From the IMG/VR virus record IMGVR_UViG_3300044765_000177, positions 1 to 60,040 of that record: a DNA stretch of 60,040 nt, one strand, 5' to 3'. The notes beneath the pieces are model-generated. The model was not told the DNA's origin. It saw nothing but the letters and a program-made list of their open reading frames with translations, and searched no databases. The stretch comes from a virus. Numbering within the stretch: position 1 is the first letter of the stretch; every line of letters starts with the position of its first letter. Made by a program: the position numbers and the translations under genes. Positions 1 through 60,040 of this stretch are shown piece by piece.

Positions 1-23
1 GGCCCCGGCGCTGGGCCGGGGCC
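1..23 (-). terminator. GC-rich hairpin downstream of the 43..867 gene (9-bp stem GGCCCCGGC/GCCGGGGCC, 5-nt loop)
   Basis: Perfect inverted repeat read directly; lies just 3-prime of the minus-strand stop at 43. Confidence 0.6.
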
Positions 24-26
24 GCG
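1..26. repeat. Terminal direct repeat: identical to window positions 60015-60040
   Basis: ggccccggcgctgggccggggccgcg occurs at both window ends; consistent with an overlap from a circular or terminally redundant genome. Confidence 0.9.
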
Positions 27-42
27 GGGTGGTGCGGGTGGG

Positions 43-867
43 TCAGACGTCGGCGGTGTAGGCCTGCTTGGAGGCCATGCGGCCGCCGGTGGCGGCGACG
101 GCTTCCTGGATGCCGCCGTGGCGGGTGTGGATGTTCTGGGAGGACTGGGCGGCGATGGCCGCGTTGTCGACGGCGGCCTTCTGCAGGGCCTGGGCGGCGG
201 CGAGGGCGGCGGCGTACTGGTCGCGGAGGGCGGCGAGTTCCTGGAGGGTGCCGTCGTCGTCGCCGAACTCCAGGGCGGTGGCCTGCTCGATGGCGGCCTC
301 GATGGCGGCGAGCTGGTCGGCGGCGCGCTGGGCGATGGCGCCGGCTTCTTCGGCGGTGACGCCGGCTTCGGAGGCGAAGCGGGCGACGGCGGCCTTGAGG
401 GTGTTGACGCCGGTGATCTCGGGGATGGTGGCGAGGGCCATGGGTGCTCCTGTGGTGTCGGGTCGGATGTCGTTCTTGATCAGGACGAGGTTGCGGGTGC
501 CGGCCTCGGAGGGCGCCGGGTCGGGGTGGTGCGGTTCGGTGGTCTTCTCGGGGGCCGGGGCGGGCGCCGTCTGCGCCTCGGTGGCCTCGACGGGTTCGGG
601 CTGGGGGCGGCGGAAGCGTTCGGCGGCCCGCTTCTTCGCCTTGGGCCACTCGCGCTTGAAGCCGTCGAGGAACGCCTTGGTGAAGGTGCCGGCCGCGGTG
701 GCCGCGGTCGCGGACCAGGCGGCGAGCTTCGCGCCGGTGCGGCGGCCGTTCTTCTTGGCGGCCTTCCGCATCCGCTTCTTGTGCTTGGCGGACACCTCAC
801 CGAAGGCGCTTTCGAGGCCGCGGGCGCACGCCCAGGCGATCGCGAAGAGGAGGATCAGTCCGAGCAC
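43..867 (-). CDS. Membrane-anchored hypothetical protein (Spd-like position): N-terminal TM helix, basic region, Pro-rich linker, Ala-rich helical C-terminus; 274 aa
   Basis: ORF track; GTG start at 867, directly after the stop of the upstream gene at 869; non-junk composition. Confidence 0.75.
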   Translation of the reverse strand: MLGLILLFAIAWACARGLESAFGEVSAKHKKRMRKAAKKNGRRTGAKLAAWSATAATAAGTFTKAFLDGFKREWPKAKKRAAERFRRPQPEPVEATEAQTAPAPAPEKTTEPHHPDPAPSEAGTRNLVLIKNDIRPDTTGAPMALATIPEITGVNTLKAAVARFASEAGVTAEEAGAIAQRAADQLAAIEAAIEQATALEFGDDDGTLQELAALRDQYAAALAAAQALQKAAVDNAAIAAQSSQNIHTRHGGIQEAVAATGGRMASKQAYTADV

Positions 868-868
868 G

Positions 869-1336
869 TCAGCCCCCCATCAGCCACATGACGAGGGCGC
901 CGACCTGGGTGGCGATGACGCCGAGCCCGGTGGCCGCTGCGTCGCCGAGCGCGCCGGGGATCATCACGGTCAGCGGCGGGGCGAACGCGGCGAGGAGCAG
1001 GGTGCGGGTCTGCACACCGGTCATGAAGTCGCTGACCAGCCACAGCAGCACGGCCAGCGCCAGCGCGAACATGATCCCGAAGCCGGTCCACTGGCCGGCC
1101 AGGTCGTCGACGAGGCCGTCGACGGTGGTGGTGGCGTTGTTGATCCACCGACCGACCGGGGTGGACACGAGACCGATGGACGCGGTCAGGACGAGCAGGA
1201 CTTGGATCTGCGGGCCGCGGATCTTCGCGGCGAAGCGATTGATCCAGGGGAGCCGGTCGGCGACATACAGCACGCCGGCCGCTCCCAGGCAGGTTCCGCC
1301 GGTGGCGGCGGAGATCCCTGCGTCGATGACGGGCAT
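869..1336 (-). CDS. Polytopic membrane protein, Spd-like (155 aa)
   Basis: ORF track; ATG at 1336 preceded by AAGGGGG; several hydrophobic helices. Confidence 0.8.
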   Translation of the reverse strand: MPVIDAGISAATGGTCLGAAGVLYVADRLPWINRFAAKIRGPQIQVLLVLTASIGLVSTPVGRWINNATTTVDGLVDDLAGQWTGFGIMFALALAVLLWLVSDFMTGVQTRTLLLAAFAPPLTVMIPGALGDAAATGLGVIATQVGALVMWLMGG

Positions 1337-1467
1337 TTCGGGGTACCCCCTTGCGGTTACGGTGAGTTAGTGGTTTCCTCGCGCGCGCGTGCACGCGAGC
1401 GGGCGCGTTGGGATCCGTTGGCCCGGCGCGGGACGGCTTGAGCCATCCGTTGAGCCATCACGGACGG

Positions 1468-1701
1468 TTAGCTTTCGGCGATGGACTGGCGGAGCTGGTC
1501 GAGCATCTGGGTGGCCTTCGCGGCGGCGTCGGCCTGGGCGGTGTCGGGCAGTTGGGAGATCGCCGAGCGGAGCTGGTCCATGGCGACCGCCAGGACCGCG
1601 GCCGGTCCTTTCGTCTCCGCCTGCCGGCGACGCTCGCCGAGGAACTCGGCGGATCGGGCCTGTCGCAGAGCCTTGCGGGACGGGCGGCTGGCGGTCGCCA
1701 C
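1468..1701 (-). CDS. Small helical hypothetical protein (77 aa)
   Basis: ORF track; GTG at 1701 preceded by GAAGGAGGA. Confidence 0.7.
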   Translation of the reverse strand: MATASRPSRKALRQARSAEFLGERRRQAETKGPAAVLAVAMDQLRSAISQLPDTAQADAAAKATQMLDQLRQSIAES

Positions 1702-1738
1702 GGCTGGCTCCTCCTTCTGTCGTCGGGATCTCGGGTAG

Positions 1739-1783
1739 TCCGGGTCTGCTTGCCGGGTCTGCGAACGTTCCGCTCACCGGGTC
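1739..1783 (-). promoter_or_regulatory. Three same-orientation GACCCGG(A/C/T) repeats in an intergenic gap; candidate clt / TraB recognition repeats
   Basis: Plus strand TCCGGGTC 1739-1746, GCCGGGTC 1752-1759, ACCGGGTC 1776-1783; the first two lie in a 10-nt direct repeat CCGGGTCTGC. Confidence 0.45.
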
Positions 1784-1892
1784 ACTCACCGGCCGACCTG
1801 GGGTTTTGCTCGGTCGACTGCTTCCGGCAGTCTCAGCGAGGACCAGAACCCGGCGGGGTGCTGGGCCTCACTGGCGGTGCCGGACGCGGGGG

Positions 1893-2984
1893 CTAGCGGG
1901 TGGGGGCTGCTTCCTCGCGGGCCTCGATCTGGGACCAGGCGAGACGGACACGCTCCTCGCGGGCCCGGAAGCCGTGGCTGCGGAACTCGGCCTGCGCCTG
2001 CCGGTAGGAGCGGGGCGGCTCCATGTCGTAGCGGAGCCAGCGCAGGACCACATCGAGCTGTTCGTCGGACAGGCGGGCGCCCGGGATGGGCAGTTCGACG
2101 CCGGCGACGTCGGCGAGCATCTGGAGCGTGACCCCGTCCTCGACGGGCACCTGCTCCGCCCCCGTGTCCGTGCCCGTTTCGTCCTGGGTCACGGGCTCGA
2201 TGGTCACGGCCTCGATTTCCGGGGTGACCTGTGTGACCACCGTGTGACCATCCTGGTCGGCCGCACTGTGACCGGCAGCCGTGACCGCGGGCCGGGACAC
2301 GGCCAGCGCGAGGTCCCGCTGGGTGAACGCGAGGGCCTTCACGCCGTGCTCCTGCTCCGACTTCTCCAGCCGCTCCTCGGCCTTGGCCCGCGCCTTGTTG
2401 ATCTCGGCCTGGGCTCGCGTCAGCACGTCCGCCCGGGCGATCTGACGCTCCATCTCCGCGAGGTGGCCGGCCGTCTCAGTGAGCACGTCGGTGACCGCCT
2501 CGGACCGCAGATGCCGGGCCTCGGCCGCGGCCAGGGCACGGGCGTTGCGATCGGCCGCCGACTGCTCGGCGATCCGCGCCGCCGTTCCCGCGTCGGCGAG
2601 GACGTTCCCCGCGAACAGGCGCAGCCCCATGAACAAGGCCGCGGCGACCGGCACGAACGCGAACACCTTCGCATGGCCGAGGATCAGCAGGATCGTCGCC
2701 GAGACGCCGACAGCGACCGCGGACAGGCCCAGCATCACGGCCATCCCGACCCGCGACCGCTGCCGGATCGCGATCTCCGACATGCGCAGCGCGCCGATCC
2801 ACAAGGCGTCGTACACGACGGCGATCGACCAGGCGACGACCGTTCCCGCCTTCCCGTGCACACCGATCATCTCACCGAGCTGCCCGCCGACGGTGATCGC
2901 GACCAGCGCCAGCGACGCCGCCGTCAACAGCTTCTCGATCAGGGCGAACACGTCCAGGTGGGCGTATCGGCTGAAGTGCTTCAT
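1893..2984 (-). CDS. Membrane protein: ~4 TM helices at the N-terminus, coiled-coil middle, acidic C-terminal domain; resembles DUF2637-type proteins of actinomycete conjugative elements (363 aa)
   Basis: ORF track; ATG 2984 preceded by GGAAGGAGG; architecture read from the translation; family assignment from memory. Confidence 0.8.
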   Translation of the reverse strand: MKHFSRYAHLDVFALIEKLLTAASLALVAITVGGQLGEMIGVHGKAGTVVAWSIAVVYDALWIGALRMSEIAIRQRSRVGMAVMLGLSAVAVGVSATILLILGHAKVFAFVPVAAALFMGLRLFAGNVLADAGTAARIAEQSAADRNARALAAAEARHLRSEAVTDVLTETAGHLAEMERQIARADVLTRAQAEINKARAKAEERLEKSEQEHGVKALAFTQRDLALAVSRPAVTAAGHSAADQDGHTVVTQVTPEIEAVTIEPVTQDETGTDTGAEQVPVEDGVTLQMLADVAGVELPIPGARLSDEQLDVVLRWLRYDMEPPRSYRQAQAEFRSHGFRAREERVRLAWSQIEAREEAAPTR

Positions 2985-3062
2985 GGCCCCTCCTTCCAGG
3001 GGTGGGGGGCCGCCGCGCGAGACGAGGGGGTAGACGATCGCGCGGCGGCGGACTATGGCGGG

Positions 3063-3329
3063 TCAGGTGGTGGGCTTGGGGAGGGCGGTGCAGCCAATGG
3101 CGTGGTCCTGCGCCCAGTCGAGGATCTGGTCGCGGTAGGGAAGGTCGTGGCTCTTGGTCCGGCCGCAGGGCTGGCAGGTGGCGGTGACGCGGCCGGCCGC
3201 TTCGGTGAGGTCGACGGTGGCCCGGTAGTCGTCGTAGCGAAGTCCGATGCGGGTGAGGAAGCGGGCGACGACGCCCTCGGGCCATGCCTCGGCGGGGGCC
3301 TGCGGGGCGGTCTCGATGGTGGTGGTCAT
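3063..3329 (-). CDS. Small Cys-containing hypothetical protein, paralog of 3620..3943 (88 aa)
   Basis: ORF track; shared AWPEGVVAR(F/Y)L N-terminal motif and WAQxHAxxCxAxPxPT C-terminal motif. Confidence 0.8.
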   Translation of the reverse strand: MTTTIETAPQAPAEAWPEGVVARFLTRIGLRYDDYRATVDLTEAAGRVTATCQPCGRTKSHDLPYRDQILDWAQDHAIGCTALPKPTT

Positions 3330-3350
3330 GACGGTGGGTGTCCTTCCGGG

Positions 3351-3581
3351 TCAGGCGGCGGCGGGGGTGGCGACGAGGGCGTGGATCTCGTCCATCAGCG
3401 GCGACTCGTCGGGGTTCGCGGCGTCGTACATCTCGATCTCGTAGAGCGTCCAGTCGCGGGCGATCACGTCGCCCCGCCGGACGTCGGCCAGGTAGTCCGC
3501 GACGTACTTGGCGCGGACGTCCGCCGCGGCGGAGTCGAACGGGTCGCCGGCCGGGACCAGGGTCAGGGTGGGAGCAGACAT
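3351..3581 (-). CDS. Small acidic hypothetical protein (76 aa)
   Basis: ORF track; ATG 3581 with upstream purine-rich RBS. Confidence 0.7.
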   Translation of the reverse strand: MSAPTLTLVPAGDPFDSAAADVRAKYVADYLADVRRGDVIARDWTLYEIEMYDAANPDESPLMDEIHALVATPAAA

Positions 3582-3619
3582 GGGGGTGCCCTTTCAGGGG
3601 TGCGTGGAAGGTGGTGGGG

Positions 3620-3943
3620 TCAGGCGGTGGGGCGGGGCATGGCGCGGCACTTCTCGGCGTGGGCCTGCGCCCACTCGCGGGCCTGCGGCGTCGAGGTCTT
3701 GCCGCCCTCGTCGAAGCTGTCCTGCGACTGGCCGAACTCGGCGGCGTAACCGTCCCAGCCCCAGTCGACGGTGTGGGTGGCCGGGCAACCGCCGCACATC
3801 ACGTGGGTCTCGGTCGGCTCCGTCCGGCCGTGGAAGCCGGAACGCTCGGTGACGTCGACGAACGCGCCGCCGACGCTCAGGTAGCGAGCGACAACACCCT
3901 CGGGCCAGGCGGCGTGCTGGGCGGTGCTGGCGGAAGAAGGCAT
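3620..3943 (-). CDS. Small Cys-containing hypothetical protein, paralog of 3063..3329 (107 aa)
   Basis: ORF track; ATG 3943 preceded by GAGGAG; shared motifs with 3063..3329. Confidence 0.8.
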   Translation of the reverse strand: MPSSASTAQHAAWPEGVVARYLSVGGAFVDVTERSGFHGRTEPTETHVMCGGCPATHTVDWGWDGYAAEFGQSQDSFDEGGKTSTPQAREWAQAHAEKCRAMPRPTA

Positions 3944-3986
3944 GACGGATCTCCTCAGCTGGTCAAGCAGGAATGGGAAGTGGGAG

Positions 3987-4031
3987 CCGCGGGCGGGGGC
4001 CGTGGGGGATTTCGGTCATCCCCGCCCGCGG
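3987..4031 (-). terminator. 12-bp perfect-stem hairpin (CCGCGGGCGGGG / CCCCGCCCGCGG) after the 4044 gene
   Basis: Inverted repeat read directly. Confidence 0.55.
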
Positions 4032-4043
4032 CGGTCTGGGGTG

Positions 4044-4268
4044 CTACTTCGGCAGCGGGTGCTCGCTGCGCTGGTTGACGAGGTGCAGCTTCCGGCGCAG
4101 CTCGCCGTAGTTGACGAAGCCGGTCGCCAGCCGCTGCCCGGTCGCCGGGTCGGACACCGACACCGTCAGCAGCCGCTCACCGTCCACCGGCTCGGCCACC
4201 CGGGCGATCACCTCGTCCGCCTTCTGCTGCGCGGCAGCCATCCGGGCCAGGTCGTCGGCCACGGTCAC
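4044..4268 (-). CDS. Hypothetical protein (74 aa), start refined to GTG 4268
   Basis: The N-terminal 40 codons of track ORF 4044..4388 have poor third-position G+C; GTG at 4268 overlaps (GTGA) the stop of a high-GC3 micro-ORF. Confidence 0.65.
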   Translation of the reverse strand: MTVADDLARMAAAQQKADEVIARVAEPVDGERLLTVSVSDPATGQRLATGFVNYGELRRKLHLVNQRSEHPLPK

Positions 4269-4381
4269 CACCCCCGCACCTGCAGGGCGCGCCGGCGGGC
4301 GGCGGATTCGCGGGGCAGCGGCGGCAGGTCCGGCGTCGGCTCGACGCGGCGGAGGTCGACCGGCTTCTTCTCGGCGCTCAT
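4265..4381 (-). CDS. 38-codon micro-ORF (MSAEKKPVDLRRVEPTPDLPPLPRESAARRRALQVRGW), coupled on both sides
   Basis: ATG 4381 overlaps the upstream stop (ATGA); its TGA overlaps the downstream GTG; very high third-position G+C. Confidence 0.5.
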   Translation of the reverse strand: MSAEKKPVDLRRVEPTPDLPPLPRESAARRRALQVRGW

Positions 4382-4815
4382 GCGACACCGCCCAGCTTCG
4401 CGATGACCTTGCGGACGGCGCCGAGGCGGTCGATGGGGTCCTGGCCGGCGGGGACGACGATGGTGCGGCGGCCGACGGTCGGGTCGTGCACGGCCTGCAG
4501 GTGGGGGCGCAGCCTCTCGTCGAGGCTGCTGGTGTCCCACTCCTCCAGCTCGACGTCGTGCTCGGCGAGGAGGGCGGCCAGCGTGTCGCGGGCCTCCTGC
4601 TCGTCGGCCAGGCGCTCCACCTCGGCCAGCCGGCCGCGGAAGGCAGCGACCATGTCGCGCAGACGGGCCGGGCTGACCTCGGCGAAGTCGGACAGTTGGG
4701 GGCTCGTGGAGACGACGAGCGACAGGGCGCCGGTCTCGTCGTCCGCCATCACCTCGGCGTCGAGGGTGAGGCTGATCGAGCGCACCGCGGAGTGCGCTAG
4801 GTTGGCGTTAGCCAT
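4378..4815 (-). CDS. Hypothetical protein, first gene of the leftward Spd-like operon (145 aa)
   Basis: ORF track; clean acidic/helical composition. Confidence 0.75.
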   Translation of the reverse strand: MANANLAHSAVRSISLTLDAEVMADDETGALSLVVSTSPQLSDFAEVSPARLRDMVAAFRGRLAEVERLADEQEARDTLAALLAEHDVELEEWDTSSLDERLRPHLQAVHDPTVGRRTIVVPAGQDPIDRLGAVRKVIAKLGGVA

Positions 4816-4965
4816 CAGGGTCTCCCTATCAGGTACCTGATTGGTTAGGGCCGGCCTGCGAGGTAGGAGTCGCGGTGTCCGGCCCGATCTTCATTTGTGC
4901 AGCGCCCGCGGACCGAGTCCGGTAGGAGTGGGCACAGCTAGTAGGCCGCCTCGCGGTCGGCTTGG

Positions 4966-5065
4966 CGTCTACTTTGTTGCAGGACCACCATGGCACGGGC
5001 GCCAGTGCCGCCGCAACAAAGTGGACGAAGAATCTTGCTGCCCGTCTAGTCGGTGGACATCCACC
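4966..5065. promoter_or_regulatory. Divergent control region: 10-bp inverted repeat ACTTTGTTGC (4971-4980) / GCAACAAAGT (5013-5022) and palindrome GGTGGACATCCACC (5052-5065)
   Basis: Repeats read directly; located between divergent genes 4815(-) and 5084(+). Confidence 0.5.
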
Positions 5066-5083
5066 CGTGAGAACATCCTGGCT

Positions 5084-5332
5084 ATGGCAGCCAAGACCTC
5101 GACACTCAAGGGAACCCAGGAAGCGCAGTGGCTGCGCCGACTGGACAGAGCCACCGCCGCACACGAGAAGACCCGCCAGCGGCTCGACGACCTCGTGGCC
5201 GACGCCCGTGAAGCCGGCGTGTCCCTCACCGCCATCTCCGAGCACACCCCGTACAGCCGCGAGTGGGTGCGGACCATCGCCGCCCGCGTGCAGGCGGCCC
5301 GATCGGCAGAGGGCGACGCTCCCCAGGAGTGA
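5084..5332 (+). CDS. Small HTH-like DNA-binding protein (82 aa)
   Basis: In-frame ATG 5084 within track ORF 4841..5332; upstream part of the ORF is Arg/Pro junk. Confidence 0.65.
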   Translation: MAAKTSTLKGTQEAQWLRRLDRATAAHEKTRQRLDDLVADAREAGVSLTAISEHTPYSREWVRTIAARVQAARSAEGDAPQE

Positions 5333-5432
5333 CCCTTGGTGTCGACTTTGCATGCTCTGGAGTCAACCGGCGCCACAACGAAGCTGCCATGACCGACCGA
5401 TGCAGCGCCGGTGCACCCGGAGTGCAGTCGTG

Positions 5433-6107
5433 ATGCAGAACGCCCGAGACGAGCGGATAAGGGGCGCCAAAGTGGACGTCGTGACGTGGACGGGCCGGGA
5501 AGCGTGCGCCCTGCAGCAGGCCCTCCGCATGACGAACGACGACTTCGCCGACCACCTCGGCGTCGCGGTCCGCACGGTGGCGAACTGGCACTCCTCCCCC
5601 GGCACCGTGCCGCGCACCGAGATCCAGTCCGCCCTCGACACCGCCTACGAGAGGTCATCACCCTCGGTGCAACGACGCTTCAGCATCCTCACCCGCCCCG
5701 CCTCGGCCGCCGTCGAGGCCCAAGCCCTCCGCGTGGCCATCGCCATCGTCCTCAAGGGCGACGACGTACTCCTCGTCTGCCGCCGCGGCGAGGGCGAGAT
5801 CCGCTGGCAATTCCCGGCCGGCATGGTGAAGCCCGGCGCCGACCCGGCCACGGTCGCCGTGCAGGAGACCCACGGCGAGACCGGCGTGCACTGCACCGTC
5901 CGCGAGCAGCTGGGCGAGCGCGTCCACCCCAAGACGGGCGTCGTCGCCTCGTACTACCTCGCCGACCACCTCGCGGGCGAAGCGTCCAACCGGGACCCAC
6001 TGGAGAACGTCGACGTCACCTGGGCGCCGCGCTCGGCGCTGACCCGGTTCATCCCCGCAGACCAGATCTTCCCGCCCGTCCTGAGCGCCCTGGAGGTAGC
6101 CGCATGA
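5433..6107 (+). CDS. XRE-like HTH fused to a Nudix-fold domain with a degenerate Nudix box (224 aa); Pif-like
   Basis: ATG 5433 within track ORF 4962..6107; HTH LRMTNDDFADHLGVAVRTVANW; Nudix box reads GMVKPGADPATVAVQETHGETGV, with E->A, R->Q and E->G at conserved positions. Confidence 0.8.
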   Translation: MQNARDERIRGAKVDVVTWTGREACALQQALRMTNDDFADHLGVAVRTVANWHSSPGTVPRTEIQSALDTAYERSSPSVQRRFSILTRPASAAVEAQALRVAIAIVLKGDDVLLVCRRGEGEIRWQFPAGMVKPGADPATVAVQETHGETGVHCTVREQLGERVHPKTGVVASYYLADHLAGEASNRDPLENVDVTWAPRSALTRFIPADQIFPPVLSALEVAA

Positions 6108-6553
6108 CCGACACGACCACCGAGAAGCCCGGCATCTCCGCCGCGATCATCGTGGTCGGCGAGCGCGTGTTGATGGTGCGGCGCCGCATCTCCGAGGGCG
6201 AGCTGATGTGGCAATTCCCCGCCGGCGCCATCGAGCCGGGCGAGACGCCAGAGGAGGCGGCCGTGCGGGAGACCCTCGAAGAGACCGGCCTCGAGGTCAA
6301 GGCCATCCGGCTGCTGGGCGACCGGGTTCATCCGAAGACCCAGCGGGTCATGTCGTATACGGCCTGCGAGGCGGTGGCCGGTGAGGCGCGCGTTGCCGAC
6401 GCCGAGGAGCTGACGCAGATCGCCTGGGTGACGCACCGCGACCTGCCGGACTACGTGCCTTACGGGATCTTCGACAAGGTGCAGGAGTACCTGGACGCCA
6501 CCCTGACCCGGTCGCCGGACTACATCACGATCTTGTCGGAGCCGGTCGAGTAG
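6104..6553 (+). CDS. Nudix hydrolase with a canonical Nudix box (149 aa)
   Basis: ATG 6104 overlaps the upstream stop (ATGA); box GAIEPGETPEEAAVRETLEETGL matches Gx5Ex7REUxEExGU. Confidence 0.9.
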   Translation: MTDTTTEKPGISAAIIVVGERVLMVRRRISEGELMWQFPAGAIEPGETPEEAAVRETLEETGLEVKAIRLLGDRVHPKTQRVMSYTACEAVAGEARVADAEELTQIAWVTHRDLPDYVPYGIFDKVQEYLDATLTRSPDYITILSEPVE

Positions 6554-6571
6554 ACGCCCAGACGCACGGAT

Positions 6572-6600
6572 GCCCCCCGCACCGGTTGGGTGCGGGGGGC
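6572..6600. terminator. Bidirectional hairpin between convergent genes (CCCCCCGCACC GGTT GGGTGCGGGGGG)
   Basis: Perfect inverted repeat read directly between 6553(+) and 6611(-). Confidence 0.7.
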
Positions 6601-6610
6601 TTCGTCATGT

Positions 6611-6823
6611 TCAGCGGCGTCTGGTCGCCCAGCGTGCCCGCATGAGGGCGAGTTGGAGGCCGAGGCGGGTGCGCGCGTGGCCGGTGGCTGCTTCGAGGCC
6701 GCCCCGGTAGGCGATCCACGTCCAGGGGCCGGTGCCGTAGATTTCGGCGTCGAAGTCGTTGGTGGGGGCCAGCGGCTGGGCAAGGCTCCAGGTGCCGTCG
6801 GGGTTCTGGCGGGCGGTGTTCAT
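6611..6823 (-). CDS. Hypothetical protein (70 aa)
   Basis: ATG 6823 preceded by GGGAGAA; remainder of track ORF 6611..7141 is Arg/Pro junk. Confidence 0.7.
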   Translation of the reverse strand: MNTARQNPDGTWSLAQPLAPTNDFDAEIYGTGPWTWIAYRGGLEAATGHARTRLGLQLALMRARWATRRR

Positions 6824-7062
6824 GGGGTTCTCCCTGGGTGTGTGTGTTCGATTCCCCGGCAGTCGAGGTTGTCGGCTTCCATGTCGATGGCGGCTGCGGC
6901 GGCTTCGAGGCTGGCGTCGGGGTCGTCGGCGAGGGTGCGGCAGGATTCGGCGATGGCGCGGAGGAGTGCGACGACGGCGTCGACGCCGAGGTAGGCGTGC
7001 CCGTCGGTGGCGGTGACGATGGGAAGTTGGCTGGAGGCGTGGTCGAGGGGCTCGTCGGTCAT
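6820..7062 (-). CDS. Acidic hypothetical protein (80 aa)
   Basis: ATG 7062; stop overlaps the next start (ATGA). Confidence 0.7.
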   Translation of the reverse strand: MTDEPLDHASSQLPIVTATDGHAYLGVDAVVALLRAIAESCRTLADDPDASLEAAAAAIDMEADNLDCRGIEHTHPGRTP

Positions 7063-7232
7063 CGGCGCTGCCGCCGCTTGAGGTTGAGAAGCTGCGCTTC
7101 GGCGAGGAGGCCCCACGCTTCCCGGTTGGCGGCTCGTGCACGGTCGGCTGACTGCCTAGTGCTTCGGGCGCTCCAGGCGGCGAAGGCGAGGGCGGCCAGG
7201 GAGACGGCGAGGGCGATCAGCTTGAGGGTCAT
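7059..7232 (-). CDS. Small single-TM membrane protein (57 aa)
   Basis: ATG 7232 in track ORF 7059..7832; hydrophobic N-terminal helix; coupled to neighbours. Confidence 0.6.
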   Translation of the reverse strand: MTLKLIALAVSLAALAFAAWSARSTRQSADRARAANREAWGLLAEAQLLNLKRRQRR

Positions 7233-7837
7233 GCGGCCCGCCTTTCCGCGAGCGGCAGCTGGAGTGCCTCGGAGTGCCCGTACTGGGCGTCGCAGCTGGG
7301 GCAGCGGACGCCCGCGGTGTCGAGGGTGACGCGGAGTATGTGCCCGCAGGTGCAGGTGACCGGCACGCGGCGGGGCGGCCGCTCGTCGCCGGTGGCGGTC
7401 TGGCACTGCCGGACGAGGCTGGCCAGCTCGCGCGCGAATTCGTCGAACGCGCCGTGCGACTCGGCCGCCCACGGCAGGAGGACGCGGAGCCGGTCGACGA
7501 CCTGGTCGCACTGCTGCTGGAGGTCGCCGTCCCAGCGGGGGTGCCGGTAGCCGAGGAGGTCGTGCCAGTCGATCAACCACGTCTGCAGGATGGTGACCAC
7601 ACCCCCGCGGGCCGCGAGGGACAGCGGGTCGAGGCGGACGGGGAGGGGCGCGGTGCGGCTGCCGGAGACGACGGGCCCGCCGCTGCTGCTGCCGGGGCGC
7701 AGGCTGGCGGCGAGCCGCGCGTAGAGCCCGTCGGGGCCGGCGAGGGCGCGCAGGTTGTGGTCGGTGCGGTCGGTGCACGGGCGGCAGGCGCCGGTTTCGT
7801 CGTCGTACAGGTCGCGGGTGCAGACGAGGCACTGCAT
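7229..7837 (-). CDS. Hypothetical protein with N- and C-terminal CxxC pairs (zinc-ribbon-like), 202 aa
   Basis: ORF track; CxxC...CxxC at both ends. Confidence 0.8.
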   Translation of the reverse strand: MQCLVCTRDLYDDETGACRPCTDRTDHNLRALAGPDGLYARLAASLRPGSSSGGPVVSGSRTAPLPVRLDPLSLAARGGVVTILQTWLIDWHDLLGYRHPRWDGDLQQQCDQVVDRLRVLLPWAAESHGAFDEFARELASLVRQCQTATGDERPPRRVPVTCTCGHILRVTLDTAGVRCPSCDAQYGHSEALQLPLAERRAA

Positions 7838-7859
7838 GGCGGGGCTCCTTGCGGGTGCT

Positions 7860-8324
7860 TTACTTCGCTCGATTGGACGCTTGAACTGCCGCCGAACGTG
7901 AGCGCTTGCGATTTCTGTGGCAGGTCCGGCATGCCCTGCTCCCGTCAGGGCGCCAGTAGGTGTTGTTGTCGTCGAATGGATGGCCCGCTATGCAGTGGGT
8001 CTTTGCTGCGTGAATGGCGGATGGGCCCGTCCCTCGTAGCGTGTTTTCGCGGGATGTCACCACCTCCAGATGCTGCGGATTTACGCATGAGCGCACTCGG
8101 CACAGGTGGTCAAGCTGCATTCCGTCCGGGATCGGGCCGACTCGGAGAACGAAGGACACACGGTGGGCTCGGAGCATGCGGCTGCGCAGTCGGAAGGCGC
8201 CGTATCCGCTGTAGCAAGTTCCCGTCCAGCGCATGCACCCGCGCTCATCGGCCGGAGCGACTTTCGCCCAGAACCTCGATACGTCGTTCTGCGTGAGGAC
8301 GACGCCGTTGATTTCTACGGTCAT
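7860..8324 (-). CDS. HNH homing-type endonuclease (154 aa), in a visibly lower-G+C patch
   Basis: ATG 8324; motif QLDHLCRVRSCVNPQHLEVVTSRENTLRG plus a C-terminal Cys/His cluster; the rest of track ORF 7860..9377 is junk. Confidence 0.85.
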   Translation of the reverse strand: MTVEINGVVLTQNDVSRFWAKVAPADERGCMRWTGTCYSGYGAFRLRSRMLRAHRVSFVLRVGPIPDGMQLDHLCRVRSCVNPQHLEVVTSRENTLRGTGPSAIHAAKTHCIAGHPFDDNNTYWRPDGSRACRTCHRNRKRSRSAAVQASNRAK

Positions 8325-9544
8325 CACTCCCCCGCCTTCTCGAGCGGCCAGCGCCGGTCGTTGGCGGCGCACTCGGCGACGGTCGGCCCGGCGTTGTGGA
8401 CGGGCTTGGTCGCTTCGGTCGCTGCGGCCCGGTTGAGGATCGTGTCGAGGCTGTCGGCGATCCAGCGGGCGCCGGTGATGCCGTAGAGGTCGTTGCGGAG
8501 CGCGATGATCTCGGCGGCGAGCTGGTCGGCGCGCTGTTTCTGCTGCTCCCAGTCGGTGGCAGTGAGGGCGGCGTCGGCGTCGTTGCCGTAGCAGACGATG
8601 TCGTCGGGGTGGGCTTCGGCCCAGCAGTGGCCGGGGTTGTTGCGCTCGTAGATGGCGGCGGCGACGAGGTCGCGCAGTGCGGACGTGGGGGGTACCGCGC
8701 AGGTTCCGTCGGTGCGGTGTTCGCAGGGGCTGCCGTGTCCGGCGTGGCCCTGGACGCCCCCTGCTTGGGAAGGGGTCCGGCCTGCCTCGCGTAGCGCCTG
8801 CCCGTTCTGCCGGATGACGTCGGCGAGGTCGGCGTGGGAGTACGGGTCGTCGTCGTCCATGAACCCGATGTCGCAGAGGGCGCGGCGGACGTCGTCGAGC
8901 TGGTGCTCCTTGCCGCGGCGGGCTTCGTGGGCGAGGCGGAGGCGCGTCTCGACGGTCTCGGCGCGCTGTATGGCGGCGGCTCGTTCGATTTCGGACTGGT
9001 TGGACGTCTCGTGGGCGATGCGCAGCGACTCGTTGATCTGTCGGGCGCGAGCCTCGGCGTCCCATGCCCGCTGCTGGTACTCGACGGCGGCCCGCCCCAG
9101 CGCCTTCAGCTCCGCCTCGGCCTTCACGGCGCGCTCGGTCTCGCGGATGGACGAGTCGAGGATGCGGGCGCAGGATGCGCACGTGGTGTGCCAGGTGATC
9201 CGGTTCTCGTAGTCGGCGACCTTGGTCTCGGCCTTCTCGACGCGCCGCTGCAGCTCTTGAATGCGGGCCGGGTGGTTCTCCAGGAAGCACGCGGTGGCGC
9301 GCTGGCTGACGTCGAGGATGCGCTGGGCCCGGGCGAGGCGCTCTTCCGGGGTGGTGTGGTTCCACATCCAGAGCCACTGGGCGGCGCTGGCGGTGGCGGG
9401 GTGCTGGCTGTCGGGCATGGGTTCCTCGCCGGCGTGGAGGGCGGCGAGTTCGGCAGTGAGGCGTTCGATCTGCTCGTTGGCGTGGCGGAGTTCCGCGTCG
9501 ACGTCTCGGGTGTTCGTGTCGGGTGCGGGGGTCTCGTCGGTCAT
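8324..9544 (-). CDS. Large coiled-coil hypothetical protein (406 aa)
   Basis: ATG 9544 within track ORF 8324..9658; stop overlaps the HNH start. Confidence 0.8.
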   Translation of the reverse strand: MTDETPAPDTNTRDVDAELRHANEQIERLTAELAALHAGEEPMPDSQHPATASAAQWLWMWNHTTPEERLARAQRILDVSQRATACFLENHPARIQELQRRVEKAETKVADYENRITWHTTCASCARILDSSIRETERAVKAEAELKALGRAAVEYQQRAWDAEARARQINESLRIAHETSNQSEIERAAAIQRAETVETRLRLAHEARRGKEHQLDDVRRALCDIGFMDDDDPYSHADLADVIRQNGQALREAGRTPSQAGGVQGHAGHGSPCEHRTDGTCAVPPTSALRDLVAAAIYERNNPGHCWAEAHPDDIVCYGNDADAALTATDWEQQKQRADQLAAEIIALRNDLYGITGARWIADSLDTILNRAAATEATKPVHNAGPTVAECAANDRRWPLEKAGE

Positions 9545-9647
9545 GGATGCCTCTTCCGGGCTCGTAGTCGGGTCTGTGGCGGCCTGTGGGCCGGGGGTTG
9601 GGGTTCGGGTCGTCGGGGCGGCTGTTCGGCCGTCTACGGCCCGCCTG

Positions 9648-10073
9648 TCACGCCGCATCGGCTGTGCGCCCGTCTGCGGGCCGTTCCGGGGGCCGCGCGT
9701 CCCGAGTGCCGTTCGCGGGCTGCGAGGCCGTCAGGCGGGCACCTGCGGGCTCTGACGGGGGCGCGTTGCCCACCTCGCTCGCACCGGTGAGTTCCGCGAC
9801 GCGTTCCTCGAGCCGGCGGATCTCCGCGTCCGCCGCCTCCCGATGGCGCTGGAGCGCCCGGGTGGTGTGGGCCAGGCTGCGGCGGGTCTTGTCACTCAAC
9901 TGCCGCTCAGCCCGCACGTAGTCGGCGAGCACCGCCGCCTCCGGGATCGTCAGCACCCCGCGCAGGGCACGGCCGATCAGGTTGTCGATGACCAGCTGCC
10001 GCTGCGTGCGCTCGTGCTGGTTCGGCTTCGGCGCGCGGACCCGCGGCGGCTGGTGGGTGTTCGGCTGGGACAC
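9648..10073 (-). CDS. Hypothetical protein (141 aa)
   Basis: GTG 10073 preceded by AGGAG. Confidence 0.65.
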   Translation of the reverse strand: MSQPNTHQPPRVRAPKPNQHERTQRQLVIDNLIGRALRGVLTIPEAAVLADYVRAERQLSDKTRRSLAHTTRALQRHREAADAEIRRLEERVAELTGASEVGNAPPSEPAGARLTASQPANGTRDARPPERPADGRTADAA

Positions 10074-10141
10074 GATCGGCTCCTGTGTCGGTACGGTGGT
10101 CGGCAGGCCCGCCCGGCTACGACCCGGGCGGGCTGCCGCGT

Positions 10142-10357
10142 TCACGGCTGGTGTGTGCATTTCGGTGGTGTGGGGCCGGTGGCGGCCGTACCGCACGGCC
10201 ACGCACCCGGACGGGCGATGTGGTAGCCGGGCTTGGCCGGCTCGGCGGCGGCCGGCTTCGGTTGGGCGGGGGCGCGGCCGGTGAGGACCTGGAAGTAGTC
10301 GCGGAGGCTGCCCTCGGCCCGCATGGCGGCCACGTCTTCGATCGACGGCTCGTTCAT
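10142..10357 (-). CDS. Hypothetical protein (71 aa)
   Basis: ATG 10357 overlaps the dnaB stop by 1 nt. Confidence 0.65.
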   Translation of the reverse strand: MNEPSIEDVAAMRAEGSLRDYFQVLTGRAPAQPKPAAAEPAKPGYHIARPGAWPCGTAATGPTPPKCTHQP

Positions 10358-11739
10358 CAGGTCTGCGCCATGTCCACGAAGCGGCTGTAGTGGCCCTGGA
10401 AGGCGACCGTGATCGTGGCCGTGGGGCCGTTGCGGTGCTTGCCGACGATCAGGTCGGCCTCGCCGGCCCGCGGGGACTCCGGGTCGTAGGCGTCCTCCCG
10501 GTGGAGCAGGATCACGATGTCGGCGTCCTGCTCGATCGCGCCGGACTCGCGGAGGTCGGAGACGACGGGCTTCTTCTCCTGCCGCTGCTCGGGCCCGCGG
10601 TTGAGCTGGCAGAGGACGATGACGGTGACGCCGAAGTCGCGGGCGATCAGCTTGAGGTTGCGGCTGATCTCGGCGACGGCCTGCTGCCGGTTCTCCGCCT
10701 TGGGCGCCTGCATCAGCTGCAGGTAGTCCACGATGACGAGCCGAAGGCCGTGGGAGCGGACGAGGTTGCGGATGCGGCCGCGGAGCAGGGGCAGCGACAG
10801 CAGCGATCCGTCGTTGATCCACAGCGGGGCGGCGGCGATGTCGGGTGCCCGGCGGGCGGCGCGCACCATGTCGTCGTCGGTGGCGATGCCGTTCTTCAGG
10901 TGGTGCAGGGCAATGCGGGCCTCGGCGCTGAGGATGCGGTCGGACAGCTCTTCCTTGCTCATCTCCAGCGACTCGAACAGGGTCGGGATCTTGTGCTGGA
11001 TGGCGGCGCCGCGGGCGAAGTCCTGGGCGACGGTGGACTTGCCCATGGCCGGCCGGGCGCCGATGACGACGAGCTGGCCGGGCGTCCAGCCGCCGGACAG
11101 CAGGCTGTCGAGGTCGATGAAGCCGGTCGGGACGCGGTTGTCGTTGGTGGGCGGGGTGGTGGCCCGGTCGATGCTGTCGAGGAGGAGGTCGCCGATGGAG
11201 GCCATGTCGGCGTTGTCGGCGGGGCGGACGGCTCCGTCGAGCTTGGCCTGGAGGTCCGGGACGTCGGTGTCCTCATCGAAGGCCGGGGAGCTGCCCTTGA
11301 GGACGGCGTCGTAGCCGAGGGCGACGACGCGGGCGGCGACGGCCTTCTTGGTGACGCGGCGGGCGTACCACTCGGCGGCGCCGTAGTGCGCGTTGTTGCA
11401 CAGGTCCATGAGCCGCTCGGTGGGCGGCACGCGGACGGGCATGCGGCCGTCGGCGTGCCAGGCCTCGAGCTGGCGATGGACGGCGAGGTACTTGAGTTCG
11501 CCGTCGCGGATGGTGGTGCGGAGCTCTTCGGCAGCGAACCAGGCCCAGCGGAGCCAGTCGGTGGTGATGTCGGCCGGGTCGAAGCCGTCGGCGCCGAGCT
11601 CGTCGATGCAGTCGGGCTGCATGATCGCGGTGGCGACGAGGATGTGCTCGGCCTCGACGTCGCGAGGGCGCTCGGGGGCGGCGGACTGCGGGGCGGAGAG
11701 CGTCTCGTCGGGCGCCCACATCTCGGTGTCCGTGGTCAC
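10357..11739 (-). CDS. dnaB: DnaB-family replicative DNA helicase (460 aa)
   Basis: Walker A GARPAMGKST, IVDYLQLM, CQLNRGPEQR, ESGAIEQDADIV; GTG 11739 after GGAGGAG, overlapping the upstream stop (GTGA). Confidence 0.92.
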   Translation of the reverse strand: MTTDTEMWAPDETLSAPQSAAPERPRDVEAEHILVATAIMQPDCIDELGADGFDPADITTDWLRWAWFAAEELRTTIRDGELKYLAVHRQLEAWHADGRMPVRVPPTERLMDLCNNAHYGAAEWYARRVTKKAVAARVVALGYDAVLKGSSPAFDEDTDVPDLQAKLDGAVRPADNADMASIGDLLLDSIDRATTPPTNDNRVPTGFIDLDSLLSGGWTPGQLVVIGARPAMGKSTVAQDFARGAAIQHKIPTLFESLEMSKEELSDRILSAEARIALHHLKNGIATDDDMVRAARRAPDIAAAPLWINDGSLLSLPLLRGRIRNLVRSHGLRLVIVDYLQLMQAPKAENRQQAVAEISRNLKLIARDFGVTVIVLCQLNRGPEQRQEKKPVVSDLRESGAIEQDADIVILLHREDAYDPESPRAGEADLIVGKHRNGPTATITVAFQGHYSRFVDMAQT

Positions 11740-12446
11740 GCGGCGCTCCTCCGGCGGTCGTTGCCCTTCATGGCCACGCGCTCGCACATCTCAGCGAGGC
11801 GGGAAATGACGCGGTCACCGAGGCGGCCGGCGAGTTCCTTCGGCTCGACGTTGGATGTCATGAGGGTGGGCAGGTGGCGCTCGTAGCGGTAATTGATCAG
11901 CCGGAAGTTGACCTCCTCGGTGAACTCGGTGGGCTTGCGCTCGGCGCCGAGGTCGTCGACGAGGAGGAGGCGGGCGTCGCGGTACTTGCGGAACTCGGCT
12001 TCGGAGTCGATGCCGTGGCGGGGCCGGAGGGCGGCGTACAGGTCGGCGGCGGTGGTCACCTGCCACTGGCCGTACACGCCGGCGATGGACAGCTCCCGCA
12101 TGGCGCCGTAAGCCTCGTGAGTCTTGCCGACGCCGGTGGCTCCGAGGAGCAGCAGCGAGGGGCCGTGGGTGATGCTGGCGATGGGGCTGCCGCGGTCGGC
12201 CTGGGCTTCGCGCGCGGCCTCGATGAGGGTGTCGATCCAGGCGCGCAGCTGGGGCAGGGTGGCAACGGCGCTGCGGTAGTGGAACGGGACCTTGGCCATG
12301 GTCTCGAGGTAGGTGTTGCGGGCGACGTTCGCGGTGCTGTGCGGGTCGAAGTCGTGGTCCTGGATCCAGTCGGGGTCGAGGCCGCGGCTGGCGAGGAGCG
12401 GGGCGAGGTCGTGGCCTCGGAGGCTGCTGGGCGGGATGTACTGCAT
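11736..12446 (-). CDS. DnaC/IstB-like AAA+ helicase loader (236 aa)
   Basis: Walker A GATGVGKTH, Walker B LLLVDDLG; sits directly upstream of the helicase gene. Confidence 0.85.
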   Translation of the reverse strand: MQYIPPSSLRGHDLAPLLASRGLDPDWIQDHDFDPHSTANVARNTYLETMAKVPFHYRSAVATLPQLRAWIDTLIEAAREAQADRGSPIASITHGPSLLLLGATGVGKTHEAYGAMRELSIAGVYGQWQVTTAADLYAALRPRHGIDSEAEFRKYRDARLLLVDDLGAERKPTEFTEEVNFRLINYRYERHLPTLMTSNVEPKELAGRLGDRVISRLAEMCERVAMKGNDRRRSAA

Positions 12447-13273
12447 CAGAAGTCCTCGTCGTAGACGGATTGGTCGGTGGGGTTGCGGTAGGGCTCGTAG
12501 CCGCCGGAGACGGCGCGCAGCGGGGGGCGTCCATTGGGGTCCGGCGCGGGCGCGAACTTGTCCTCGTAGCGGCGTTCGCGGATCCAGTTGGCGGACTGCT
12601 TGATGAAGCGGAACTCCTGGCCGGCCATCTCTCGGGCGTAGGCCAGGGCGGCAGCGGAGATGGCGACGGGGTCGGCTCCGGCAAGGATGGCTTCGGTCCA
12701 GGCCTCGAGGGTCCGGTCGTAGTCCTTGCTCTTGGGGTGGTTGTGCCAGAAGCGGCCGAACTCCAGCTTCTCCTCGCTGCTGATCTGGCGGCCGGGAGCT
12801 CCAGCAGAAGCTTCTTCATCTACGTGGTTGCTGTGGTTCTGGTTATGGGGTCCGGTAGCCGGACCCCTAGAGGTCCGGTTTTCGGACCCCTGGGGTCCGG
12901 TAGCCGGACCCCTAGCGTTTTGCTTAGAGGTCCGGTTTTCGGACCCCTGGCCCTCGCCTAGAGGTCCGGTAGCCGGACCCCTAGAGGTGAAGTCGGGGCG
13001 CACGAAACCGACCGCCCCAGGGATCTTGTAGAGCGCCGCACGTGTGCCTCGCCCCTGCTCCAGCAGGTTCAGCTCACCGCTCTTGACGAGAGCATCGATG
13101 GCGGTGATGACGGACGATCGGGCGGCGTTGCTGAAGCGCACCAGCTCCGCGGTGCTGACCCGTGCCAAGCCGTCGTCGCCGGTGATCCGGTTGGCGATCG
13201 CCAGCATGACGTGCCGTCCGGCCCCCTTTGACTGGGAGTGGAGCCAGACCCAGTACATGGCGTCGATGCTCAC
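12446..13273 (-). CDS. Replication initiator-like protein: N-terminal winged-helix, repeat-containing linker, C-terminal domain (275 aa)
   Basis: ORF track; position upstream of loader and helicase; N-terminal wHTH-like segment; linker encoded by the iteron array. Confidence 0.7.
   Translation of the reverse strand: MSIDAMYWVWLHSQSKGAGRHVMLAIANRITGDDGLARVSTAELVRFSNAARSSVITAIDALVKSGELNLLEQGRGTRAALYKIPGAVGFVRPDFTSRGPATGPLGEGQGSENRTSKQNARGPATGPQGSENRTSRGPATGPHNQNHSNHVDEEASAGAPGRQISSEEKLEFGRFWHNHPKSKDYDRTLEAWTEAILAGADPVAISAAALAYAREMAGQEFRFIKQSANWIRERRYEDKFAPAPDPNGRPPLRAVSGGYEPYRNPTDQSVYDEDF
12849..12984. repeat. Five palindromic 22-nt repeats inside the initiator gene; candidate origin iterons
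   Basis: GGTCCGGTAGCCGGACCCCTAG at 12849, 12894, 12963; GGTCCGGTTTTCGGACCCCTGG at 12872, 12929; adjacent lower-G+C stretch at ~12800-12848. Confidence 0.6.
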
Positions 13274-13353
13274 GTGGTCTCTTCTCTCGGTAGCGCTGGC
13301 GGGATCGGGGTGTGCTGGGTGTCAGGGCCGGTCGCGCGGCCGGCGGGGCGCGG

Positions 13354-14478
13354 TCACGCGGCCATCGCGTCGAGGTCGGCGGTGAGCAGCCGGCGGTACG
13401 CCTCGACGGCCTGGCGGGTGACGACGCCGTTGCCGCCGATCTTGATTTGCTGGGCGCGGGGCAGGTCGAGATCGGTGATCCAGCCGGAGGGGGCGCCCAT
13501 CATCCACTCGACGAATTGGGCGGTGATGCGCCTGTTGCCGCGTTGGCCGGGCTCGGTCGGCTCGGGTGCGGGGCGGCCGAGGATGGCCTCCCAGCGCCGG
13601 ATCGCCGGGCCGTAGTCGACGCCGTCGACGGTCACCCAGTCGTGGTCGATGCGGGCCAGCCGGGTCGGCAGGTCGTCGTCGCCGACAGGCCGTCGGTCGA
13701 GGGGTCCTGCCCCCTTCACGATGCGCGCCGTCGGGGTGGGCAGGAGCCAGGCGACGTCGGTGAGCGTCTTGCCGCTGTTGAACTTGGCGCCTTCGCGGCG
13801 GACCGCCGTCCAGTTGCGGGTGCCGCGGGAGTCGGCGACGGTCGGCGACGGCAGCAGCGTCAGGACGCCTTCTCGTCGCGCGCCGGGAACCTGGTGACCA
13901 GCGTCCGCAGGTTCAGGCCGCCCGTCCGCTTCGGCGAGGTCCCCGGGCCACCGGTACCGTCCGCTGCGCTCGGGGTCGGCATCAGCGGGATGGGCAACTG
14001 CGAACCAGCGGTCTCGCTTGTGCGGCGCTCCGACTGCCGGGTCGCCAGCTCGTAGGCATGTCCACCGCGCGTCATACCCGATCGCGGCCAGGTCTGCGAC
14101 GACGACGTCGAGGCCGCGCGACCGGATCGCCGCCACGTTTTCCAGGAAGACGAGGCGCGGTCGAGTGTGGCGAACAGCTTCAAGAACGTTCTTCCAGATC
14201 CCTGAGCGGGCACCGGTGATTCCCTTCTTCTTGCCGGCGTGGCTGATGTCCTGGCAGGGGAAGCCGGCGGTGATGGTGTCGAAGTCGTAGTCCTGGGCGA
14301 GTCCGGCCCAGTCGACGGTGGTGATGTCGCCGAGGTTGGGGGCCCAGTCGAAGTGGGCCTGCATGACGCGGGAGGCGAACGGGTCGGCTTCCGCGTAGAC
14401 GAGGGTCTTGTTGCCGGTGATCTGTTCGACGGCCAGGTCGAGGCCGCCGTACCCGGAGCAGAGGCTGAGGTTGCTCAT
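13354..14478 (-). CDS. DNA (cytosine-5)-methyltransferase (374 aa)
   Basis: Motifs LCSGYGG (I), GFPCQDIS (IV), ENV (VI), RDRWF (VIII), GNGV (X); ATG 14478 overlaps the upstream stop. Confidence 0.9.
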   Translation of the reverse strand: MSNLSLCSGYGGLDLAVEQITGNKTLVYAEADPFASRVMQAHFDWAPNLGDITTVDWAGLAQDYDFDTITAGFPCQDISHAGKKKGITGARSGIWKNVLEAVRHTRPRLVFLENVAAIRSRGLDVVVADLAAIGYDARWTCLRAGDPAVGAPHKRDRWFAVAHPADADPERSGRYRWPGDLAEADGRPEPADAGHQVPGARREGVLTLLPSPTVADSRGTRNWTAVRREGAKFNSGKTLTDVAWLLPTPTARIVKGAGPLDRRPVGDDDLPTRLARIDHDWVTVDGVDYGPAIRRWEAILGRPAPEPTEPGQRGNRRITAQFVEWMMGAPSGWITDLDLPRAQQIKIGGNGVVTRQAVEAYRRLLTADLDAMAA

Positions 14479-15287
14479 GCGGCTCGCCCCAGTCCGGCCC
14501 GGGCGGCCCGCTCGCACCGGATGACCTGCAGCTGGTCGTTGACGTACTTCTCGGTGTTGCCGAGCCGCTTGGCGATGGCGGGCACGGACTCGTTGAGCAG
14601 GTAGAGGTGTTCGATCTCGCGCTTGCGGTCCGGGTCGCGCTCGCACTTCGGGGCGGCCTCGAAGGGGGCGGCCTCTTCCGGCTCGCAGTTGGGGTTGTCG
14701 ATGTCGTCCCAGGCGAGGGGACCGTGCCAGCCCTGCGTGCGGGCCCGCCGGATGGTGTGCGGGTTGTCGCTGCGGAACGTGGACATGCGCCGGTACGCGC
14801 CGGCGATGGCGCGCGCGGTCTCGACGTCGATCTCGATGTACTTGCCGGTGATGATTCGGCCGAGCCGGTGGCGGCTCATGGCGACCTCGGCGCCGATGCT
14901 GTCGAGGGTGTGGCCGAGGCAGGCGAGGGCGCGGAGGCGGCGGATGGTGCCGGTGGCGTCGACGACGTCGGTGTTCGCGGGCGCCGGACCGATGGGGACC
15001 GCGAGGATGGCTCGGGCGCGGTCGCGGTTGATGGTGGGCTGCCCGTAGAGGACGTACCGGATGGCGGTCACGGAGACGCCGCTGACCTCTGAGATCTGTC
15101 GGACGAGCCAGCCGTTGGCGAGGAGGCGCTGGATGTGTTCCAGGACGGGGCCTGCGTCGCGGAGGCGTCGGATGCCACGGCTGTGGTCGAGCCGGAGGGC
15201 GCTCATGTACCGGTAGTTGGCGAGGGCGCAGGCCGGGCTGTCGCAGCCTTGGATGTGGCAGAAGCGGCTGGGCGTGTGGTCGGTCAC
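14475..15287 (-). CDS. Putative DNA-binding protein with at least two HTH-like segments (270 aa)
   Basis: GTG 15287 after GGAAGGAG; segments VRQISEVSGVSVTAIRYVL and VPAIAKRLGNTEKYVNDQL. Confidence 0.7.
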   Translation of the reverse strand: MTDHTPSRFCHIQGCDSPACALANYRYMSALRLDHSRGIRRLRDAGPVLEHIQRLLANGWLVRQISEVSGVSVTAIRYVLYGQPTINRDRARAILAVPIGPAPANTDVVDATGTIRRLRALACLGHTLDSIGAEVAMSRHRLGRIITGKYIEIDVETARAIAGAYRRMSTFRSDNPHTIRRARTQGWHGPLAWDDIDNPNCEPEEAAPFEAAPKCERDPDRKREIEHLYLLNESVPAIAKRLGNTEKYVNDQLQVIRCERAARAGLGRAA

Positions 15288-15481
15288 GGGCGGTTCTCCT
15301 TCCGGGTGTAGCGCTGGTGGTTGCGGGTGGCGGCGCGGCGGAGTTCGCGGTTGTGAAGGGCGGTTCCGGCGGCGGCCCAGGCGGCGAGGATCACGAAGGA
15401 CTGGATGGTGAGGACGCCCCACCAGGTGAAGGTGTCGATCTGGTCGGCGTACCAGCCGCTGATGGCGTCGAGGACGGTCAT
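15284..15481 (-). CDS. Small membrane protein (65 aa)
   Basis: ORF track; one or two hydrophobic helices; coupled on both sides. Confidence 0.65.
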   Translation of the reverse strand: MTVLDAISGWYADQIDTFTWWGVLTIQSFVILAAWAAAGTALHNRELRRAATRNHQRYTRKENRP

Positions 15482-15567
15482 CGCCGCCTCCGGTCGATGA
15501 GCCGGGTGGCGGGGATGGCAGCGAGGACGCTGGCGACGATGAGGGCGAGGAGGGCCAGGTCGCGCAT
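15478..15567 (-). CDS. 29-codon hydrophobic micro-ORF (MRDLALLALIVASVLAAIPATRLIDRRRR)
   Basis: ATG 15567 overlaps the upstream stop; its TGA overlaps the downstream ATG (ATGA); below the ORF-track cutoff. Confidence 0.45.
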   Translation of the reverse strand: MRDLALLALIVASVLAAIPATRLIDRRRR

Positions 15568-15899
15568 CAGGCGGCCCTCCGGTCGGCGTCGGTGCGGCGC
15601 CGGTAGACCGCTATGCGGTGGCCCTTGGTGGCCGGGGCGGTCGACGGCACGTAGTGGCCGGTGCCGATCAGGAAGTTGTGGGACATGCCCCGCAGCACGC
15701 CGGGGAGGACTCCGGCGGCGACGTCGGGCAGCTCGTCCCGCAGGTCGTTGGCGGATACGGTGTCGTGGTCGCGCATCCAGATGAGGACGGCCTGGGCGAC
15801 GACCTTGCGGTCCCAGTTGGAGGCCTGGCGGAGGAGCTGGGCGAGGGTCTTGTCGCGGACGTCTTCGGCGACCTGCTCGGCGAGTGTGAGGCGGGGCAT
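15567..15899 (-). CDS. Hypothetical protein (110 aa)
   Basis: ATG 15899 preceded by GGGAG. Confidence 0.7.
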   Translation of the reverse strand: MPRLTLAEQVAEDVRDKTLAQLLRQASNWDRKVVAQAVLIWMRDHDTVSANDLRDELPDVAAGVLPGVLRGMSHNFLIGTGHYVPSTAPATKGHRIAVYRRRTDADRRAA

Positions 15900-15978
15900 T
15901 GCTGCGCTCCCTTCGGGGATGGTGTGCTGGTTGCGTGGCCGGCCCGATTCCCGCGGGCCGGCCACCGGCGTGTGCGGG

Positions 15979-16950
15979 CTAGTCGACGAGCTCGCCCTCG
16001 ACGGGCTCGTCGTCGTTGGTGTCGCTGACCTCGGCGTCCATGCGCTCGGCGATCGCCATGAGCTGCTTGGACAGTTCGTCGCGGCCCTTCGGGTCGACGT
16101 GACCGGCGGCGCGGGCCTTCCTCCAGACGTCGCGAACGTCGTCCGAGGTGAGCGCGCCTTCCGCCTCGGCCAGGTAGTCGGGCCGGAGCGCCTCGATGGC
16201 GGCCACGGCTTGACTGCCGGACGGGTCCAGGGCGAGCGCGGTCGGCAGCGGCCCGGTGAGCGCCTGGCGCGGGGTGATGCCGCGGACCTCGACGACCACC
16301 ACGGGGAAGTGCTTCGTCTGGCCGCCTGCCACCCTGGTGCGCGGTTCGATCCGCAGGCTGACCGGGACGAGACCCTTGCCCTCGGTGCCGGACAGCACCA
16401 TGTCGACGGTGCCGCCCCACTCGTTGGCCGCGTAGAAGCTGTGCGTCTCGGCCCGCCACACGCCGACGTCCGGCATGTCGGGGAGGATCACGTTCAGGCG
16501 GGAGGTGGCGGCGCAGACCTTGTCCTTGCGGTACTGGTCCTGCCGCAGCAGGTGCCAGTCCTCACCGAACTCGGCCAGGCACAGGCAGGGCATGCGCGAG
16601 ATCTGCTCGGTCTGCCCGTCGCAGCGGCGCTGGCAGCCGCCCTTGGTCCACATCTCGTTGTACTGGTTCAGCGGGTCACCGGGCGGGAGGAGGGCGTCGA
16701 TCTGCTCCGCCTTGGTGATCACGCGGAACTGGGGAGCGCCGTTGCCCTGGGGCTGCCAGCGTTCGACGTCGCCGCCCCAGGCTTCGGCGGCGGCCTGCGC
16801 GTAGTGCTCGGCGTGGGAGGTGACCACCCACGTCTTGGACTTGACCGGGCGGGCCCGCTTGTCGGGGTCGGGGTTCGGCACGGACCAGCCGGTGCGGAGC
16901 CGGCCGAGTTCGCGGGCCTGGCGCTGGAGGGTGATGATGCGGGAGCCCAT
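15979..16950 (-). CDS. Conserved-looking early protein with a Cys cluster (CQRRCDG...PCLC...C), adjacent to the exonuclease; possible recombination partner (323 aa)
   Basis: ATG 16950 overlaps the exonuclease stop; function not assignable by eye. Confidence 0.8.
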   Translation of the reverse strand: MGSRIITLQRQARELGRLRTGWSVPNPDPDKRARPVKSKTWVVTSHAEHYAQAAAEAWGGDVERWQPQGNGAPQFRVITKAEQIDALLPPGDPLNQYNEMWTKGGCQRRCDGQTEQISRMPCLCLAEFGEDWHLLRQDQYRKDKVCAATSRLNVILPDMPDVGVWRAETHSFYAANEWGGTVDMVLSGTEGKGLVPVSLRIEPRTRVAGGQTKHFPVVVVEVRGITPRQALTGPLPTALALDPSGSQAVAAIEALRPDYLAEAEGALTSDDVRDVWRKARAAGHVDPKGRDELSKQLMAIAERMDAEVSDTNDDEPVEGELVD

Positions 16951-17795
16951 CAGGCTGCCTTTCGGGTGGTCTGGTTCTCGGCCGGGGGCGGCAGGAGCGC
17001 GGGGTAGGTGGTGGGGGCGGCGTGGAGCCACTTGGTGGTTTCCAGGGCGCCGCGGAAGGCGCGGTGGGCGCGCCGGTTGCCGGGCATCGGCACGAGGGCG
17101 TGGGAGCGGGAGCGGAGGTTGAGGATTCCGGTGCGCTGCACGGGCGGCACCGGCTGCTCGGTGTCGTCCGGGAGGAGCACGGTCTCCGCGTAGCGCAGGG
17201 CGGCGAGCTGCAGCGTGTACTCGGGGTACACCGACGAGGCGGGCCGGGTCGCCGACGTCTTGTAGTCGACGAGCCAGGACTGCTTGGCCCGGCGCCCCTT
17301 GATGCGCCGCCAGCTGGTGCGCAGCAGCATCACGACGTCGCCGGTGCCGGCGTAGCCGAGCCTGCGGTGCAGGAACGTCATCTCGGCGGCGAGGATGTCC
17401 TCGGCGATGTCGACGTCCCAGCGCTGCCAGAACAGGACGAGCTGGCGCGCGTAGGGGTCGACCTCGGGGTCCTCCGGGTAGGGGGCGCCGAGCGCCATCA
17501 TGTGGGCCCGGTGGTGGATGCGGCTGCCGAGGTTCTTGGCTTTGTCGCTGGCGTTGCGATGGACGGCCTTGATGTCCTTCAGCAGTTGCTCACGGTCGGT
17601 TGTGGCGCGGCGGGCGACTTCGATGCGGTGTTCGAGGACCCATTCGGCGGTGAGCTTGACGGCCCACGGCGGGATGGCGTGCTTGGCGACGCCGACGGAG
17701 AGGACGTTGGTGACGGAGACGAGGTCGGGTCCGCCGGCCGGGTCGGTGTAGTACCGCCCGTTGTCGGTGCCCTTGGCGTACTTCGGGTCCGTCAT
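16950..17795 (-). CDS. PD-(D/E)XK (RecB/Cas4-like) exonuclease (281 aa)
   Basis: Motifs GTGDVVML, WLVDYKTS, YTLQLAALRYA; ATG 17795 overlaps the upstream stop. Confidence 0.8.
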   Translation of the reverse strand: MTDPKYAKGTDNGRYYTDPAGGPDLVSVTNVLSVGVAKHAIPPWAVKLTAEWVLEHRIEVARRATTDREQLLKDIKAVHRNASDKAKNLGSRIHHRAHMMALGAPYPEDPEVDPYARQLVLFWQRWDVDIAEDILAAEMTFLHRRLGYAGTGDVVMLLRTSWRRIKGRRAKQSWLVDYKTSATRPASSVYPEYTLQLAALRYAETVLLPDDTEQPVPPVQRTGILNLRSRSHALVPMPGNRRAHRAFRGALETTKWLHAAPTTYPALLPPPAENQTTRKAA

Positions 17796-18142
17796 GCGAC
17801 GCCGTCCAGGGGCATCGGGCGGGCGCACGGCTCGCACAGGCCGGCGGGGGTGAACGGGCCGTCCTCACCCTGGCAGCGGGTGCAGCGCAGCGGCGCCACC
17901 GCGATCCCGGCCGCCTCCTTCAGGCGGGTGATGCCGTCCTTGCGGTTGCCCGCCAGGAACATGGCGTCGACCAGCTCCGGGTAGGCGGCGCGCAGGCGGG
18001 CGGTGTTGACGACGTCGGCGTTGTCGATGGCCCGCATGAGGAGCTGGGTGAAGGTGCCGGGCTGGCAGCCGCCCCGGACGCCGTAGTGCCAGAGAACGTG
18101 GCGGGCGGTCCCAGGCGAGATGGTGGGGCTACTGGTGCTCAT
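17792..18142 (-). CDS. Hypothetical protein with a C-terminal CxxC...CxxC (116 aa)
   Basis: ORF track; ATG 18142. Confidence 0.75.
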   Translation of the reverse strand: MSTSSPTISPGTARHVLWHYGVRGGCQPGTFTQLLMRAIDNADVVNTARLRAAYPELVDAMFLAGNRKDGITRLKEAAGIAVAPLRCTRCQGEDGPFTPAGLCEPCARPMPLDGVA

Positions 18143-18260
18143 GTGAGGCTCCCTGAGGGTGTGCTGGGTGGTGGCCCGCCCCCGCGGTGGGGGTGCCGCG
18201 AGCGGAGGGCCCTGGGAGGGCCGCGGAGTCGGGGGGCTCCACGCGGCCGCGGCATGGGGG

Positions 18261-19376
18261 TTACTGGGGGCGGACGGGCATGCACACGGCCCGGTAGGTG
18301 TCGTCGTCGACCGGCTCGATCAGGGCCGGCTTCTTCGGGTCGGTGAACCAGATCCGGACCTGGCCGTCGATCGGGGCGAGGAGGGATGCGAGGAAGCCCG
18401 GCCGGTAGTTGATGGCGAACCCGTCGAGGCCGTCGGATTCGACGTCGATGCGGGTGCTGCCGGACGAGCCGCCCTTGCCGCCGGCCACGACGGCGATGTC
18501 GTCGGCGAACGACAGGCCGATCGGGTCTGCTTCGGTGTCGTTGACGAGCCCGGCCCGCACCGCTGCCGCCTTCAGTTCGGCCGCTTCCATCAGCGCCCAG
18601 CCCGTGCACTTGTCCGGGTCGGGGAAGAAGCGTTCGAGGCTGGGGTAGGGGGCGGCGATCGTGCGGCTGGTCACGGTGAGGGTGTCGCTGGACAGGGCGG
18701 CCACTCCGCCGCCGGCGCCGGGGAAGCCGAGCCGCACCGTGTGGCCGGTCAGCTGCTTGGCGGTGGCGGCGAGCGCCGATCCGAGGATGGTGAGCTGGCC
18801 GTCGCCGTCCTGGGCGGGCTGCCAGTCGAGGGTGTAGCGGACGATGCGGTACCGGTCGGTGGCGGACACGGTCAGCTGGGCGCTGTTGGCGGCGACGTGG
18901 ACGCCGGGGCAGGCTTCCATGCTGCCGATCGCCTCGTCGGGCGGCAGCACGGCGGTTGCGGCGTGCGTGACGGCGGCGGCGAACAGGTCGCCGTCGATGG
19001 TGCCGCTGATGCCGGGCGGTGCGGGCAGGGCCGGGTAGTCGTGCCGGTCCATGGTGGGCAGGGTGAAGGTGGTGCCGGGCGCCGACACGGTGATTTCGCG
19101 GTCGTCGGCGACCATGTCGACGGGGCCGGCGGGCATGGCGGCTGCGACGCCGGCGAGGAGGTGGCCGGAGACGAGGGTTTCGCCGGGCTGGAGGGTGTCG
19201 GCGGCGAGGCTGGCGCGGGTGCTGGTGTCCAGGTCGAACCCGGACACCGTGATCTGGCCGTCGCCTGCCTGCAGGAGGAGCCCGGCGAGGACGGGCATGA
19301 GGGGCTTGCTGGGGAGGAGCCGGTGGGCGCGGCGTGCCGCGTCCGCCAGCTGCTTCTGGTCGATGCGGACCTTCAT
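18261..19376 (-). CDS. dnaN: DNA polymerase III beta sliding clamp homolog (371 aa)
   Basis: Length and three-domain pattern; N-terminal MKVRIDQKQL...LLPSKPLMPVLAGLLL and ATDRYR motifs typical of DnaN. Confidence 0.85.
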   Translation of the reverse strand: MKVRIDQKQLADAARRAHRLLPSKPLMPVLAGLLLQAGDGQITVSGFDLDTSTRASLAADTLQPGETLVSGHLLAGVAAAMPAGPVDMVADDREITVSAPGTTFTLPTMDRHDYPALPAPPGISGTIDGDLFAAAVTHAATAVLPPDEAIGSMEACPGVHVAANSAQLTVSATDRYRIVRYTLDWQPAQDGDGQLTILGSALAATAKQLTGHTVRLGFPGAGGGVAALSSDTLTVTSRTIAAPYPSLERFFPDPDKCTGWALMEAAELKAAAVRAGLVNDTEADPIGLSFADDIAVVAGGKGGSSGSTRIDVESDGLDGFAINYRPGFLASLLAPIDGQVRIWFTDPKKPALIEPVDDDTYRAVCMPVRPQ

Positions 19377-19492
19377 CAGGCGGCCTCCGCCTGCTCGTCG
19401 TCGGCCTGCTCGGTGTTGTCGGTGTCGGGCTGGGCCCAGCCGGTGGTCTGCACGGCCGACTCGGGGAAGAGGGTGTCCTGGGTGAACTGCAT
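19376..19492 (-). CDS. 38-codon acidic micro-ORF (MQFTQDTLFPESAVQTTGWAQPDTDNTEQADDEQAEAA)
   Basis: ATG 19492 preceded by GGAGAAC; stop overlaps the dnaN ATG; below the ORF-track cutoff. Confidence 0.5.
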   Translation of the reverse strand: MQFTQDTLFPESAVQTTGWAQPDTDNTEQADDEQAEAA

Positions 19493-19559
19493 GGGTTCTC
19501 CTGTGGGATGCTGGGGGTCATCCCCGGGCGGTTGCTGCGTCCGGGGCTTTTCGTTGCGG

Positions 19560-19904
19560 CTATACGGCGGCGGCGCGCTTGCGGGCTTCGTAGGCGCGCT
19601 GCGGGGCGCGGGCCTTGCGCGGGTCCTTCGCGTACCGCTCGCGGTCGTAGGCGCGCTTGGCCGCCTTGCAGCCGTCGCAGGCGGTCTCGCCGCGCTTGCG
19701 GTGGGCGAGGTAGCCGCCGTAGCTGGGCTCGGTGCACGGCGCCGCTTCGGTGGCGGTGTCCAGGAGGCTGTAGAGCTGAACGCTCGTCATGCTGAGCTTG
19801 CTCGCGGTGATCTGGCCGAGGTCTTCCTGGATGGCGACGGCTTCCTCGACGGTGAGGGCGACCAGAACGGTGTCCGCGTCTGAGGCCGTGCGACGGATTT
19901 GCAT
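19560..19904 (-). CDS. Hypothetical protein with a basic C-terminal HRKRGETACDGC motif (114 aa)
   Basis: ATG 19904 within track ORF 19560..19961. Confidence 0.7.
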   Translation of the reverse strand: MQIRRTASDADTVLVALTVEEAVAIQEDLGQITASKLSMTSVQLYSLLDTATEAAPCTEPSYGGYLAHRKRGETACDGCKAAKRAYDRERYAKDPRKARAPQRAYEARKRAAAV

Positions 19905-19977
19905 GGTGCGTCTCCCTTCGGAGGTCGGGTGTTGTGGCGCCGCCGTGCCGGCCGGTGTCATCCGGCCCGGCGGCGGG

Positions 19978-20364
19978 TCAGTGGAGGCGGCCCGGGTCGG
20001 TGGTCGCGAACGGCGCCTGGTGCAGCGGCACCGGTGCGGCGGTGATGCGGCGGACGACTTCGGCGGGGATCTCCTGCGTCTGGTCGGCGGCCGCGGTGGC
20101 CTGGCAGGCGATGGCGAGCCGGCGGCGCAGGTCGGCGATCTCGCGCCGGAGTTCGGCGACGGTCTCGGCGTGGCGTTCGTCGATGCGGGCGATCGTCTCC
20201 GCGTGCTCCTGCTCCAGGTCGTCGAGCTGGACGTAGAGGGTCTTGATGAGGAGGTCGGCTCCGGTGCGCAGGGCCTTCTGCCGCTCGACCTCGTCGATGG
20301 CGCGGTGCTGGGGGTGGCGGGCGGGGCGCAGTACGCCGAGCCGCACGGGAAAGGCGAAGCTCAT
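19978..20364 (-). CDS. Coiled-coil hypothetical protein (128 aa)
   Basis: ATG 20364 overlaps the upstream stop. Confidence 0.7.
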   Translation of the reverse strand: MSFAFPVRLGVLRPARHPQHRAIDEVERQKALRTGADLLIKTLYVQLDDLEQEHAETIARIDERHAETVAELRREIADLRRRLAIACQATAAADQTQEIPAEVVRRITAAPVPLHQAPFATTDPGRLH

Positions 20365-20573
20365 GCGGTGTCCAGGAAGTTGAGGTCGATGTAGCCGGCG
20401 GCGAGGGTGTCCTCGTAGCTGGCGCGGGTGCGGGTGGCGTGCCGGTGTTCGGTGGCGGCGACGATGGCTTGTTCGAGTTCGGCGATCCGGACGCGGGCCC
20501 GGCGGTTGTGGAGGCGGGCCATCGCGTTGACCAGTCCGGCCATCGGCGACACGGCCGGGGCCGGGGCGGTCAC
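20361..20573 (-). CDS. Hypothetical protein (70 aa)
   Basis: GTG 20573 overlaps the upstream stop (GTGA). Confidence 0.6.
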   Translation of the reverse strand: MTAPAPAVSPMAGLVNAMARLHNRRARVRIAELEQAIVAATEHRHATRTRASYEDTLAAGYIDLNFLDTA

Positions 20574-20977
20574 GAGACGGCTCCCTGGTTGGCAAGTTCG
20601 AGGAGGACGTCGGCGTGACACGGCTCGTCGGGCGGGCACCAGCACATGAGGTCCCGGCCCGCCAGCTCCTGCCGTGCCCGCTCGGCGACGCTCGGGCACT
20701 GAGCCAGCCAGTCGCGGTACATGGCGACGGCCTGCTCGCGGGTGGCGTCCTGCACCAGGTGCCAGGTCACGGTCTTGCCCGGGTGGACGAAGGCGTGCCG
20801 CTGGCCGGACGCCTTGCCGAGGCGGCTTTCGCGCTCCCACTCGGAGCCGTCCAAGGCGGGCATCCGGATCTGGGTGCAGGGGTTGCCCCAGCGGGTGCCG
20901 CGGCCGACGTAGACGGCGCCTTCGGGCTTGCGCCAGCCCTTGGTGCGGCGGCGTTGGATACGGCGGGGCTCGGTCAT
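20570..20977 (-). CDS. DUF4326-like protein (135 aa)
   Basis: RRTKGWRKP...YVGRGTRWGNP...LMCWC...CHADVLLE pattern, recalled for DUF4326. Confidence 0.75.
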   Translation of the reverse strand: MTEPRRIQRRRTKGWRKPEGAVYVGRGTRWGNPCTQIRMPALDGSEWERESRLGKASGQRHAFVHPGKTVTWHLVQDATREQAVAMYRDWLAQCPSVAERARQELAGRDLMCWCPPDEPCHADVLLELANQGAVS

Positions 20978-21279
20978 CGGGCCCTCACCTCGCTGGCGGC
21001 GGTGCGCAGGGCGTGGAGGATCTGCCGCTGGGTGCGGCCGGGCTCCTTCTCCCAGCGGATGACGGGCTGGCCGCCGATGGCCGTGACGAGGGCGTCCCAG
21101 GCGTCGAGGGTGGTCTGCTCGGCGTCCCGGCTGCCGACGCCGGGGATGTAACCGGCGGCGCGGTCGATGGCGGGCATGACCGGGTTCTGGTGCGGGTTCC
21201 AGCCCTCCGCCTCCAGCAGGTCGGCGGTGGCGTCGAGGACGGCGGCGATGCGCGAGCGGGTCACGGAGAGGGTCACCAT
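20974..21279 (-). CDS. Hypothetical protein (101 aa)
   Basis: ATG 21279; coupled on both sides. Confidence 0.7.
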   Translation of the reverse strand: MVTLSVTRSRIAAVLDATADLLEAEGWNPHQNPVMPAIDRAAGYIPGVGSRDAEQTTLDAWDALVTAIGGQPVIRWEKEPGRTQRQILHALRTAASEVRAR

Positions 21280-21515
21280 CAGGCGGTCCTCCGGTGCTGG
21301 CACGCGCCGAGCAGGCAGGGCTTGGCGCGGCGCTCCCACTCGGTGCGGCCGACGAGCTCGTGCCGCCAGCCCTGCGCGGCCTCGCGGCGCCGGTCGGCGA
21401 CTCGGGGCGTGAACTCCTTGTGCGCGTCCTCGGCGAGGGGGCCGACGTACTCCTCCGCCACGGAGCCGTAGACGCAGCCCTGCGGGTTGATGCGGATCCA
21501 GAAGCCGGCCATCAC
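21279..21515 (-). CDS. Hypothetical protein (78 aa)
   Basis: ORF track; GTG 21515 or ATG 21512. Confidence 0.65.
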   Translation of the reverse strand: MMAGFWIRINPQGCVYGSVAEEYVGPLAEDAHKEFTPRVADRRREAAQGWRHELVGRTEWERRAKPCLLGACQHRRTA

Positions 21516-21646
21516 GCGTCCTTCCGGGGGTTTTGGCTGCTGCGGCGGTCCTGCTTGCGGCGGCTGGCGGCGGAGGAGCGGCGGGGGCGGCCGGTCGGGT
21601 TGTGGCCGACGCGCGGGTCCGGCTGGGCGGGCTGCTGCTCGGCCAT
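21512..21646 (-). CDS. 44-codon basic micro-ORF, low complexity
   Basis: ATG 21646 overlaps the upstream stop and its TGA overlaps the downstream start; composition is biased, so weakly supported. Confidence 0.3.
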   Translation of the reverse strand: MAEQQPAQPDPRVGHNPTGRPRRSSAASRRKQDRRSSQNPRKDA

Positions 21647-21891
21647 CACGCCACCGCCTCGGGCAGCACGTAGGTGATGGCGCGCGCCTGCCAGCGGTAC
21701 AGCGGCTCCTGGTAGTCGTCGCCGCGCGGGACGATCGCGCCCGGGTCGTAGATGGCGAACGCGATGCGCTGCTCCAGCGGCAGCTCCATCAACGGGACGC
21801 CGCGCACCACGACCTTGCGCGCGGCCTCACGGGCGCGGAGGTCGGCCAGTCGGGCGGACCGCCCTTCGCGGGTCAGGATGGCGGTGCTCAT
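21646..21891 (-). CDS. Hypothetical protein (81 aa)
   Basis: ATG 21891 preceded by GGAGGTGA. Confidence 0.7.
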   Translation of the reverse strand: MSTAILTREGRSARLADLRAREAARKVVVRGVPLMELPLEQRIAFAIYDPGAIVPRGDDYQEPLYRWQARAITYVLPEAVA

Positions 21892-22085
21892 CGCGTCACC
21901 TCCGGCGAGCAGCCGCACGTCTCGGGGTGGGCGCAGGCGAGGAGGTCGAAGACGCGCTCGTACCAGTCGGCGGGCTGGGGGGTGGGGGTGTGGCCGAGCG
22001 GCGGGTCGGCGAGGAGCTGCTGGAGCCGCGTGTCGGCCTCCACGGCGGGCAGGGAGCGGTCCAGGGCGGAGACGGGGCGGGTCAT
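21888..22085 (-). CDS. Hypothetical protein (65 aa)
   Basis: ATG 22085 preceded by GAGGAGG. Confidence 0.65.
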   Translation of the reverse strand: MTRPVSALDRSLPAVEADTRLQQLLADPPLGHTPTPQPADWYERVFDLLACAHPETCGCSPEVTR

Positions 22086-22294
22086 CGGGCCGCCTCCTCG
22101 ATGGGCTCGTAGGAGATGCGGCCGTCGCCGTACACGGTCACCGAGGCGACCGCGCCCTGCATCGGCTCCGGCATGCCCTGCGCGCCGTGGAACACGACCT
22201 GCAGCCGGTTGCCGAAGCCCGGCATGATGTGGATCTCGGTGATGTCGGAGCCCAGCGGCTCGATCAACGGGGAGGTGGGGTGAGACGATGGCAT
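22082..22294 (-). CDS. Hypothetical protein (70 aa)
   Basis: ORF track; ATG 22294. Confidence 0.7.
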   Translation of the reverse strand: MPSSHPTSPLIEPLGSDITEIHIMPGFGNRLQVVFHGAQGMPEPMQGAVASVTVYGDGRISYEPIEEAAR

Positions 22295-22404
22295 GGATCT
22301 GCCCTTCTTCCTTCGGATGGTGTGGGTGGATCACTGAGGTCGGCGCGGGCTTCGCGGGTCGCGTCGGCCTCTCTTGTGCCGTCAGGCGGCAGCAGGGGGC
22401 AGGC

Positions 22405-22695
22405 TCAGGCGGCGGCCTTGGTGAACGGCTGGACCGTGAACTGCTCGGAGATGGCCCGGATGTTCATGCCGGAGAAGCAGATCCGGTTGCCGTTGTCGAC
22501 GTAGGGGATCTCCCGGGCGAACGCCATCCTGCGGAGCTTGTGGACGCTGAACGGCAGCCAGAGGGCGGCCTCGGCCGGCGTGTAGTGGAAGTAGGAGCCC
22601 TCGGGCGTACCGGGGGCGGGGATGTTCTCGCGGACCTGGTCCCAGGTCGGCGGCTTGCTCGTGGCCTTGGGGGCGGACACGGCGGTCGCGGTCAC
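22405..22695 (-). CDS. Excisionase-family (MerR-like HTH_17) DNA-binding protein (96 aa)
   Basis: YTPAEAALWLPFSVHKLRRMAFAREIPYVDNGNRICFS; GTG 22695 overlaps the cro-like stop. Confidence 0.75.
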   Translation of the reverse strand: MTATAVSAPKATSKPPTWDQVRENIPAPGTPEGSYFHYTPAEAALWLPFSVHKLRRMAFAREIPYVDNGNRICFSGMNIRAISEQFTVQPFTKAAA

Positions 22696-22898
22696 GACTT
22701 CTCCTCGTGAGTTATGTCGGCGGGGGTGACACCCAGCGCCTCCGCGAGCTTCCGGATGTTCTCGTCGCTCAGGCCGGCCTTGCCGTTCTGGACCTTCGAC
22801 AGGTGTGTCTTGTCGATGCCGGTTCGTTCCGAGAGCATTGCAAGGCTCATCTGCAGAGCCTCCCGTCTGAAGCGGATTGCGCTGGAGTGCGGTCTCAC
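22692..22898 (-). CDS. Cro/C1-type XRE HTH regulator, Cro-like (68 aa)
   Basis: LQMSLAMLSERTGIDKTHLSKVQNGK; divergent from the CI-like gene. Confidence 0.85.
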   Translation of the reverse strand: MRPHSSAIRFRREALQMSLAMLSERTGIDKTHLSKVQNGKAGLSDENIRKLAEALGVTPADITHEEKS

Positions 22899-22940
22899 GC
22901 CTCAGAACGTAGCCGGACGAGAGCGTGGATGCAATCCCTC

Positions 22941-23069
22941 AGAGAGCCTTTTTGGCTACTCGCCAGAGCCTCGCTAGCTACTCAGGAGAGCCTTGGTGGC
23001 ACAGGCGAGGACTCACGGACCGGAACGCGTAGTGCGCCCCATGCAACCCAAACGCTCCCTTTGAGAGCC
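22941..23069. promoter_or_regulatory. Genetic-switch operators: AGAGCC-N5-(G/A)GC repeats at exact 22-bp phasing (AGAGCC at 22943, 22965, 22987) plus a looser copy at 23064
   Basis: Repeats read directly in the 238-nt lower-G+C gap between the divergent Cro-like and CI-like genes. Confidence 0.6.
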
Positions 23070-23136
23070 CAAGTGCAGGTCAAACGGCTCAATCCCCGCT
23101 AGGTGGTTGCATGGATCTAGTGCATGATGGGGTTTC

Positions 23137-23676
23137 ATGGACCACGCCCGAGAGTGGGAACTCTCAGACTGGAAGCGACTGGGACGCGCGTTCGCCGCCC
23201 AGCGGGAAGAGGCCGGCTACACGCAGGTCAGTGCAGCCCAGGCACTCGGTGTCAGCCGAGGCCCGATCCAGGCCATCGAGCGCGGCCGCCAGGCGAACGG
23301 GCAGCCTTTCACCCGGGTCACGCAGACCATGCGCACCTACGCGCGCCTCCTCGGATGGACCGACACATCGCCGGCCAGAATCCTCGGCGGGGAGGAACCA
23401 GAACAGGCCACTCCCCCCGTTTCCCAGGAGGCGGCAGATGCCGCACCCGGAGTCCCGTCCGCCATCGACCGTGAGCTGCGGTCGGGCAGGACGCTGGACC
23501 ACACCGTCGTGCACCTCGGGGAGGAGGACGACGACGACACCCGGATCATCGTCGTGCTCAAGGGCTCGGACGACATCAGCGACGAGGAACTCGACGAGCT
23601 GTGGCTGAAGTGGCGCCGGGCTCGACGTCAGCTTCAGGCAATCCCAGGCGAAACGGACACCCCGTCAGACTCATGA
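23137..23676 (+). CDS. CI-like repressor: N-terminal XRE HTH, acidic C-terminal domain (179 aa)
   Basis: REEAGYTQVSAAQALGVSRGPIQAIERG; position and orientation. Confidence 0.8.
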   Translation: MDHAREWELSDWKRLGRAFAAQREEAGYTQVSAAQALGVSRGPIQAIERGRQANGQPFTRVTQTMRTYARLLGWTDTSPARILGGEEPEQATPPVSQEAADAAPGVPSAIDRELRSGRTLDHTVVHLGEEDDDDTRIIVVLKGSDDISDEELDELWLKWRRARRQLQAIPGETDTPSDS

Positions 23677-23771
23677 CATAGTTTCGGCCTCAACAGGTCG
23701 ACTGTGACTGAAAAGTGTGCTTCGATCAACGGACCGTCACCGAGGGGGGGCACTGCTCGGATGGGGTGCGC

Positions 23772-24176
23772 ATGTGGGTCATGCACGTTGAGCGTGTTGA
23801 GGGCGAGTACATAGAACCCGAGATCATCGATCTCGAAGACGGCAGCGGCTGCCTGTTCAGGCTGCACGCGACAGACATCGACGAGGACGGCCCGAAGTAC
23901 CTGGCCGACCTCCTCACCGACCAGGCGCAGCGCTGGGCCCCCCGCCCGCCTGGCTCGCCCCTGGGCCCCGTCATCCCCGTCACCTGGCTGCGGTCCCCCC
24001 TGGCGCACGACCGCTTCGCCATCGGCGTCGAGGACGGCCCGCACGCGATCGTGTACACGTGCCACCCGGATCTGATCAGCCAGCGGGCCGCGGACTATCT
24101 CAGCCGCCTCGACACGGAGCGCTCTCCGTACTGGCAGCGTGTACCCAAGGGCTACCACCACCGGGACGGCCGGTAG
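23772..24176 (+). CDS. Hypothetical protein between repressor and integrase (134 aa; start uncertain, track start 23715)
   Basis: ORF track 23715..24176; in-frame ATG at 23772. Confidence 0.65.
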   Translation: MWVMHVERVEGEYIEPEIIDLEDGSGCLFRLHATDIDEDGPKYLADLLTDQAQRWAPRPPGSPLGPVIPVTWLRSPLAHDRFAIGVEDGPHAIVYTCHPDLISQRAADYLSRLDTERSPYWQRVPKGYHHRDGR

Positions 24177-24195
24177 CCGAGCGCAAGGGGGCACG

Positions 24196-25539
24196 ATGGC
24201 CTACGCCGAGAAGGTCTACAAGGTCAAGAACGGCAAGCAGACCAAGCAGTACACCTGGCGGGCCCGCTACAAGCGGCCGGACGGCACCTGGGGCAGCGAG
24301 CCCGGATTCCCGACGAAGACGCTGGCCAAGGAGTGGGGCGAGCAGCAGGAAGCCGCCATCCGGTCCGGCACGTGGATCGACCCGGAGAAGGCGCGCACCA
24401 AGTTCGGCGAGTGGGTGCAGATGTGGAAGACGGCCAACGTCAAGCGGCCCCGCACCCAGAGCAGTCGCGCCTACCTCCTGGACAAGCTGCTGCTGCCGGA
24501 GTGGGAGCACACCCCGCTGCAGGAGGTCAACAACGTCTTCGCCGTGAAGGCGTGGGCGACCCGGGCGGCCAAGCCGAACGGCAAGCACGACCCGGACACC
24601 GTCGCGCAGGCCCGGAGCCTGCTGTCGACGATCCTGTCCGGCGCCGAGGACGCCGGGTACATCCCGGCCAACAAGCTGTACGGGCGGCGCATCCTCGTCG
24701 GCGACGGGCACCACGAGGAGGAAGAGGAGGTGTGGGCGCAGCCCGACGAGATCTACCGCATCTACCAGCGCCTGAGCGGGGTGCACGCGCTCATGCCGCT
24801 GGCGGACTGCTATCTGGGGCTGCGCTGGGGCGAGCTCGCCGGCCTGCACCGCGACAACTGCCTCCTCAAGCGCGAGGAGAGGATCGACGGCAAGCCGTTC
24901 GTGCGGCACGTCGTCCGGGTGGACGCGAAGACCGGGTCGCTGCACGAGGACACCTTCGAGCTCGACGCCGACGGCCTGGAGGAGTGGCACCGGGCGGAGG
25001 ACGCCCGCCTCGAGGAGTACCGGGCCAAGGGGTGGAAGGCCAACCGGCGCAAGCCGCCCAAGAACATCGTGAAGCTGTACCTGGGGCCGCCCAAGAACAA
25101 GTACTCGGCGCGCGAGGTGGACGTCCCGGAGTTCCTGGTGCGCCTGCTCGCCGAGCACATCGAGGCGTGGCCGCACGAGCATCCGTTCTCCACGCCGGGC
25201 GGGCAGTTCTGGCGGCGCGGCAACTTCACGCGCGCCCAGCTGCGGCCCGCGGCCGACGGGCGGGAGGCGGTCCCCCGCAAGCGCGGGTTCGCCGGCCGGG
25301 AGGCGTGGGAGCCGATCCTGCCGGGCTTCACGATGCGCGGGGCCCGGCACACCCACGACACGTGGATGAAGGACGACGGGGTGGACAGGGCGCTGCGGTT
25401 CTTGACGATGGGGTGGGTGCCGAAGGACATTGAAGGGACCTACGAGCACGTGACGCCGGAGATGCGCAGGCACCGACTGCGGAGTCTGGAGGCGCGGTGG
25501 GAGCGCGGGATGCGGGTGGCGTCCCGGGCCGCACGGTGA
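24196..25539 (+). CDS. int: Tyrosine integrase (447 aa)
   Basis: ATG 24196; LGLRWGE (Arg), RGARHTHDTW (box II), EGTYEHV (Tyr); adjacent to the attP-like tRNA fragment. Confidence 0.9.
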   Translation: MAYAEKVYKVKNGKQTKQYTWRARYKRPDGTWGSEPGFPTKTLAKEWGEQQEAAIRSGTWIDPEKARTKFGEWVQMWKTANVKRPRTQSSRAYLLDKLLLPEWEHTPLQEVNNVFAVKAWATRAAKPNGKHDPDTVAQARSLLSTILSGAEDAGYIPANKLYGRRILVGDGHHEEEEEVWAQPDEIYRIYQRLSGVHALMPLADCYLGLRWGELAGLHRDNCLLKREERIDGKPFVRHVVRVDAKTGSLHEDTFELDADGLEEWHRAEDARLEEYRAKGWKANRRKPPKNIVKLYLGPPKNKYSAREVDVPEFLVRLLAEHIEAWPHEHPFSTPGGQFWRRGNFTRAQLRPAADGREAVPRKRGFAGREAWEPILPGFTMRGARHTHDTWMKDDGVDRALRFLTMGWVPKDIEGTYEHVTPEMRRHRLRSLEARWERGMRVASRAAR

Positions 25540-25585
25540 GCTAGCGGCGGAGCCCGTCCCCCAAAAATCTCCTAAATGATCTACC

Positions 25586-25618
25586 AGAGGCCCCTTGCGG
25601 ATCATGCAAGGGGCCTCT
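25586..25618. terminator. 13-bp perfect-stem hairpin (AGAGGCCCCTTGC ggatcat GCAAGGGGCCTCT) after int
   Basis: Read directly. Confidence 0.7.
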
Positions 25619-25626
25619 GACCTGGG

Positions 25627-25668
25627 TGGGCGCGGACGGTTTCGAACCGCCGACATCCTGCTTGTAAG
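25627..25668 (-). other. tRNA 3-prime half (anticodon loop to discriminator; loop CTTACAA suggests Val-TAC): attP core candidate
   Basis: Minus strand CTTACAAGCAGGATGTCGGCGGTTCGAAACCGTCCGCGCCCA gives a good T-arm and acceptor 3-prime strand; no matching 5-prime acceptor or anticodon-stem strand upstream. Confidence 0.7.
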
Positions 25669-26185
25669 AGCGGATGTCCGCCGGTACCCGACTTGAGCGG
25701 CTACGCGATTCAGCAGGGATGTTCGAGCGGAAAGCGCAGTTCAGGGGGCTGGTGAGCGGCGCATCTTTCAGCACGAGCCACTCCGCACTACCTTGGCAGA
25801 ACCTCGGCAGGTACTCGGTAGCGCTCGCGGTCGTCCCCTAAATATCCCCTAAGGGATCACCGCGTTGTTGCACGTCAGACGGTCAGACGGCCCCCCGCCT
25901 CCCACGGCGGAGAGGTGCGGGGGGCCGCCCCAAGTGCCGGCCCCGGCCACCTCGGGGGGGCAACCTCTGGTGCGAGGCCGGCACGTCTGTGGTGCTTCGA
26001 CCTGTCCTGTTGCCTGTCGGTGCAGGTCGATGCCGCAGTTCACCCGAAGGAGTGAACAGACGTTCGATTCTTGGACACTACATGGAGCCCTGCGGCATAT
26101 GCCAGACGGGCCGCAGGGATCAAGATCGAAGAATGAGTCAGATCTGCTGCTGACTTATGATCATGAGCGGTAAAGCGTTGAGCGG

Positions 26186-26416
26186 GTGCCAGCCGATCAA
26201 CCCGAGTGGGTCCCCGCGGCCCGCCGTGCGGTCGGCGACCGCATCCGCGTGCGACGCCTCCACCAGAACATGACCCAGGAGTCCCTCGCCCACGCGGCCG
26301 GAATCGACCGGTCCACGGTCCAGCGCATGGAAGCCGGCAGCGAGATGAAGCTGACGCACCTCTTGCTGGTGGCTCACGCTCTGCGGGTGCACGTCACCGA
26401 CCTCCTGCATGACTGA
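26186..26416 (+). CDS. XRE-family HTH regulator (76 aa)
   Basis: NMTQESLAHAAGIDRSTVQRMEAG; GTG start. Confidence 0.75.
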   Translation: MPADQPEWVPAARRAVGDRIRVRRLHQNMTQESLAHAAGIDRSTVQRMEAGSEMKLTHLLLVAHALRVHVTDLLHD

Positions 26417-26457
26417 GGACGGCAGCATGGCCGCTTCCTGACCGGCCGCCGGGGCTG

Positions 26458-26487
26458 AACAGGAGTCAACAGCATGTTGATCCTGTT
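26458..26487. terminator. Near-perfect palindrome AACAGGAGTCAAC agcat GTTGATCCTGTT between convergent genes
   Basis: Read directly; lower G+C. Confidence 0.5.
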
Positions 26488-26593
26488 GGGAAGGCTGTGC
26501 CGTGCATCGATTCGCTCGAATTTTGCCCGCACCTTGCCCGTCGGTCACCGACCGTTCATCCCCTGGCCAGCGCCTTTCCACCTGGGCAAGCCG

Positions 26594-26935
26594 TCACGCC
26601 TCCGAGACAACCGCGGCGAGCCTGCGCGCGGCGCCGCCAAGGGTGGCGACGTGGAGCGCGGCGGACCGCAGCCCCAGCCCGAGGTCTCCACACAGCGCCC
26701 CCTGGGCGGCGAGGAGGGCTTCCTCGCACGCCTGCCACTCAGGGGCCCCGTGCGGGAGCTGGTCCTGGCGCGCGCGGACCCGCTCGGCGAGGTCGCGTAT
26801 CGCGGCGCGCAGTTCGCGGGCGAGGCGCCGGCAGTCGTCGATGACGGGGAGGATCCCGGCGGCGGCCTCGGCTTCGGCGATGAGGTCGTCGTAGCGCTGG
26901 TGTACGGCGGGGGCTGGCTCCGTATGGTGTGGCAT
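26594..26935 (-). CDS. Helical hypothetical protein (113 aa)
   Basis: ATG 26935 within track ORF 26594..26977. Confidence 0.65.
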   Translation of the reverse strand: MPHHTEPAPAVHQRYDDLIAEAEAAAGILPVIDDCRRLARELRAAIRDLAERVRARQDQLPHGAPEWQACEEALLAAQGALCGDLGLGLRSAALHVATLGGAARRLAAVVSEA

Positions 26936-27098
26936 GTCGACGCTCCGTTCGTCGGCTGCTCCCGGGGCTGCGCGCACCGCGGCCTCGGGAGCCCTTCGTG
27001 CAATTGCAGGCTAGCCCGACTTGTATCGGCCTGTCTCGCGACGTGTCGATACGTAGCCCGAGATGCTGGTATGTAGGCGCCTGCCTAGCGTCGAGATT

Positions 27099-27359
27099 AT
27101 GGCTGCAGACCCGGATGCCGAGATCGACCACGAGGGACCCGTCACCCCGTACCGGCAGCTCGCCGAGATTCTGAAGGCTCGGATCGCACGCGGCGACTGG
27201 CAGGAGGGTCGGCCGATCGCGTCGGAGACTCGACTGGTGCAGGAGTACGGGATCGCCCGGACGACGGTGCGGCGGGCGCTGGACGTGCTCGTCGAGGAGC
27301 AGGTCGTGTGGAAGGTCCAGGGCCGCGGCACCTACGTAGGCCAGCCGCCCGAGAGTTGA
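27099..27359 (+). CDS. Stand-alone GntR-type winged-HTH regulator (86 aa), KorSA-like
   Basis: PYRQLAEILKARIARGDW...ASETRLVQEYGIARTTVRRALDVL; no effector domain. Confidence 0.8.
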   Translation: MAADPDAEIDHEGPVTPYRQLAEILKARIARGDWQEGRPIASETRLVQEYGIARTTVRRALDVLVEEQVVWKVQGRGTYVGQPPES

Positions 27360-27474
27360 GCCAGCAAAGCCAGCCGCAGCCCGACGGCCGGGAGGTAGGG
27401 TTCGGGAAACAGTACGGCCCTCGCAGGTGCTACCAACACCAAGCGAGGGCCTGACCAGAGGAGTAGTGGTCCTC

Positions 27475-28074
27475 ATGGCTGCGCATCAGCCTACCCTTCG
27501 CGACCTGCCCAGCAAGTCTCCGGCCGGCTCATACGTCTACGTCCTCACCTTCAGCACGGGGATCATCAAGGTCGGATACACGGGCAATCCACGGCTTCGC
27601 CTCACCGCGTATCGCACCTCGCTCAGCCCTTTCGGGATCTCCATCGTCGACTACTGGTTCTCCGACCCGCACAGCGAAGCCGCGACCGGCGAGGCGGAGC
27701 TGTTGGACTTCTGCCGCCGGCAGGGGCGCCCCGTCAACGGCGGCGAGTACTTCACGCACATCGACTTCAGAGCCGTCGTCTCGTTCGCACGCACGTTGCC
27801 CTGTACGCCCGCCGACGTTCCGCCGGTTGCAGCGGCCGAGGCCCCGGCGAGCAGCACCCCCTGGAAGCAGGTGGCCGAGGTGATCCGGCAGCGGATCGCG
27901 GACGGCACGTACCCGCCTCGGACGCGCGTCCCCTCGGTCATCCAGCTGGCGACGGAGTTCGGGATCGCGCAGGCCACCGCGCAGAAGGTGCACCGCGGGC
28001 TCCGCGAGGAGGGCCTCATCTACACGGAGCCGGGCCTCGGGTCGTTCGTGAAGGCGCAGCCGCCCGGCTCGTAG
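27475..28074 (+). CDS. Fusion protein: N-terminal GIY-YIG-like T5orf172 domain + C-terminal GntR wHTH (199 aa)
   Basis: YVYVLTFSTGIIKVGYTGNPRLRLTAYR...GEYF, then WKQVAEVIRQRIADGTY...PSVIQLATEFGIAQATAQKVHRGL. Confidence 0.75.
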   Translation: MAAHQPTLRDLPSKSPAGSYVYVLTFSTGIIKVGYTGNPRLRLTAYRTSLSPFGISIVDYWFSDPHSEAATGEAELLDFCRRQGRPVNGGEYFTHIDFRAVVSFARTLPCTPADVPPVAAAEAPASSTPWKQVAEVIRQRIADGTYPPRTRVPSVIQLATEFGIAQATAQKVHRGLREEGLIYTEPGLGSFVKAQPPGS

Positions 28075-28107
28075 CCCGTTGTCGGACCTGCCCGATACGA
28101 TCGGATC

Positions 28108-28287
28108 ATGTCCCCCTCTCCCCCGGTGCCGGGTCGCGCGCGGTCTGCTGCGGTGGTCAACGCGGACATTCGTGCGCTGCTGGAGCGGACGCGGCGGCGG
28201 CTGTCGGATGCGGAGCGGGCGGAGTACGACCAGTTGGTCGCGGAGTACGAGGCGGCCATGCGCGAGGGCGTTACGACCGCAGCGTGA
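28108..28287 (+). CDS. 59-aa hypothetical protein (below the ORF-track cutoff)
   Basis: ATG 28108 to TGA 28287; good third-position G+C; followed by a hairpin. Confidence 0.5.
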   Translation: MSPSPPVPGRARSAAVVNADIRALLERTRRRLSDAERAEYDQLVAEYEAAMREGVTTAA

Positions 28288-28332
28288 GCAGGCAGGAGGC
28301 CGCCCCAGCCGCTGATCCCGGCCGGGGCGGTC

Positions 28333-28557
28333 TCACTTCTCGGTGTCGTTGAGGTCGGTGCGGGCGCCCTTGCCCGGGCGGTCGGCGTGGGCTGCCTTCA
28401 CCTTTTCCGGGTCGTAGAGGGCCTGCGCGCGGTGGCTGACCGGGTGGGGGCGGTAGCTGTGGGCGCGGACCCCCATGCGGGAGAGGGCGCCGCGCGCGCT
28501 GCTCGGCTTGACGCCGAAGTGCGCGGCGACGTCCTCGATGGTCCAGAGGTCAGACAT
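28333..28557 (-). CDS. Excisionase-family (HTH_17) DNA-binding protein (74 aa)
   Basis: LWTIEDVAAHFGVKPSSARGALSRMGV. Confidence 0.75.
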   Translation of the reverse strand: MSDLWTIEDVAAHFGVKPSSARGALSRMGVRAHSYRPHPVSHRAQALYDPEKVKAAHADRPGKGARTDLNDTEK

Positions 28558-28736
28558 CAGGCGGTCGCGTGCTTGCCGACGATGGCCCAGAACTCGCCGC
28601 TGTCGAGGCTGTCGATGTCGACGGCCCCGTACTGCTCCAGGATGTCCGCGAGGATGGCGTCGACGTCGTACTCGCCGTCGCTGGCGTCGGTGGCGGTGAC
28701 GATCTGGTCGCGGAGGTCGCGGCTGGTGAAGGTCAT
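28557..28736 (-). CDS. 59-aa acidic hypothetical protein (below the ORF-track cutoff)
   Basis: ATG 28736 preceded by GAGGGGGA; stop overlaps the next ATG. Confidence 0.55.
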   Translation of the reverse strand: MTFTSRDLRDQIVTATDASDGEYDVDAILADILEQYGAVDIDSLDSGEFWAIVGKHATA

Positions 28737-28838
28737 GAGGTTCCCCCTCGCTCGGGCTTCAGGCTGTTCCTTCGGCCATGACCCAACTATGCATCACGTG
28801 CTGCAAGGTTGGCAAGGGGTTCGACGTAGACTCCCCGC

Positions 28839-29039
28839 GTGGCCGACTTCGAATTTCCCCCTGACCTGATCGAGCTGGAACGTTCCTCCTGGGCCGCGCT
28901 GCAGGCGGGCGAGCTGACCCCGGACCTGGCGGCCGCCGTGCAGGCGGGGGTCACGGCGTTCGCGGCCGAGGGCGGGCACGACCGGTACGCGGTGGAGATG
29001 GGGCTCAAGCGGGCCGTCCGGCACGCCGGCGCGACCTGA
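28839..29039 (+). CDS. Hypothetical protein (66 aa), possibly leaderless
   Basis: ORF track; GTG start 6 nt after TAGACT; followed by a 9-bp-stem hairpin at 29040-29068. Confidence 0.55.
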   Translation: MADFEFPPDLIELERSSWAALQAGELTPDLAAAVQAGVTAFAAEGGHDRYAVEMGLKRAVRHAGAT

Positions 29040-29629
29040 GGCCGCGGCGGAGGGGGTCTGCCGCGGCCTCCGCCCCCGAAAGCAGCAGCCCGGCCCTGGG
29101 TTCCACGCCGGGCCGGGCGCCAGCAACAGCACACCCGCGCTTGACTCGTAGCCAATCTCGGATACGAGCAGGCTACCGCTGGCCACCGACAACGCCGGGG
29201 CAAGCAGCCGCAGGGCCTCCCGTGGGGAGCCGGGAGGTGCGGCGGGCCCCGCCATCGCAGCACGGCGGGGCCCGGGAGGGTTCCGCCTGGGGGGCTGGGA
29301 ACCCGTGCACACACGATGCACCACAATCCGGCCAGAGGGAAAGAGACCGGCCACGGGTTTCTGCCGGACACGCTGGCGCCCCGCCAGGACGGGGGAGCCT
29401 AGCGGGGCGTGCAGCCAGTCTGGCACGCACCCCTGACAGGACGAGGGTGTTCCGCGTACCGTGTGCGGGCGGCCTGCCTCGTTCGCAGCGACCCCCTCGG
29501 GGGCGTGGGGATTACCCCGCTGGCAGGCCGCACCCACACCTTGGGGAGGCGCGATGAGCGACACGTGGTGGGGCTAGGCCCCGGACAGCACACCGCCCCC
29601 GCCCAGTACAGGCGGGGGCGGTCGCGTGT
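29040..29629. other. 590-nt ORF-free, very G+C-rich region packed with perfect stems; candidate structured RNA and/or recombination site
   Basis: Only Arg/Pro/Gly-junk ORFs. Stems include GGGCCCCGCC/GGCGGGGCCC, AACCCGTG/CACGGGTT, GGCCTGCC/GGCAGGCC, and CCGCCCCCGCC/GGCGGGGGCGG at 29596-29625. Confidence 0.5.
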
Positions 29630-30649
29630 TCAGAGGCCGATGTCTTCGCTGGCGGCGTCGGTCCACTTGTCGGCTTCGCGGATGTAGCCCCAGAAGGCGG
29701 GGCTGTTTTCGGCGTGGCCGGACTGTTCGCGGATCTTCTCTTCGCGCTTCCCGGCCCGGCGCGACGTGGTGATGAACCCGGCCCGCATGGAGTGGCCGGT
29801 GAGGCGGACGGCGAGTCCGGCGCGTTCGGCGTTGCGGGCGATGATCTCGCGGACGGCTTCGGCGGAGAGTGCGCGGTCGCCGAGGCGGCCGTGGACGGTG
29901 ATGGGCAGGAAGGCGGGGCCGGTGGTGATGCCTGCGGCGGCGCGCCAGGTGAGCCAGGCGCGGACGGGGCAGGTGTCGGGGTTTTTGCCGTAGCCGACGA
30001 CGACGTCGCGGGGCGGGCGGCCCTTGACGGCGGGCACGTGGACTTCGAGGCCTTGGCTGACGTGGATGATGCCGTCGGCGCGGAGGGCGGCGACTTCGGC
30101 GGAGCGTCCGGCGATGGCGAAGGCCATGAGCCAGAGGGCGCGGTCGCGGAGGCCGGTGAGTCCGTCGGCGACGGCGGCGTTCATCTGGCGCAGCTGTTCG
30201 GGCGTGACGGCGGCAGCTTTGCCCCGGCCGCGCGCCTGCCGTTCGGGGTCGTTCTTGAGCGGCTTGAGGGCTTGCCGGGCGGCGACGGTGGCGGCCTTGG
30301 GGACTTCGACGCCGTGCTCGTTCCGGGCGGTGACGGTGACACCGGTGATCCTGCGGTCGATGCTGTTGGGCGCGGCGAGCTTGATGGTGTCGAGCCAGAC
30401 GACGAACCCGACGAGCGTCCCCTTGGTGACGGCGGTGGACGGCAGGCGGCTGCCGGTGCGTTCGGCGAGCCAGTCGTGGAACTGCTCCCAGAGTGCCCAG
30501 TCGTTGGCGTAGCCGCGCTTGGTGTTGTGGGGGCGGATGGCGTCGAGGTGCTTCTCGGCTGCCCCTTCCATGGCGTGCAGGACGGCGAGCGTCGCAGCGT
30601 CGTAGGCGGCGGGGGCGGCGTCAGGCTGGCGCGGGATGAGCGCGGTCAT
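29630..30649 (-). CDS. Cre/Xer-like tyrosine recombinase without an obvious arm-binding domain (339 aa)
   Basis: AGRSAEVAALR (Arg), GHSMRAGF (HxxR), FWGYIRE (Tyr); Cre-like N-terminal helical core. Confidence 0.85.
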   Translation of the reverse strand: MTALIPRQPDAAPAAYDAATLAVLHAMEGAAEKHLDAIRPHNTKRGYANDWALWEQFHDWLAERTGSRLPSTAVTKGTLVGFVVWLDTIKLAAPNSIDRRITGVTVTARNEHGVEVPKAATVAARQALKPLKNDPERQARGRGKAAAVTPEQLRQMNAAVADGLTGLRDRALWLMAFAIAGRSAEVAALRADGIIHVSQGLEVHVPAVKGRPPRDVVVGYGKNPDTCPVRAWLTWRAAAGITTGPAFLPITVHGRLGDRALSAEAVREIIARNAERAGLAVRLTGHSMRAGFITTSRRAGKREEKIREQSGHAENSPAFWGYIREADKWTDAASEDIGL

Positions 30650-31056
30650 ACAGTGGCCCGCTCTCCCTCAAGCGCGTCAATCGTGGGACACGGGTACGGG
30701 ATGTACGCCACCCACTCTTCGGCCCTCGGCCCGGTGGATCGGCGCACGGAGCATTCGGCGCACCACCTCTGTCCCAAGTGAGTGACCGGGCGGTGCAGCT
30801 TGCGCACGCGAGCAACGGCCGCCGTGGCGGGGGGCTCGGGCGCTTCCGCATCCAGGATCGCGCCGAGAGCGATGGCCAGCCCGATGTCGCCAGCAGTGCG
30901 GTCGCGCCAGAGGATCGTGGCTTCGGTGATCGCCTTGAGCTTCTTGCGGAGTTCGTCGCGTTCGATGCGTCGCTCGCTGGCGGCATCGAACCAGTACTTG
31001 GTGGCTGCGATGTGCTCTTGAATGCCTGCGGCGGGCGCTATCTGAGGCTCGGTCAT
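30646..31056 (-). CDS. Hypothetical protein coupled to the recombinase (136 aa)
   Basis: ATG 31056; stop overlaps the recombinase ATG (ATGA). Confidence 0.65.
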   Translation of the reverse strand: MTEPQIAPAAGIQEHIAATKYWFDAASERRIERDELRKKLKAITEATILWRDRTAGDIGLAIALGAILDAEAPEPPATAAVARVRKLHRPVTHLGQRWCAECSVRRSTGPRAEEWVAYIPYPCPTIDALEGERATV

Positions 31057-31208
31057 GCTCCGCATTCTACCAATTTGTCGCCCGCGATATGGCATGTTAT
31101 CGAGAGCTCACCCACCCCCCGTCGTGTCACAACCCGGTGACGGCCGGTCACCCGCGCGCCGCCCGTGCTCTACGGTGGTCCGACGTTCAACCAGCCTGTG
31201 GGGGGCAC

Positions 31209-31838
31209 ATGCGCATCCGTACCACCGCGGCCTCGGCCGCCCTTCTCCTCGCCACGCTCACCGCCTGCGGAGGCGGCGACAGCAGCGACGACGCGGCGGC
31301 CGACACGAAGCCGGCGCCAGCCGCGAGCAAGAGCGTCGACTGCACGAGCCAGACGGTCAGCCAGGCCGACTGGGTGAAGTACTGCGCCGACAAGGCCAGC
31401 GGCCAGAGCCCGGAGGCGGGTTCGACGGACCTAAAGTTCGGCGAGTCGTACACCTGGCCGGACGGGCTGAAGGTGTCGGTGACCGGCGCGAAGGTGTTCA
31501 CGGACTACGCGGCCGACTACGCCGAGACAGCGGAGCCGGGCCAGACGGACTTCCGGGTGGAGCTGAAGGTGACCAACACGGGCAAGGCGCCGGCGGACTT
31601 GGGTGACCTGTCGGTGATCGTGGAGGGGGCGACGAACGGCGGCGAGGCCGCGGCGACGATGTTCCAGAACGGCTCGCAGCCGCTTGAGGGCAGGTTGGCG
31701 CCGGGGGTGACGGCGACGAAGAACAGCGACAACCAGCTGGAGACGAAGTACGGGCGGAAGGTCGTGGTCACGGTGCAGCGGGCCAGCGACGACTTCAGCC
31801 TGGAGTTCCCGGAGTTCACCGGCGAGATCACCGGCTGA
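31209..31838 (+). CDS. Secreted lipoprotein, DUF4352-like beta-rich domain (209 aa)
   Basis: Signal peptide with lipobox LLATLTAC; ATG 31209. Confidence 0.8.
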   Translation: MRIRTTAASAALLLATLTACGGGDSSDDAAADTKPAPAASKSVDCTSQTVSQADWVKYCADKASGQSPEAGSTDLKFGESYTWPDGLKVSVTGAKVFTDYAADYAETAEPGQTDFRVELKVTNTGKAPADLGDLSVIVEGATNGGEAAATMFQNGSQPLEGRLAPGVTATKNSDNQLETKYGRKVVVTVQRASDDFSLEFPEFTGEITG

Positions 31839-31850
31839 CTACGCGACGAA

Positions 31851-31890
31851 GCGCCCCGCTCCCCTGCTCGCGGCAGGAGGGCGGGGCGCT
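31851..31890. terminator. Long hairpin (GCGCCCCGC...GCGGGGCGC) between the convergent lipoprotein gene and the end of the late operon
   Basis: Read directly. Confidence 0.65.
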
Positions 31891-32019
31891 GTGTCATCCG
31901 GGCTTGGGGGCGGCCTTGGGGGTTGGCGGGGCTGTGGCTTTGCCGAGGGCGATGAGGCTGGCGAGGTCGGCAGCGCCGTCCTTCGGCCGCTCGGGCAGCG
32001 GCACCGGTGTGGGCATCGG

Positions 32020-32349
32020 TCACACTCCAGTTCGATCACGTGAGACCCGCTGGGCCTTCAGCAGCAGCCGGGTCCGCTGGACCATCAGCACAGCGACGGC
32101 GAGCAGCACCAGCGTGCGGGCCGACCGGAGCGCCATCAGCACGCACTCGTCGCCCTGCCAGATCGTGGCCAGCACGGTGTACACGCACAGGGCGCACACC
32201 GCGGCCGCGAAGGACATGAGGTTGCGGCCGACTTCGCTGCGCCACCAGGCGGCCCGCAGGTGGTAGATGACGGCGAAGGCGGCGCAGGCCGCGGCGGCCA
32301 GCGTCGACGCGGTGACGTTCACCCATTCGTCGACACCGAGGTCTCTCAT
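32020..32349 (-). CDS. Membrane protein with ~3 TM helices, lysis-cassette associated (109 aa)
   Basis: ORF track; hydrophobic helices; ATGA coupling to the upstream gene. Confidence 0.7.
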   Translation of the reverse strand: MRDLGVDEWVNVTASTLAAAACAAFAVIYHLRAAWWRSEVGRNLMSFAAAVCALCVYTVLATIWQGDECVLMALRSARTLVLLAVAVLMVQRTRLLLKAQRVSRDRTGV

Positions 32350-32567
32350 TGTGGTGCTCCTCTACGTGCTGCGTAGGCCGCCTCGATCCGCTCCGCGAAG
32401 TGGTTCTCTTCGAGGGCGCGATGGATGGGCGCCATGACGCCCCTGATGACCGGACGCCGCTCTTCCGCTGCCTTGCGCTCGCGGCGGGTTCGTTCCAGGG
32501 CTTCTTCGGAGTCGGTCGGCTCCGGCTGGTCAGGGGCGTTCGCGAGGCGTCGGATCCATCCGAGCAC
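32346..32567 (-). CDS. Hypothetical charged protein (73 aa)
   Basis: ORF track; GTG start; 38-nt overlap with the upstream gene, so the start is uncertain. Confidence 0.5.
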   Translation of the reverse strand: MLGWIRRLANAPDQPEPTDSEEALERTRRERKAAEERRPVIRGVMAPIHRALEENHFAERIEAAYAARRGAPQ

Positions 32568-32850
32568 CGGCGGTCACCTCCTCGTCGGCCGCGTGCCCTG
32601 GGTGGGGCAGGGCGGTGAGGATGCGTCCGCCGAGCTCGGCCATCTTCAGCAGTTCCTCGGTGTGCTCTTGTTCGACCTTGCGGGCCGCTTCGGACTCGAG
32701 GAACGCCCGCCGCCAGTTGTCGCGGTCGGCGAGCGCGTCCTCGTGGGTGCGGCGGGGAACGAGCCGACCGGTGAGAATGAGCAGGACGACGAGGGCGAGG
32801 AGTGCGACGGCCCCCGCATCCCCTGGGTTGATGCCGAAGACCTCGCTCAC
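32530..32850 (-). CDS. Single-TM protein with a coiled-coil tail, lysis-cassette associated (106 aa)
   Basis: GTG 32850 preceded by GGGGAGGG; TM AVALLALVVLLILTG. Confidence 0.65.
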   Translation of the reverse strand: MSEVFGINPGDAGAVALLALVVLLILTGRLVPRRTHEDALADRDNWRRAFLESEAARKVEQEHTEELLKMAELGGRILTALPHPGHAADEEVTAGARMDPTPRERP

Positions 32851-32884
32851 GCCGCCCTCCCCTGCTTGTAACGGGCCCACCTGG

Positions 32885-33241
32885 TCAGATGCTCGTCGGT
32901 CCCGTCGGCGTGGTGGGGCTGGCCGGTGTGACCTGCGCGCGGGTGAGCAGGGTCAGCCCGGCGAGGACGACGGTGTTGATGGCGCCGACGGTGGCCTGGC
33001 TGACGTCGTATCCGAACGCGGCGACGAGGACGGCGCCGGCGGCGACGACCGCGGTGAACGCCTGGGGGGCGATCGGGCGGGTCATAGCGGCTGCGGCGGC
33101 GCCGAGGATCGCTGAGACGCCCGCGACGATCGCGGCGGCCTGGTCTGCGGTGAGGGGGGTGATGCCGAGCGACACGATGAGGCCGAGTACGGCGGACAGC
33201 GTGTTCAGGACGACGACCGGCTCTCTGCCGAAGATGCGCAT
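32885..33241 (-). CDS. Holin-like polytopic membrane protein (118 aa)
   Basis: ORF track; 3-4 Ala/Gly/Val-rich TM helices directly downstream of the endolysin gene. Confidence 0.75.
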   Translation of the reverse strand: MRIFGREPVVVLNTLSAVLGLIVSLGITPLTADQAAAIVAGVSAILGAAAAAMTRPIAPQAFTAVVAAGAVLVAAFGYDVSQATVGAINTVVLAGLTLLTRAQVTPASPTTPTGPTSI

Positions 33242-33265
33242 GGAGATCTCGTTTCTGTGGGCGAG

Positions 33266-34327
33266 TCAGGCGGTCCAGTAGGGGCCGGCTGCGACGCGGT
33301 GGAGGAGGGTGACGGGCTTGCCGTCGGGGGTGATGGCTTGGGCCTGGAACCAGAGCTTCTTGCCTGCGGGGATCGGCTGGGCGTGGGTGAACTGGTGGCC
33401 TCCGCCGCCCCGCTTGTCGGTGACGAGGTAGTTGGAGGCGCCGGTGCCGTCGGGGTTGGTCAGGTAGAACACGCCCTGGATCTTCGTGTCGGGGCTGGTG
33501 GCCACGTCGAAGTAGAGGTGCACGGTGAGCGCTGCGGCGGTGACGGGGCCGGCGAGGAGGGCGCCCTCGTCCTTGAAGGCGAGCGGGAGCCACTTGCCGG
33601 ACTCCATCTGGACGTCGAGGGCGTTGGCCTCGTTGAGGACGGTGGGCACGTCGGCCTCCGGGCTGGTGGACGGCACGGTGGGTGCGGGGGTGACGGGGGG
33701 CTGGGTGATGCCCTTGGCGGCGGCGAGGATGCTGTAGATGGGGAAGAGGCCCGGGTCGCCGTGGTCGTTCTCGGGGACGTGCTGGTGGCCGCAGTGTCCG
33801 GTGAACCGGTTCCAGTCGGTGCCGCTCATCCGGACGCCGTTGGCGCCGTAGCTGTCCGGGTAGGTCTTGAACTGGACGCCGGAGGTGAGCGGCACGCCGT
33901 GCTGCTCGTGTGCCCAGCGCGCGAAGGCGGCCAGGTCGCGGATCGCCCAGTCGGGCAGCTCGGGCGTGTACAGGTGGGGGATGCCGGAGCGCAGCCACTT
34001 GGCGTGCGTGGACGGGTCGCAGGTGCCGACGATCTCGACCTGGCAGACGTTCAGGGTGTTGGTCTCGACGCCGCCGGAGAGGTTGCGCAGGGCGCGGCTG
34101 GAGACGTCGAAGTCGAAGTGCTGGTACCAGACGAGGCGCTTGGCCTTGTAGTCGGGCACTGCGGTGAGGGTGGGCGCCATGGCCCCGCCGTCGTAGCTGG
34201 GCAGGGACGTTCCTTCGGTGGTGTGCCAGACGATGACGTTGACCTCCATCGCCGAGCCCGGGTACTTCGACCCGTACCAGTAGGCGGTGGAGGCGCCGGG
34301 GTAGCGCTGGGGGCCCGTCTTGGCCAT
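33266..34327 (-). CDS. Endolysin: N-acetylmuramoyl-L-alanine amidase (amidase_2/PGRP type) plus a C-terminal domain (353 aa)
   Basis: VIVWHTTEG and GHQHVPENDHGDPG motifs; ATG 34327 preceded by GAGGAGGG. Confidence 0.85.
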   Translation of the reverse strand: MAKTGPQRYPGASTAYWYGSKYPGSAMEVNVIVWHTTEGTSLPSYDGGAMAPTLTAVPDYKAKRLVWYQHFDFDVSSRALRNLSGGVETNTLNVCQVEIVGTCDPSTHAKWLRSGIPHLYTPELPDWAIRDLAAFARWAHEQHGVPLTSGVQFKTYPDSYGANGVRMSGTDWNRFTGHCGHQHVPENDHGDPGLFPIYSILAAAKGITQPPVTPAPTVPSTSPEADVPTVLNEANALDVQMESGKWLPLAFKDEGALLAGPVTAAALTVHLYFDVATSPDTKIQGVFYLTNPDGTGASNYLVTDKRGGGGHQFTHAQPIPAGKKLWFQAQAITPDGKPVTLLHRVAAGPYWTA

Positions 34328-34383
34328 GAGCCCTCCTCGGGGCATGAAGAAAGCCCCGGTCTGGGGCGCGGGTTCGGGGTAGG

Positions 34384-34866
34384 TCAGAGCCTGAGGAAGC
34401 CGAGGACCCACAGGTTGCCGGTGCTGGCGGTGACGGCAGCCGGGTCCGCCGGGGCCGTTCCGGCGCCGGTGTAGAGGTAGATGTTCGAGTGGTCGTAGCC
34501 GACCGAGGCGCCGGCGCGCAGGCCGGTCTTGGCGTAGGTCTCGTCGACGGTGACGGTCAGGGACGACACCCGCAGCGCGCCGACCGGGTGCTGGAGTTCG
34601 AGGTGGTCGGCGTATTGGACGACGCCGGTGCAGCCGGACGGCACGTGTCCGCTGTCGCTGATGATGCTCCAGCCGGAGCCGGTGTTGCGGAGCGCGCAGG
34701 AGATGAGCGCGAGCCGGGCGCCGGATTCGGTGACCAGCACGTCGGATGCCGCGGCCGTCTTCGCCGCCGGTGCGACGGCGGTGCCGGAGGCCGGCACGAG
34801 GAGTGCGAGTGCGGCGAGGGCGATCAGGGGCCAACGGCTTCCCACTGCACGGGGATGTTCGACCAT
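34384..34866 (-). CDS. Secreted hypothetical protein with a signal peptide (160 aa; alternative GTG start near 34845)
   Basis: WPLIALAALALLVPASGTAVA signal-like N-terminus. Confidence 0.65.
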   Translation of the reverse strand: MVEHPRAVGSRWPLIALAALALLVPASGTAVAPAAKTAAASDVLVTESGARLALISCALRNTGSGWSIISDSGHVPSGCTGVVQYADHLELQHPVGALRVSSLTVTVDETYAKTGLRAGASVGYDHSNIYLYTGAGTAPADPAAVTASTGNLWVLGFLRL

Positions 34867-35333
34867 GTGTCCTCTGGGTTTGTGGTGTCCCCTGCGAACA
34901 GGAACAGCGTGAAGCCGGCGGTGGTGATGTCGACGGCGCGGGCGCCCCAGCGGGCGGTGGGCCCCAACTGGCTGGCGATGTTCACGGTGACGCGCGGCGC
35001 CGCCGAGAACGGGACCGGGAAGGTGACCGTGGTCGTGTAGAGCGCGAGGTTGGTGAAGCTCACGTTGAGCTGCCCGGACTGGATGGGCGGGGCGACGGCG
35101 CGCCACGTGGTGCCGTCGTAGCGGTAGATGAGGTTGGTGTCGTCGAGGGTGGTGAGCATGCCCTCGACGGGTGCGGAGGGCCCGGTGAGTGCGGCGGTGC
35201 GGGCGGTGGCGTTGGCGAACCGCATCACCGAGTGCTGCACGAGCGCGTTGATGATCGCTTTGAAGGTTTCGATGTTCGGCGGGTCGCTGAGCGCGGGGAG
35301 GGTGACGCCCTGCCCGTAGTCGTCCGTGGCCAC
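34824..35333 (-). CDS. Minor tail protein (169 aa)
   Basis: GTG 35333 preceded by AGGAGG; position in the tail-tip cluster. Confidence 0.7.
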   Translation of the reverse strand: MATDDYGQGVTLPALSDPPNIETFKAIINALVQHSVMRFANATARTAALTGPSAPVEGMLTTLDDTNLIYRYDGTTWRAVAPPIQSGQLNVSFTNLALYTTTVTFPVPFSAAPRVTVNIASQLGPTARWGARAVDITTAGFTLFLFAGDTTNPEDTWSNIPVQWEAVGP

Positions 35334-35344
35334 AGGCGGTCCTC

Positions 35345-35959
35345 CTAGGTGGTGGCGGCAAGGAACGAGCAGCTGATCGAGATGTAGCCGACGGCGCCGG
35401 CGGGGAGAGCGGCGAAGCGGACGACGCCGGTCTCGACGATCTCCAGCTGGCGGACGGCGTTGCCGGTGTTGATCGTCGCGAAGACGAGGGTGGCGGTCGG
35501 CCGGTAGCCGGCCGGGAGCGTGAAGATGTTGGACACGCCGGACACGGAGACGCCGTTGGAGGCGATGAGGCCCTCGATGACGACCATGCCGTCGGCGAGC
35601 TTCTTGTAGCGGGCGCCCTGGTAGTTGCCGCCGCCCGGGTAGCTGATCCACGGCGAGGTGAGCGTGGGCGTGACCCAGGCGTCACCAGCCGAGGGCACCA
35701 TGCGTCCGGCGGCCCGCCAGTTCCCGGAGCCGTTCTGGGAGATGATGATGAGGTCGCCGACGGCGGGCGCCTGGTAGGTGGCCATGCGGCGGATGCTGGG
35801 GATGCCGCCCGCATCGACGGTGCCGTCCGTGTTGACGGCGGTGACAGTGGCCTGCTGCCAGTCGGAGCCGCGGACGGCCGGGGCGGAGGATCCCACCCGC
35901 TGGGCCTGCTGCCGTAGCGCCCACACGAGGTCTCGTCTGCTGCCGTGGCCGGAGGTCAC
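35345..35959 (-). CDS. Minor tail protein (204 aa)
   Basis: GTG 35959 overlaps the upstream stop (GTGA). Confidence 0.7.
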   Translation of the reverse strand: MTSGHGSRRDLVWALRQQAQRVGSSAPAVRGSDWQQATVTAVNTDGTVDAGGIPSIRRMATYQAPAVGDLIIISQNGSGNWRAAGRMVPSAGDAWVTPTLTSPWISYPGGGNYQGARYKKLADGMVVIEGLIASNGVSVSGVSNIFTLPAGYRPTATLVFATINTGNAVRQLEIVETGVVRFAALPAGAVGYISISCSFLAATT

Positions 35960-37056
35960 GAGTCCTCCTTCGCAGCGATCGTCGTGATCGGGAAGTCGCC
36001 GTCCTGGCTGAGCGGCACGGAGAAGCTCGCGACCTGCTGGAGTTCGCGGGAGCCGTCGGGGTGGATGATGCGCAGCACGTCGCCGGGCGCCAGGGCGGGG
36101 TTGGGCAGGCTGGAGATGTCGCCGGTGGCGTTCGGGGTGCGCGCCTGGGCGAGCTTCAGCGTGGCCGCGTTGGTGCAGGCCGCGGTCGTGATGAGCGTCG
36201 ACGAGCTGTAGAACAGCGGCCGCCGCCCGAACGGGCCCGACCAGTAGGTGGGCGAGGAGGGGTCGTTGTCGACGACGAGCGCCGAGACGGGGGCCACGTT
36301 GTCGCTGGTGTTCTCGCCGCGCGCCAGCACTCCGTTGTAGACGCGGTCGGCGGTCATGCCGCGGGACGCGCGGATGTAGGCGCCGCCCTCCCCCGCCTCG
36401 ATGTCCCACGCGGGTGTCGCGGTGGAGAGGTCCGGCAGTACCGAGATGACGACCAGCCCGTCGGCGTTGAAGAACACGTCGGCGCCGGCCGCGGCGGCGA
36501 TCTCCTGGCAGGCGGCCCACGGGTCGGCCTCGATGTCGAAGGTGCGGCGGCCGATCGCGGTGTCGGTGACGCCGGAGAGGCTGACCTGCGTGTCGGGCAG
36601 GGACCGCTGCACGATCGCGGTGATGGCGCTGAGCACGCTGCCGGTCGCGCTGTAGGGGGCGGTGAACTTGTCGTCCGCGATGACCGCGGACAGGTCTTTG
36701 CCGGCGAGGGTGACGGGGCCGTCGTTGACGTCGCCGCTGACCTCGTCGAGCCGGAACAGGCCGAGCGGCACCAGCTCATCGGTGCCGTCGCCGTAGTCGA
36801 CGCCGCGGCTGATGCGCAGGCGGGCGCCGTAGGTGGCGAGCTGGTCGGTGGGGGTGCGCGGGATGAGCTTCGGGTCGGCGACGGTGACGGTGCAGGTGCG
36901 GCGGATGGCCTGCGACCGGTCGACCGTCACCGACCCGCCGGTGTGCTCGAGGGTGATGACGCGGCCGTCGGTGGTGAACAGCTGCACCAGCGTGGCCACC
37001 TGGTGGGACTCGGTGATGCGCTTGAGGAACCGGTCCGAGACGGCGTACACAGCCAC
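35956..37056 (-). CDS. Minor tail / tail-tip protein (366 aa)
   Basis: ORF track; position after the Dit-like gene. Confidence 0.75.
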   Translation of the reverse strand: MAVYAVSDRFLKRITESHQVATLVQLFTTDGRVITLEHTGGSVTVDRSQAIRRTCTVTVADPKLIPRTPTDQLATYGARLRISRGVDYGDGTDELVPLGLFRLDEVSGDVNDGPVTLAGKDLSAVIADDKFTAPYSATGSVLSAITAIVQRSLPDTQVSLSGVTDTAIGRRTFDIEADPWAACQEIAAAAGADVFFNADGLVVISVLPDLSTATPAWDIEAGEGGAYIRASRGMTADRVYNGVLARGENTSDNVAPVSALVVDNDPSSPTYWSGPFGRRPLFYSSSTLITTAACTNAATLKLAQARTPNATGDISSLPNPALAPGDVLRIIHPDGSRELQQVASFSVPLSQDGDFPITTIAAKEDS

Positions 37057-37059
37057 CCC

Positions 37060-39297
37060 CTACTTGGGCCGGTTGAGGTAGACGCCTTCCCAGGTGGCGT
37101 ACTTGGCCTGGACGTCCGCCCAGGTGGCGTTCTCCGCTGCGATGTCCTGCCACGTGCGGCCCGCCGCACCGTTCACGCCGGTCGTGACCGGCATGTCCGC
37201 CTCGATGACCGGCAGCGTCCACACCCGCCACGGGTCGTCCGCCGCGGCCTCCGTGCGGGCCTCGGTGACCTGGCCGACGGTGACGTACATGTCGGCGACG
37301 CCCATGCCGGGGGCGGCCTGCCACAGCAGCACGTTCCCCGAGTCGAGCAGGGTGTGCAGCGCCTGGCGTTCCTCGTCCGAGCGGGTGAAGAGCGCGAGGT
37401 CCCCTTCGAGGCCCTGGCGGGCGCCGGAGAGGACGACCTTGTTGCGGCGGCCCCGGACCACGTAGGCGGACTGCTCGATGGGCCGCTGCCAGTCCGGCGC
37501 CCGCTGCATCATCAGCAGCACGTTCCGGCTCGGGTAGCCGGGGTCCTTCAGCCAGGCCAGGTTCGTGTCGGCGAGGTCGAGGGTGACCGTCGACGACGTG
37601 CGGGTGGACGCCAGCGTGGTCGCCGACGACCACAGCATGATCTGGTAGTAGACCGGCACCCCGAACGGCGCCTCGTGGTCCTCGACGACGAGGATGTCCG
37701 TGTCGATGGCCGTCTTGTCGAGGAGTCCGCCCGGGCCGCGCACCAGGGTCTGGGTGCCGTCCGCGGTGACCCGGTACACGGTCACCAGCTGGCCGACCGT
37801 CAGTTCCCGCAGGGTGAGGGTGACGTAGCCGTCGGCGTCGTGGTCGGTGACGGCCGTCTGCGGCAGCACCTGCCACAGGCCGACCGCGTCCATCCAGAAG
37901 CTCGACGAGGCGGCCGACGCTGCGGCGACCACCTCGAGCGCGGCCTTCGCCGCGTTGGCCGGGGCCACCGCGTCGGTCTGCATGGCACCCCACGACGCGC
38001 CGGACACCGAGTAGGCCGTGCCCGTGGACACGCCCAAGTCGACGTTAGAGGCGTCGTACCAGCGCACCCGCACGGTGAGCGAGGTGTAGGAGCCAGCGTT
38101 GAGCTTGGCGATGATCATGCCACGCCAGTTCTGGCCGCCGGCCCCCGCGGGCAGCGCGGTGATCGCCGAGCGCAGCGTCGACGAGGTCGCCGTCGACGAC
38201 GAGACGGCGAGGCTGTAGTTGCCGACGTAGGCGGCCGTGCCCCACGGCGTGGACCGCGCGGCGGTCGCCACACCGGAGGTGACCGTCCAGCCGCCCGTGC
38301 CCTGCTCGAAGCTGCTGTTGGCGTAGGGGAAGACGGTCCCGGTGATCAGCTTGGGTGCGGCCGTCACCACCGCGGTCTCGACGCGCAGCACCTGCCCGGC
38401 GGTCGCCGAGTCCACGCCCACGGCGAGACTGCACGAGGCCGCGGCCGCGGGCGCGAAGTCGGAGACGTACTGGCGGTAGAAGCCGGTGCCGGGCGCCGCG
38501 AGGGTGGAGCGGGTGGCCTGGATCTGGCTGCCGCCCGAGTCGTAGAACCGCAGCTCCACCCAGGCCACGGACCCGGAGGTGGGCGGGCTGAGGTAGATGT
38601 AGCCCAGGTACTCGGCGCCCGCGGTCACCGTGGGCCGGTCCACCATCCGCATGGCCATGTTGCCGGCCCCGGTGGCGGTGGCCGTCATCACCTGCCCGCC
38701 CGCCCAGTACCAGGTCGCCGACCAGGACACGGCGGGCGCGATGCGGCCCACCGTGCAGTTGGTCTCCGCAGTCCACGCCGAGGCGTCCACCTCGCCGCTC
38801 TCGGCGTTGAAGCCGAACGCGTTGCCGGTCGTGCGGATCGGCAGGCCGAGGTAGACGTTCTCGAAGTAGTGGACGACGCCGGCGGCGGCGGGCGTCATCG
38901 CCGACAGGACGACCTGCGCCTGCGTGGCGCCCGCCGGGGCTGTGCCCGCCACCGCGATCCGGTGCCACGTCGACAACACCGAGCTCGTCGTCAGCGACCA
39001 CGTGATGCTGACCTCGCTGCCGGTCGACGACAACCAGCGGATCCCGATGCGCTCCGCCACGGTCACCGCGGAGGCGTCCGCGAACGCCTCGTACAGCGTG
39101 CCCGCGGTGACCGGGTAGGAGGAGACGGTGCGGGCCTGCATCTCGCCCGATGCTTTCGACGTGAGCATCAGGCAGCCGTCGCCGTTCCGGCCGCCCGTGC
39201 CCAGCGACAGTGTCGCGTTGAGCTTCGCCGTCCAGCCGCTGGTGTTCGGGTCGACCGACTCCGTCGTCGCGCTGAGGAAGTTCCCCGGGATCGCCAA
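37060..39297 (-). CDS. Distal-tail (Dit)-like protein with three N-terminal carbohydrate-binding-like repeats (745 aa)
   Basis: TTG 39297 after GAGGAGGAG; three ~150-aa repeats each opening with a GN(F/A)..(S/E)..(D/G)...GWT pattern; position directly after the tape measure gene. Confidence 0.75.
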   Translation of the reverse strand: MAIPGNFLSATTESVDPNTSGWTAKLNATLSLGTGGRNGDGCLMLTSKASGEMQARTVSSYPVTAGTLYEAFADASAVTVAERIGIRWLSSTGSEVSITWSLTTSSVLSTWHRIAVAGTAPAGATQAQVVLSAMTPAAAGVVHYFENVYLGLPIRTTGNAFGFNAESGEVDASAWTAETNCTVGRIAPAVSWSATWYWAGGQVMTATATGAGNMAMRMVDRPTVTAGAEYLGYIYLSPPTSGSVAWVELRFYDSGGSQIQATRSTLAAPGTGFYRQYVSDFAPAAAASCSLAVGVDSATAGQVLRVETAVVTAAPKLITGTVFPYANSSFEQGTGGWTVTSGVATAARSTPWGTAAYVGNYSLAVSSSTATSSTLRSAITALPAGAGGQNWRGMIIAKLNAGSYTSLTVRVRWYDASNVDLGVSTGTAYSVSGASWGAMQTDAVAPANAAKAALEVVAAASAASSSFWMDAVGLWQVLPQTAVTDHDADGYVTLTLRELTVGQLVTVYRVTADGTQTLVRGPGGLLDKTAIDTDILVVEDHEAPFGVPVYYQIMLWSSATTLASTRTSSTVTLDLADTNLAWLKDPGYPSRNVLLMMQRAPDWQRPIEQSAYVVRGRRNKVVLSGARQGLEGDLALFTRSDEERQALHTLLDSGNVLLWQAAPGMGVADMYVTVGQVTEARTEAAADDPWRVWTLPVIEADMPVTTGVNGAAGRTWQDIAAENATWADVQAKYATWEGVYLNRPK

Positions 39298-39308
39298 GGC
39301 TCCTCCTC

Positions 39309-42300
39309 TCAGCTCGACTGGATGACGTGCACCAGCGCCTGGTCGTGGTCCTGGATCCGCACGTCGATGAAGTCGCCCAGTGCACCCTCCTTGGCGTGCA
39401 ACTCGACGACGACGGGGGTCTTCTGGCTGCCGGGCGCCAACGCGTTCCACTGGGACCCGGTGAGAACCGGTTCTGGGTGGCCTGTGCCGTTGAAGGCCAA
39501 GGTGAACCCGGGCTGCAGGTAGCCGCCGCTGTCGTAGCTGCCCGGCTTGAAGCCGTACCAGCTGGTGAACAGGGGGTCCTTGTAGCTGCGGGCCCGGCTG
39601 CCGACGACAACGCCGTCCCCGCCCCTCGACTCCACATTGGTGCCGCCCAGGGTGCCGGCCGTGTGGCCGACGCCCGCGTTGGTGATGCCGATGCGGAAGG
39701 GGCTGTTGCCGTGGTAGACCCAGCCGGGCGGCGCGGTCTTCCCGGAGAACGCCATCGTCGCCCAGCGCCGGTGGGGCTTCTCGCCCCGCAGCACAGACTC
39801 GATGGCGCTCATGAAGCCACTGCAGTCCCAGCTGGGGTTGCCGTTGCCGCCCCACTGGTAGGGCAGGCCGTTCTGGGTCTTCGCCCAGCGCAGCGCGGCC
39901 TGGATCTTCGGGCCGCCGAGCCCGCCGCCGCCCTTGTCGTCGGCCTTCTTGCTGTAGCCGACCAGGGTGTTGACGATGCGGTCCGGGATGCGGCGCAGCA
40001 TCTTCCCGAAGCCGGTGTCCATGCCGGGGAAGTTCTTCAGCAGCGGCTCGACGGCGTGCCTGATGCCGGCCCGGGCGGACGACTCCAGGGTGTCCCCCAG
40101 CCACGACGCGCCCTTCTTGATGTCGTTCCACGCCTCGGACCCGGCGCCCTCGAGTGCCGAGCCCGCCTTGCCGATCCAGCCGAAAATTCCTCCGTCGGCG
40201 TAGCGCTGCACGACGCCGCCACTCGCGTACCGCAGTGAGCGGTCGGTGGGCGTGTGCGGGTTGCCGCCCAGCAGCGGCGCCAGCGCGGCCTTTACGCCCT
40301 GGGCACCGCGCGACTTGGCCAGCTGGTTCATGGTGCCGACGAAGCCGGAGCCGACCGCGCGGGTCCACTCCGGCCGCATGATCGCCTCGCCGCCGGACAG
40401 CTCGAGCGCCCCGCCGGTGGGCGACACGAACTGATGCACGTCCCGGCCCGGGGTGTAGCCGGGCAGGACGCCGCCGGACGCGAAGCCCTTGGGGTGGAAC
40501 TCAGCGAGCTTCGGGGCGCCGAACGCCGACGCGATCTTGTTCCAGACGCCGACGATCCCGGCGTTGTAGACGGTGTCGATCACGAAGGAGACCGGCTTCT
40601 TGGCGATGCCCTCCAGCTTCGACCACTGCTTGCCGATGTTGTCCCTGGCTGTGGAGAACGCGTCCGCGACCTTGCCGACAGCCGAGCGCAGCGTGTCGAG
40701 AACCGGCTTGATGCCCTTCTCCCACGTCGTGGTGATGACCGCCTTGATCGCGTTCCACACCGGCCGGATCACGTTGTCGCGGAGCCAGGTGAACGCGGGG
40801 CCGAAGATGTTCCGGAGGTAGTTGACGATGTCCGGCAGGATGCTGTGCCCGATCAGCACGTCGTAGAACCAGCGGAACACCTTGACGATCCCGCCGATGA
40901 TCGTGGTGAAGACGCCACCGAGCCACTTCACGATCGGGCCGAGCTTGCCCGCGATCCATCCGAACAGGCTGGACACCCATCCGATCACTGTCGCCAGGGC
41001 CCCTGCCAGGCCGCCGACAAGGAACCCGGTCAGCCGGATCAGCGGAGGCAGCAGTACCGACAGCACCCCCAGGGCCAGGTCGAGAACCAAACCGATGAGC
41101 TGGGCCAGCGGCGGGAGCAGAGGCAGCACAGCCAGCGTCAGTCGCACGCTGGCCTGTACGAGCTTCAGCACCGACGGCAGCAGCTGCATGAGCACGCCTG
41201 CCGCCATCTTCAGCAGGACGCCCTGAACCTGACCGAACACAGGCAGCATGGGCGCAACGGCGTCGACCAGCGCCAGCAGGGCATCCGCCAGCGGAGGCAG
41301 CACCTGCGCGAGCGTCGAAGCGAACAGCCCCGCCAGGTCGCCGACAAGGGGCGCCAGGTTCATCAGGATCGGGGCGAGCTGTCGGGCCAGGGACGACCAC
41401 ACGGTGCTCAGCGGGCCGAGCAGCCTGAGCAGTGCGTCCCCGATGGTCTGGAACGCGTCGCTGAGGATGGGCAGGATCGGGGTCAGTGCACCCAGGACGG
41501 TGTTGATGAGCTGCATGCCGACCGGGATCAGTGGCCGCAGGGCGCGCATCAACGACTGCAGTGCCGTGGTGAAGAGGTCAGCGACGAGCGAGGCGACCTG
41601 TCCGATCAGCGCGACGAGCGGCTGCAGGAACGGCTCCAGCGCCTGGAAGACGCTGGCGATGATCTGCCCGACGGTCACCAGTGCCGGGGTGATGGCCTGG
41701 ATGATGCGGGTGAGCGGGCCGACAAGTACGCCCACCAGCCCAGTGATCACGTTGACGACTGGAGTGAGAGCGGGCGCCAGAGCGGTGACGATCCCGGCAA
41801 TCAGGTCGGCGATGGGCTGTAGCAGCGGGATGACCGCCTGGACGATCTGCACGATCGCCGTGCCGACGGTGACCAGCACCGGGGCGAGCGCCTGCACGAT
41901 CGGCATGAGCGAAGCACCGAGCGCGGTGACGAGCTGCTGGAGCACCGGCCCGAGCGCCACAGCCAGACCGGCCAGCGGCTTGGCGATCGCCGCCACCAGG
42001 GGCACCACTGCCTGCACGATGCCGCCGATGACCGGAACGATCGCACTGACGATCTGCGCCACTGACGTGAACAGGTTGCGCAGCTGCGCCTGCATCTGCG
42101 GCGCAGCGAGGATGCGCTCAATCTCCCCGAAGACGGTTCCGAGCACGCCGACGATCTGGCCGCCCGCGTCGGAGGCGGCCTTGAAGATCTGTGAGACGAC
42201 ACCCAGGACGTTGCCGATCAGGGTGCCGAAGCTGGACAGGATTCCGAACGCGGTATCGATGGCCTGCTGCAGGCCGCCCGAGGTGAAGCTGCTCGCGATG

Positions 42301-43724
42301 CCGTCGGTGAACCTCGTGATGGCGCCGGCGAACTGGGTGAGCAGTTGGTTGAACGCGGGCTGGGCGGCGACGGTGAGCTGGCCGAACGCGGTGAGGATCT
42401 GCTTGGGGGTGTCCTTGAAGACGGCCAGATTGGCGTTCGCCCCGGAGAGAACCTTGTCGAGGATCCCGGACCGGGTCATCTCCTGGACGCCGGCCGCGGC
42501 GCTCTTCGCGATGGCGTTCCAGATGCCTGCGGTTTCGGTGAGGCGCTGCTTCAGTATGGGGAACGTGCTGGCTGCGAGGCGGACGACGGTGGAGTCCAGG
42601 CCCTGGAAGAGCCGGTTCTGCACGGGCAGGCGCAGTCCGTCCCAGGCGGGCTGAAGGCCACGCACGGCGTTGACGAACGAGCGGGCGTTCGGCGCCAGCT
42701 TCGCCATCGCTTCATCCAGCTTCGACGTCTGTGCCGCAGCAGCAGCCTGGGCGTCCGCCACTGCGGCGGCCGCCTCGGCAACGGCCCGCTGGGCGTCTTC
42801 GATCTGCTGCTGGCCGTCGACGCGCGCCTTGTCCACGTTGGCCTGCGCCTCGGCGACCGCCCGCTCCTTGTCGGCCACGTTCCGGTTCGCCTCGGCGATC
42901 TTCCGCTTGGCCTCGGCGACCTGGTCCGAGCCTTCGATGCCGGCCTTGTTGGCCTTCGCGGTGTCAGCGGCGAGCCGCTTCGTCTCGGTGCGCTGCTCCT
43001 GCAGGTTGAGCGTGGCCCGGTCGTAGGCGAGCTGCAGCTTGGCCAGCTCATCCGGAGTCGTGCCCGGCTTCGCGCGCGCCGCCGCCAGTTCCTTCTGCGC
43101 TTCCGTCAGCCTCAGGGCCGCTTCGCGCTCGTCGAGCTGCGACTCCTTCAGCCGGGTGTTCATGTCCTGCAGTGCGCGGGCTGCTTCCTGGCGTGCGTCG
43201 TTGAGGTCGGCCTGCACGCGGCGCGCATCGCGCTGGGCGTCGGCCAGGTCGCGCTCGGCGTCCGCGACACCGCGCTGCGCCTCGCGCACGCGCTCGGCCG
43301 CGTCCACGCGTGCCTGCGCGAGCGCGCGCTGCGCGTTCGCCAGGCCGCGCTGGGCGTTCTCCACCGCGCGGGTCGCCGAGGCGGCGGCCTTCACGTCCGC
43401 GCTCTGGTCCGCGAACGCCGCCTTGAACGCGTCCCCCACGCCGGACAGGCCGATCTTCAGCGCGCCGGCCGCGACTCCAGCAGTGGCCAGGGCGGGAGCG
43501 AGAGCGGCCGCACCGGCCGCGGCCGACGCCAAGTTCGCGCCGATCGCCACACCGGCCAGCGCCCCCACGCCCTTGAGGCCGACGCTGAACGCCTTGGCGA
43601 AGGCGCCCGCCCCGGACCGCCCGGCGCTGGAGGCGCGGGCGTTGACGGAGCGGTCCCAGTCCCCTTCGAACTCGGGACGGATCGAGACATAGCCCCGACC
43701 GACGAGGACACCGCCAGCAGCCAC
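39309..43724 (-). CDS. Tape measure protein with a C-terminal NlpC/P60-like peptidase domain (1471 aa)
   Basis: Size, Ala-rich coiled coil, hydrophobic central repeats; LPYQWGGNGNPSWDCSGF...GHTAG near the C-terminus. Confidence 0.9.
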   Translation of the reverse strand: MAAGGVLVGRGYVSIRPEFEGDWDRSVNARASSAGRSGAGAFAKAFSVGLKGVGALAGVAIGANLASAAAGAAALAPALATAGVAAGALKIGLSGVGDAFKAAFADQSADVKAAASATRAVENAQRGLANAQRALAQARVDAAERVREAQRGVADAERDLADAQRDARRVQADLNDARQEAARALQDMNTRLKESQLDEREAALRLTEAQKELAAARAKPGTTPDELAKLQLAYDRATLNLQEQRTETKRLAADTAKANKAGIEGSDQVAEAKRKIAEANRNVADKERAVAEAQANVDKARVDGQQQIEDAQRAVAEAAAAVADAQAAAAAQTSKLDEAMAKLAPNARSFVNAVRGLQPAWDGLRLPVQNRLFQGLDSTVVRLAASTFPILKQRLTETAGIWNAIAKSAAAGVQEMTRSGILDKVLSGANANLAVFKDTPKQILTAFGQLTVAAQPAFNQLLTQFAGAITRFTDGIASSFTSGGLQQAIDTAFGILSSFGTLIGNVLGVVSQIFKAASDAGGQIVGVLGTVFGEIERILAAPQMQAQLRNLFTSVAQIVSAIVPVIGGIVQAVVPLVAAIAKPLAGLAVALGPVLQQLVTALGASLMPIVQALAPVLVTVGTAIVQIVQAVIPLLQPIADLIAGIVTALAPALTPVVNVITGLVGVLVGPLTRIIQAITPALVTVGQIIASVFQALEPFLQPLVALIGQVASLVADLFTTALQSLMRALRPLIPVGMQLINTVLGALTPILPILSDAFQTIGDALLRLLGPLSTVWSSLARQLAPILMNLAPLVGDLAGLFASTLAQVLPPLADALLALVDAVAPMLPVFGQVQGVLLKMAAGVLMQLLPSVLKLVQASVRLTLAVLPLLPPLAQLIGLVLDLALGVLSVLLPPLIRLTGFLVGGLAGALATVIGWVSSLFGWIAGKLGPIVKWLGGVFTTIIGGIVKVFRWFYDVLIGHSILPDIVNYLRNIFGPAFTWLRDNVIRPVWNAIKAVITTTWEKGIKPVLDTLRSAVGKVADAFSTARDNIGKQWSKLEGIAKKPVSFVIDTVYNAGIVGVWNKIASAFGAPKLAEFHPKGFASGGVLPGYTPGRDVHQFVSPTGGALELSGGEAIMRPEWTRAVGSGFVGTMNQLAKSRGAQGVKAALAPLLGGNPHTPTDRSLRYASGGVVQRYADGGIFGWIGKAGSALEGAGSEAWNDIKKGASWLGDTLESSARAGIRHAVEPLLKNFPGMDTGFGKMLRRIPDRIVNTLVGYSKKADDKGGGGLGGPKIQAALRWAKTQNGLPYQWGGNGNPSWDCSGFMSAIESVLRGEKPHRRWATMAFSGKTAPPGWVYHGNSPFRIGITNAGVGHTAGTLGGTNVESRGGDGVVVGSRARSYKDPLFTSWYGFKPGSYDSGGYLQPGFTLAFNGTGHPEPVLTGSQWNALAPGSQKTPVVVELHAKEGALGDFIDVRIQDHDQALVHVIQSS

Positions 43725-43736
43725 CGCGCACCCCCG

Positions 43737-44479
43737 TCACTGGTTCGCGGCAGCCCTGCCGAACACGGCCGCCAACTGCTTTGCTCCGGAGCCGTGCCGG
43801 CCGCCGAAACGGATCACGTTGGACTTCTTCGCCTCGACACCCGGGCGCGGAATGGGGTCAGGAGGACGCAGGCGGCCCGTCTTCTTCGGGTCGCCGTGCA
43901 GCTTGATAGAGGCGAACGTGTTCTCGCGGATCGCGTCGACCGCGCTCGCCAGCAGCTGCCGCTCCAGCGTCCAGGCGGCCTCTTCCGGTGTCGTCCTGTT
44001 CACCGCTCTGGCTGTGGCCGAGTCGGGCGGCAGGTGCCGCAGGAAGACGCGCAGCTCGCGCCACGACATCTCCCCGCGGTACAGCTCCTTGATCGACCGG
44101 CCGGGCCAGTAGTGCGCGATGTCCCACTCGACGGCCTCGCCGTACTCCCTCAGGAAGCGAGCGAGGCCGGGGATTCCCCCGGCTCGAGGCCGTTGCGCTT
44201 CTGCCAGTCCTGCGCGATGACCTCCAGATCGCCGAGGGTGTAGCCGGCGGCCACCATCTCGTTGACCTTCTCGCGGCCCAGGGCCTCAACCATGACGCCG
44301 TAGCCGTTCTCCAGGGAGCCGATGCGCTCCTGCAGGTCCATCGGCAGACCTTTGATGGGCGGCATGGTGAACTGGACGCCGAACAGCTCGTAGGGCGTCG
44401 GCTTCGGCAGGGCGTCGCGGGCCTGCTTGGCGAGCGCGTCCAGGGAGACGACTTCCGTGCCGGTGGTCTTGCTGGTCAT
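43737..44479 (-). CDS. Tail assembly chaperone GT fusion made by a -1 programmed frameshift near 44174-44182
   Basis: The -1 frame is open across the G stop and reads FLREYGEAVEWDIAHYWPGRSIKELYRGEMSWRELRVFLRHLP; G-run CCGGGGGAA upstream. Confidence 0.65.
44150..44479 (-). CDS. Tail assembly chaperone G (109 aa)
   Basis: ORF track; position between the major tail and tape measure genes. Confidence 0.8.
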   Translation of the reverse strand: MTSKTTGTEVVSLDALAKQARDALPKPTPYELFGVQFTMPPIKGLPMDLQERIGSLENGYGVMVEALGREKVNEMVAAGYTLGDLEVIAQDWQKRNGLEPGESPASLAS

Positions 44480-44509
44480 GCGATTCTCCTGCGGGTGTAG
44501 CGGGTTGAT

Positions 44510-44545
44510 CCCGGCAGGCGCGACCCGCTAGGCACGCCTGCCGGG
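44510..44545 (-). terminator. 11-bp perfect-stem hairpin after the major tail protein gene
   Basis: CCCGGCAGGCG / CGCCTGCCGGG read directly. Confidence 0.5.
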
Positions 44546-44555
44546 AGTTGAGGGG

Positions 44556-45116
44556 TTACGCCGCGGCCCACGCCGGGTCGTTGGACAGCCACACCGCGAT
44601 CTCCGGAGCCGTGTCCGCGTAGGCCGACACCGTCATCGGCAGCTGCACAGCGCCCGAACGGGCCAGGGTGATGGAGTCGCGGTTGGTGACCTCGCCTCGC
44701 GCGATGACCAGGCGGTTCTTGATGTCGCCGTCGACCCACTCCAGGCCGATCGCCCGCTCGTCGGGAGACGGCGCGGCCGGGATGGACAGCTTGTGCACGC
44801 CGACGGAGACGTCGGTCATGGTCGCGCTGGGGAAGTAGAGCGTCACCGTGCTGGTCTTGAGCTCGATGCAGGTGAAGCCGAGCGTCATGTCGACACCGGT
44901 GAGGATCTTCCGCACCGGCGACAGGGACTGCCAGGCGTTCACGTCCTCGGTGTCGGTGGAGTAGGTCATCTCCACGCCGTCGTCGGACAGGTAGCCGAGG
45001 TCCACCCAGCCAGAGCCCCACGCCGTGTCCAGGTCGGTGGGGGCGGTCGTGCCCTTCGGGGCGATGTACACGGAGCCGTTGAGGCCCACTCGCACGTTGT
45101 CGGCGTCGTTCGCCAC
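44556..45116 (-). CDS. Major tail protein (186 aa)
   Basis: ORF track; GTG after GGAGG; position upstream of the chaperones. Confidence 0.8.
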   Translation of the reverse strand: MANDADNVRVGLNGSVYIAPKGTTAPTDLDTAWGSGWVDLGYLSDDGVEMTYSTDTEDVNAWQSLSPVRKILTGVDMTLGFTCIELKTSTVTLYFPSATMTDVSVGVHKLSIPAAPSPDERAIGLEWVDGDIKNRLVIARGEVTNRDSITLARSGAVQLPMTVSAYADTAPEIAVWLSNDPAWAAA

Positions 45117-45199
45117 GGGATGCCTCCAGGCATAGCGAGGACCCGCACGGCCAGACGCCGACGGGTGAAATGGTCAGGTAGGGCGCGGGTTGGGTGGAG

Positions 45200-45622
45200 C
45201 TATGCGGGGCGGACCACCATGCTCATCACGAGCACGTACCGCGGAATCGGATCGGTCTCGGCGGACGCCTGGTAGGGCAGCCAGATCAGGCTTGTCTCGT
45301 CCACCCCGTAGATGCGGGCGGTCCCCTGGACGGTGCCCTGAGCGGCGATCAGTTCGGCCGAGCAGCGGGCCGCCAAGTCGCGGGCCTGCTTCTTCGTCGA
45401 GCCGAGGATGTCGATGTCGATGGTGCGGTCAGCGGTCACGGCCTTCAGCCGCGATCCGCCGCCGCCCAGGGTCACCGACACCACCCCGGCGGACAGCTTC
45501 GCCGCGAGATTCGCAGGCCACTCGGTGCCGACGCTCGTGCCGGACGGCAGGACCGTCTTGAGGTAGGCGACGACGACCTGCTCGACGTCCGGCATCACCG
45601 CCGCCGGCAGGCCCCCGCTCAC
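45200..45622 (-). CDS. Tail terminator / tail completion protein (140 aa)
   Basis: ORF track; synteny. Confidence 0.65.
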   Translation of the reverse strand: MSGGLPAAVMPDVEQVVVAYLKTVLPSGTSVGTEWPANLAAKLSAGVVSVTLGGGGSRLKAVTADRTIDIDILGSTKKQARDLAARCSAELIAAQGTVQGTARIYGVDETSLIWLPYQASAETDPIPRYVLVMSMVVRPA

Positions 45623-45822
45623 CGCTTCTTCCGGCCCGTCTCGGGCTCAGGCTGGGCGGGCTCCCCCGCGGTCTTGGCCGGGGCCTGCTCTTCCTGCGCC
45701 GTCTCTTCGGCCGGCTCAGCGACGAGGCCGTCCCGGCGTAGCGCCTTCGCGGTGACCTCGTCGACGTCGACCTCCTCGCCGGGGGCCTTGTCCCCGTACC
45801 AGGAGGCGAGCTTGATACGCAT
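45619..45822 (-). CDS. Hypothetical protein with an acidic low-complexity tail (67 aa)
   Basis: ORF track; coupled on both sides. Confidence 0.55.
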   Translation of the reverse strand: MRIKLASWYGDKAPGEEVDVDEVTAKALRRDGLVAEPAEETAQEEQAPAKTAGEPAQPEPETGRKKR

Positions 45823-46199
45823 CAGGCACTCCTCAGTGCGTCCAGGGCACGCCCCAGCGGACGGGCCTTCGGAGACCAGCCCGACTGTGGGCGGTCGCGT
45901 GTCGTGGCCGGACGGCCCGTACCGAACTCCACCTGCAGCGTCCAGTCCGCGGTCGCGCCGAACTCGGCGCGCCAGCCGTTCGGCTGCATGGACGCCGCCG
46001 AATAGACGCTGGCCGCGTACTCGCCGTGCCGCTGAACCACCGGATCGTAGGTGGGGCCGGTGTACTTCGGTGCGATCGCCCGCGTCACGTCGGCGCCACG
46101 GTCCGCAACGTCCTTCAGGGCGTCCCGCATCTGCGGCTGCCGGGCCAGCTCCCGATACATGTTCGGATTGGGGACGAAACGGAACGAGGCGCTGGCCAT
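45822..46199 (-). CDS. HK97 gp10-like head-tail connector protein (125 aa)
   Basis: ATG 46199; synteny; remainder of the track ORF is junk. Confidence 0.65.
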   Translation of the reverse strand: MASASFRFVPNPNMYRELARQPQMRDALKDVADRGADVTRAIAPKYTGPTYDPVVQRHGEYAASVYSAASMQPNGWRAEFGATADWTLQVEFGTGRPATTRDRPQSGWSPKARPLGRALDALRSA

Positions 46200-46537
46200 C
46201 AGGCCACCTCCCTCAGATCCGCCTCCACGTGGTGGACTCCGCCGCCAGGGGCGGGCCAGCGGGCCACCTTGCCGATGACCTGCATCGTCGTCCCCCACGC
46301 CTCCACACGGTCGGTCTCTCGCAGATCCAGGTCCATGCCGCGCGGCGTGTACAGCCGCCAGCCGGTGACGGTGACCTGCTTGTCGTCGGTGTCCTCCGTC
46401 GACCCGCCGGCCGGCTGCACGTTCACGCCGGACACCGGGATGCGGGTGGCCCCGGCGCCCCAGACCTCGCGCTCGTTGCCGTACTCGTCGGCGGCCGTGC
46501 CGGGCCGGACGATGACGATGCTCTGCAGGTACAGCAT
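46199..46537 (-). CDS. Head closure / head-tail joining protein (112 aa)
   Basis: ORF track; synteny. Confidence 0.7.
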   Translation of the reverse strand: MLYLQSIVIVRPGTAADEYGNEREVWGAGATRIPVSGVNVQPAGGSTEDTDDKQVTVTGWRLYTPRGMDLDLRETDRVEAWGTTMQVIGKVARWPAPGGGVHHVEADLREVA

Positions 46538-47148
46538 CAGCGGCTCCGCACCTGGATGCTGCCGGCCGTGCGCCGGTAGCGGTCCAGCACCTTCTGCTCG
46601 GTGCGCGACAGCAGCACACCGAGCGCCTCTCCGGTCGTGGGGATCAGGTAGGTGACGGACTCGCCGCCCACCGCCTCCGAGCGGATGCCGGACGGGTTGA
46701 CGATCACCCGGTTCGCGGCCTGCACCACGATCGCCTGAATGTCACCCGGGACCGGGTCGTATCCATGCGTGTACGTGACCGTCACCTGCGGCGGCCGGTG
46801 CGCGGCCGGTGGCTGGCCCCACGTCCACGCCCGTACCAGGAGCTCCGGCCCGTCCAGCCACCAGTCGGTCATCTCGGTGCCGTCCACCAGAACCGTGTCG
46901 ACGTCGACGACAGGCCGCTGAGGGAGCGTCACCACACCGCCGCAGCGGTGCAGCAGCGGATCCGCGCGACGCATGGGGAACACGTCCGTGGTCGTAGCCC
47001 GGGTGATGTCCTGGCGGACGTAGGCGCGGACCACGCTGGACGCCTGGTCCAGCAGGGCCTGAGCCTGCATCTCCTGCTGCGGCGTGAACGTGCGGCCGAG
47101 CAGAGTGGCGAGGTCGGCCACCGTCGCCAGCGAAGGAAGCACAGCCAC
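46537..47148 (-). CDS. Head-to-tail adaptor (203 aa)
   Basis: ORF track; GTG after AGGGAGG; synteny. Confidence 0.7.
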   Translation of the reverse strand: MAVLPSLATVADLATLLGRTFTPQQEMQAQALLDQASSVVRAYVRQDITRATTTDVFPMRRADPLLHRCGGVVTLPQRPVVDVDTVLVDGTEMTDWWLDGPELLVRAWTWGQPPAAHRPPQVTVTYTHGYDPVPGDIQAIVVQAANRVIVNPSGIRSEAVGGESVTYLIPTTGEALGVLLSRTEQKVLDRYRRTAGSIQVRSR

Positions 47149-47163
47149 GGCGGCCTCCCTTCG

Positions 47164-47388
47164 TCAGCGCTGCCGGTCGGCGTCGTCCAGCTGCTGGCGG
47201 ACCTCGCGGGCGTGATCCGGGTCGGTCTCCGGGGTCGGCTTCCCGGCGACCACGCCGGCGACGGTGTAGTGCTCCTTCGGCGTCGGGTCCACGGGCACAC
47301 CCAGGTAGCCCTTGTCCTCGGCCTCGTCGAAGACCTTCTGCACTTCCTGCTGCGCCCCGTCCTTCGGGGCGCTCTTGCGCTCGGTCAT
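47164..47388 (-). CDS. Hypothetical protein (74 aa)
   Basis: ORF track. Confidence 0.65.
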   Translation of the reverse strand: MTERKSAPKDGAQQEVQKVFDEAEDKGYLGVPVDPTPKEHYTVAGVVAGKPTPETDPDHAREVRQQLDDADRQR

Positions 47389-47402
47389 GGTTCAGTCCCT
47401 TC

Positions 47403-47804
47403 TCAGCGCCTGGAGACGGTGATGCGGACGAGGCCGCCCGGGTCGGCGAGACCCGTGCCGACGGCGATGGACCGCCACTGCAGGGTGTCGCCGGCGGTCA
47501 GGTCCAGGTTCGCGGCGGTACCCGACAGGGTGACGGTCTTCTCGTCGTTCGCGGCCGCGTTCACGCCGCTGGTCAGGGCCAGCGAGGCCACAGTGGTGGT
47601 GCCGGAGCCGGTCTGCCCCTTGCTGACCAGACTGACCGTGCGGCTGTTGGTGTCGGCGCCGGTGACAGCGGTCTCCGGCACGTACTCGACCTTGGTGACG
47701 GTGCAGTCGAACGGGGCCTGCCCGACGACCGTGTCATCCGAGGCGGCGGTGGCCACGGCCGGCACGTCGGCCTCGATGATGCGCACGTAGGGTGCGGTGG
47801 TCAT
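47403..47804 (-). CDS. Possible head decoration / capsid accessory protein (133 aa)
   Basis: ORF track; position directly after the major capsid gene; beta-rich composition. Confidence 0.6.
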   Translation of the reverse strand: MTTAPYVRIIEADVPAVATAASDDTVVGQAPFDCTVTKVEYVPETAVTGADTNSRTVSLVSKGQTGSGTTTVASLALTSGVNAAANDEKTVTLSGTAANLDLTAGDTLQWRSIAVGTGLADPGGLVRITVSRR

Positions 47805-47822
47805 GACGCTGTCCTCTCCGGA

Positions 47823-48773
47823 TCAGTACTTCAGGACGGCGGCCGGGTAGCGGTTGGCCTCGGTCGCCTGCTCGTTGTTGATCGGGTTGGACACCTGCCA
47901 GCCGACGCGGAACGTGAGACGGACCGCGGTCATGTCCTGCTGGGCCAGGTTGAACATGATCGCGCCGGTGTTGTCCTGGATGACGGCCTGGTCGAGGATC
48001 TTCATGGTGATGTCCTGGCGGACACCCACCACGAACTGCGAGAAGTCGCCGCCGAACAGGCGGGTGTTCGTGCCGGCGCCGCCGCCGGAGGGGAACAGGC
48101 CGCGCATGGCGTAGGCGACCGGGAAGCCGTCGATGGTGGCCAGGTCGCCGCTGGTGCGGGCCTCGTCGAGCTTGCGGCCCTGAGTGTCGCGCGCCTTGCG
48201 CAGCTTGGACTTGGCGCCGGTCGAGGCGACCCAGCCGTTGAGCTCATAGCCGTCGGCTTCGAGCTTCTCGTAGACGTTGTCCAGGTCGCCGAAGAAGCCG
48301 CCCTGGGCGGCGGTGGCGCCCTCGGTGACGCTGTTGCCGGCGGCCGTCGCCGCGGTGGTGATGTCGGACGGCCAGGACGACGGCGCGTTGGTGCCGAAGA
48401 ACACGGCGGCGTCCAGGGCTCGGCCGAACGCCTCGGTCAGCAGCGGCATCGCCTCGTCCCAGATGTTGGCGTCCACGTCCGCCAGCACGTTGTCCGGGAC
48501 CGGCATGATCGTGGCGATCTCCTCGATGTTGAGGAACTTGTTCGCCCAGGCGATCTCCGTGGTCTGCTTCAGACCGGTGTCACCGCCGACGAAGTACGCC
48601 ACCGGCAGCGCCGACAGGACCGGGAAGCGGACCTGGGCCCGGCCGACCGGCACGCGGCGGAACAGCGACAAGACGGCCGACTGCTCGGTCGCCTTGCCGA
48701 GCATCTCGTTGGAGACCTCTTCCGGGATGAGCGCCGAAGCGTCCGTCCTCGAGGTCACGTTGTTGTAGGCCAT
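47823..48773 (-). CDS. Major capsid protein, HK97 fold family (316 aa)
   Basis: ORF track; IPEEVSNEM...PVLSALPVAYFVGGD pattern; synteny. Confidence 0.88.
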   Translation of the reverse strand: MAYNNVTSRTDASALIPEEVSNEMLGKATEQSAVLSLFRRVPVGRAQVRFPVLSALPVAYFVGGDTGLKQTTEIAWANKFLNIEEIATIMPVPDNVLADVDANIWDEAMPLLTEAFGRALDAAVFFGTNAPSSWPSDITTAATAAGNSVTEGATAAQGGFFGDLDNVYEKLEADGYELNGWVASTGAKSKLRKARDTQGRKLDEARTSGDLATIDGFPVAYAMRGLFPSGGGAGTNTRLFGGDFSQFVVGVRQDITMKILDQAVIQDNTGAIMFNLAQQDMTAVRLTFRVGWQVSNPINNEQATEANRYPAAVLKY

Positions 48774-48827
48774 GGTCCGGCCCTCCTCCTCGGATTACCG
48801 GCCGGACCTCGCCGTGCCGGGGATCAA

Positions 48828-49334
48828 TCAGCCCAGGCCCGCCTTCGCGCGGATCAGGGCGTTCATGTCGGTCGGGGCGGGGGCGGGCTTGCGCACGCCC
48901 CCGTCATAGCTGGGGGTGTTGCGGATCTTGAGGACCTCCAGGAGGCTGTCGGCGTCGGCCTCCATCTCCGCCTCCGTGCCGCCCTGCAGGCGGGGCACGA
49001 GCTCCGGCGGCAGCTTCTTCTTCGCCGCCACCCGGTAGCGCATGAGCTCCTGCTTGGCGGTCGCCGCCTCGCTTTCCGCCGCCGCCTTCGCGTCGGCGAG
49101 CTTCTGCGCCTCGGTCTTGTCGCGGTCCTCGAACTCCTGCAGGCGCTTCTGCAGTTCGCTCACCGTCTGCTGGTGCGTCGCCAGCGCCTTCTCGGCCTTC
49201 TCGCGCAGCTTGCGCTCCGCCGTCAGGGCCTTCTTGCCGCCTTCGCCCAGCGGCTCGTCGACGTGCCCGTCCGCTCCCGTGTCCGTCGCGGACGCGGTCT
49301 CCTCGGTCACGTCTGTGGTGTTCTCGTCAGCCAT
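48828..49334 (-). CDS. Scaffolding protein (168 aa)
   Basis: ATG 49334 after GGAAGGAG; acidic coiled-coil composition. Confidence 0.75.
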   Translation of the reverse strand: MADENTTDVTEETASATDTGADGHVDEPLGEGGKKALTAERKLREKAEKALATHQQTVSELQKRLQEFEDRDKTEAQKLADAKAAAESEAATAKQELMRYRVAAKKKLPPELVPRLQGGTEAEMEADADSLLEVLKIRNTPSYDGGVRKPAPAPTDMNALIRAKAGLG

Positions 49335-49389
49335 CGCGGCCGACTCCTTCCGATAGCCCCGCCCTCGCGGCGGGGACACTCAAGGCCGG

Positions 49390-50376
49390 CTAGACGATGT
49401 AGCCGTAGCGGCGCAGCAGCCGCAGCTCCTCAGCGCGGTCGTCCGCGATCCGGAAAATCTCCTCGGGCATGAGGCGGGGTGTTGTCACCCGCGAGTACCG
49501 CTCGCCCGGGAAGCGGGCCGCCTCGCCGCCCGCGCGCCGCATCCGCCTGCCGTACAGGCCGCGCACGGTCGCACCCTCGGTCGTGGTCTGCAGCTCCCGG
49601 CCTGCCATATGGGCCGTGCTCATGCCGCGGCGGGCGTTGACGACCTGCCCCACATCTGCGCCGTCACTGATCGCGCGCGCGCCCGCGACCGTGAACACCC
49701 GCTGCTGCTCCGTCGCCGGCATCCGCTCGAAGAGCTGCTGCGGTGTTGCCACGCCCGGCCACTCGTGTTCTCGAAGAGGCAGGGTCTGGCAGTCGCAGTT
49801 CGGGTGCCGCAGGAATCCCTCGCTGCGGCTGTACATCTGCCCTGACAGGATGATGCAGCGCGCGCACGCGGGCAGTTGCACTACCCGCACGTAGGCCACG
49901 CAGCTGGGGCTTGTCGCCATCGCCACCTGATCCGCCGCCCGGGCCGTATCTGCCACCGCGGTCGAGGCGTAGCGGGCCATGTCCGCCAGCCCGCCCAGCA
50001 TGGCCTCCTCCGGAGGCATCCCGGCAGCCAGACGGCGCCGCACGCCGATCGCGGGCAGGAACAGCAGCGTCTCCAGCGGACCGCCGTCCGGAGCGATCCC
50101 GGCGAACGCGGCCGCCACCAGCGTCGCCTCCGCGACTGCAGACCCGCCCTGGGCCGCCATTTGTGCGGCGATGTAGGCCTGCGCTGCGTCCGCCACCGTC
50201 AGTTGCCCCTGGGCGACCGCGGCCACTATCGCTGCGCCGGTATCTCCTTGCAGGTCATCCTCGATGGAGGCGGCTGACATGCCCCTCCACAGTCCCTGGA
50301 TCCGCTCGACCACCGCGCGGACGACCGAAGTCACGTGCCGGTAGCGGGTGCGCCCCAGCTCAGTCGGCGTTGCCAT
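49390..50376 (-). CDS. MuF / SPP1 gp7-like minor head protein (328 aa; alternative ATG 50391)
   Basis: LPACARCIILSGQMYSRSEGFLRHPNCDCQ motif; position after portal. Confidence 0.8.
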   Translation of the reverse strand: MATPTELGRTRYRHVTSVVRAVVERIQGLWRGMSAASIEDDLQGDTGAAIVAAVAQGQLTVADAAQAYIAAQMAAQGGSAVAEATLVAAAFAGIAPDGGPLETLLFLPAIGVRRRLAAGMPPEEAMLGGLADMARYASTAVADTARAADQVAMATSPSCVAYVRVVQLPACARCIILSGQMYSRSEGFLRHPNCDCQTLPLREHEWPGVATPQQLFERMPATEQQRVFTVAGARAISDGADVGQVVNARRGMSTAHMAGRELQTTTEGATVRGLYGRRMRRAGGEAARFPGERYSRVTTPRLMPEEIFRIADDRAEELRLLRRYGYIV

Positions 50377-51787
50377 CGGCCGCCGCCGCATCGGTCAGTG
50401 CCGTGTCCGGCTTCGGCCCGAACAAGCTCGCCGGGTCGCCGCCGAGGATCCGTGAGGCCTGCCGGTCGGCCTGCTCGCGCCACTGTGCGATCTCCGTCTG
50501 GGAGGCACCCCAGCGCTCCCACAGCGCCTCCCGCGGCACCCCGAGCGTGCTCATCTTCACCAGGGCGTCGACCAACTCGCCCTCCGTCCTGAACTCGGGG
50601 TTGTGCCAGATCACCTCAAGCGATGCCAGGTCGCGGTCGTCGCCCGCAGCCCGCAGGTACAGGCGGACGATCTCCTCCAGGCCCTCGCCGAGCGGACGCT
50701 GCCGCTGCCTGACCTTGGACACCAGGCCGGACTCGGTCGCCTTCAGCGTCTCGCCGTTGACGTTGCTGAGCTTGCCCAGCAGGTACTGGGCCGGAGTGCG
50801 GGTGCGCGCGGCCATATGCTGCACGTCCGACTCGATCGAATCCAGGTACGGCCGCAGGTCGGTCGCCTGGAACTCGCCGACCTTGACGTTCTCGTCCTGG
50901 ATCACCCACAGCCGGTCGACCGCGGCCTTGAACGGCTCGATCGCCTGGCCGTTGTCGTCGACCGGCACCTCGTAGCCGGTCATCCACCGCTGCCGGAACG
51001 CGGAGAACTCCTGCGCCATCATCCGGTCGATGAGCGTCTTGTTGATGCGGTCCTGGATGTCGAGGACGTCCTCGATCTCCGAGTGCGCCTCACCTAGCAG
51101 GTCCGGCCGGTTCTGGATCTCGACCAGCGGGACCTCGCCCAGCGGGTTCGGCGCCGGCCACGGCTCGCCCTGCACTGCGCGCTGCACCCATCGCGGCTTC
51201 GACACACCCTGGGGCGGCTTCGGCGCCTGGAACTTGTACAGGCCGTCCGGCAGATACACCGTCGCCATCAGCTCGCCGGTCCAGTCGTCCAGCCACGTCT
51301 TCAGCCCAGCGGCCCGCTCCCGACGGCTACCTGGCTTGTAGGCGACGATCGCCTGCGTGGCGTCCTCCGCCGTGATGATCGGCGTTGCCGCATCGTCCGG
51401 GTTCGGGGCGACCAGCGCGAACGCGCGGCCGATCTTCACCGCCTCCGTAATGAGGAGGTCGGAGTCGGCGTCCATCGAGGACGCCTGCCAGATCCGCCAC
51501 GCTTCGTCGTCGCCGACCTTCTCGTCGCCCAGCCGGAACCCGTCCACCTGGATGCGCTCCGCCGTGGCGTCGACGACCAGGCCCACATAGTTCGAGCGGG
51601 CCTGCTTCAGCAGCCGCTGGAACGCCGGCCGCGCCTTGTCCTGGATCATGGGCAACGGATGGTCGCCCGAGTAGTACTGCCGCATGCACTCCGCGTACTC
51701 GCGACGCTTGGCCAGCTCATCCCACAACCGGTCCAGCCACCACTCCGCGGAACCGATCCCAAGCTTCTGCGACAGGGCCACGAGCAC
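50360..51787 (-). CDS. Portal protein (475 aa)
   Basis: ORF track; size and position after TerL. Confidence 0.85.
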   Translation of the reverse strand: MLVALSQKLGIGSAEWWLDRLWDELAKRREYAECMRQYYSGDHPLPMIQDKARPAFQRLLKQARSNYVGLVVDATAERIQVDGFRLGDEKVGDDEAWRIWQASSMDADSDLLITEAVKIGRAFALVAPNPDDAATPIITAEDATQAIVAYKPGSRRERAAGLKTWLDDWTGELMATVYLPDGLYKFQAPKPPQGVSKPRWVQRAVQGEPWPAPNPLGEVPLVEIQNRPDLLGEAHSEIEDVLDIQDRINKTLIDRMMAQEFSAFRQRWMTGYEVPVDDNGQAIEPFKAAVDRLWVIQDENVKVGEFQATDLRPYLDSIESDVQHMAARTRTPAQYLLGKLSNVNGETLKATESGLVSKVRQRQRPLGEGLEEIVRLYLRAAGDDRDLASLEVIWHNPEFRTEGELVDALVKMSTLGVPREALWERWGASQTEIAQWREQADRQASRILGGDPASLFGPKPDTALTDAAAADGNAD

Positions 51788-51796
51788 CCCCTCGCA

Positions 51797-53536
51797 TCAG
51801 AATCCGACCGCCACCCGGCTCTTCGCCTTCGGCCGCCGCAGGTATCCGTCCAGACCCATCACCGTCGCCGCGATCCCGTCGATGCGGGCCTGGCTCTTGC
51901 GCCGGTCCGGCTTCGTGGGCCGGTAGTTGTCGTTGCCGTCCGCGATCGTCTCCACGCAGCCGGCCATCCACCGCAGGATCGGATGCCCGCCGTGCCGGAA
52001 CCTCTGCTCCAGCAGTAGCCGGTCCAGCTCCTTGCATGCGGGCGACAGCCCGAGGAACGTCTGGCTGATCGGCGTCACCTTCACGCCGCGCCGTGTCTCC
52101 CGGTCCACGTTCTGCACGAGCTGCCCGGCGAACATCCGGTCGTAGCCGATCCACTGCACGTCGAAGTGCTTGCAGTCCGCCAGCACTTGCTTCTCGATCG
52201 CGTCGTAGTCGATCGCATCGCCCTCGGTCAGCTTCAGGAAGCCCTCACGGGCCCACTGCGCCAGCGGCACCTGCAGATGCCGCTGCAGATCCTCGAGCCG
52301 CTCCGACGGCAGCCAGAACCTGGAGACCAGCTCGACCTCGACGCCAGGCTGCTTCGACTCCACCGCCAGCACCCAGGCGCTGAGGTCCGACACTGCGGAC
52401 AGGTCCAGGCCGCCCCACGCCCGTCGGCCCCTCAGCGTCTCCGCGTCCACCATTCCCGCCACCCGGTCCCAGGACCGGACGTCGATCCAGCGGGTCGACG
52501 CCTTCTCGCGGATGTTCAGCGACAGCCGAAGGAACGTCGGAAAGTACGAGGGCGTAGCCTGCGCCTTGCCCGCCTCGCGCCGCAGATACGCCAGCGTCGG
52601 CGACGTGCCGAGGCCCGGGTTCGCGCGGCGCCAGGTCCGCTCGTCGAACGGGTCATCGGTCTCATCTGCGGCCCAGATCACGCCGTAGTGCGCCGGATCC
52701 TCCACGACGTGCTCGGCGACCTTGCGGGTGTAGCTGTGCTTCTCGTCGTAGATCGAGCCCTCTTGCGCGTCATCCGCGGTCGTGATGTACACGATCAGCG
52801 GCTGATCCCGCGCACCGGTGCCCGTCTCGATCGCGTCGATCAGGTCCCGGCTCTTGTGGACGTGGACCTCGTCGATCACCGCGCCCGAGACGTTCAGGCC
52901 GTGCGCCGTCTCCGCGATCCGCGACAAGGCCCGGAAGACCCCTCCCGTCCGCGGCACCCGGATCACCGAGGTGAGCACCTCGGCGCGGCCCTTCACCGCC
53001 TTCGACGTCTGCGCCATCCGCTTCGCGTCGTCGAACACCCGCTTGGCCTGCTCCAGCGAGCCGGCCGCCGCATACACCTCGGCACCCGTCTCGCGGTCCG
53101 CGAGCAGCAGCGTCAGGCCGATCCCCGAGGAGAGCGTGCTCTTGCCGTTCTTCCTGGGAATCTCGATCCAGCACGAGCGCACCACCCGCACCGGCCGGTC
53201 CAGCTCCGGGTCATGCCACAGCCAGCCGAACACCGGCAGAATCACCCACAGCTTCTGCCAGCCGGCCAGCCGCAGGAACGTGCCGCCCCACCGGCCCTTG
53301 GTGTGCTTGAACGACTCGATAGCCCGCAGCGCCCGCCGGGCGGCATCCACGTCGAACCAAGCACCCGCCTGCTCCGGCATCTGGAACGCCGACACCAGCG
53401 GCCGGGACAACAGAGCGTCGGCGATCTCCTCGTCCGGCATACCCAGCGCGTGCAAGGCCGCCCGGGGAACGGGCAGACCCTCCTCACGGTCCTGCGCGGA
53501 GAGCTGCTCAGTCGAAGGGGTCGTCTTCGTCGCCAT
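51797..53536 (-). CDS. Terminase large subunit (579 aa; alternative GTG 53545)
   Basis: Walker A-like EIPRKNGKST, VIDEVH; ATG 53536 after GGAGGG. Confidence 0.9.
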   Translation of the reverse strand: MATKTTPSTEQLSAQDREEGLPVPRAALHALGMPDEEIADALLSRPLVSAFQMPEQAGAWFDVDAARRALRAIESFKHTKGRWGGTFLRLAGWQKLWVILPVFGWLWHDPELDRPVRVVRSCWIEIPRKNGKSTLSSGIGLTLLLADRETGAEVYAAAGSLEQAKRVFDDAKRMAQTSKAVKGRAEVLTSVIRVPRTGGVFRALSRIAETAHGLNVSGAVIDEVHVHKSRDLIDAIETGTGARDQPLIVYITTADDAQEGSIYDEKHSYTRKVAEHVVEDPAHYGVIWAADETDDPFDERTWRRANPGLGTSPTLAYLRREAGKAQATPSYFPTFLRLSLNIREKASTRWIDVRSWDRVAGMVDAETLRGRRAWGGLDLSAVSDLSAWVLAVESKQPGVEVELVSRFWLPSERLEDLQRHLQVPLAQWAREGFLKLTEGDAIDYDAIEKQVLADCKHFDVQWIGYDRMFAGQLVQNVDRETRRGVKVTPISQTFLGLSPACKELDRLLLEQRFRHGGHPILRWMAGCVETIADGNDNYRPTKPDRRKSQARIDGIAATVMGLDGYLRRPKAKSRVAVGF

Positions 53537-54017
53537 CGTCGCCACCCTCCGGCGGCGTCAGCCGGCCACGCGCGGACGGTGACAGGCCCAGCTCGCCGAT
53601 GTACCGGGCCAGTTGCTGCCGGTACTGGCCCACCACCGTCGTCGCGCCGTTCTTCTGCCAGCCCCGTTCGCCCCTCATCAGCAGCCCGTGCAGGGAGATT
53701 TCCCGCTCGCACTGGTCGATCCGGGCGACACAGATGCAGTAGTCGGTGACGGTCTGGGTGTCGACCTCGGCCAGGCCTGCCGTGAACTTGAGCACCGGGA
53801 CCACGCGGCGCCACTCGCGGCGGGCGATCTCCCGGCAGCGCGCGTTGATCTCCCGCTGCCGGTCATCGCCGCGGACGGCCGGGAACGATTCGAGCCAGTT
53901 CGGCTCGGCCAGCTCCGATGGGGGGAGCTTGACGCCCTCGCGGACAGGCCGGCGGTTCGGGTTGCCCTCGCGGACGATCTGGAGAGGGGGCTTCGGCTTT
54001 CTCCCGGCGACTGCCAC
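53508..54017 (-). CDS. Terminase small subunit, P27-like (169 aa; track start 54068 has poor codon bias)
   Basis: GRKPKPPLQIVREGNP...; GTG 54017. Confidence 0.75.
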   Translation of the reverse strand: MAVAGRKPKPPLQIVREGNPNRRPVREGVKLPPSELAEPNWLESFPAVRGDDRQREINARCREIARREWRRVVPVLKFTAGLAEVDTQTVTDYCICVARIDQCEREISLHGLLMRGERGWQKNGATTVVGQYRQQLARYIGELGLSPSARGRLTPPEGGDDGDEDDPFD

Positions 54018-54206
54018 GAGACCACCCCCGACCCGTACCCGAATATCCGAATTGACCGTTCCGCGCAAATTCCTTGATCAGCGCCGCCACCCTTTTCCCT
54101 CCCCCGCGGTCCGGCCATGATTGTCTCGGGGGGTACACCCCACCTCGTACCGTTATGTCTGTTTTGCACGGCAGGTCCAATGTGTTCCCGCAGATCAGAG
54201 CCCTGA
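54018..54206. other. Non-coding, lower-G+C gap between the HNH-associated genes and terS; candidate cos/packaging-site region
   Basis: No ORF; small inverted repeats GATCAG agcc CTGATC and GGTAC...GTACC; location. Confidence 0.35.
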
Positions 54207-54398
54207 TCACTCGCCCTTGGCCTTGCGAGTCCGCGCCGCCTTCTTGGCCATCCGCGACCGCTGCTCGTGCGTCTTGCCAGCGTTGGCGATCCGCGCAGCG
54301 CTGCGCTTGCCGAGTCGGCCCTTGAGCGCCTCGTACACCCTGCCTCGGCCTGCCACGATGCCTCGGATACGTCCACCCTGACCCTTCGGCACGGTCAT
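54207..54398 (-). CDS. Small highly basic protein (63 aa)
   Basis: ATG 54398 overlaps the HNH stop. Confidence 0.6.
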   Translation of the reverse strand: MTVPKGQGGRIRGIVAGRGRVYEALKGRLGKRSAARIANAGKTHEQRSRMAKKAARTRKAKGE

Positions 54399-54751
54399 CA
54401 CCTCCGCTGTTCGGCTGCCCAGCCGCCGGGCTGGTGCTGTGCGGTCTGACTGCTGTGGCAGGGCTTGCACAGCCCGCGCCCGAACTGCGGATCGTCGGCG
54501 TCCAGGCCCTCACGCTCCAGCTGCTGCCTGGACTTGGGCCAGTGGTCCGCCTCGGTCGCTGGTGCACGTCGGCACAGGACACACACAGGCTGGGCATCCA
54601 GCACGCCACGGCGGAAGCGGCCCTCATGCCGCTTGCCGTAGCCCCGCTGCCGGGCACCACCTCTGGCCCTCACGTCGCGGCCATGCTTCGGGCACGGCTT
54701 CGTGTACTCACAGCCAGGGCGCGAGCAGGGAGGCGCGGGGCGGGACGGCAT
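54398..54751 (-). CDS. HNH endonuclease, terminase-associated (117 aa)
   Basis: CVLCRR...ADHWPKSR...CKPCHSSQT; ATG 54751 after GGAGG. Confidence 0.85.
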   Translation of the reverse strand: MPSRPAPPCSRPGCEYTKPCPKHGRDVRARGGARQRGYGKRHEGRFRRGVLDAQPVCVLCRRAPATEADHWPKSRQQLEREGLDADDPQFGRGLCKPCHSSQTAQHQPGGWAAEQRR

Positions 54752-54813
54752 CGCCACCTCCTGCCAGGGAAGCAGGCCCCCTCAGGCAGGAACCCGGTAC
54801 GCGAGGATGGGCA

Positions 54814-55146
54814 TCAGACCCGGATGGCTTGGAGGGTGACCTCGGCGCTGGACACGTCGAAGTTGAGGGTGGTGCCGTAGTCGGTGGGCGGGAACGGGCC
54901 GAGCACCTGCGTCTCGCCGGCGGGGATGGACTCCTGCCTGGTGGGGCTGGTGAGTCCGTCGACGGTGCGCGCCGTCTGGAAGGTGATGGTGCGCGCCGTG
55001 CTGGCGCCGTTGGTGTTCTTGGCGATGAGGATGATGCGGCCGTCGTTGGCGATGGCGTTGCCGTTGGTGGCGTCTCCGGCGACGGCGGCGGGCAGTACGG
55101 CGCCCGCGCGGATGGCCTGGACGGCGTTGATCGTGGTGCGGGCCAT
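54814..55146 (-). CDS. Hypothetical beta-rich protein (110 aa)
   Basis: ORF track; ATG after AGGAG. Confidence 0.7.
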   Translation of the reverse strand: MARTTINAVQAIRAGAVLPAAVAGDATNGNAIANDGRIILIAKNTNGASTARTITFQTARTVDGLTSPTRQESIPAGETQVLGPFPPTDYGTTLNFDVSSAEVTLQAIRV

Positions 55147-55155
55147 GGGCTGCTC

Positions 55156-55443
55156 CTAGGTGACGGTGAGGATCCCGGCTCGGCGGACGATGTCCTCGGC
55201 TCCGGGCGGGTCGACGCGCACCCACACCTTGTAGTCGCCTGCGGTGAGGACGAGGTCGGCGCCGGGTCCGATGAGGATGCGGGCGGCCCCGTCGGCCCAG
55301 GCCGCGGTCTGCCACTCGTCCGCGGCCGGGTTGGCGCGGTGGGCGACGACGGCGATGTGGACGGGCGCGCCGGCCAGGTCGACACCGGCGGGGGCGGTGA
55401 CGGGTACGTGCAGGTATTCGGTGCTGCTGGCGGGGATCACCAT
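55156..55443 (-). CDS. Hypothetical Ig-like beta-rich protein (95 aa)
   Basis: ATG 55443 or GTG 55440 overlapping the upstream stop. Confidence 0.65.
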   Translation of the reverse strand: MVIPASSTEYLHVPVTAPAGVDLAGAPVHIAVVAHRANPAADEWQTAAWADGAARILIGPGADLVLTAGDYKVWVRVDPPGAEDIVRRAGILTVT

Positions 55444-56417
55444 GGCGCACCCACCTCCCACGCGCTGGGCTGGAGCTCGCCGACGGTGTAGACCGCGCCG
55501 TGCGGGGCGCCGACGGTGATGTCGATGTCCGTGTCCGGGCCTGCTGCGGCGAGCGGGCGCGCGGTGGCCTGCTCGACGGCCGGGCCGAGGACAGCGGTCT
55601 TGGCGCCCACGAGGGGCCGTGCGGTCTCAACGGCAGCAGCCGAGCTGAGGCTTCGGCTCAGCGCCGCCGTGAGGGCCTGCGCGCTCTCCGCCTCGGCTGC
55701 CGGGGCGAGCAGCGCGGTCTTCGTCCCCGCGAGGCCCTGCGCGGTCGCGGTCTCCGTGGCGATGCCGAGGACGGCAATTTTGCTGCCGACCAGAGCCTGC
55801 GCGGCCTCAACGGCTCCCGCGGTTCCGAGCTGGAGCGCCTTCGCCCCGGTGAGGGGCTGAGCGGTCTCGGCGCTGGCCGCGAGGGTGAGCGTCGCACCGG
55901 CGGTGATGTCGGCGGCGGCGAAGTTGTCGTAGCGGACGGCGGCGGACGACTCGGAGCGGATGCCGACGCTCGTGCCGGTGGGGACGTCGGTGTTGGTGAC
56001 GTTGACCCGTTCGACGCCGTTGACGAAGCCGCGGACGGTCGAGCCGACGGCCTGGACGCGCGCCACGTCGCCGGGGGCCGCAGCCGCCGTGTAGGAGCCG
56101 ATGACGAGGAAGCTGCCGCCGACGACCGCGAAGAGGTCCCAGGTGGAGCCGTTGTTTCGCCACAGGTAGCCCTGGCTGATGTTGGCGTTGCCCCTGCACC
56201 ACACGCCCTGGCTGACTGCGGCGGTGGAGACGATGGTGACCTGCGCGTAGTGGTCGCTGCTCGCCATGGCCGTGGCCGCGCGAAGGATGATCGTGCCGCC
56301 TGCGGAGCCCGGCGAAAGCTGCTGGGAGACGATCGACCAGTCGCCGGACACCTCCACCCAGCCGGCGCCGAGGTCGGTGGAGTCGGGGCGGTTGAAGTCG
56401 TCGGTAAAGCTCGCCAC
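55437..56417 (-). CDS. Protein with an N-terminal ConA/LamG-like lectin-type domain and a C-terminal array of ~19-aa Ala-rich repeats (326 aa)
   Basis: ORF track; repeats of the form AxExAQxLxGxKxAxL, about six copies. Confidence 0.75.
   Translation of the reverse strand: MASFTDDFNRPDSTDLGAGWVEVSGDWSIVSQQLSPGSAGGTIILRAATAMASSDHYAQVTIVSTAAVSQGVWCRGNANISQGYLWRNNGSTWDLFAVVGGSFLVIGSYTAAAAPGDVARVQAVGSTVRGFVNGVERVNVTNTDVPTGTSVGIRSESSAAVRYDNFAAADITAGATLTLAASAETAQPLTGAKALQLGTAGAVEAAQALVGSKIAVLGIATETATAQGLAGTKTALLAPAAEAESAQALTAALSRSLSSAAAVETARPLVGAKTAVLGPAVEQATARPLAAAGPDTDIDITVGAPHGAVYTVGELQPSAWEVGAPW
55487..55850 (-). repeat. In-frame tandem coding repeats (~57 nt unit, about six copies)
   Basis: Seen in the translation of 55437..56417; boundaries approximate. 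Confidence 0.6.
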
Positions 56418-56432
56418 GACGCCCCCAGGCCG

Positions 56433-56879
56433 CTATGCCGCCGAGGTGCTGCGGTAGAAGTCGGAGATCGACAGGGTGAAGTTGCTGCCGTCGGGCGTCC
56501 AGGTCAGGTCGTGCTTGGTGAGGGGGATCAGGTCGGCGTCGGTGCCCGTGGTGGTGTCGGGGTCGTAGCAGATGACCACTGCGCCGACCGGGTTGCCGGT
56601 GGGCGCGGTCCAGGTGACGTCGGCTGCGTCGACGGCGACGCGGTCGTTGGTGTCGTCGACGGTGACCGTGACACCCGACAGGGTCTTGCGGCCGACGGTG
56701 GTCTGCTCGTTCGTCGTCCCGGCGACCACGTCGGCGAGGGTGTCCTTGTCGCGCAGCACCGCGTCCGACTCCAGCCCGCTGGCCTCCAGCGCGACGAGGA
56801 CGAGGCCGTCGTTGGCGGCGGGCAGGGAGGCGTAGTAGGCGACCATGCCCAACGCCCGGTTGAAGACGATGTTCGCCAT
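56433..56879 (-). CDS. Hypothetical beta-rich protein (148 aa)
   Basis: ATG 56879 within track ORF 56433..57182. Confidence 0.7.
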   Translation of the reverse strand: MANIVFNRALGMVAYYASLPAANDGLVLVALEASGLESDAVLRDKDTLADVVAGTTNEQTTVGRKTLSGVTVTVDDTNDRVAVDAADVTWTAPTGNPVGAVVICYDPDTTTGTDADLIPLTKHDLTWTPDGSNFTLSISDFYRSTSAA

Positions 56880-56947
56880 CGGGGCCTCCTCGGCGGCGGG
56901 TTGGTGGAGCCCCGCCGCCCGGACGGGGTCGACGGGCGGCGGGGAGC

Positions 56948-57175
56948 TCAGGCGGCGCGGGCGCCTTCGGGCAGCGGCGGTGCCTGTCCGGGCGCGAGCT
57001 GCTCTCGCGTGTACTCGTCGCGGGGGGCTTTGATCAGGTCGAACACGTAGTAGCGGGCCTGTCGGCCCGTGCCGGTCTTCCGGATGCGGCCCTCGGAGGC
57101 CCAGCGCCAGATAGTGCCCACGGGCACGCCCGCGTAATAGGCTGCATCGGCGGCGGTGACGTAGCCGGGAGGCAT
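56948..57175 (-). CDS. Excisionase-family (HTH_17) DNA-binding protein at the head of the late operon (75 aa)
   Basis: VTAADAAYYAGVPVGTIWRWASEGRI; ATG 57175 after GGGGAGGTG. Confidence 0.75.
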   Translation of the reverse strand: MPPGYVTAADAAYYAGVPVGTIWRWASEGRIRKTGTGRQARYYVFDLIKAPRDEYTREQLAPGQAPPLPEGARAA

Positions 57176-57276
57176 GCTGCACCTCCCCCAGGAACGCCGA
57201 AGGGCCACCGCGCGCGCGATGACCCTGGGGACACTTGTATCAGATTGAACGAAGTTTCCTTCGGTCCTGGTCGGGA

Positions 57277-57282
57277 TGTCAA
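57277..57282 (-). promoter_or_regulatory. Perfect TTGACA -35-like hexamer in the lowest-G+C stretch upstream of the late operon
   Basis: Minus strand cTTGACAtcc...; only a weak -10 candidate (GAAACT) 18 nt downstream. Confidence 0.25.
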
Positions 57283-57311
57283 GTGGCTGGAGGTGCGGGC
57301 GAGTCGTCCGC

Positions 57312-57500
57312 TCAGCGGTCGAGGCGCCGCGTGACGACGGCGCCGCCAACGACGGCGATCACGATGTACACCGCCAGCCCGATCAACATGCGGCCGGTGC
57401 TCGGATCTCCGGGCAGCGCGATCAGGGCGAGAGCGATCACACCGAGGATGAGCGGGGCGAGAATCGTGTACAGCCAGTACAGGGAGTGGTAGCGCTCCAT
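57312..57500 (-). CDS. Small two-TM membrane protein (62 aa)
   Basis: ATG 57500 after AAGGAG; hydrophobic helices. Confidence 0.7.
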   Translation of the reverse strand: MERYHSLYWLYTILAPLILGVIALALIALPGDPSTGRMLIGLAVYIVIAVVGGAVVTRRLDR

Positions 57501-57511
57501 CGGGTGCTCCT

Positions 57512-57952
57512 TCAGTGCCGGTGGTTGGTCTTGGCGAAGAGCCCGGTCGTCTTGCTCTGCACGGTCCGCTGGTCGACGGGCCCGTTGTAGTGGTGGTGGT
57601 GCACGTCCGGGACCGCGGTGGCCGTCCGGCGCACGAGCCGGGCCAGGGCGAGGATCGGCACGGCGACCGCAGCAGGGGCCGCGCAGATGAGGCCGATGAC
57701 GGTGGGGTCGGCGTGCTCGGAGGCGACCAGGATCGCCGTGGCGACGAGGCCGGGCGGCACGGATGCCAGGCTGCAGTACATGACGGCCCGGCTGATCTCG
57801 GTGGCCTTCTGCGACATGGCCGGCGCTCCGGGCTGCTGAACGGGGGGCGTCGGGCCGTAGGCCGGCAGGGGGGTGTCGTCGCGGTAGGAGGTGGGCGGGC
57901 ACATGGCCTCTTCCACGGCGGCGACGAGCTTCGGGTCAGGCTGGACGGTCAC
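57512..57952 (-). CDS. Membrane protein directly downstream of the translocase gene, Spd-like position (146 aa)
   Basis: GTG 57952 after AGGAG; two hydrophobic helices; the rest of track ORF 57512..58687 overlaps the translocase gene and is junk. Confidence 0.7.
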   Translation of the reverse strand: MTVQPDPKLVAAVEEAMCPPTSYRDDTPLPAYGPTPPVQQPGAPAMSQKATEISRAVMYCSLASVPPGLVATAILVASEHADPTVIGLICAAPAAVAVPILALARLVRRTATAVPDVHHHHYNGPVDQRTVQSKTTGLFAKTNHRH

Positions 57953-57960
57953 GGGGGCTC

Positions 57961-59973
57961 CTAGGCTGCTTCGGCGAGGTCGGCGGGGGTGTCTGCGTGG
58001 TCGGGGTGGGCCCAGATGCCGCGGTCGACGGCGACAGCCAGGTCTTTGGCCTTGAGGCGGGTGAGGGCGTTCTTCACGGCGCTGACGGTGAGTCCGGTCT
58101 CCTGGGCGATGGTGTTGCGGCCGACGGGGCGGCCCCGTTCGGCGAGGAACGCGGCGACACGCTCGTCGGTGCCGGGGGGCGCTTCGGCTGCGATGGCAGC
58201 GGCGGCCCGGGCGATGGGGTCGCTGGACGGAACCATGCGGGCTGGGGCGGTGGGGCCATCGGCGAAGGCGTCGTCGGGCAGCACGGGGGTTTCGCCGCGG
58301 AGGCGGGCGGCGAGCCGGTCGAGGCGCTCGTGGTATGCCTTGCCGCAGACGGCGGCGGCGGACGGCTCGATGGTGGGGGTGTCGCCGGTGGTGGCCCAGT
58401 GGGCGGGGTCGCGGTCGAAGTAGGCGCGGAACTGGGCCTGCCGGTTGTCGGGGCCCTTGATGTAGCCGAGGCCGGCGGTGGACGTCTTGTCGGGCCAGTA
58501 CATGGGCAGCTGGCTGGGGTTGACGTCCCAGCCGGGCAGGCCGATGGAGTCGGTGAGCGTGGACGCGGTGCGGAACATGACGGTGTTGCCGGACTGGGCC
58601 TGCTCGCGGATGTCGGTGGACTCGGGGGCGTTGCCGAACATGTTGGCCTTGGGACCCTGGAACACGAGGCGGATCTTGATGCCGCACTTGCGGGCCATCT
58701 GGATGATCTCCAGGACGAGCGCGGGGGCGCCCGGCAAGTTGAGGACGCGGTGCGCCTCGTCGATGGTGACGGAGATCAGCGGGTCGGGGTCGCCGACGAC
58801 GAAGTGGTCGCGGCCGCGCAGCCGGCGGCCCTTATGGTCGGTCCACTCCATCATCGAGTAGCGGGCGGACCGCTCGTACATGACGTTGCGGACGGCGTGG
58901 AGCATGGCGAGGCCGCCCTGGGCGGTGTCCTCGTACCAGTCGACGGCCTCACGCCAGCGGGGCAGGGACTGTCCGCCCTGCGGGTCGCACACCCAGGAGA
59001 CGATGCCGTTGTGGCGTTCGGTGCCGAGCAGCATGTCGAGGAACCGGGACTTGCCGCCGTCGGTGGCGCCGTAGACGACGGTGTGGACGGGCCCGGACGG
59101 CTTCCAGAACGCGTAGTGGGCGGGGGCGCCGTCGTAGAACAGGCCGACGGTGGCCTGCCCGGTGGCGGTGTTGAGGATCTGGGGGCCGGGGTGGTCGACG
59201 GGCTTCTGCAGCGGGTTGCGGTCGAACACGGCGATGATGGCGCGCTTCGCGGACTGGCCGGTCGCCTTCTCGATCTGCAGCATCTCCTCGGGCAGGTCGA
59301 GGGCGCCGGCGATGTCGGCGGCGGCGGAGTGGGCCTGACGCCAGTTCCTGCGGCAGATGATGACGCCGGTCCAGCCGTAGCCGGTGGTGACGACGTCGAC
59401 GAGCTGGGAGCCGGGCAGGGGCCCGTCGGCGCAGGCGACGTCGTCCTGCCAGAGCTGCAGTTGCTTGCTGAGGGAAGGGGCCGGGGCGGCGGTCTTCTTG
59501 CCGCGGCGCCACCAGTAGATGCCGTGGCCGACGCCCCAGGCGACGCTGAGGGCCGGGTAGGGGCTGTCGCCGATCTGGAGTCCGCCGGTGGCGGCCATGG
59601 CGGTGACGAGGCTGCCGCCGGTGGTGACGGCGGAGGCGGCGGCGAGGAAGTCGCGGCGGGCGGGGAGCCGGCGGCGTAGGCGCTTCTTGCCGATGCGGGG
59701 GTTGCAGTAGCCCCAGACGGCGGTGGCTGCGGCGCCGGTGGCGGTGGCGGCGAGGGCGGTCTTCCAGCCGTCGTCGGGTACGGCGAGGGCGCTGCCGGCG
59801 ATGGCCTGGGCGGCGGTGGCGTAGAGGGGGGCCATGCCGCGGCGGGTGCGGTAGGCGAGGCGCAGCGCGCGCCGGGCGGCCTTGGTCTTGGGGTTGCGGG
59901 AGGAGCCGCGCTTGCGGGTCGTCGCACGGTCGTCGGTGCCGTTGGTCTTCTCGACGGTGATGGTCTTCGGCAT
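57961..59973 (-). CDS. traB: FtsK/SpoIIIE-family dsDNA translocase with TraB-like architecture: N-terminal TM helices, ATPase, C-terminal wHTH (670 aa)
   Basis: Walker A GATDGGKS, Walker B VTIDEAH; C-terminal NTIAQETGLTVSAVKNALTRLKAKDL. Confidence 0.88.
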   Translation of the reverse strand: MPKTITVEKTNGTDDRATTRKRGSSRNPKTKAARRALRLAYRTRRGMAPLYATAAQAIAGSALAVPDDGWKTALAATATGAAATAVWGYCNPRIGKKRLRRRLPARRDFLAAASAVTTGGSLVTAMAATGGLQIGDSPYPALSVAWGVGHGIYWWRRGKKTAAPAPSLSKQLQLWQDDVACADGPLPGSQLVDVVTTGYGWTGVIICRRNWRQAHSAAADIAGALDLPEEMLQIEKATGQSAKRAIIAVFDRNPLQKPVDHPGPQILNTATGQATVGLFYDGAPAHYAFWKPSGPVHTVVYGATDGGKSRFLDMLLGTERHNGIVSWVCDPQGGQSLPRWREAVDWYEDTAQGGLAMLHAVRNVMYERSARYSMMEWTDHKGRRLRGRDHFVVGDPDPLISVTIDEAHRVLNLPGAPALVLEIIQMARKCGIKIRLVFQGPKANMFGNAPESTDIREQAQSGNTVMFRTASTLTDSIGLPGWDVNPSQLPMYWPDKTSTAGLGYIKGPDNRQAQFRAYFDRDPAHWATTGDTPTIEPSAAAVCGKAYHERLDRLAARLRGETPVLPDDAFADGPTAPARMVPSSDPIARAAAAIAAEAPPGTDERVAAFLAERGRPVGRNTIAQETGLTVSAVKNALTRLKAKDLAVAVDRGIWAHPDHADTPADLAEAA

Positions 59974-60014
59974 GGCGGCTGCTACTCCTGCGGTGGGTGA
60001 AGTCTCGGGGTGGC

Positions 60015-60040
60015 GGCCCCGGCGCTGGGCCGGGGCCGCG
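60015..60040. repeat. Terminal direct repeat: identical to window positions 1-26
   Basis: Same 26-mer as at the window start. Confidence 0.9.

Follow-up and report, generated by a model that had tools for sequence, protein, structure and literature searches.

A TraB-like FtsK-family protein and Spd-type genes in a temperate Streptomyces siphophage

Genes around the contig junction

The window, i.e., the whole stretch of DNA that we analyzed (60,040 nucleotides; IMG/VR virus record IMGVR_UViG_3300044765_000177), is a circular contig whose circle is closed by a 26-bp terminal direct repeat. It harbors a cassette of seven genes in the order SpdB-type, p77, p155, p274, TraB-like, orf146, and orf62 (Table 1). 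The seven ORFs are intact, with third-position GC values of 0.88 to 0.96, and transmembrane (TM) helices are predicted in p155, p274, orf146, and orf62. The ORF of 670 residues encoding the TraB-like protein starts with an ATG codon, with an AGGAG motif 12 nt upstream, and has a third-position GC of 0.96. After circle closure the intergenic gap is 83 nt, in agreement with the 79 nt found in locus L004.

Upstream of the TraB-like gene, p274 homologues occur in all relatives and also in plasmid locus L005, where identity is 31%. p155 shares 40% identity with 155-residue proteins encoded at the equivalent place in plasmid loci L002 and L005, and it is the most constant partner of the TraB-like protein, accompanying TraB homologues down to 31-36% identity; our searches assigned it to no PHROG or Pfam family. 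The HTH_SpdB_C domain (PF27079) of the SpdB-type protein is a precomputed match on the exact protein sequence, and the C terminus aligned with pIJ101 SpdB using both BLASTP (E=7e-6) and hhalign (E=1.6e-5). Membership of its N terminus in the DUF2637 family was not supported, with no DUF2637 similarity detectable. No match to the SpdB-type protein was found in deposited phages.

Downstream of the TraB-like gene, orf146 initiates at a GTG codon 8 nt past the TraB-like stop codon. Its product has two hydrophobic helices (Kyte-Doolittle values of 1.7 and 2.5), and homologues follow the TraB-like gene in all close relatives. The ATG codon of orf62 is located 11 nt past the orf146 stop codon. orf62 is a variable accessory gene, present in L018-L020 at 85-97% identity and missing from L004 and L006. 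Neither orf146 nor orf62 showed detectable similarity to characterized SpdA and SpdB proteins, including those of pIJ101. The HTH_17/excisionase-type gene is conserved in relatives. A scan for sigma-70 promoters and intrinsic terminators returned no matches.

An earlier sequence-only reading had proposed that two coupled genes for small membrane proteins follow the TraB-like gene, as spd genes follow traB in plasmids. Two proteins with two TM helices each are indeed encoded close behind it. The coupling held in part: the genes are closely spaced on the same strand but without start/stop overlap. The analogy with spd genes is stronger than had been claimed, because orf146 is 40% identical to pZL12.70c (E=5e-31) and an SpdB-type PF27079 protein is encoded upstream. 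The module had been drawn too small: immediately upstream, on the other side of the contig junction, are the SpdB-type gene and three further genes, two of which encode membrane proteins.

Table 1. Positions of the cassette genes, protein domains, and neighboring features in the window
Feature	Position	Strand	Basis
SpdB-type protein, 363 aa: four N-terminal TM helices, coiled coil, C-terminal HTH_SpdB_C	1893..2984	(-)	TM segments, PF27079
p77, small soluble helical protein	1468..1701	(-)	38-40% identity to syntenic plasmid proteins, L002 and L005
p155, polytopic membrane protein, 4-5 TM	869..1336	(-)	predicted TM segments
p274, bitopic membrane/coiled-coil protein, immediately upstream of TraB-like gene	43..867	(-)	N-terminal TM, Kyte-Doolittle 1.72
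11-bp-stem hairpin just upstream of TraB-like gene, within 26-bp terminal direct repeat	60013..60039		inverted repeat I15
TraB-like FtsK-family putative dsDNA translocase, 670 aa	57961..59973	(-)	profile matches, hhalign, AF2, Foldseek, plasmid homologues
Putative N-terminal membrane domain, residues 47-161, with four helices predicted as N-in/C-in	59491..59835	(-)	Kyte-Doolittle, AF2, charge pattern
FtsK/HerA-type ATPase motor, residues about 270-530	58384..59166	(-)	motifs, conservation, profile and Foldseek matches
C-terminal wHTH, model residues 602-655	58009..58170	(-)	AF2, profile matches, pIJ101 Tra alignment
orf146, two TM helices, pZL12.70c homologue (phrog_19266)	57512..57952	(-)	PHROG E=3e-36
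orf62, two strongly hydrophobic helices	57312..57500	(-)	Kyte-Doolittle 2.5 and 2.7
HTH_17/excisionase-type DNA-binding protein, last gene before hairpin	56948..57175	(-)	Pfam HTH_17 9e-6, TIGR01764 2e-4, phrog_2474
Perfect 12-bp-stem hairpin, downstream of HTH gene, terminator-like, without T tract	56910..56944		inverted repeat I9
TerL, separate gene	51797-53545		

Domains and family placement of the TraB-like protein

The sequence-only reading had described hydrophobic helices in the first ~170 residues of the protein, a Walker A/B core, and a C-terminal winged helix, i.e., the domain order of TraB. We located Walker A (GATDGGKS) at residues 302-309 (nt 59047-59070) and Walker B (VTIDEAH) at residues 402-408 (nt 58750-58770). 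The catalytic residues K308, D330, E406, R428, Q439, and R468 are invariant in 13 homologues, with identities down to 26%. As these positions are invariant and the family comprises 679 clusters (50% identity) at E≤1e-30, the features of the protein are not due to chance.

The AF2 model (pLDDT 78.7) has N-terminal helices at residues 48-63, 69-89, 106-129, and 139-161. The Kyte-Doolittle maxima of these segments in 19-residue windows are 1.0-1.4, below the usual 1.6, indicating weak hydrophobicity. A positive-inside charge pattern is kept across 30 homologues, with +8 for the N terminus, -1 for loop 1, +5 for loop 2, and -1 for loop 3, followed by WWRR. Membrane insertion of these four modeled helices is unproven.

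The C-terminal domain, in which NTIAQETGLTVSAVKNALTRLKAKDL occupies residues 620-645, is modeled as H602-613, H619-626, H630-642, E647-650, and E653-655 (H-H-H-beta-beta). Its profile matches are the winged-helix chains Z-alpha, PscE, and PhiH1 repressor-like, as well as MarR- and DprA_WH-type models; the family-profile search yielded no FtsK-gamma match. The three parts described earlier were therefore all found, the helices being only weakly hydrophobic, which supports a TraB-like domain order.

Searches of the PDB with a profile of 13 homologues detected FtsK, EccC, and HerA chains (E about 1e-7). The comparison of structures that the earlier reading had recommended was performed with Foldseek on the AF2 model. 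The top matches were TcpA, the conjugation coupling protein of pCW3 (2.8e-13), and FtsK motor domains (5e-13; TM-score on target about 0.6). Alignment with pIJ101 Tra using hhalign gave P=96.7% and E=4e-10 (4.4e-10) over 414 aligned columns. Collinearity begins in the pre-ATPase region and extends through the C-terminal wHTH, with query columns 176-661 facing columns 200-641 of 648. This homology is detected at the profile level only, as a plain hmmsearch gave 14.6 bits and there is no BLAST-level similarity.

The closest full-length homologues are found on Streptomyces plasmids (37-39% identity over 81-90% of the length), and homologues are present on 154 actinomycete plasmids. Among 50,697 deposited phages no relative was detected at E≤1e-5, only weak FtsK-like matches at E≥4e-4. 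The protein does not pass the Pfam FtsK_SpoIIIE (PF01580) criterion used in AICE surveys (14.1 bits versus a cutoff of 24; E=0.03); pIJ101 Tra scores 38.8 bits, and the more distant relatives P0228-P0236 carry PF01580. Because the window protein falls below this threshold, AICE and conjugative-element surveys that rely on PF01580 would probably miss TraB-like members of this kind.

We also considered that the protein might be a terminase or packaging ATPase. This identity was rejected, since a separate terL gene exists and the fold matches are FtsK and TcpA. None of the top 50 Foldseek matches in the PDB was a terminase, and A32-like matches in BFVD were at about 1e-5 or weaker, versus 1e-13 to 1e-23 for FtsK-like proteins. 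The earlier reading was to be abandoned if no TM helices or wHTH were predicted or if the protein clustered with terminase-like ATPases; neither was the case, with the reservation that no dedicated predictor was applied to the TM helices. Altogether, the data support the assignment of the protein to the TraB/Tra-type members of the FtsK family. Its domain order and homology are shown, whereas hexamer formation and the DNA substrate are inferred.

The element and the conservation of its cassette

The gene content of the element, with genes for TerS, TerL, portal, HK97-type capsid protein, tail tube, tape measure, holin, and endolysin, shows that the cassette resides in a full temperate Streptomyces siphophage. 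The 60-kb element also encodes two tyrosine recombinases, a lambda-like replication module (O-like/DnaC-like/DnaB), HNH/TerS packaging genes, and a GntR regulator. The cassette, on the same strand, separates the early replication genes from the late packaging genes. No ParA, ParB, or other plasmid-maintenance genes were found among the ~65 ORFs scanned, and a tRNA scan found no tRNA. Relatives of the element sit within chromosomal contigs of 8.5-12 Mb, showing chromosomal integration. Many relatives assemble as stand-alone contigs of 56-68 kb, which leaves an episomal phase open. NUDIX genes neighboring the cassette match the candidate system PDC-S07 in PADLOC. An AICE identity (Int, Tra, and a RepSA, RepAM, or Prim-Pol Rep, with int at one end; Ghinet et al. 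2011) was rejected: tyrosine recombinases are present, and so is Tra at the profile level, but replication is of the lambda type and the virion and lysis genes form a complete set, which AICEs do not have.

With 74-90% identity and conserved synteny, an intact cassette was found in 11 GTDB species representatives and 3 IMG/VR contigs. At least 11 species of Streptomyces have prophages that carry it, and at least 14 related loci have it at the equivalent place. Identity drops to 25-49% in the neighboring portal and TerL proteins, and the cassette is better conserved than the virion genes. These data and the dN/dS values of 0.29-0.52 point to maintenance under selection, although values up to 0.5 indicate no more than moderate constraint. 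The large plasmids of Streptomyces share the cassette, and among the phages it is a stable component of one family of temperate siphophages that integrate.

The cassette might instead be a decaying relic, or a nested plasmid or AICE fragment gained by recombination, without any role for the phage. Phage genomes are mosaic, relatives of the cassette are found on plasmids, orf62 varies among relatives, and dN/dS reaches 0.5. However, the ORFs are intact with invariant catalytic residues, the position is shared by loci of different species with better conservation than that of virion genes, and no integrase or replication gene of its own adjoins the cassette. We thus consider this possibility very unlikely.

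Also very unlikely in our opinion is a function in defense or exclusion, in which a wHTH-bearing, FtsK/HerA-like ATPase of the membrane would stop or eject foreign DNA such as that of superinfecting phages or plasmids, to the benefit of the lysogen. HerA/FtsK-type ATPases are known in several defense systems, HerA chains are among the PDB profile matches, and PADLOC gave weak matches to mad8 (2e-4) and the DpdF wHTH (2.5e-3), in addition to those of the NUDIX genes. Nevertheless, the PADLOC matches are partial and of marginal significance, the cassette is completed by genes of the Spd or plasmid-transfer type rather than by nucleases or effectors, and the structural search ranked translocases and a conjugation coupling protein highest.

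A possible role in DNA transfer and comparison with known systems

The domain architecture, homology, composition, synteny, and conservation of the cassette are shown. The reading that best accounts for the cassette, which we consider more likely than not, is that a TraB/Spd-type apparatus for dsDNA translocation works on the phage genome; membrane insertion, the hexamer, the DNA substrate, and the biological role are inferred. The TraB-like protein would be a membrane-anchored hexameric ATPase that pumps dsDNA, selects its substrate via the C-terminal winged helix, and serves as the motor of the seven-gene Tra/Spd cassette. After excision or infection, the wHTH would bind the circular double-stranded phage genome at an unidentified cis site. 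The genome would be pumped through the membrane-embedded TraB ring, and the Spd-like membrane proteins would help it to cross hyphal membranes and septal cross-walls. It may thereby reach a neighboring mycelium in a conjugation-like manner and/or spread from compartment to compartment within one mycelium, and neither route would require virions or lysis.

Several observations argue against this reading, namely that the family lacks functional data, the PF01580 score is below threshold, the N-terminal hydrophobicity is weak, and no clt-like array was found near the gene. The non-significant BLASTP comparison with pZL12.71c, the missing SpdA/SpdB similarity of orf146 and orf62, the missing DUF2637 similarity of the SpdB-type N terminus, the moderate constraint, and the negative promoter scan also count against it. 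The sequence-only reading had invoked recognition of 8-bp clt repeats, but neither a clt nor an 8-bp repeat array was found near the operon by local k-mer clustering, a repeat finder, or a search for tandem repeats. Markov analysis detected no over-represented 8-mer in the genome, and 8-mer strand skew gave nothing near the operon. The sole strong repeat array (12849-12988) falls within the gene for the O-like initiator and more plausibly represents the ori.

A narrower role for the same machinery would be that of a spreading device in the lytic cycle only, moving replicating phage DNA across the septal cross-walls of a mycelium that is already infected, for a larger burst and without conjugative transfer to other mycelia. 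The position of the cassette between early replication and late packaging genes, the specificity of Spd-type proteins for intramycelial plasmid spread (PMC4447253), and the presence of an analogous module in Hiyaavirus, isolated as phages from soil, are in its favor. Against it, plasmid TraB alone is the primary intermycelial transfer factor, the element has integrases and an excisionase-like gene, and pZL12 shows real conjugal transfer. We regard spreading only as unlikely, even though sequence alone cannot separate it from the broader reading.

An FtsK/SpoIIIE-like segregation helper, which would clear an excised or episomal genome or pump it into prespore compartments at sporulation septation, was also considered. 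An FtsK-like motor with four N-terminal helices and a C-terminal wHTH, as in FtsK, would be consistent with it, and the stand-alone contigs suggest an episomal form. The lack of ParA/ParB and plasmid-maintenance genes in the ORFs scanned, the relatives integrated in chromosomal contigs, and the Spd/transfer-type partner genes make it very unlikely.

The translocation apparatus that we favor invites a bolder reading, which we consider less likely than not, namely that these temperate phages, which integrate into the chromosome and produce virions, can in addition transmit themselves by dsDNA conjugation of the Streptomyces type and hence are true "conjugative prophages." Phage propagation within and between Streptomyces mycelia has been described as largely unknown (PMC11302927), and a phage lifestyle is usually seen as excluding a conjugative one, and vice versa (PMC12282955). 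If the favored reading is true, the virus may also be able to travel by a second route that needs no particles. The prophage family offers a genetically tractable system to ask if one element can use both virion and conjugative routes.

The characterized Streptomyces proteins pIJ101 Tra (KilA), pSVH1 TraB, and pWTY27 TraA share with the window protein the succession of domains, from an N-terminal region that in the window protein is putatively membrane-embedded, via an FtsK-type ATPase, to a wHTH at the C terminus. Profile homology to pIJ101 Tra extends across all soluble domains, the flanking genes include small membrane spread genes and the SpdB-type C-terminal domain, and a GntR regulator is present in the element. 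In contrast with those proteins, the window protein is very divergent, is encoded in a phage with a full virion and lysis gene set, and comes without a clt repeat array among the repeats found. Chromosomal FtsK/SpoIIIE proteins have the same motor fold, and their four N-terminal membrane helices and winged helix at the C terminus correspond to the helices and wHTH predicted here. Unlike them, the window protein has a short helix-motor connection without a long linker, and it belongs to a mobile element with Spd-type genes.

Large Streptomyces plasmids (e.g., CP106800 punmamed3 and the S. rimosus 292-kb plasmid) encode the closest full-length homologues, in the order p77-like, p155-like, p274-like, and TraB-like. 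Their cassettes are preceded by an SpdB2-type (DUF2637) membrane protein, as opposed to the PF27079-only type of the window. They lack virion genes, and their proteins are uncharacterized, listed as "hypothetical" or "HTH domain-containing."

In Hiyaavirus phages (Hiyaa gp102, Galactica gp99, Spocter gp99), an FtsK-like protein of ~700 residues has N-terminal hydrophobic segments and aligns with the window family in hhalign (P=96.4%). In Galactica the gene is preceded by two "membrane protein" genes and is located shortly before an HNH endonuclease gene. Nevertheless, identity is 22-24% (tblastn E 0.05-0.5), the hhalign match ends at column 567 and leaves the C-terminal wHTH unaligned, and the accompanying membrane proteins are unrelated to those of the window. 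The earlier statement that phages do not normally need a membrane DNA pump was overstated, because pZL12 offers a precedent and Hiyaavirus phages have this FtsK-like translocase, annotated as such and encoded behind genes for membrane proteins.

The closest precedent is pZL12/phiZL12 (GQ919031), which combines virion genes with an FtsK-like tra gene (pZL12.71c) followed by the orf146 homologue. It is a 90-kb extrachromosomal plasmid with ParA/ParB, and it is reported also to have RepA and P1-like random ends (Zhong et al. 2010), whereas the 60-kb window element has tyrosine recombinases, lambda-type replication, and integrated relatives. pZL12.71c is only remotely related to the window translocase (BLASTP not significant; hhalign P=89%), and the upstream cassette genes are not in common. 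The window element, with no ParA or ParB among the ~65 ORFs scanned, thus does not show the extrachromosomal maintenance (RepA, ParA/ParB) of a pZL12-type plasmid-phage, but like pZL12 it unites virion genes, an FtsK-like tra, and a pZL12.70c-family gene on one replicon.

Domain organization and identity of the TraB-like protein

The 670-aa ORF is preceded by a good ribosome-binding site. The motif strings quoted in the sequence-only reading were confirmed, with Walker A at residues 302-309, Walker B at 402-408 and the helix-turn-helix at 620-645. That reading had also placed hydrophobic helices at the N terminus, where the segments proved to be Ala/Gly/Thr-rich and only weakly hydrophobic (KD maxima 1.0-1.4). 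Four N-terminal helices, at residues 48-63, 69-89, 106-129 and 139-161, were present in an AlphaFold2 model (30-sequence alignment, mean pLDDT 78.7). The segments that flank these helices carry net charges of +8, -1, +5 and -1, followed by a positive one, a pattern kept across 30 homologues. Because it fits the positive-inside rule, we interpret this region as a four-TM, N-in/C-in domain, and its insertion into the membrane is likely, albeit without dedicated TM prediction.

Single-sequence searches were nearly blind, showing no PHROG family and no PDB match for the motor, and Pfam FtsK_SpoIIIE scored 14 bits, under the cutoff of 24. A 13-homologue profile matched EccC, FtsK and HerA chains at approximately 1e-7, and winged-helix chains over residues ~600-656. 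Foldseek on the AlphaFold2 model returned TcpA, the conjugation coupling protein of pCW3 (2.8e-13), and motor domains of FtsK (5e-13; TM-score of ~0.6 on target), then EccC/EssC, VirB4 and HerA; no terminase was among the listed matches. Comparison by hhalign with the pIJ101 transfer protein Tra (P=96.7%, E=4e-10) yielded an alignment that stays collinear from the pre-ATPase beta-domain, across the motor and into the C-terminal wHTH. The sequence-only reading would have been refuted by a lack of TM helices or wHTH, or by terminase-like affinity. Given the FtsK, TcpA and Tra matches, the wHTH and the absence of terminases from the listed matches, neither refutation applies.

The family is large, with 679 clusters at 50% identity (E<=1e-30), and PF01580 is present in its more distant members. 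The BFVD matches I4AZH4 (853 aa, E=7e-23) and A0A4D6E4V2 (631 aa, E=1.5e-14) cover the full model in alignments of 700-800 columns; these viral proteins could be further phage-borne TraB-like proteins.

The cassette and the circular phage genome that carries it

The window is one entire JGI contig, and its first 26 bases are identical to its last 26, giving a circle of 60,014 bp. The closure is genuine rather than artefactual, because related loci have the p274 gene directly upstream of the TraB-like gene with matching spacing (83 nt once closed versus 79 nt in the relative's locus L004). The identical sequence in the independent Logan assembly SRR35359593 is broken at the same terminal repeat. 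This repeat, a GC-rich hairpin, therefore seems to mark a point where assemblies break, and it is also a probable terminator.

Coordinates of features of the element
Feature	Position	Strand	Remarks
Terminal repeat	1-26 and 60015-60040		26 bp
p274 gene	43-867	-	one TM helix and coiled coil
p155 gene	869-1336		4-5 TM helices
p77 gene	1468-1701		
SpdB-type protein gene	1893-2984		363 aa; four TM helices, coiled coil, C-terminal domain
NUDIX gene pair	5400-6553	+	tandem
O-like initiator ORF	12446-13273	-	
Palindrome array	12849-12988		inside the O-like initiator ORF
Recombination genes	24139-25539; 29630-30649; 15979-16950	+; -; -	
CAGAGCCT-like motifs	22853-23070		four to five copies
cI-like HTH gene	23137-23676		
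GntR-family regulator gene	27466-28074	+	
Four genes upstream of the terminase	54814-56879	-	
Hairpin	56910-56944		
orf62	57312-57500	-	
orf146	57512-57952	-	
TraB-like translocase gene	57961-59973	-	
Hairpin	60013-60039		

The sequence-only reading had limited the module to the TraB-like gene and two small membrane-protein genes. The latter were confirmed (8-nt and 11-nt gaps, each product with two clearly hydrophobic helices), but the module was too small: four more genes, from p274 to that of the SpdB-type protein, lie upstream over the circular junction, and hairpins bracket the operon. PF27079 HTH_SpdB_C is recorded for the C-terminal domain of the exact 363-aa sequence, and the C terminus of this protein aligns with that of pIJ101 SpdB. 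In two Streptomyces plasmid loci (L002 and L005), the TraB-like gene is immediately preceded by homologues of p77, p155 and p274 in matching order; there, a DUF2637 (SpdB2-type) membrane protein gene precedes the p77-like gene. orf146 is a phrog_19266 member and shares 40% identity with pZL12.70c.

The element has a G+C content of 70% and carries nearly all of its genes on the minus strand; its gene content is that of a complete temperate siphophage. It includes packaging and head genes (TerS, TerL, SPP1-type portal, HK97-type capsid protein), tail genes (tail tube, tail fibre and a 1471-aa ORF identified only by its tape-measure position, without family scan), holin and endolysin genes, and integration genes (two tyrosine recombinases and a Gp3-like directionality factor). 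It further encodes cI-like HTH and GntR regulators, a lambda-style replication module (O-like initiator, DnaC-like loader and DnaB helicase) together with the beta subunit of Pol III, and, outside these groups, a C5 methylase and two NUDIX proteins. The two tyrosine-recombinase genes thus coexist in one phage with a factor of the Gp3-like family, which is best known in serine-integrase phages.

No clt, the plasmid cis site with 8-bp repeats, was found; the sole strong repeat array in the window consists of five copies of the 17-bp palindrome GGTCCGG(TAG or TTTT)CCGGACC, spaced by ~22-35 bp. The DnaC-like and DnaB genes adjoin the initiator gene that bears it. The simplest reading, likely but inferred from sequence alone, is that the array serves as the origin of phage replication, although a DNA-recognition site for another protein is possible in principle. 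The CAGAGCCT-like motifs occupy the intergenic region from which the early operon runs leftward and the cI-like HTH gene rightward, and by inference from the sequence they are likely to be operator sites of the lysis-lysogeny switch.

Several other features were recorded. The NUDIX genes are on the strand opposite to the cassette, the pair adjoins the Tra/Spd cassette in five relatives (L004, L006, L010, L018 and L019), and both match the PADLOC candidate family PDC-S07. The AICE pSAM2 blocks redundant transfer through the NUDIX protein Pif. The wHTH of the GntR-family regulator is 37% identical to pIJ101 KorA over 67 residues, and homologues are found ~5 kb upstream of the TraB-like gene in L009, L011, L025 and L028; this protein is a possible Kor/TraR-type regulator of the cassette, inferred from sequence alone. 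Four genes between the HTH_17 gene and HNH/TerS match phrog_26662, 2804, 14065 and 38030, annotated as virion structural, tail or unknown function, with Ala-rich repeats in one; upstream of the terminase is an unusual position for structural genes.

Conservation and relatives of the cassette

The block from the SpdB-type gene through p77, p155, p274 and the TraB-like gene to orf146 is syntenic in 11 GTDB species representatives and three IMG/VR contigs. Across these 14 loci the translocase is 74-90% identical, whereas the neighbouring portal, TerL and TerS show 25-49% identity or are undetectable. The cassette thus forms a stable core within a family of mosaic prophages and is not a recent insertion. 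Its conservation contradicts the possibility that it is a relic without a role. Translocase dN/dS values of 0.29-0.52 point to selection that is purifying without being strict; they are probably overestimated, because codon bias in high-GC genomes lowers dS.

By tblastn, homologues of the TraB-like protein were found on 154 actinomycete plasmids (135 from Streptomyces), the best with 37-39% identity across 81-90% of its length. None of 50,697 deposited phages matched it at E<=1e-5; at a relaxed E<=5, annotated FtsK-like translocases of Hiyaavirus Streptomyces, Bacillus and Geobacillus phages appeared. Distant homologues (29-33%) in IMG/VR contigs adjoin a GH25 lysin, a pectate-lyase-like tail spike, or a GntR regulator and a serine recombinase. 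Streptomyces genomes encode approximately 70 proteins with 75-88% identity, in part within contigs of 8.5-9.5 Mb and in part on 56-65 kb contigs that stand alone. Similarly, for the TraB-like and SpdB-type proteins, at least 12 close relatives are on stand-alone 56-68 kb contigs, which roughly match the entire element in length, and others are inside 8.5-12 Mb chromosomal contigs. As many relatives sit on stand-alone, element-sized contigs, we lean toward an excised or episomal form being common in sequenced cultures.

Proposed role and comparison with known systems

The architecture, homology, gene neighbourhood and conservation of the cassette are established. Its best-supported reading, favored by a modest margin, is a TraB/Spd-type apparatus, for which membrane insertion, oligomerisation, DNA substrate and biological role are inferred. 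This mechanism is proposed because of the established behaviour of pSVH1 TraB and SpdB2 (PMC4447253; Vogelmann 2011 summarised in PMC3583192). In this model, a hexameric motor anchored in the membrane would use its wHTH to recognise the phage genome in circular form and, helped by the Spd-like membrane proteins, would pump double-stranded DNA between hyphae and/or across septal cross-walls. Thoma et al. suggested earlier that phage SpdB2 homologues might aid phage DNA spread.

A role in spreading during the lytic cycle only would rely on identical machinery, so that sequence cannot discriminate it from the TraB/Spd-type reading. A defence role has weak support, marginal at most from PADLOC. 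A segregation role is unsupported by partners, as no partition genes were found among the roughly 65 ORFs scanned.

The closest precedent is pZL12, although this is an extrachromosomal ParAB plasmid of 90 kb and its translocase is only remotely related to the TraB-like protein. An analogous, though very distant, module of 'membrane protein, membrane protein, FtsK-like translocase' is found in isolated Hiyaavirus phages, so a Streptomyces phage with an FtsK-like pump is not without precedent. In phage Galactica (65334-74392), gp96 and gp98 are 'membrane proteins', gp99 is a 703-aa FtsK-like translocase, and an HNH endonuclease gene follows shortly after; this layout parallels that of the window, with merely 22% identity. 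If the family does transfer without virions, it would be a counter-example to phage and conjugative lifestyles as mutually exclusive (PMC12282955). What is new relative to these systems is that the host of the cassette is an integrating temperate phage family, that a full plasmid-type cassette, SpdB-type protein included, resides in a phage, that its nearest relatives are plasmid genes, and that the translocase family is probably too divergent for PF01580-based screens to catch.
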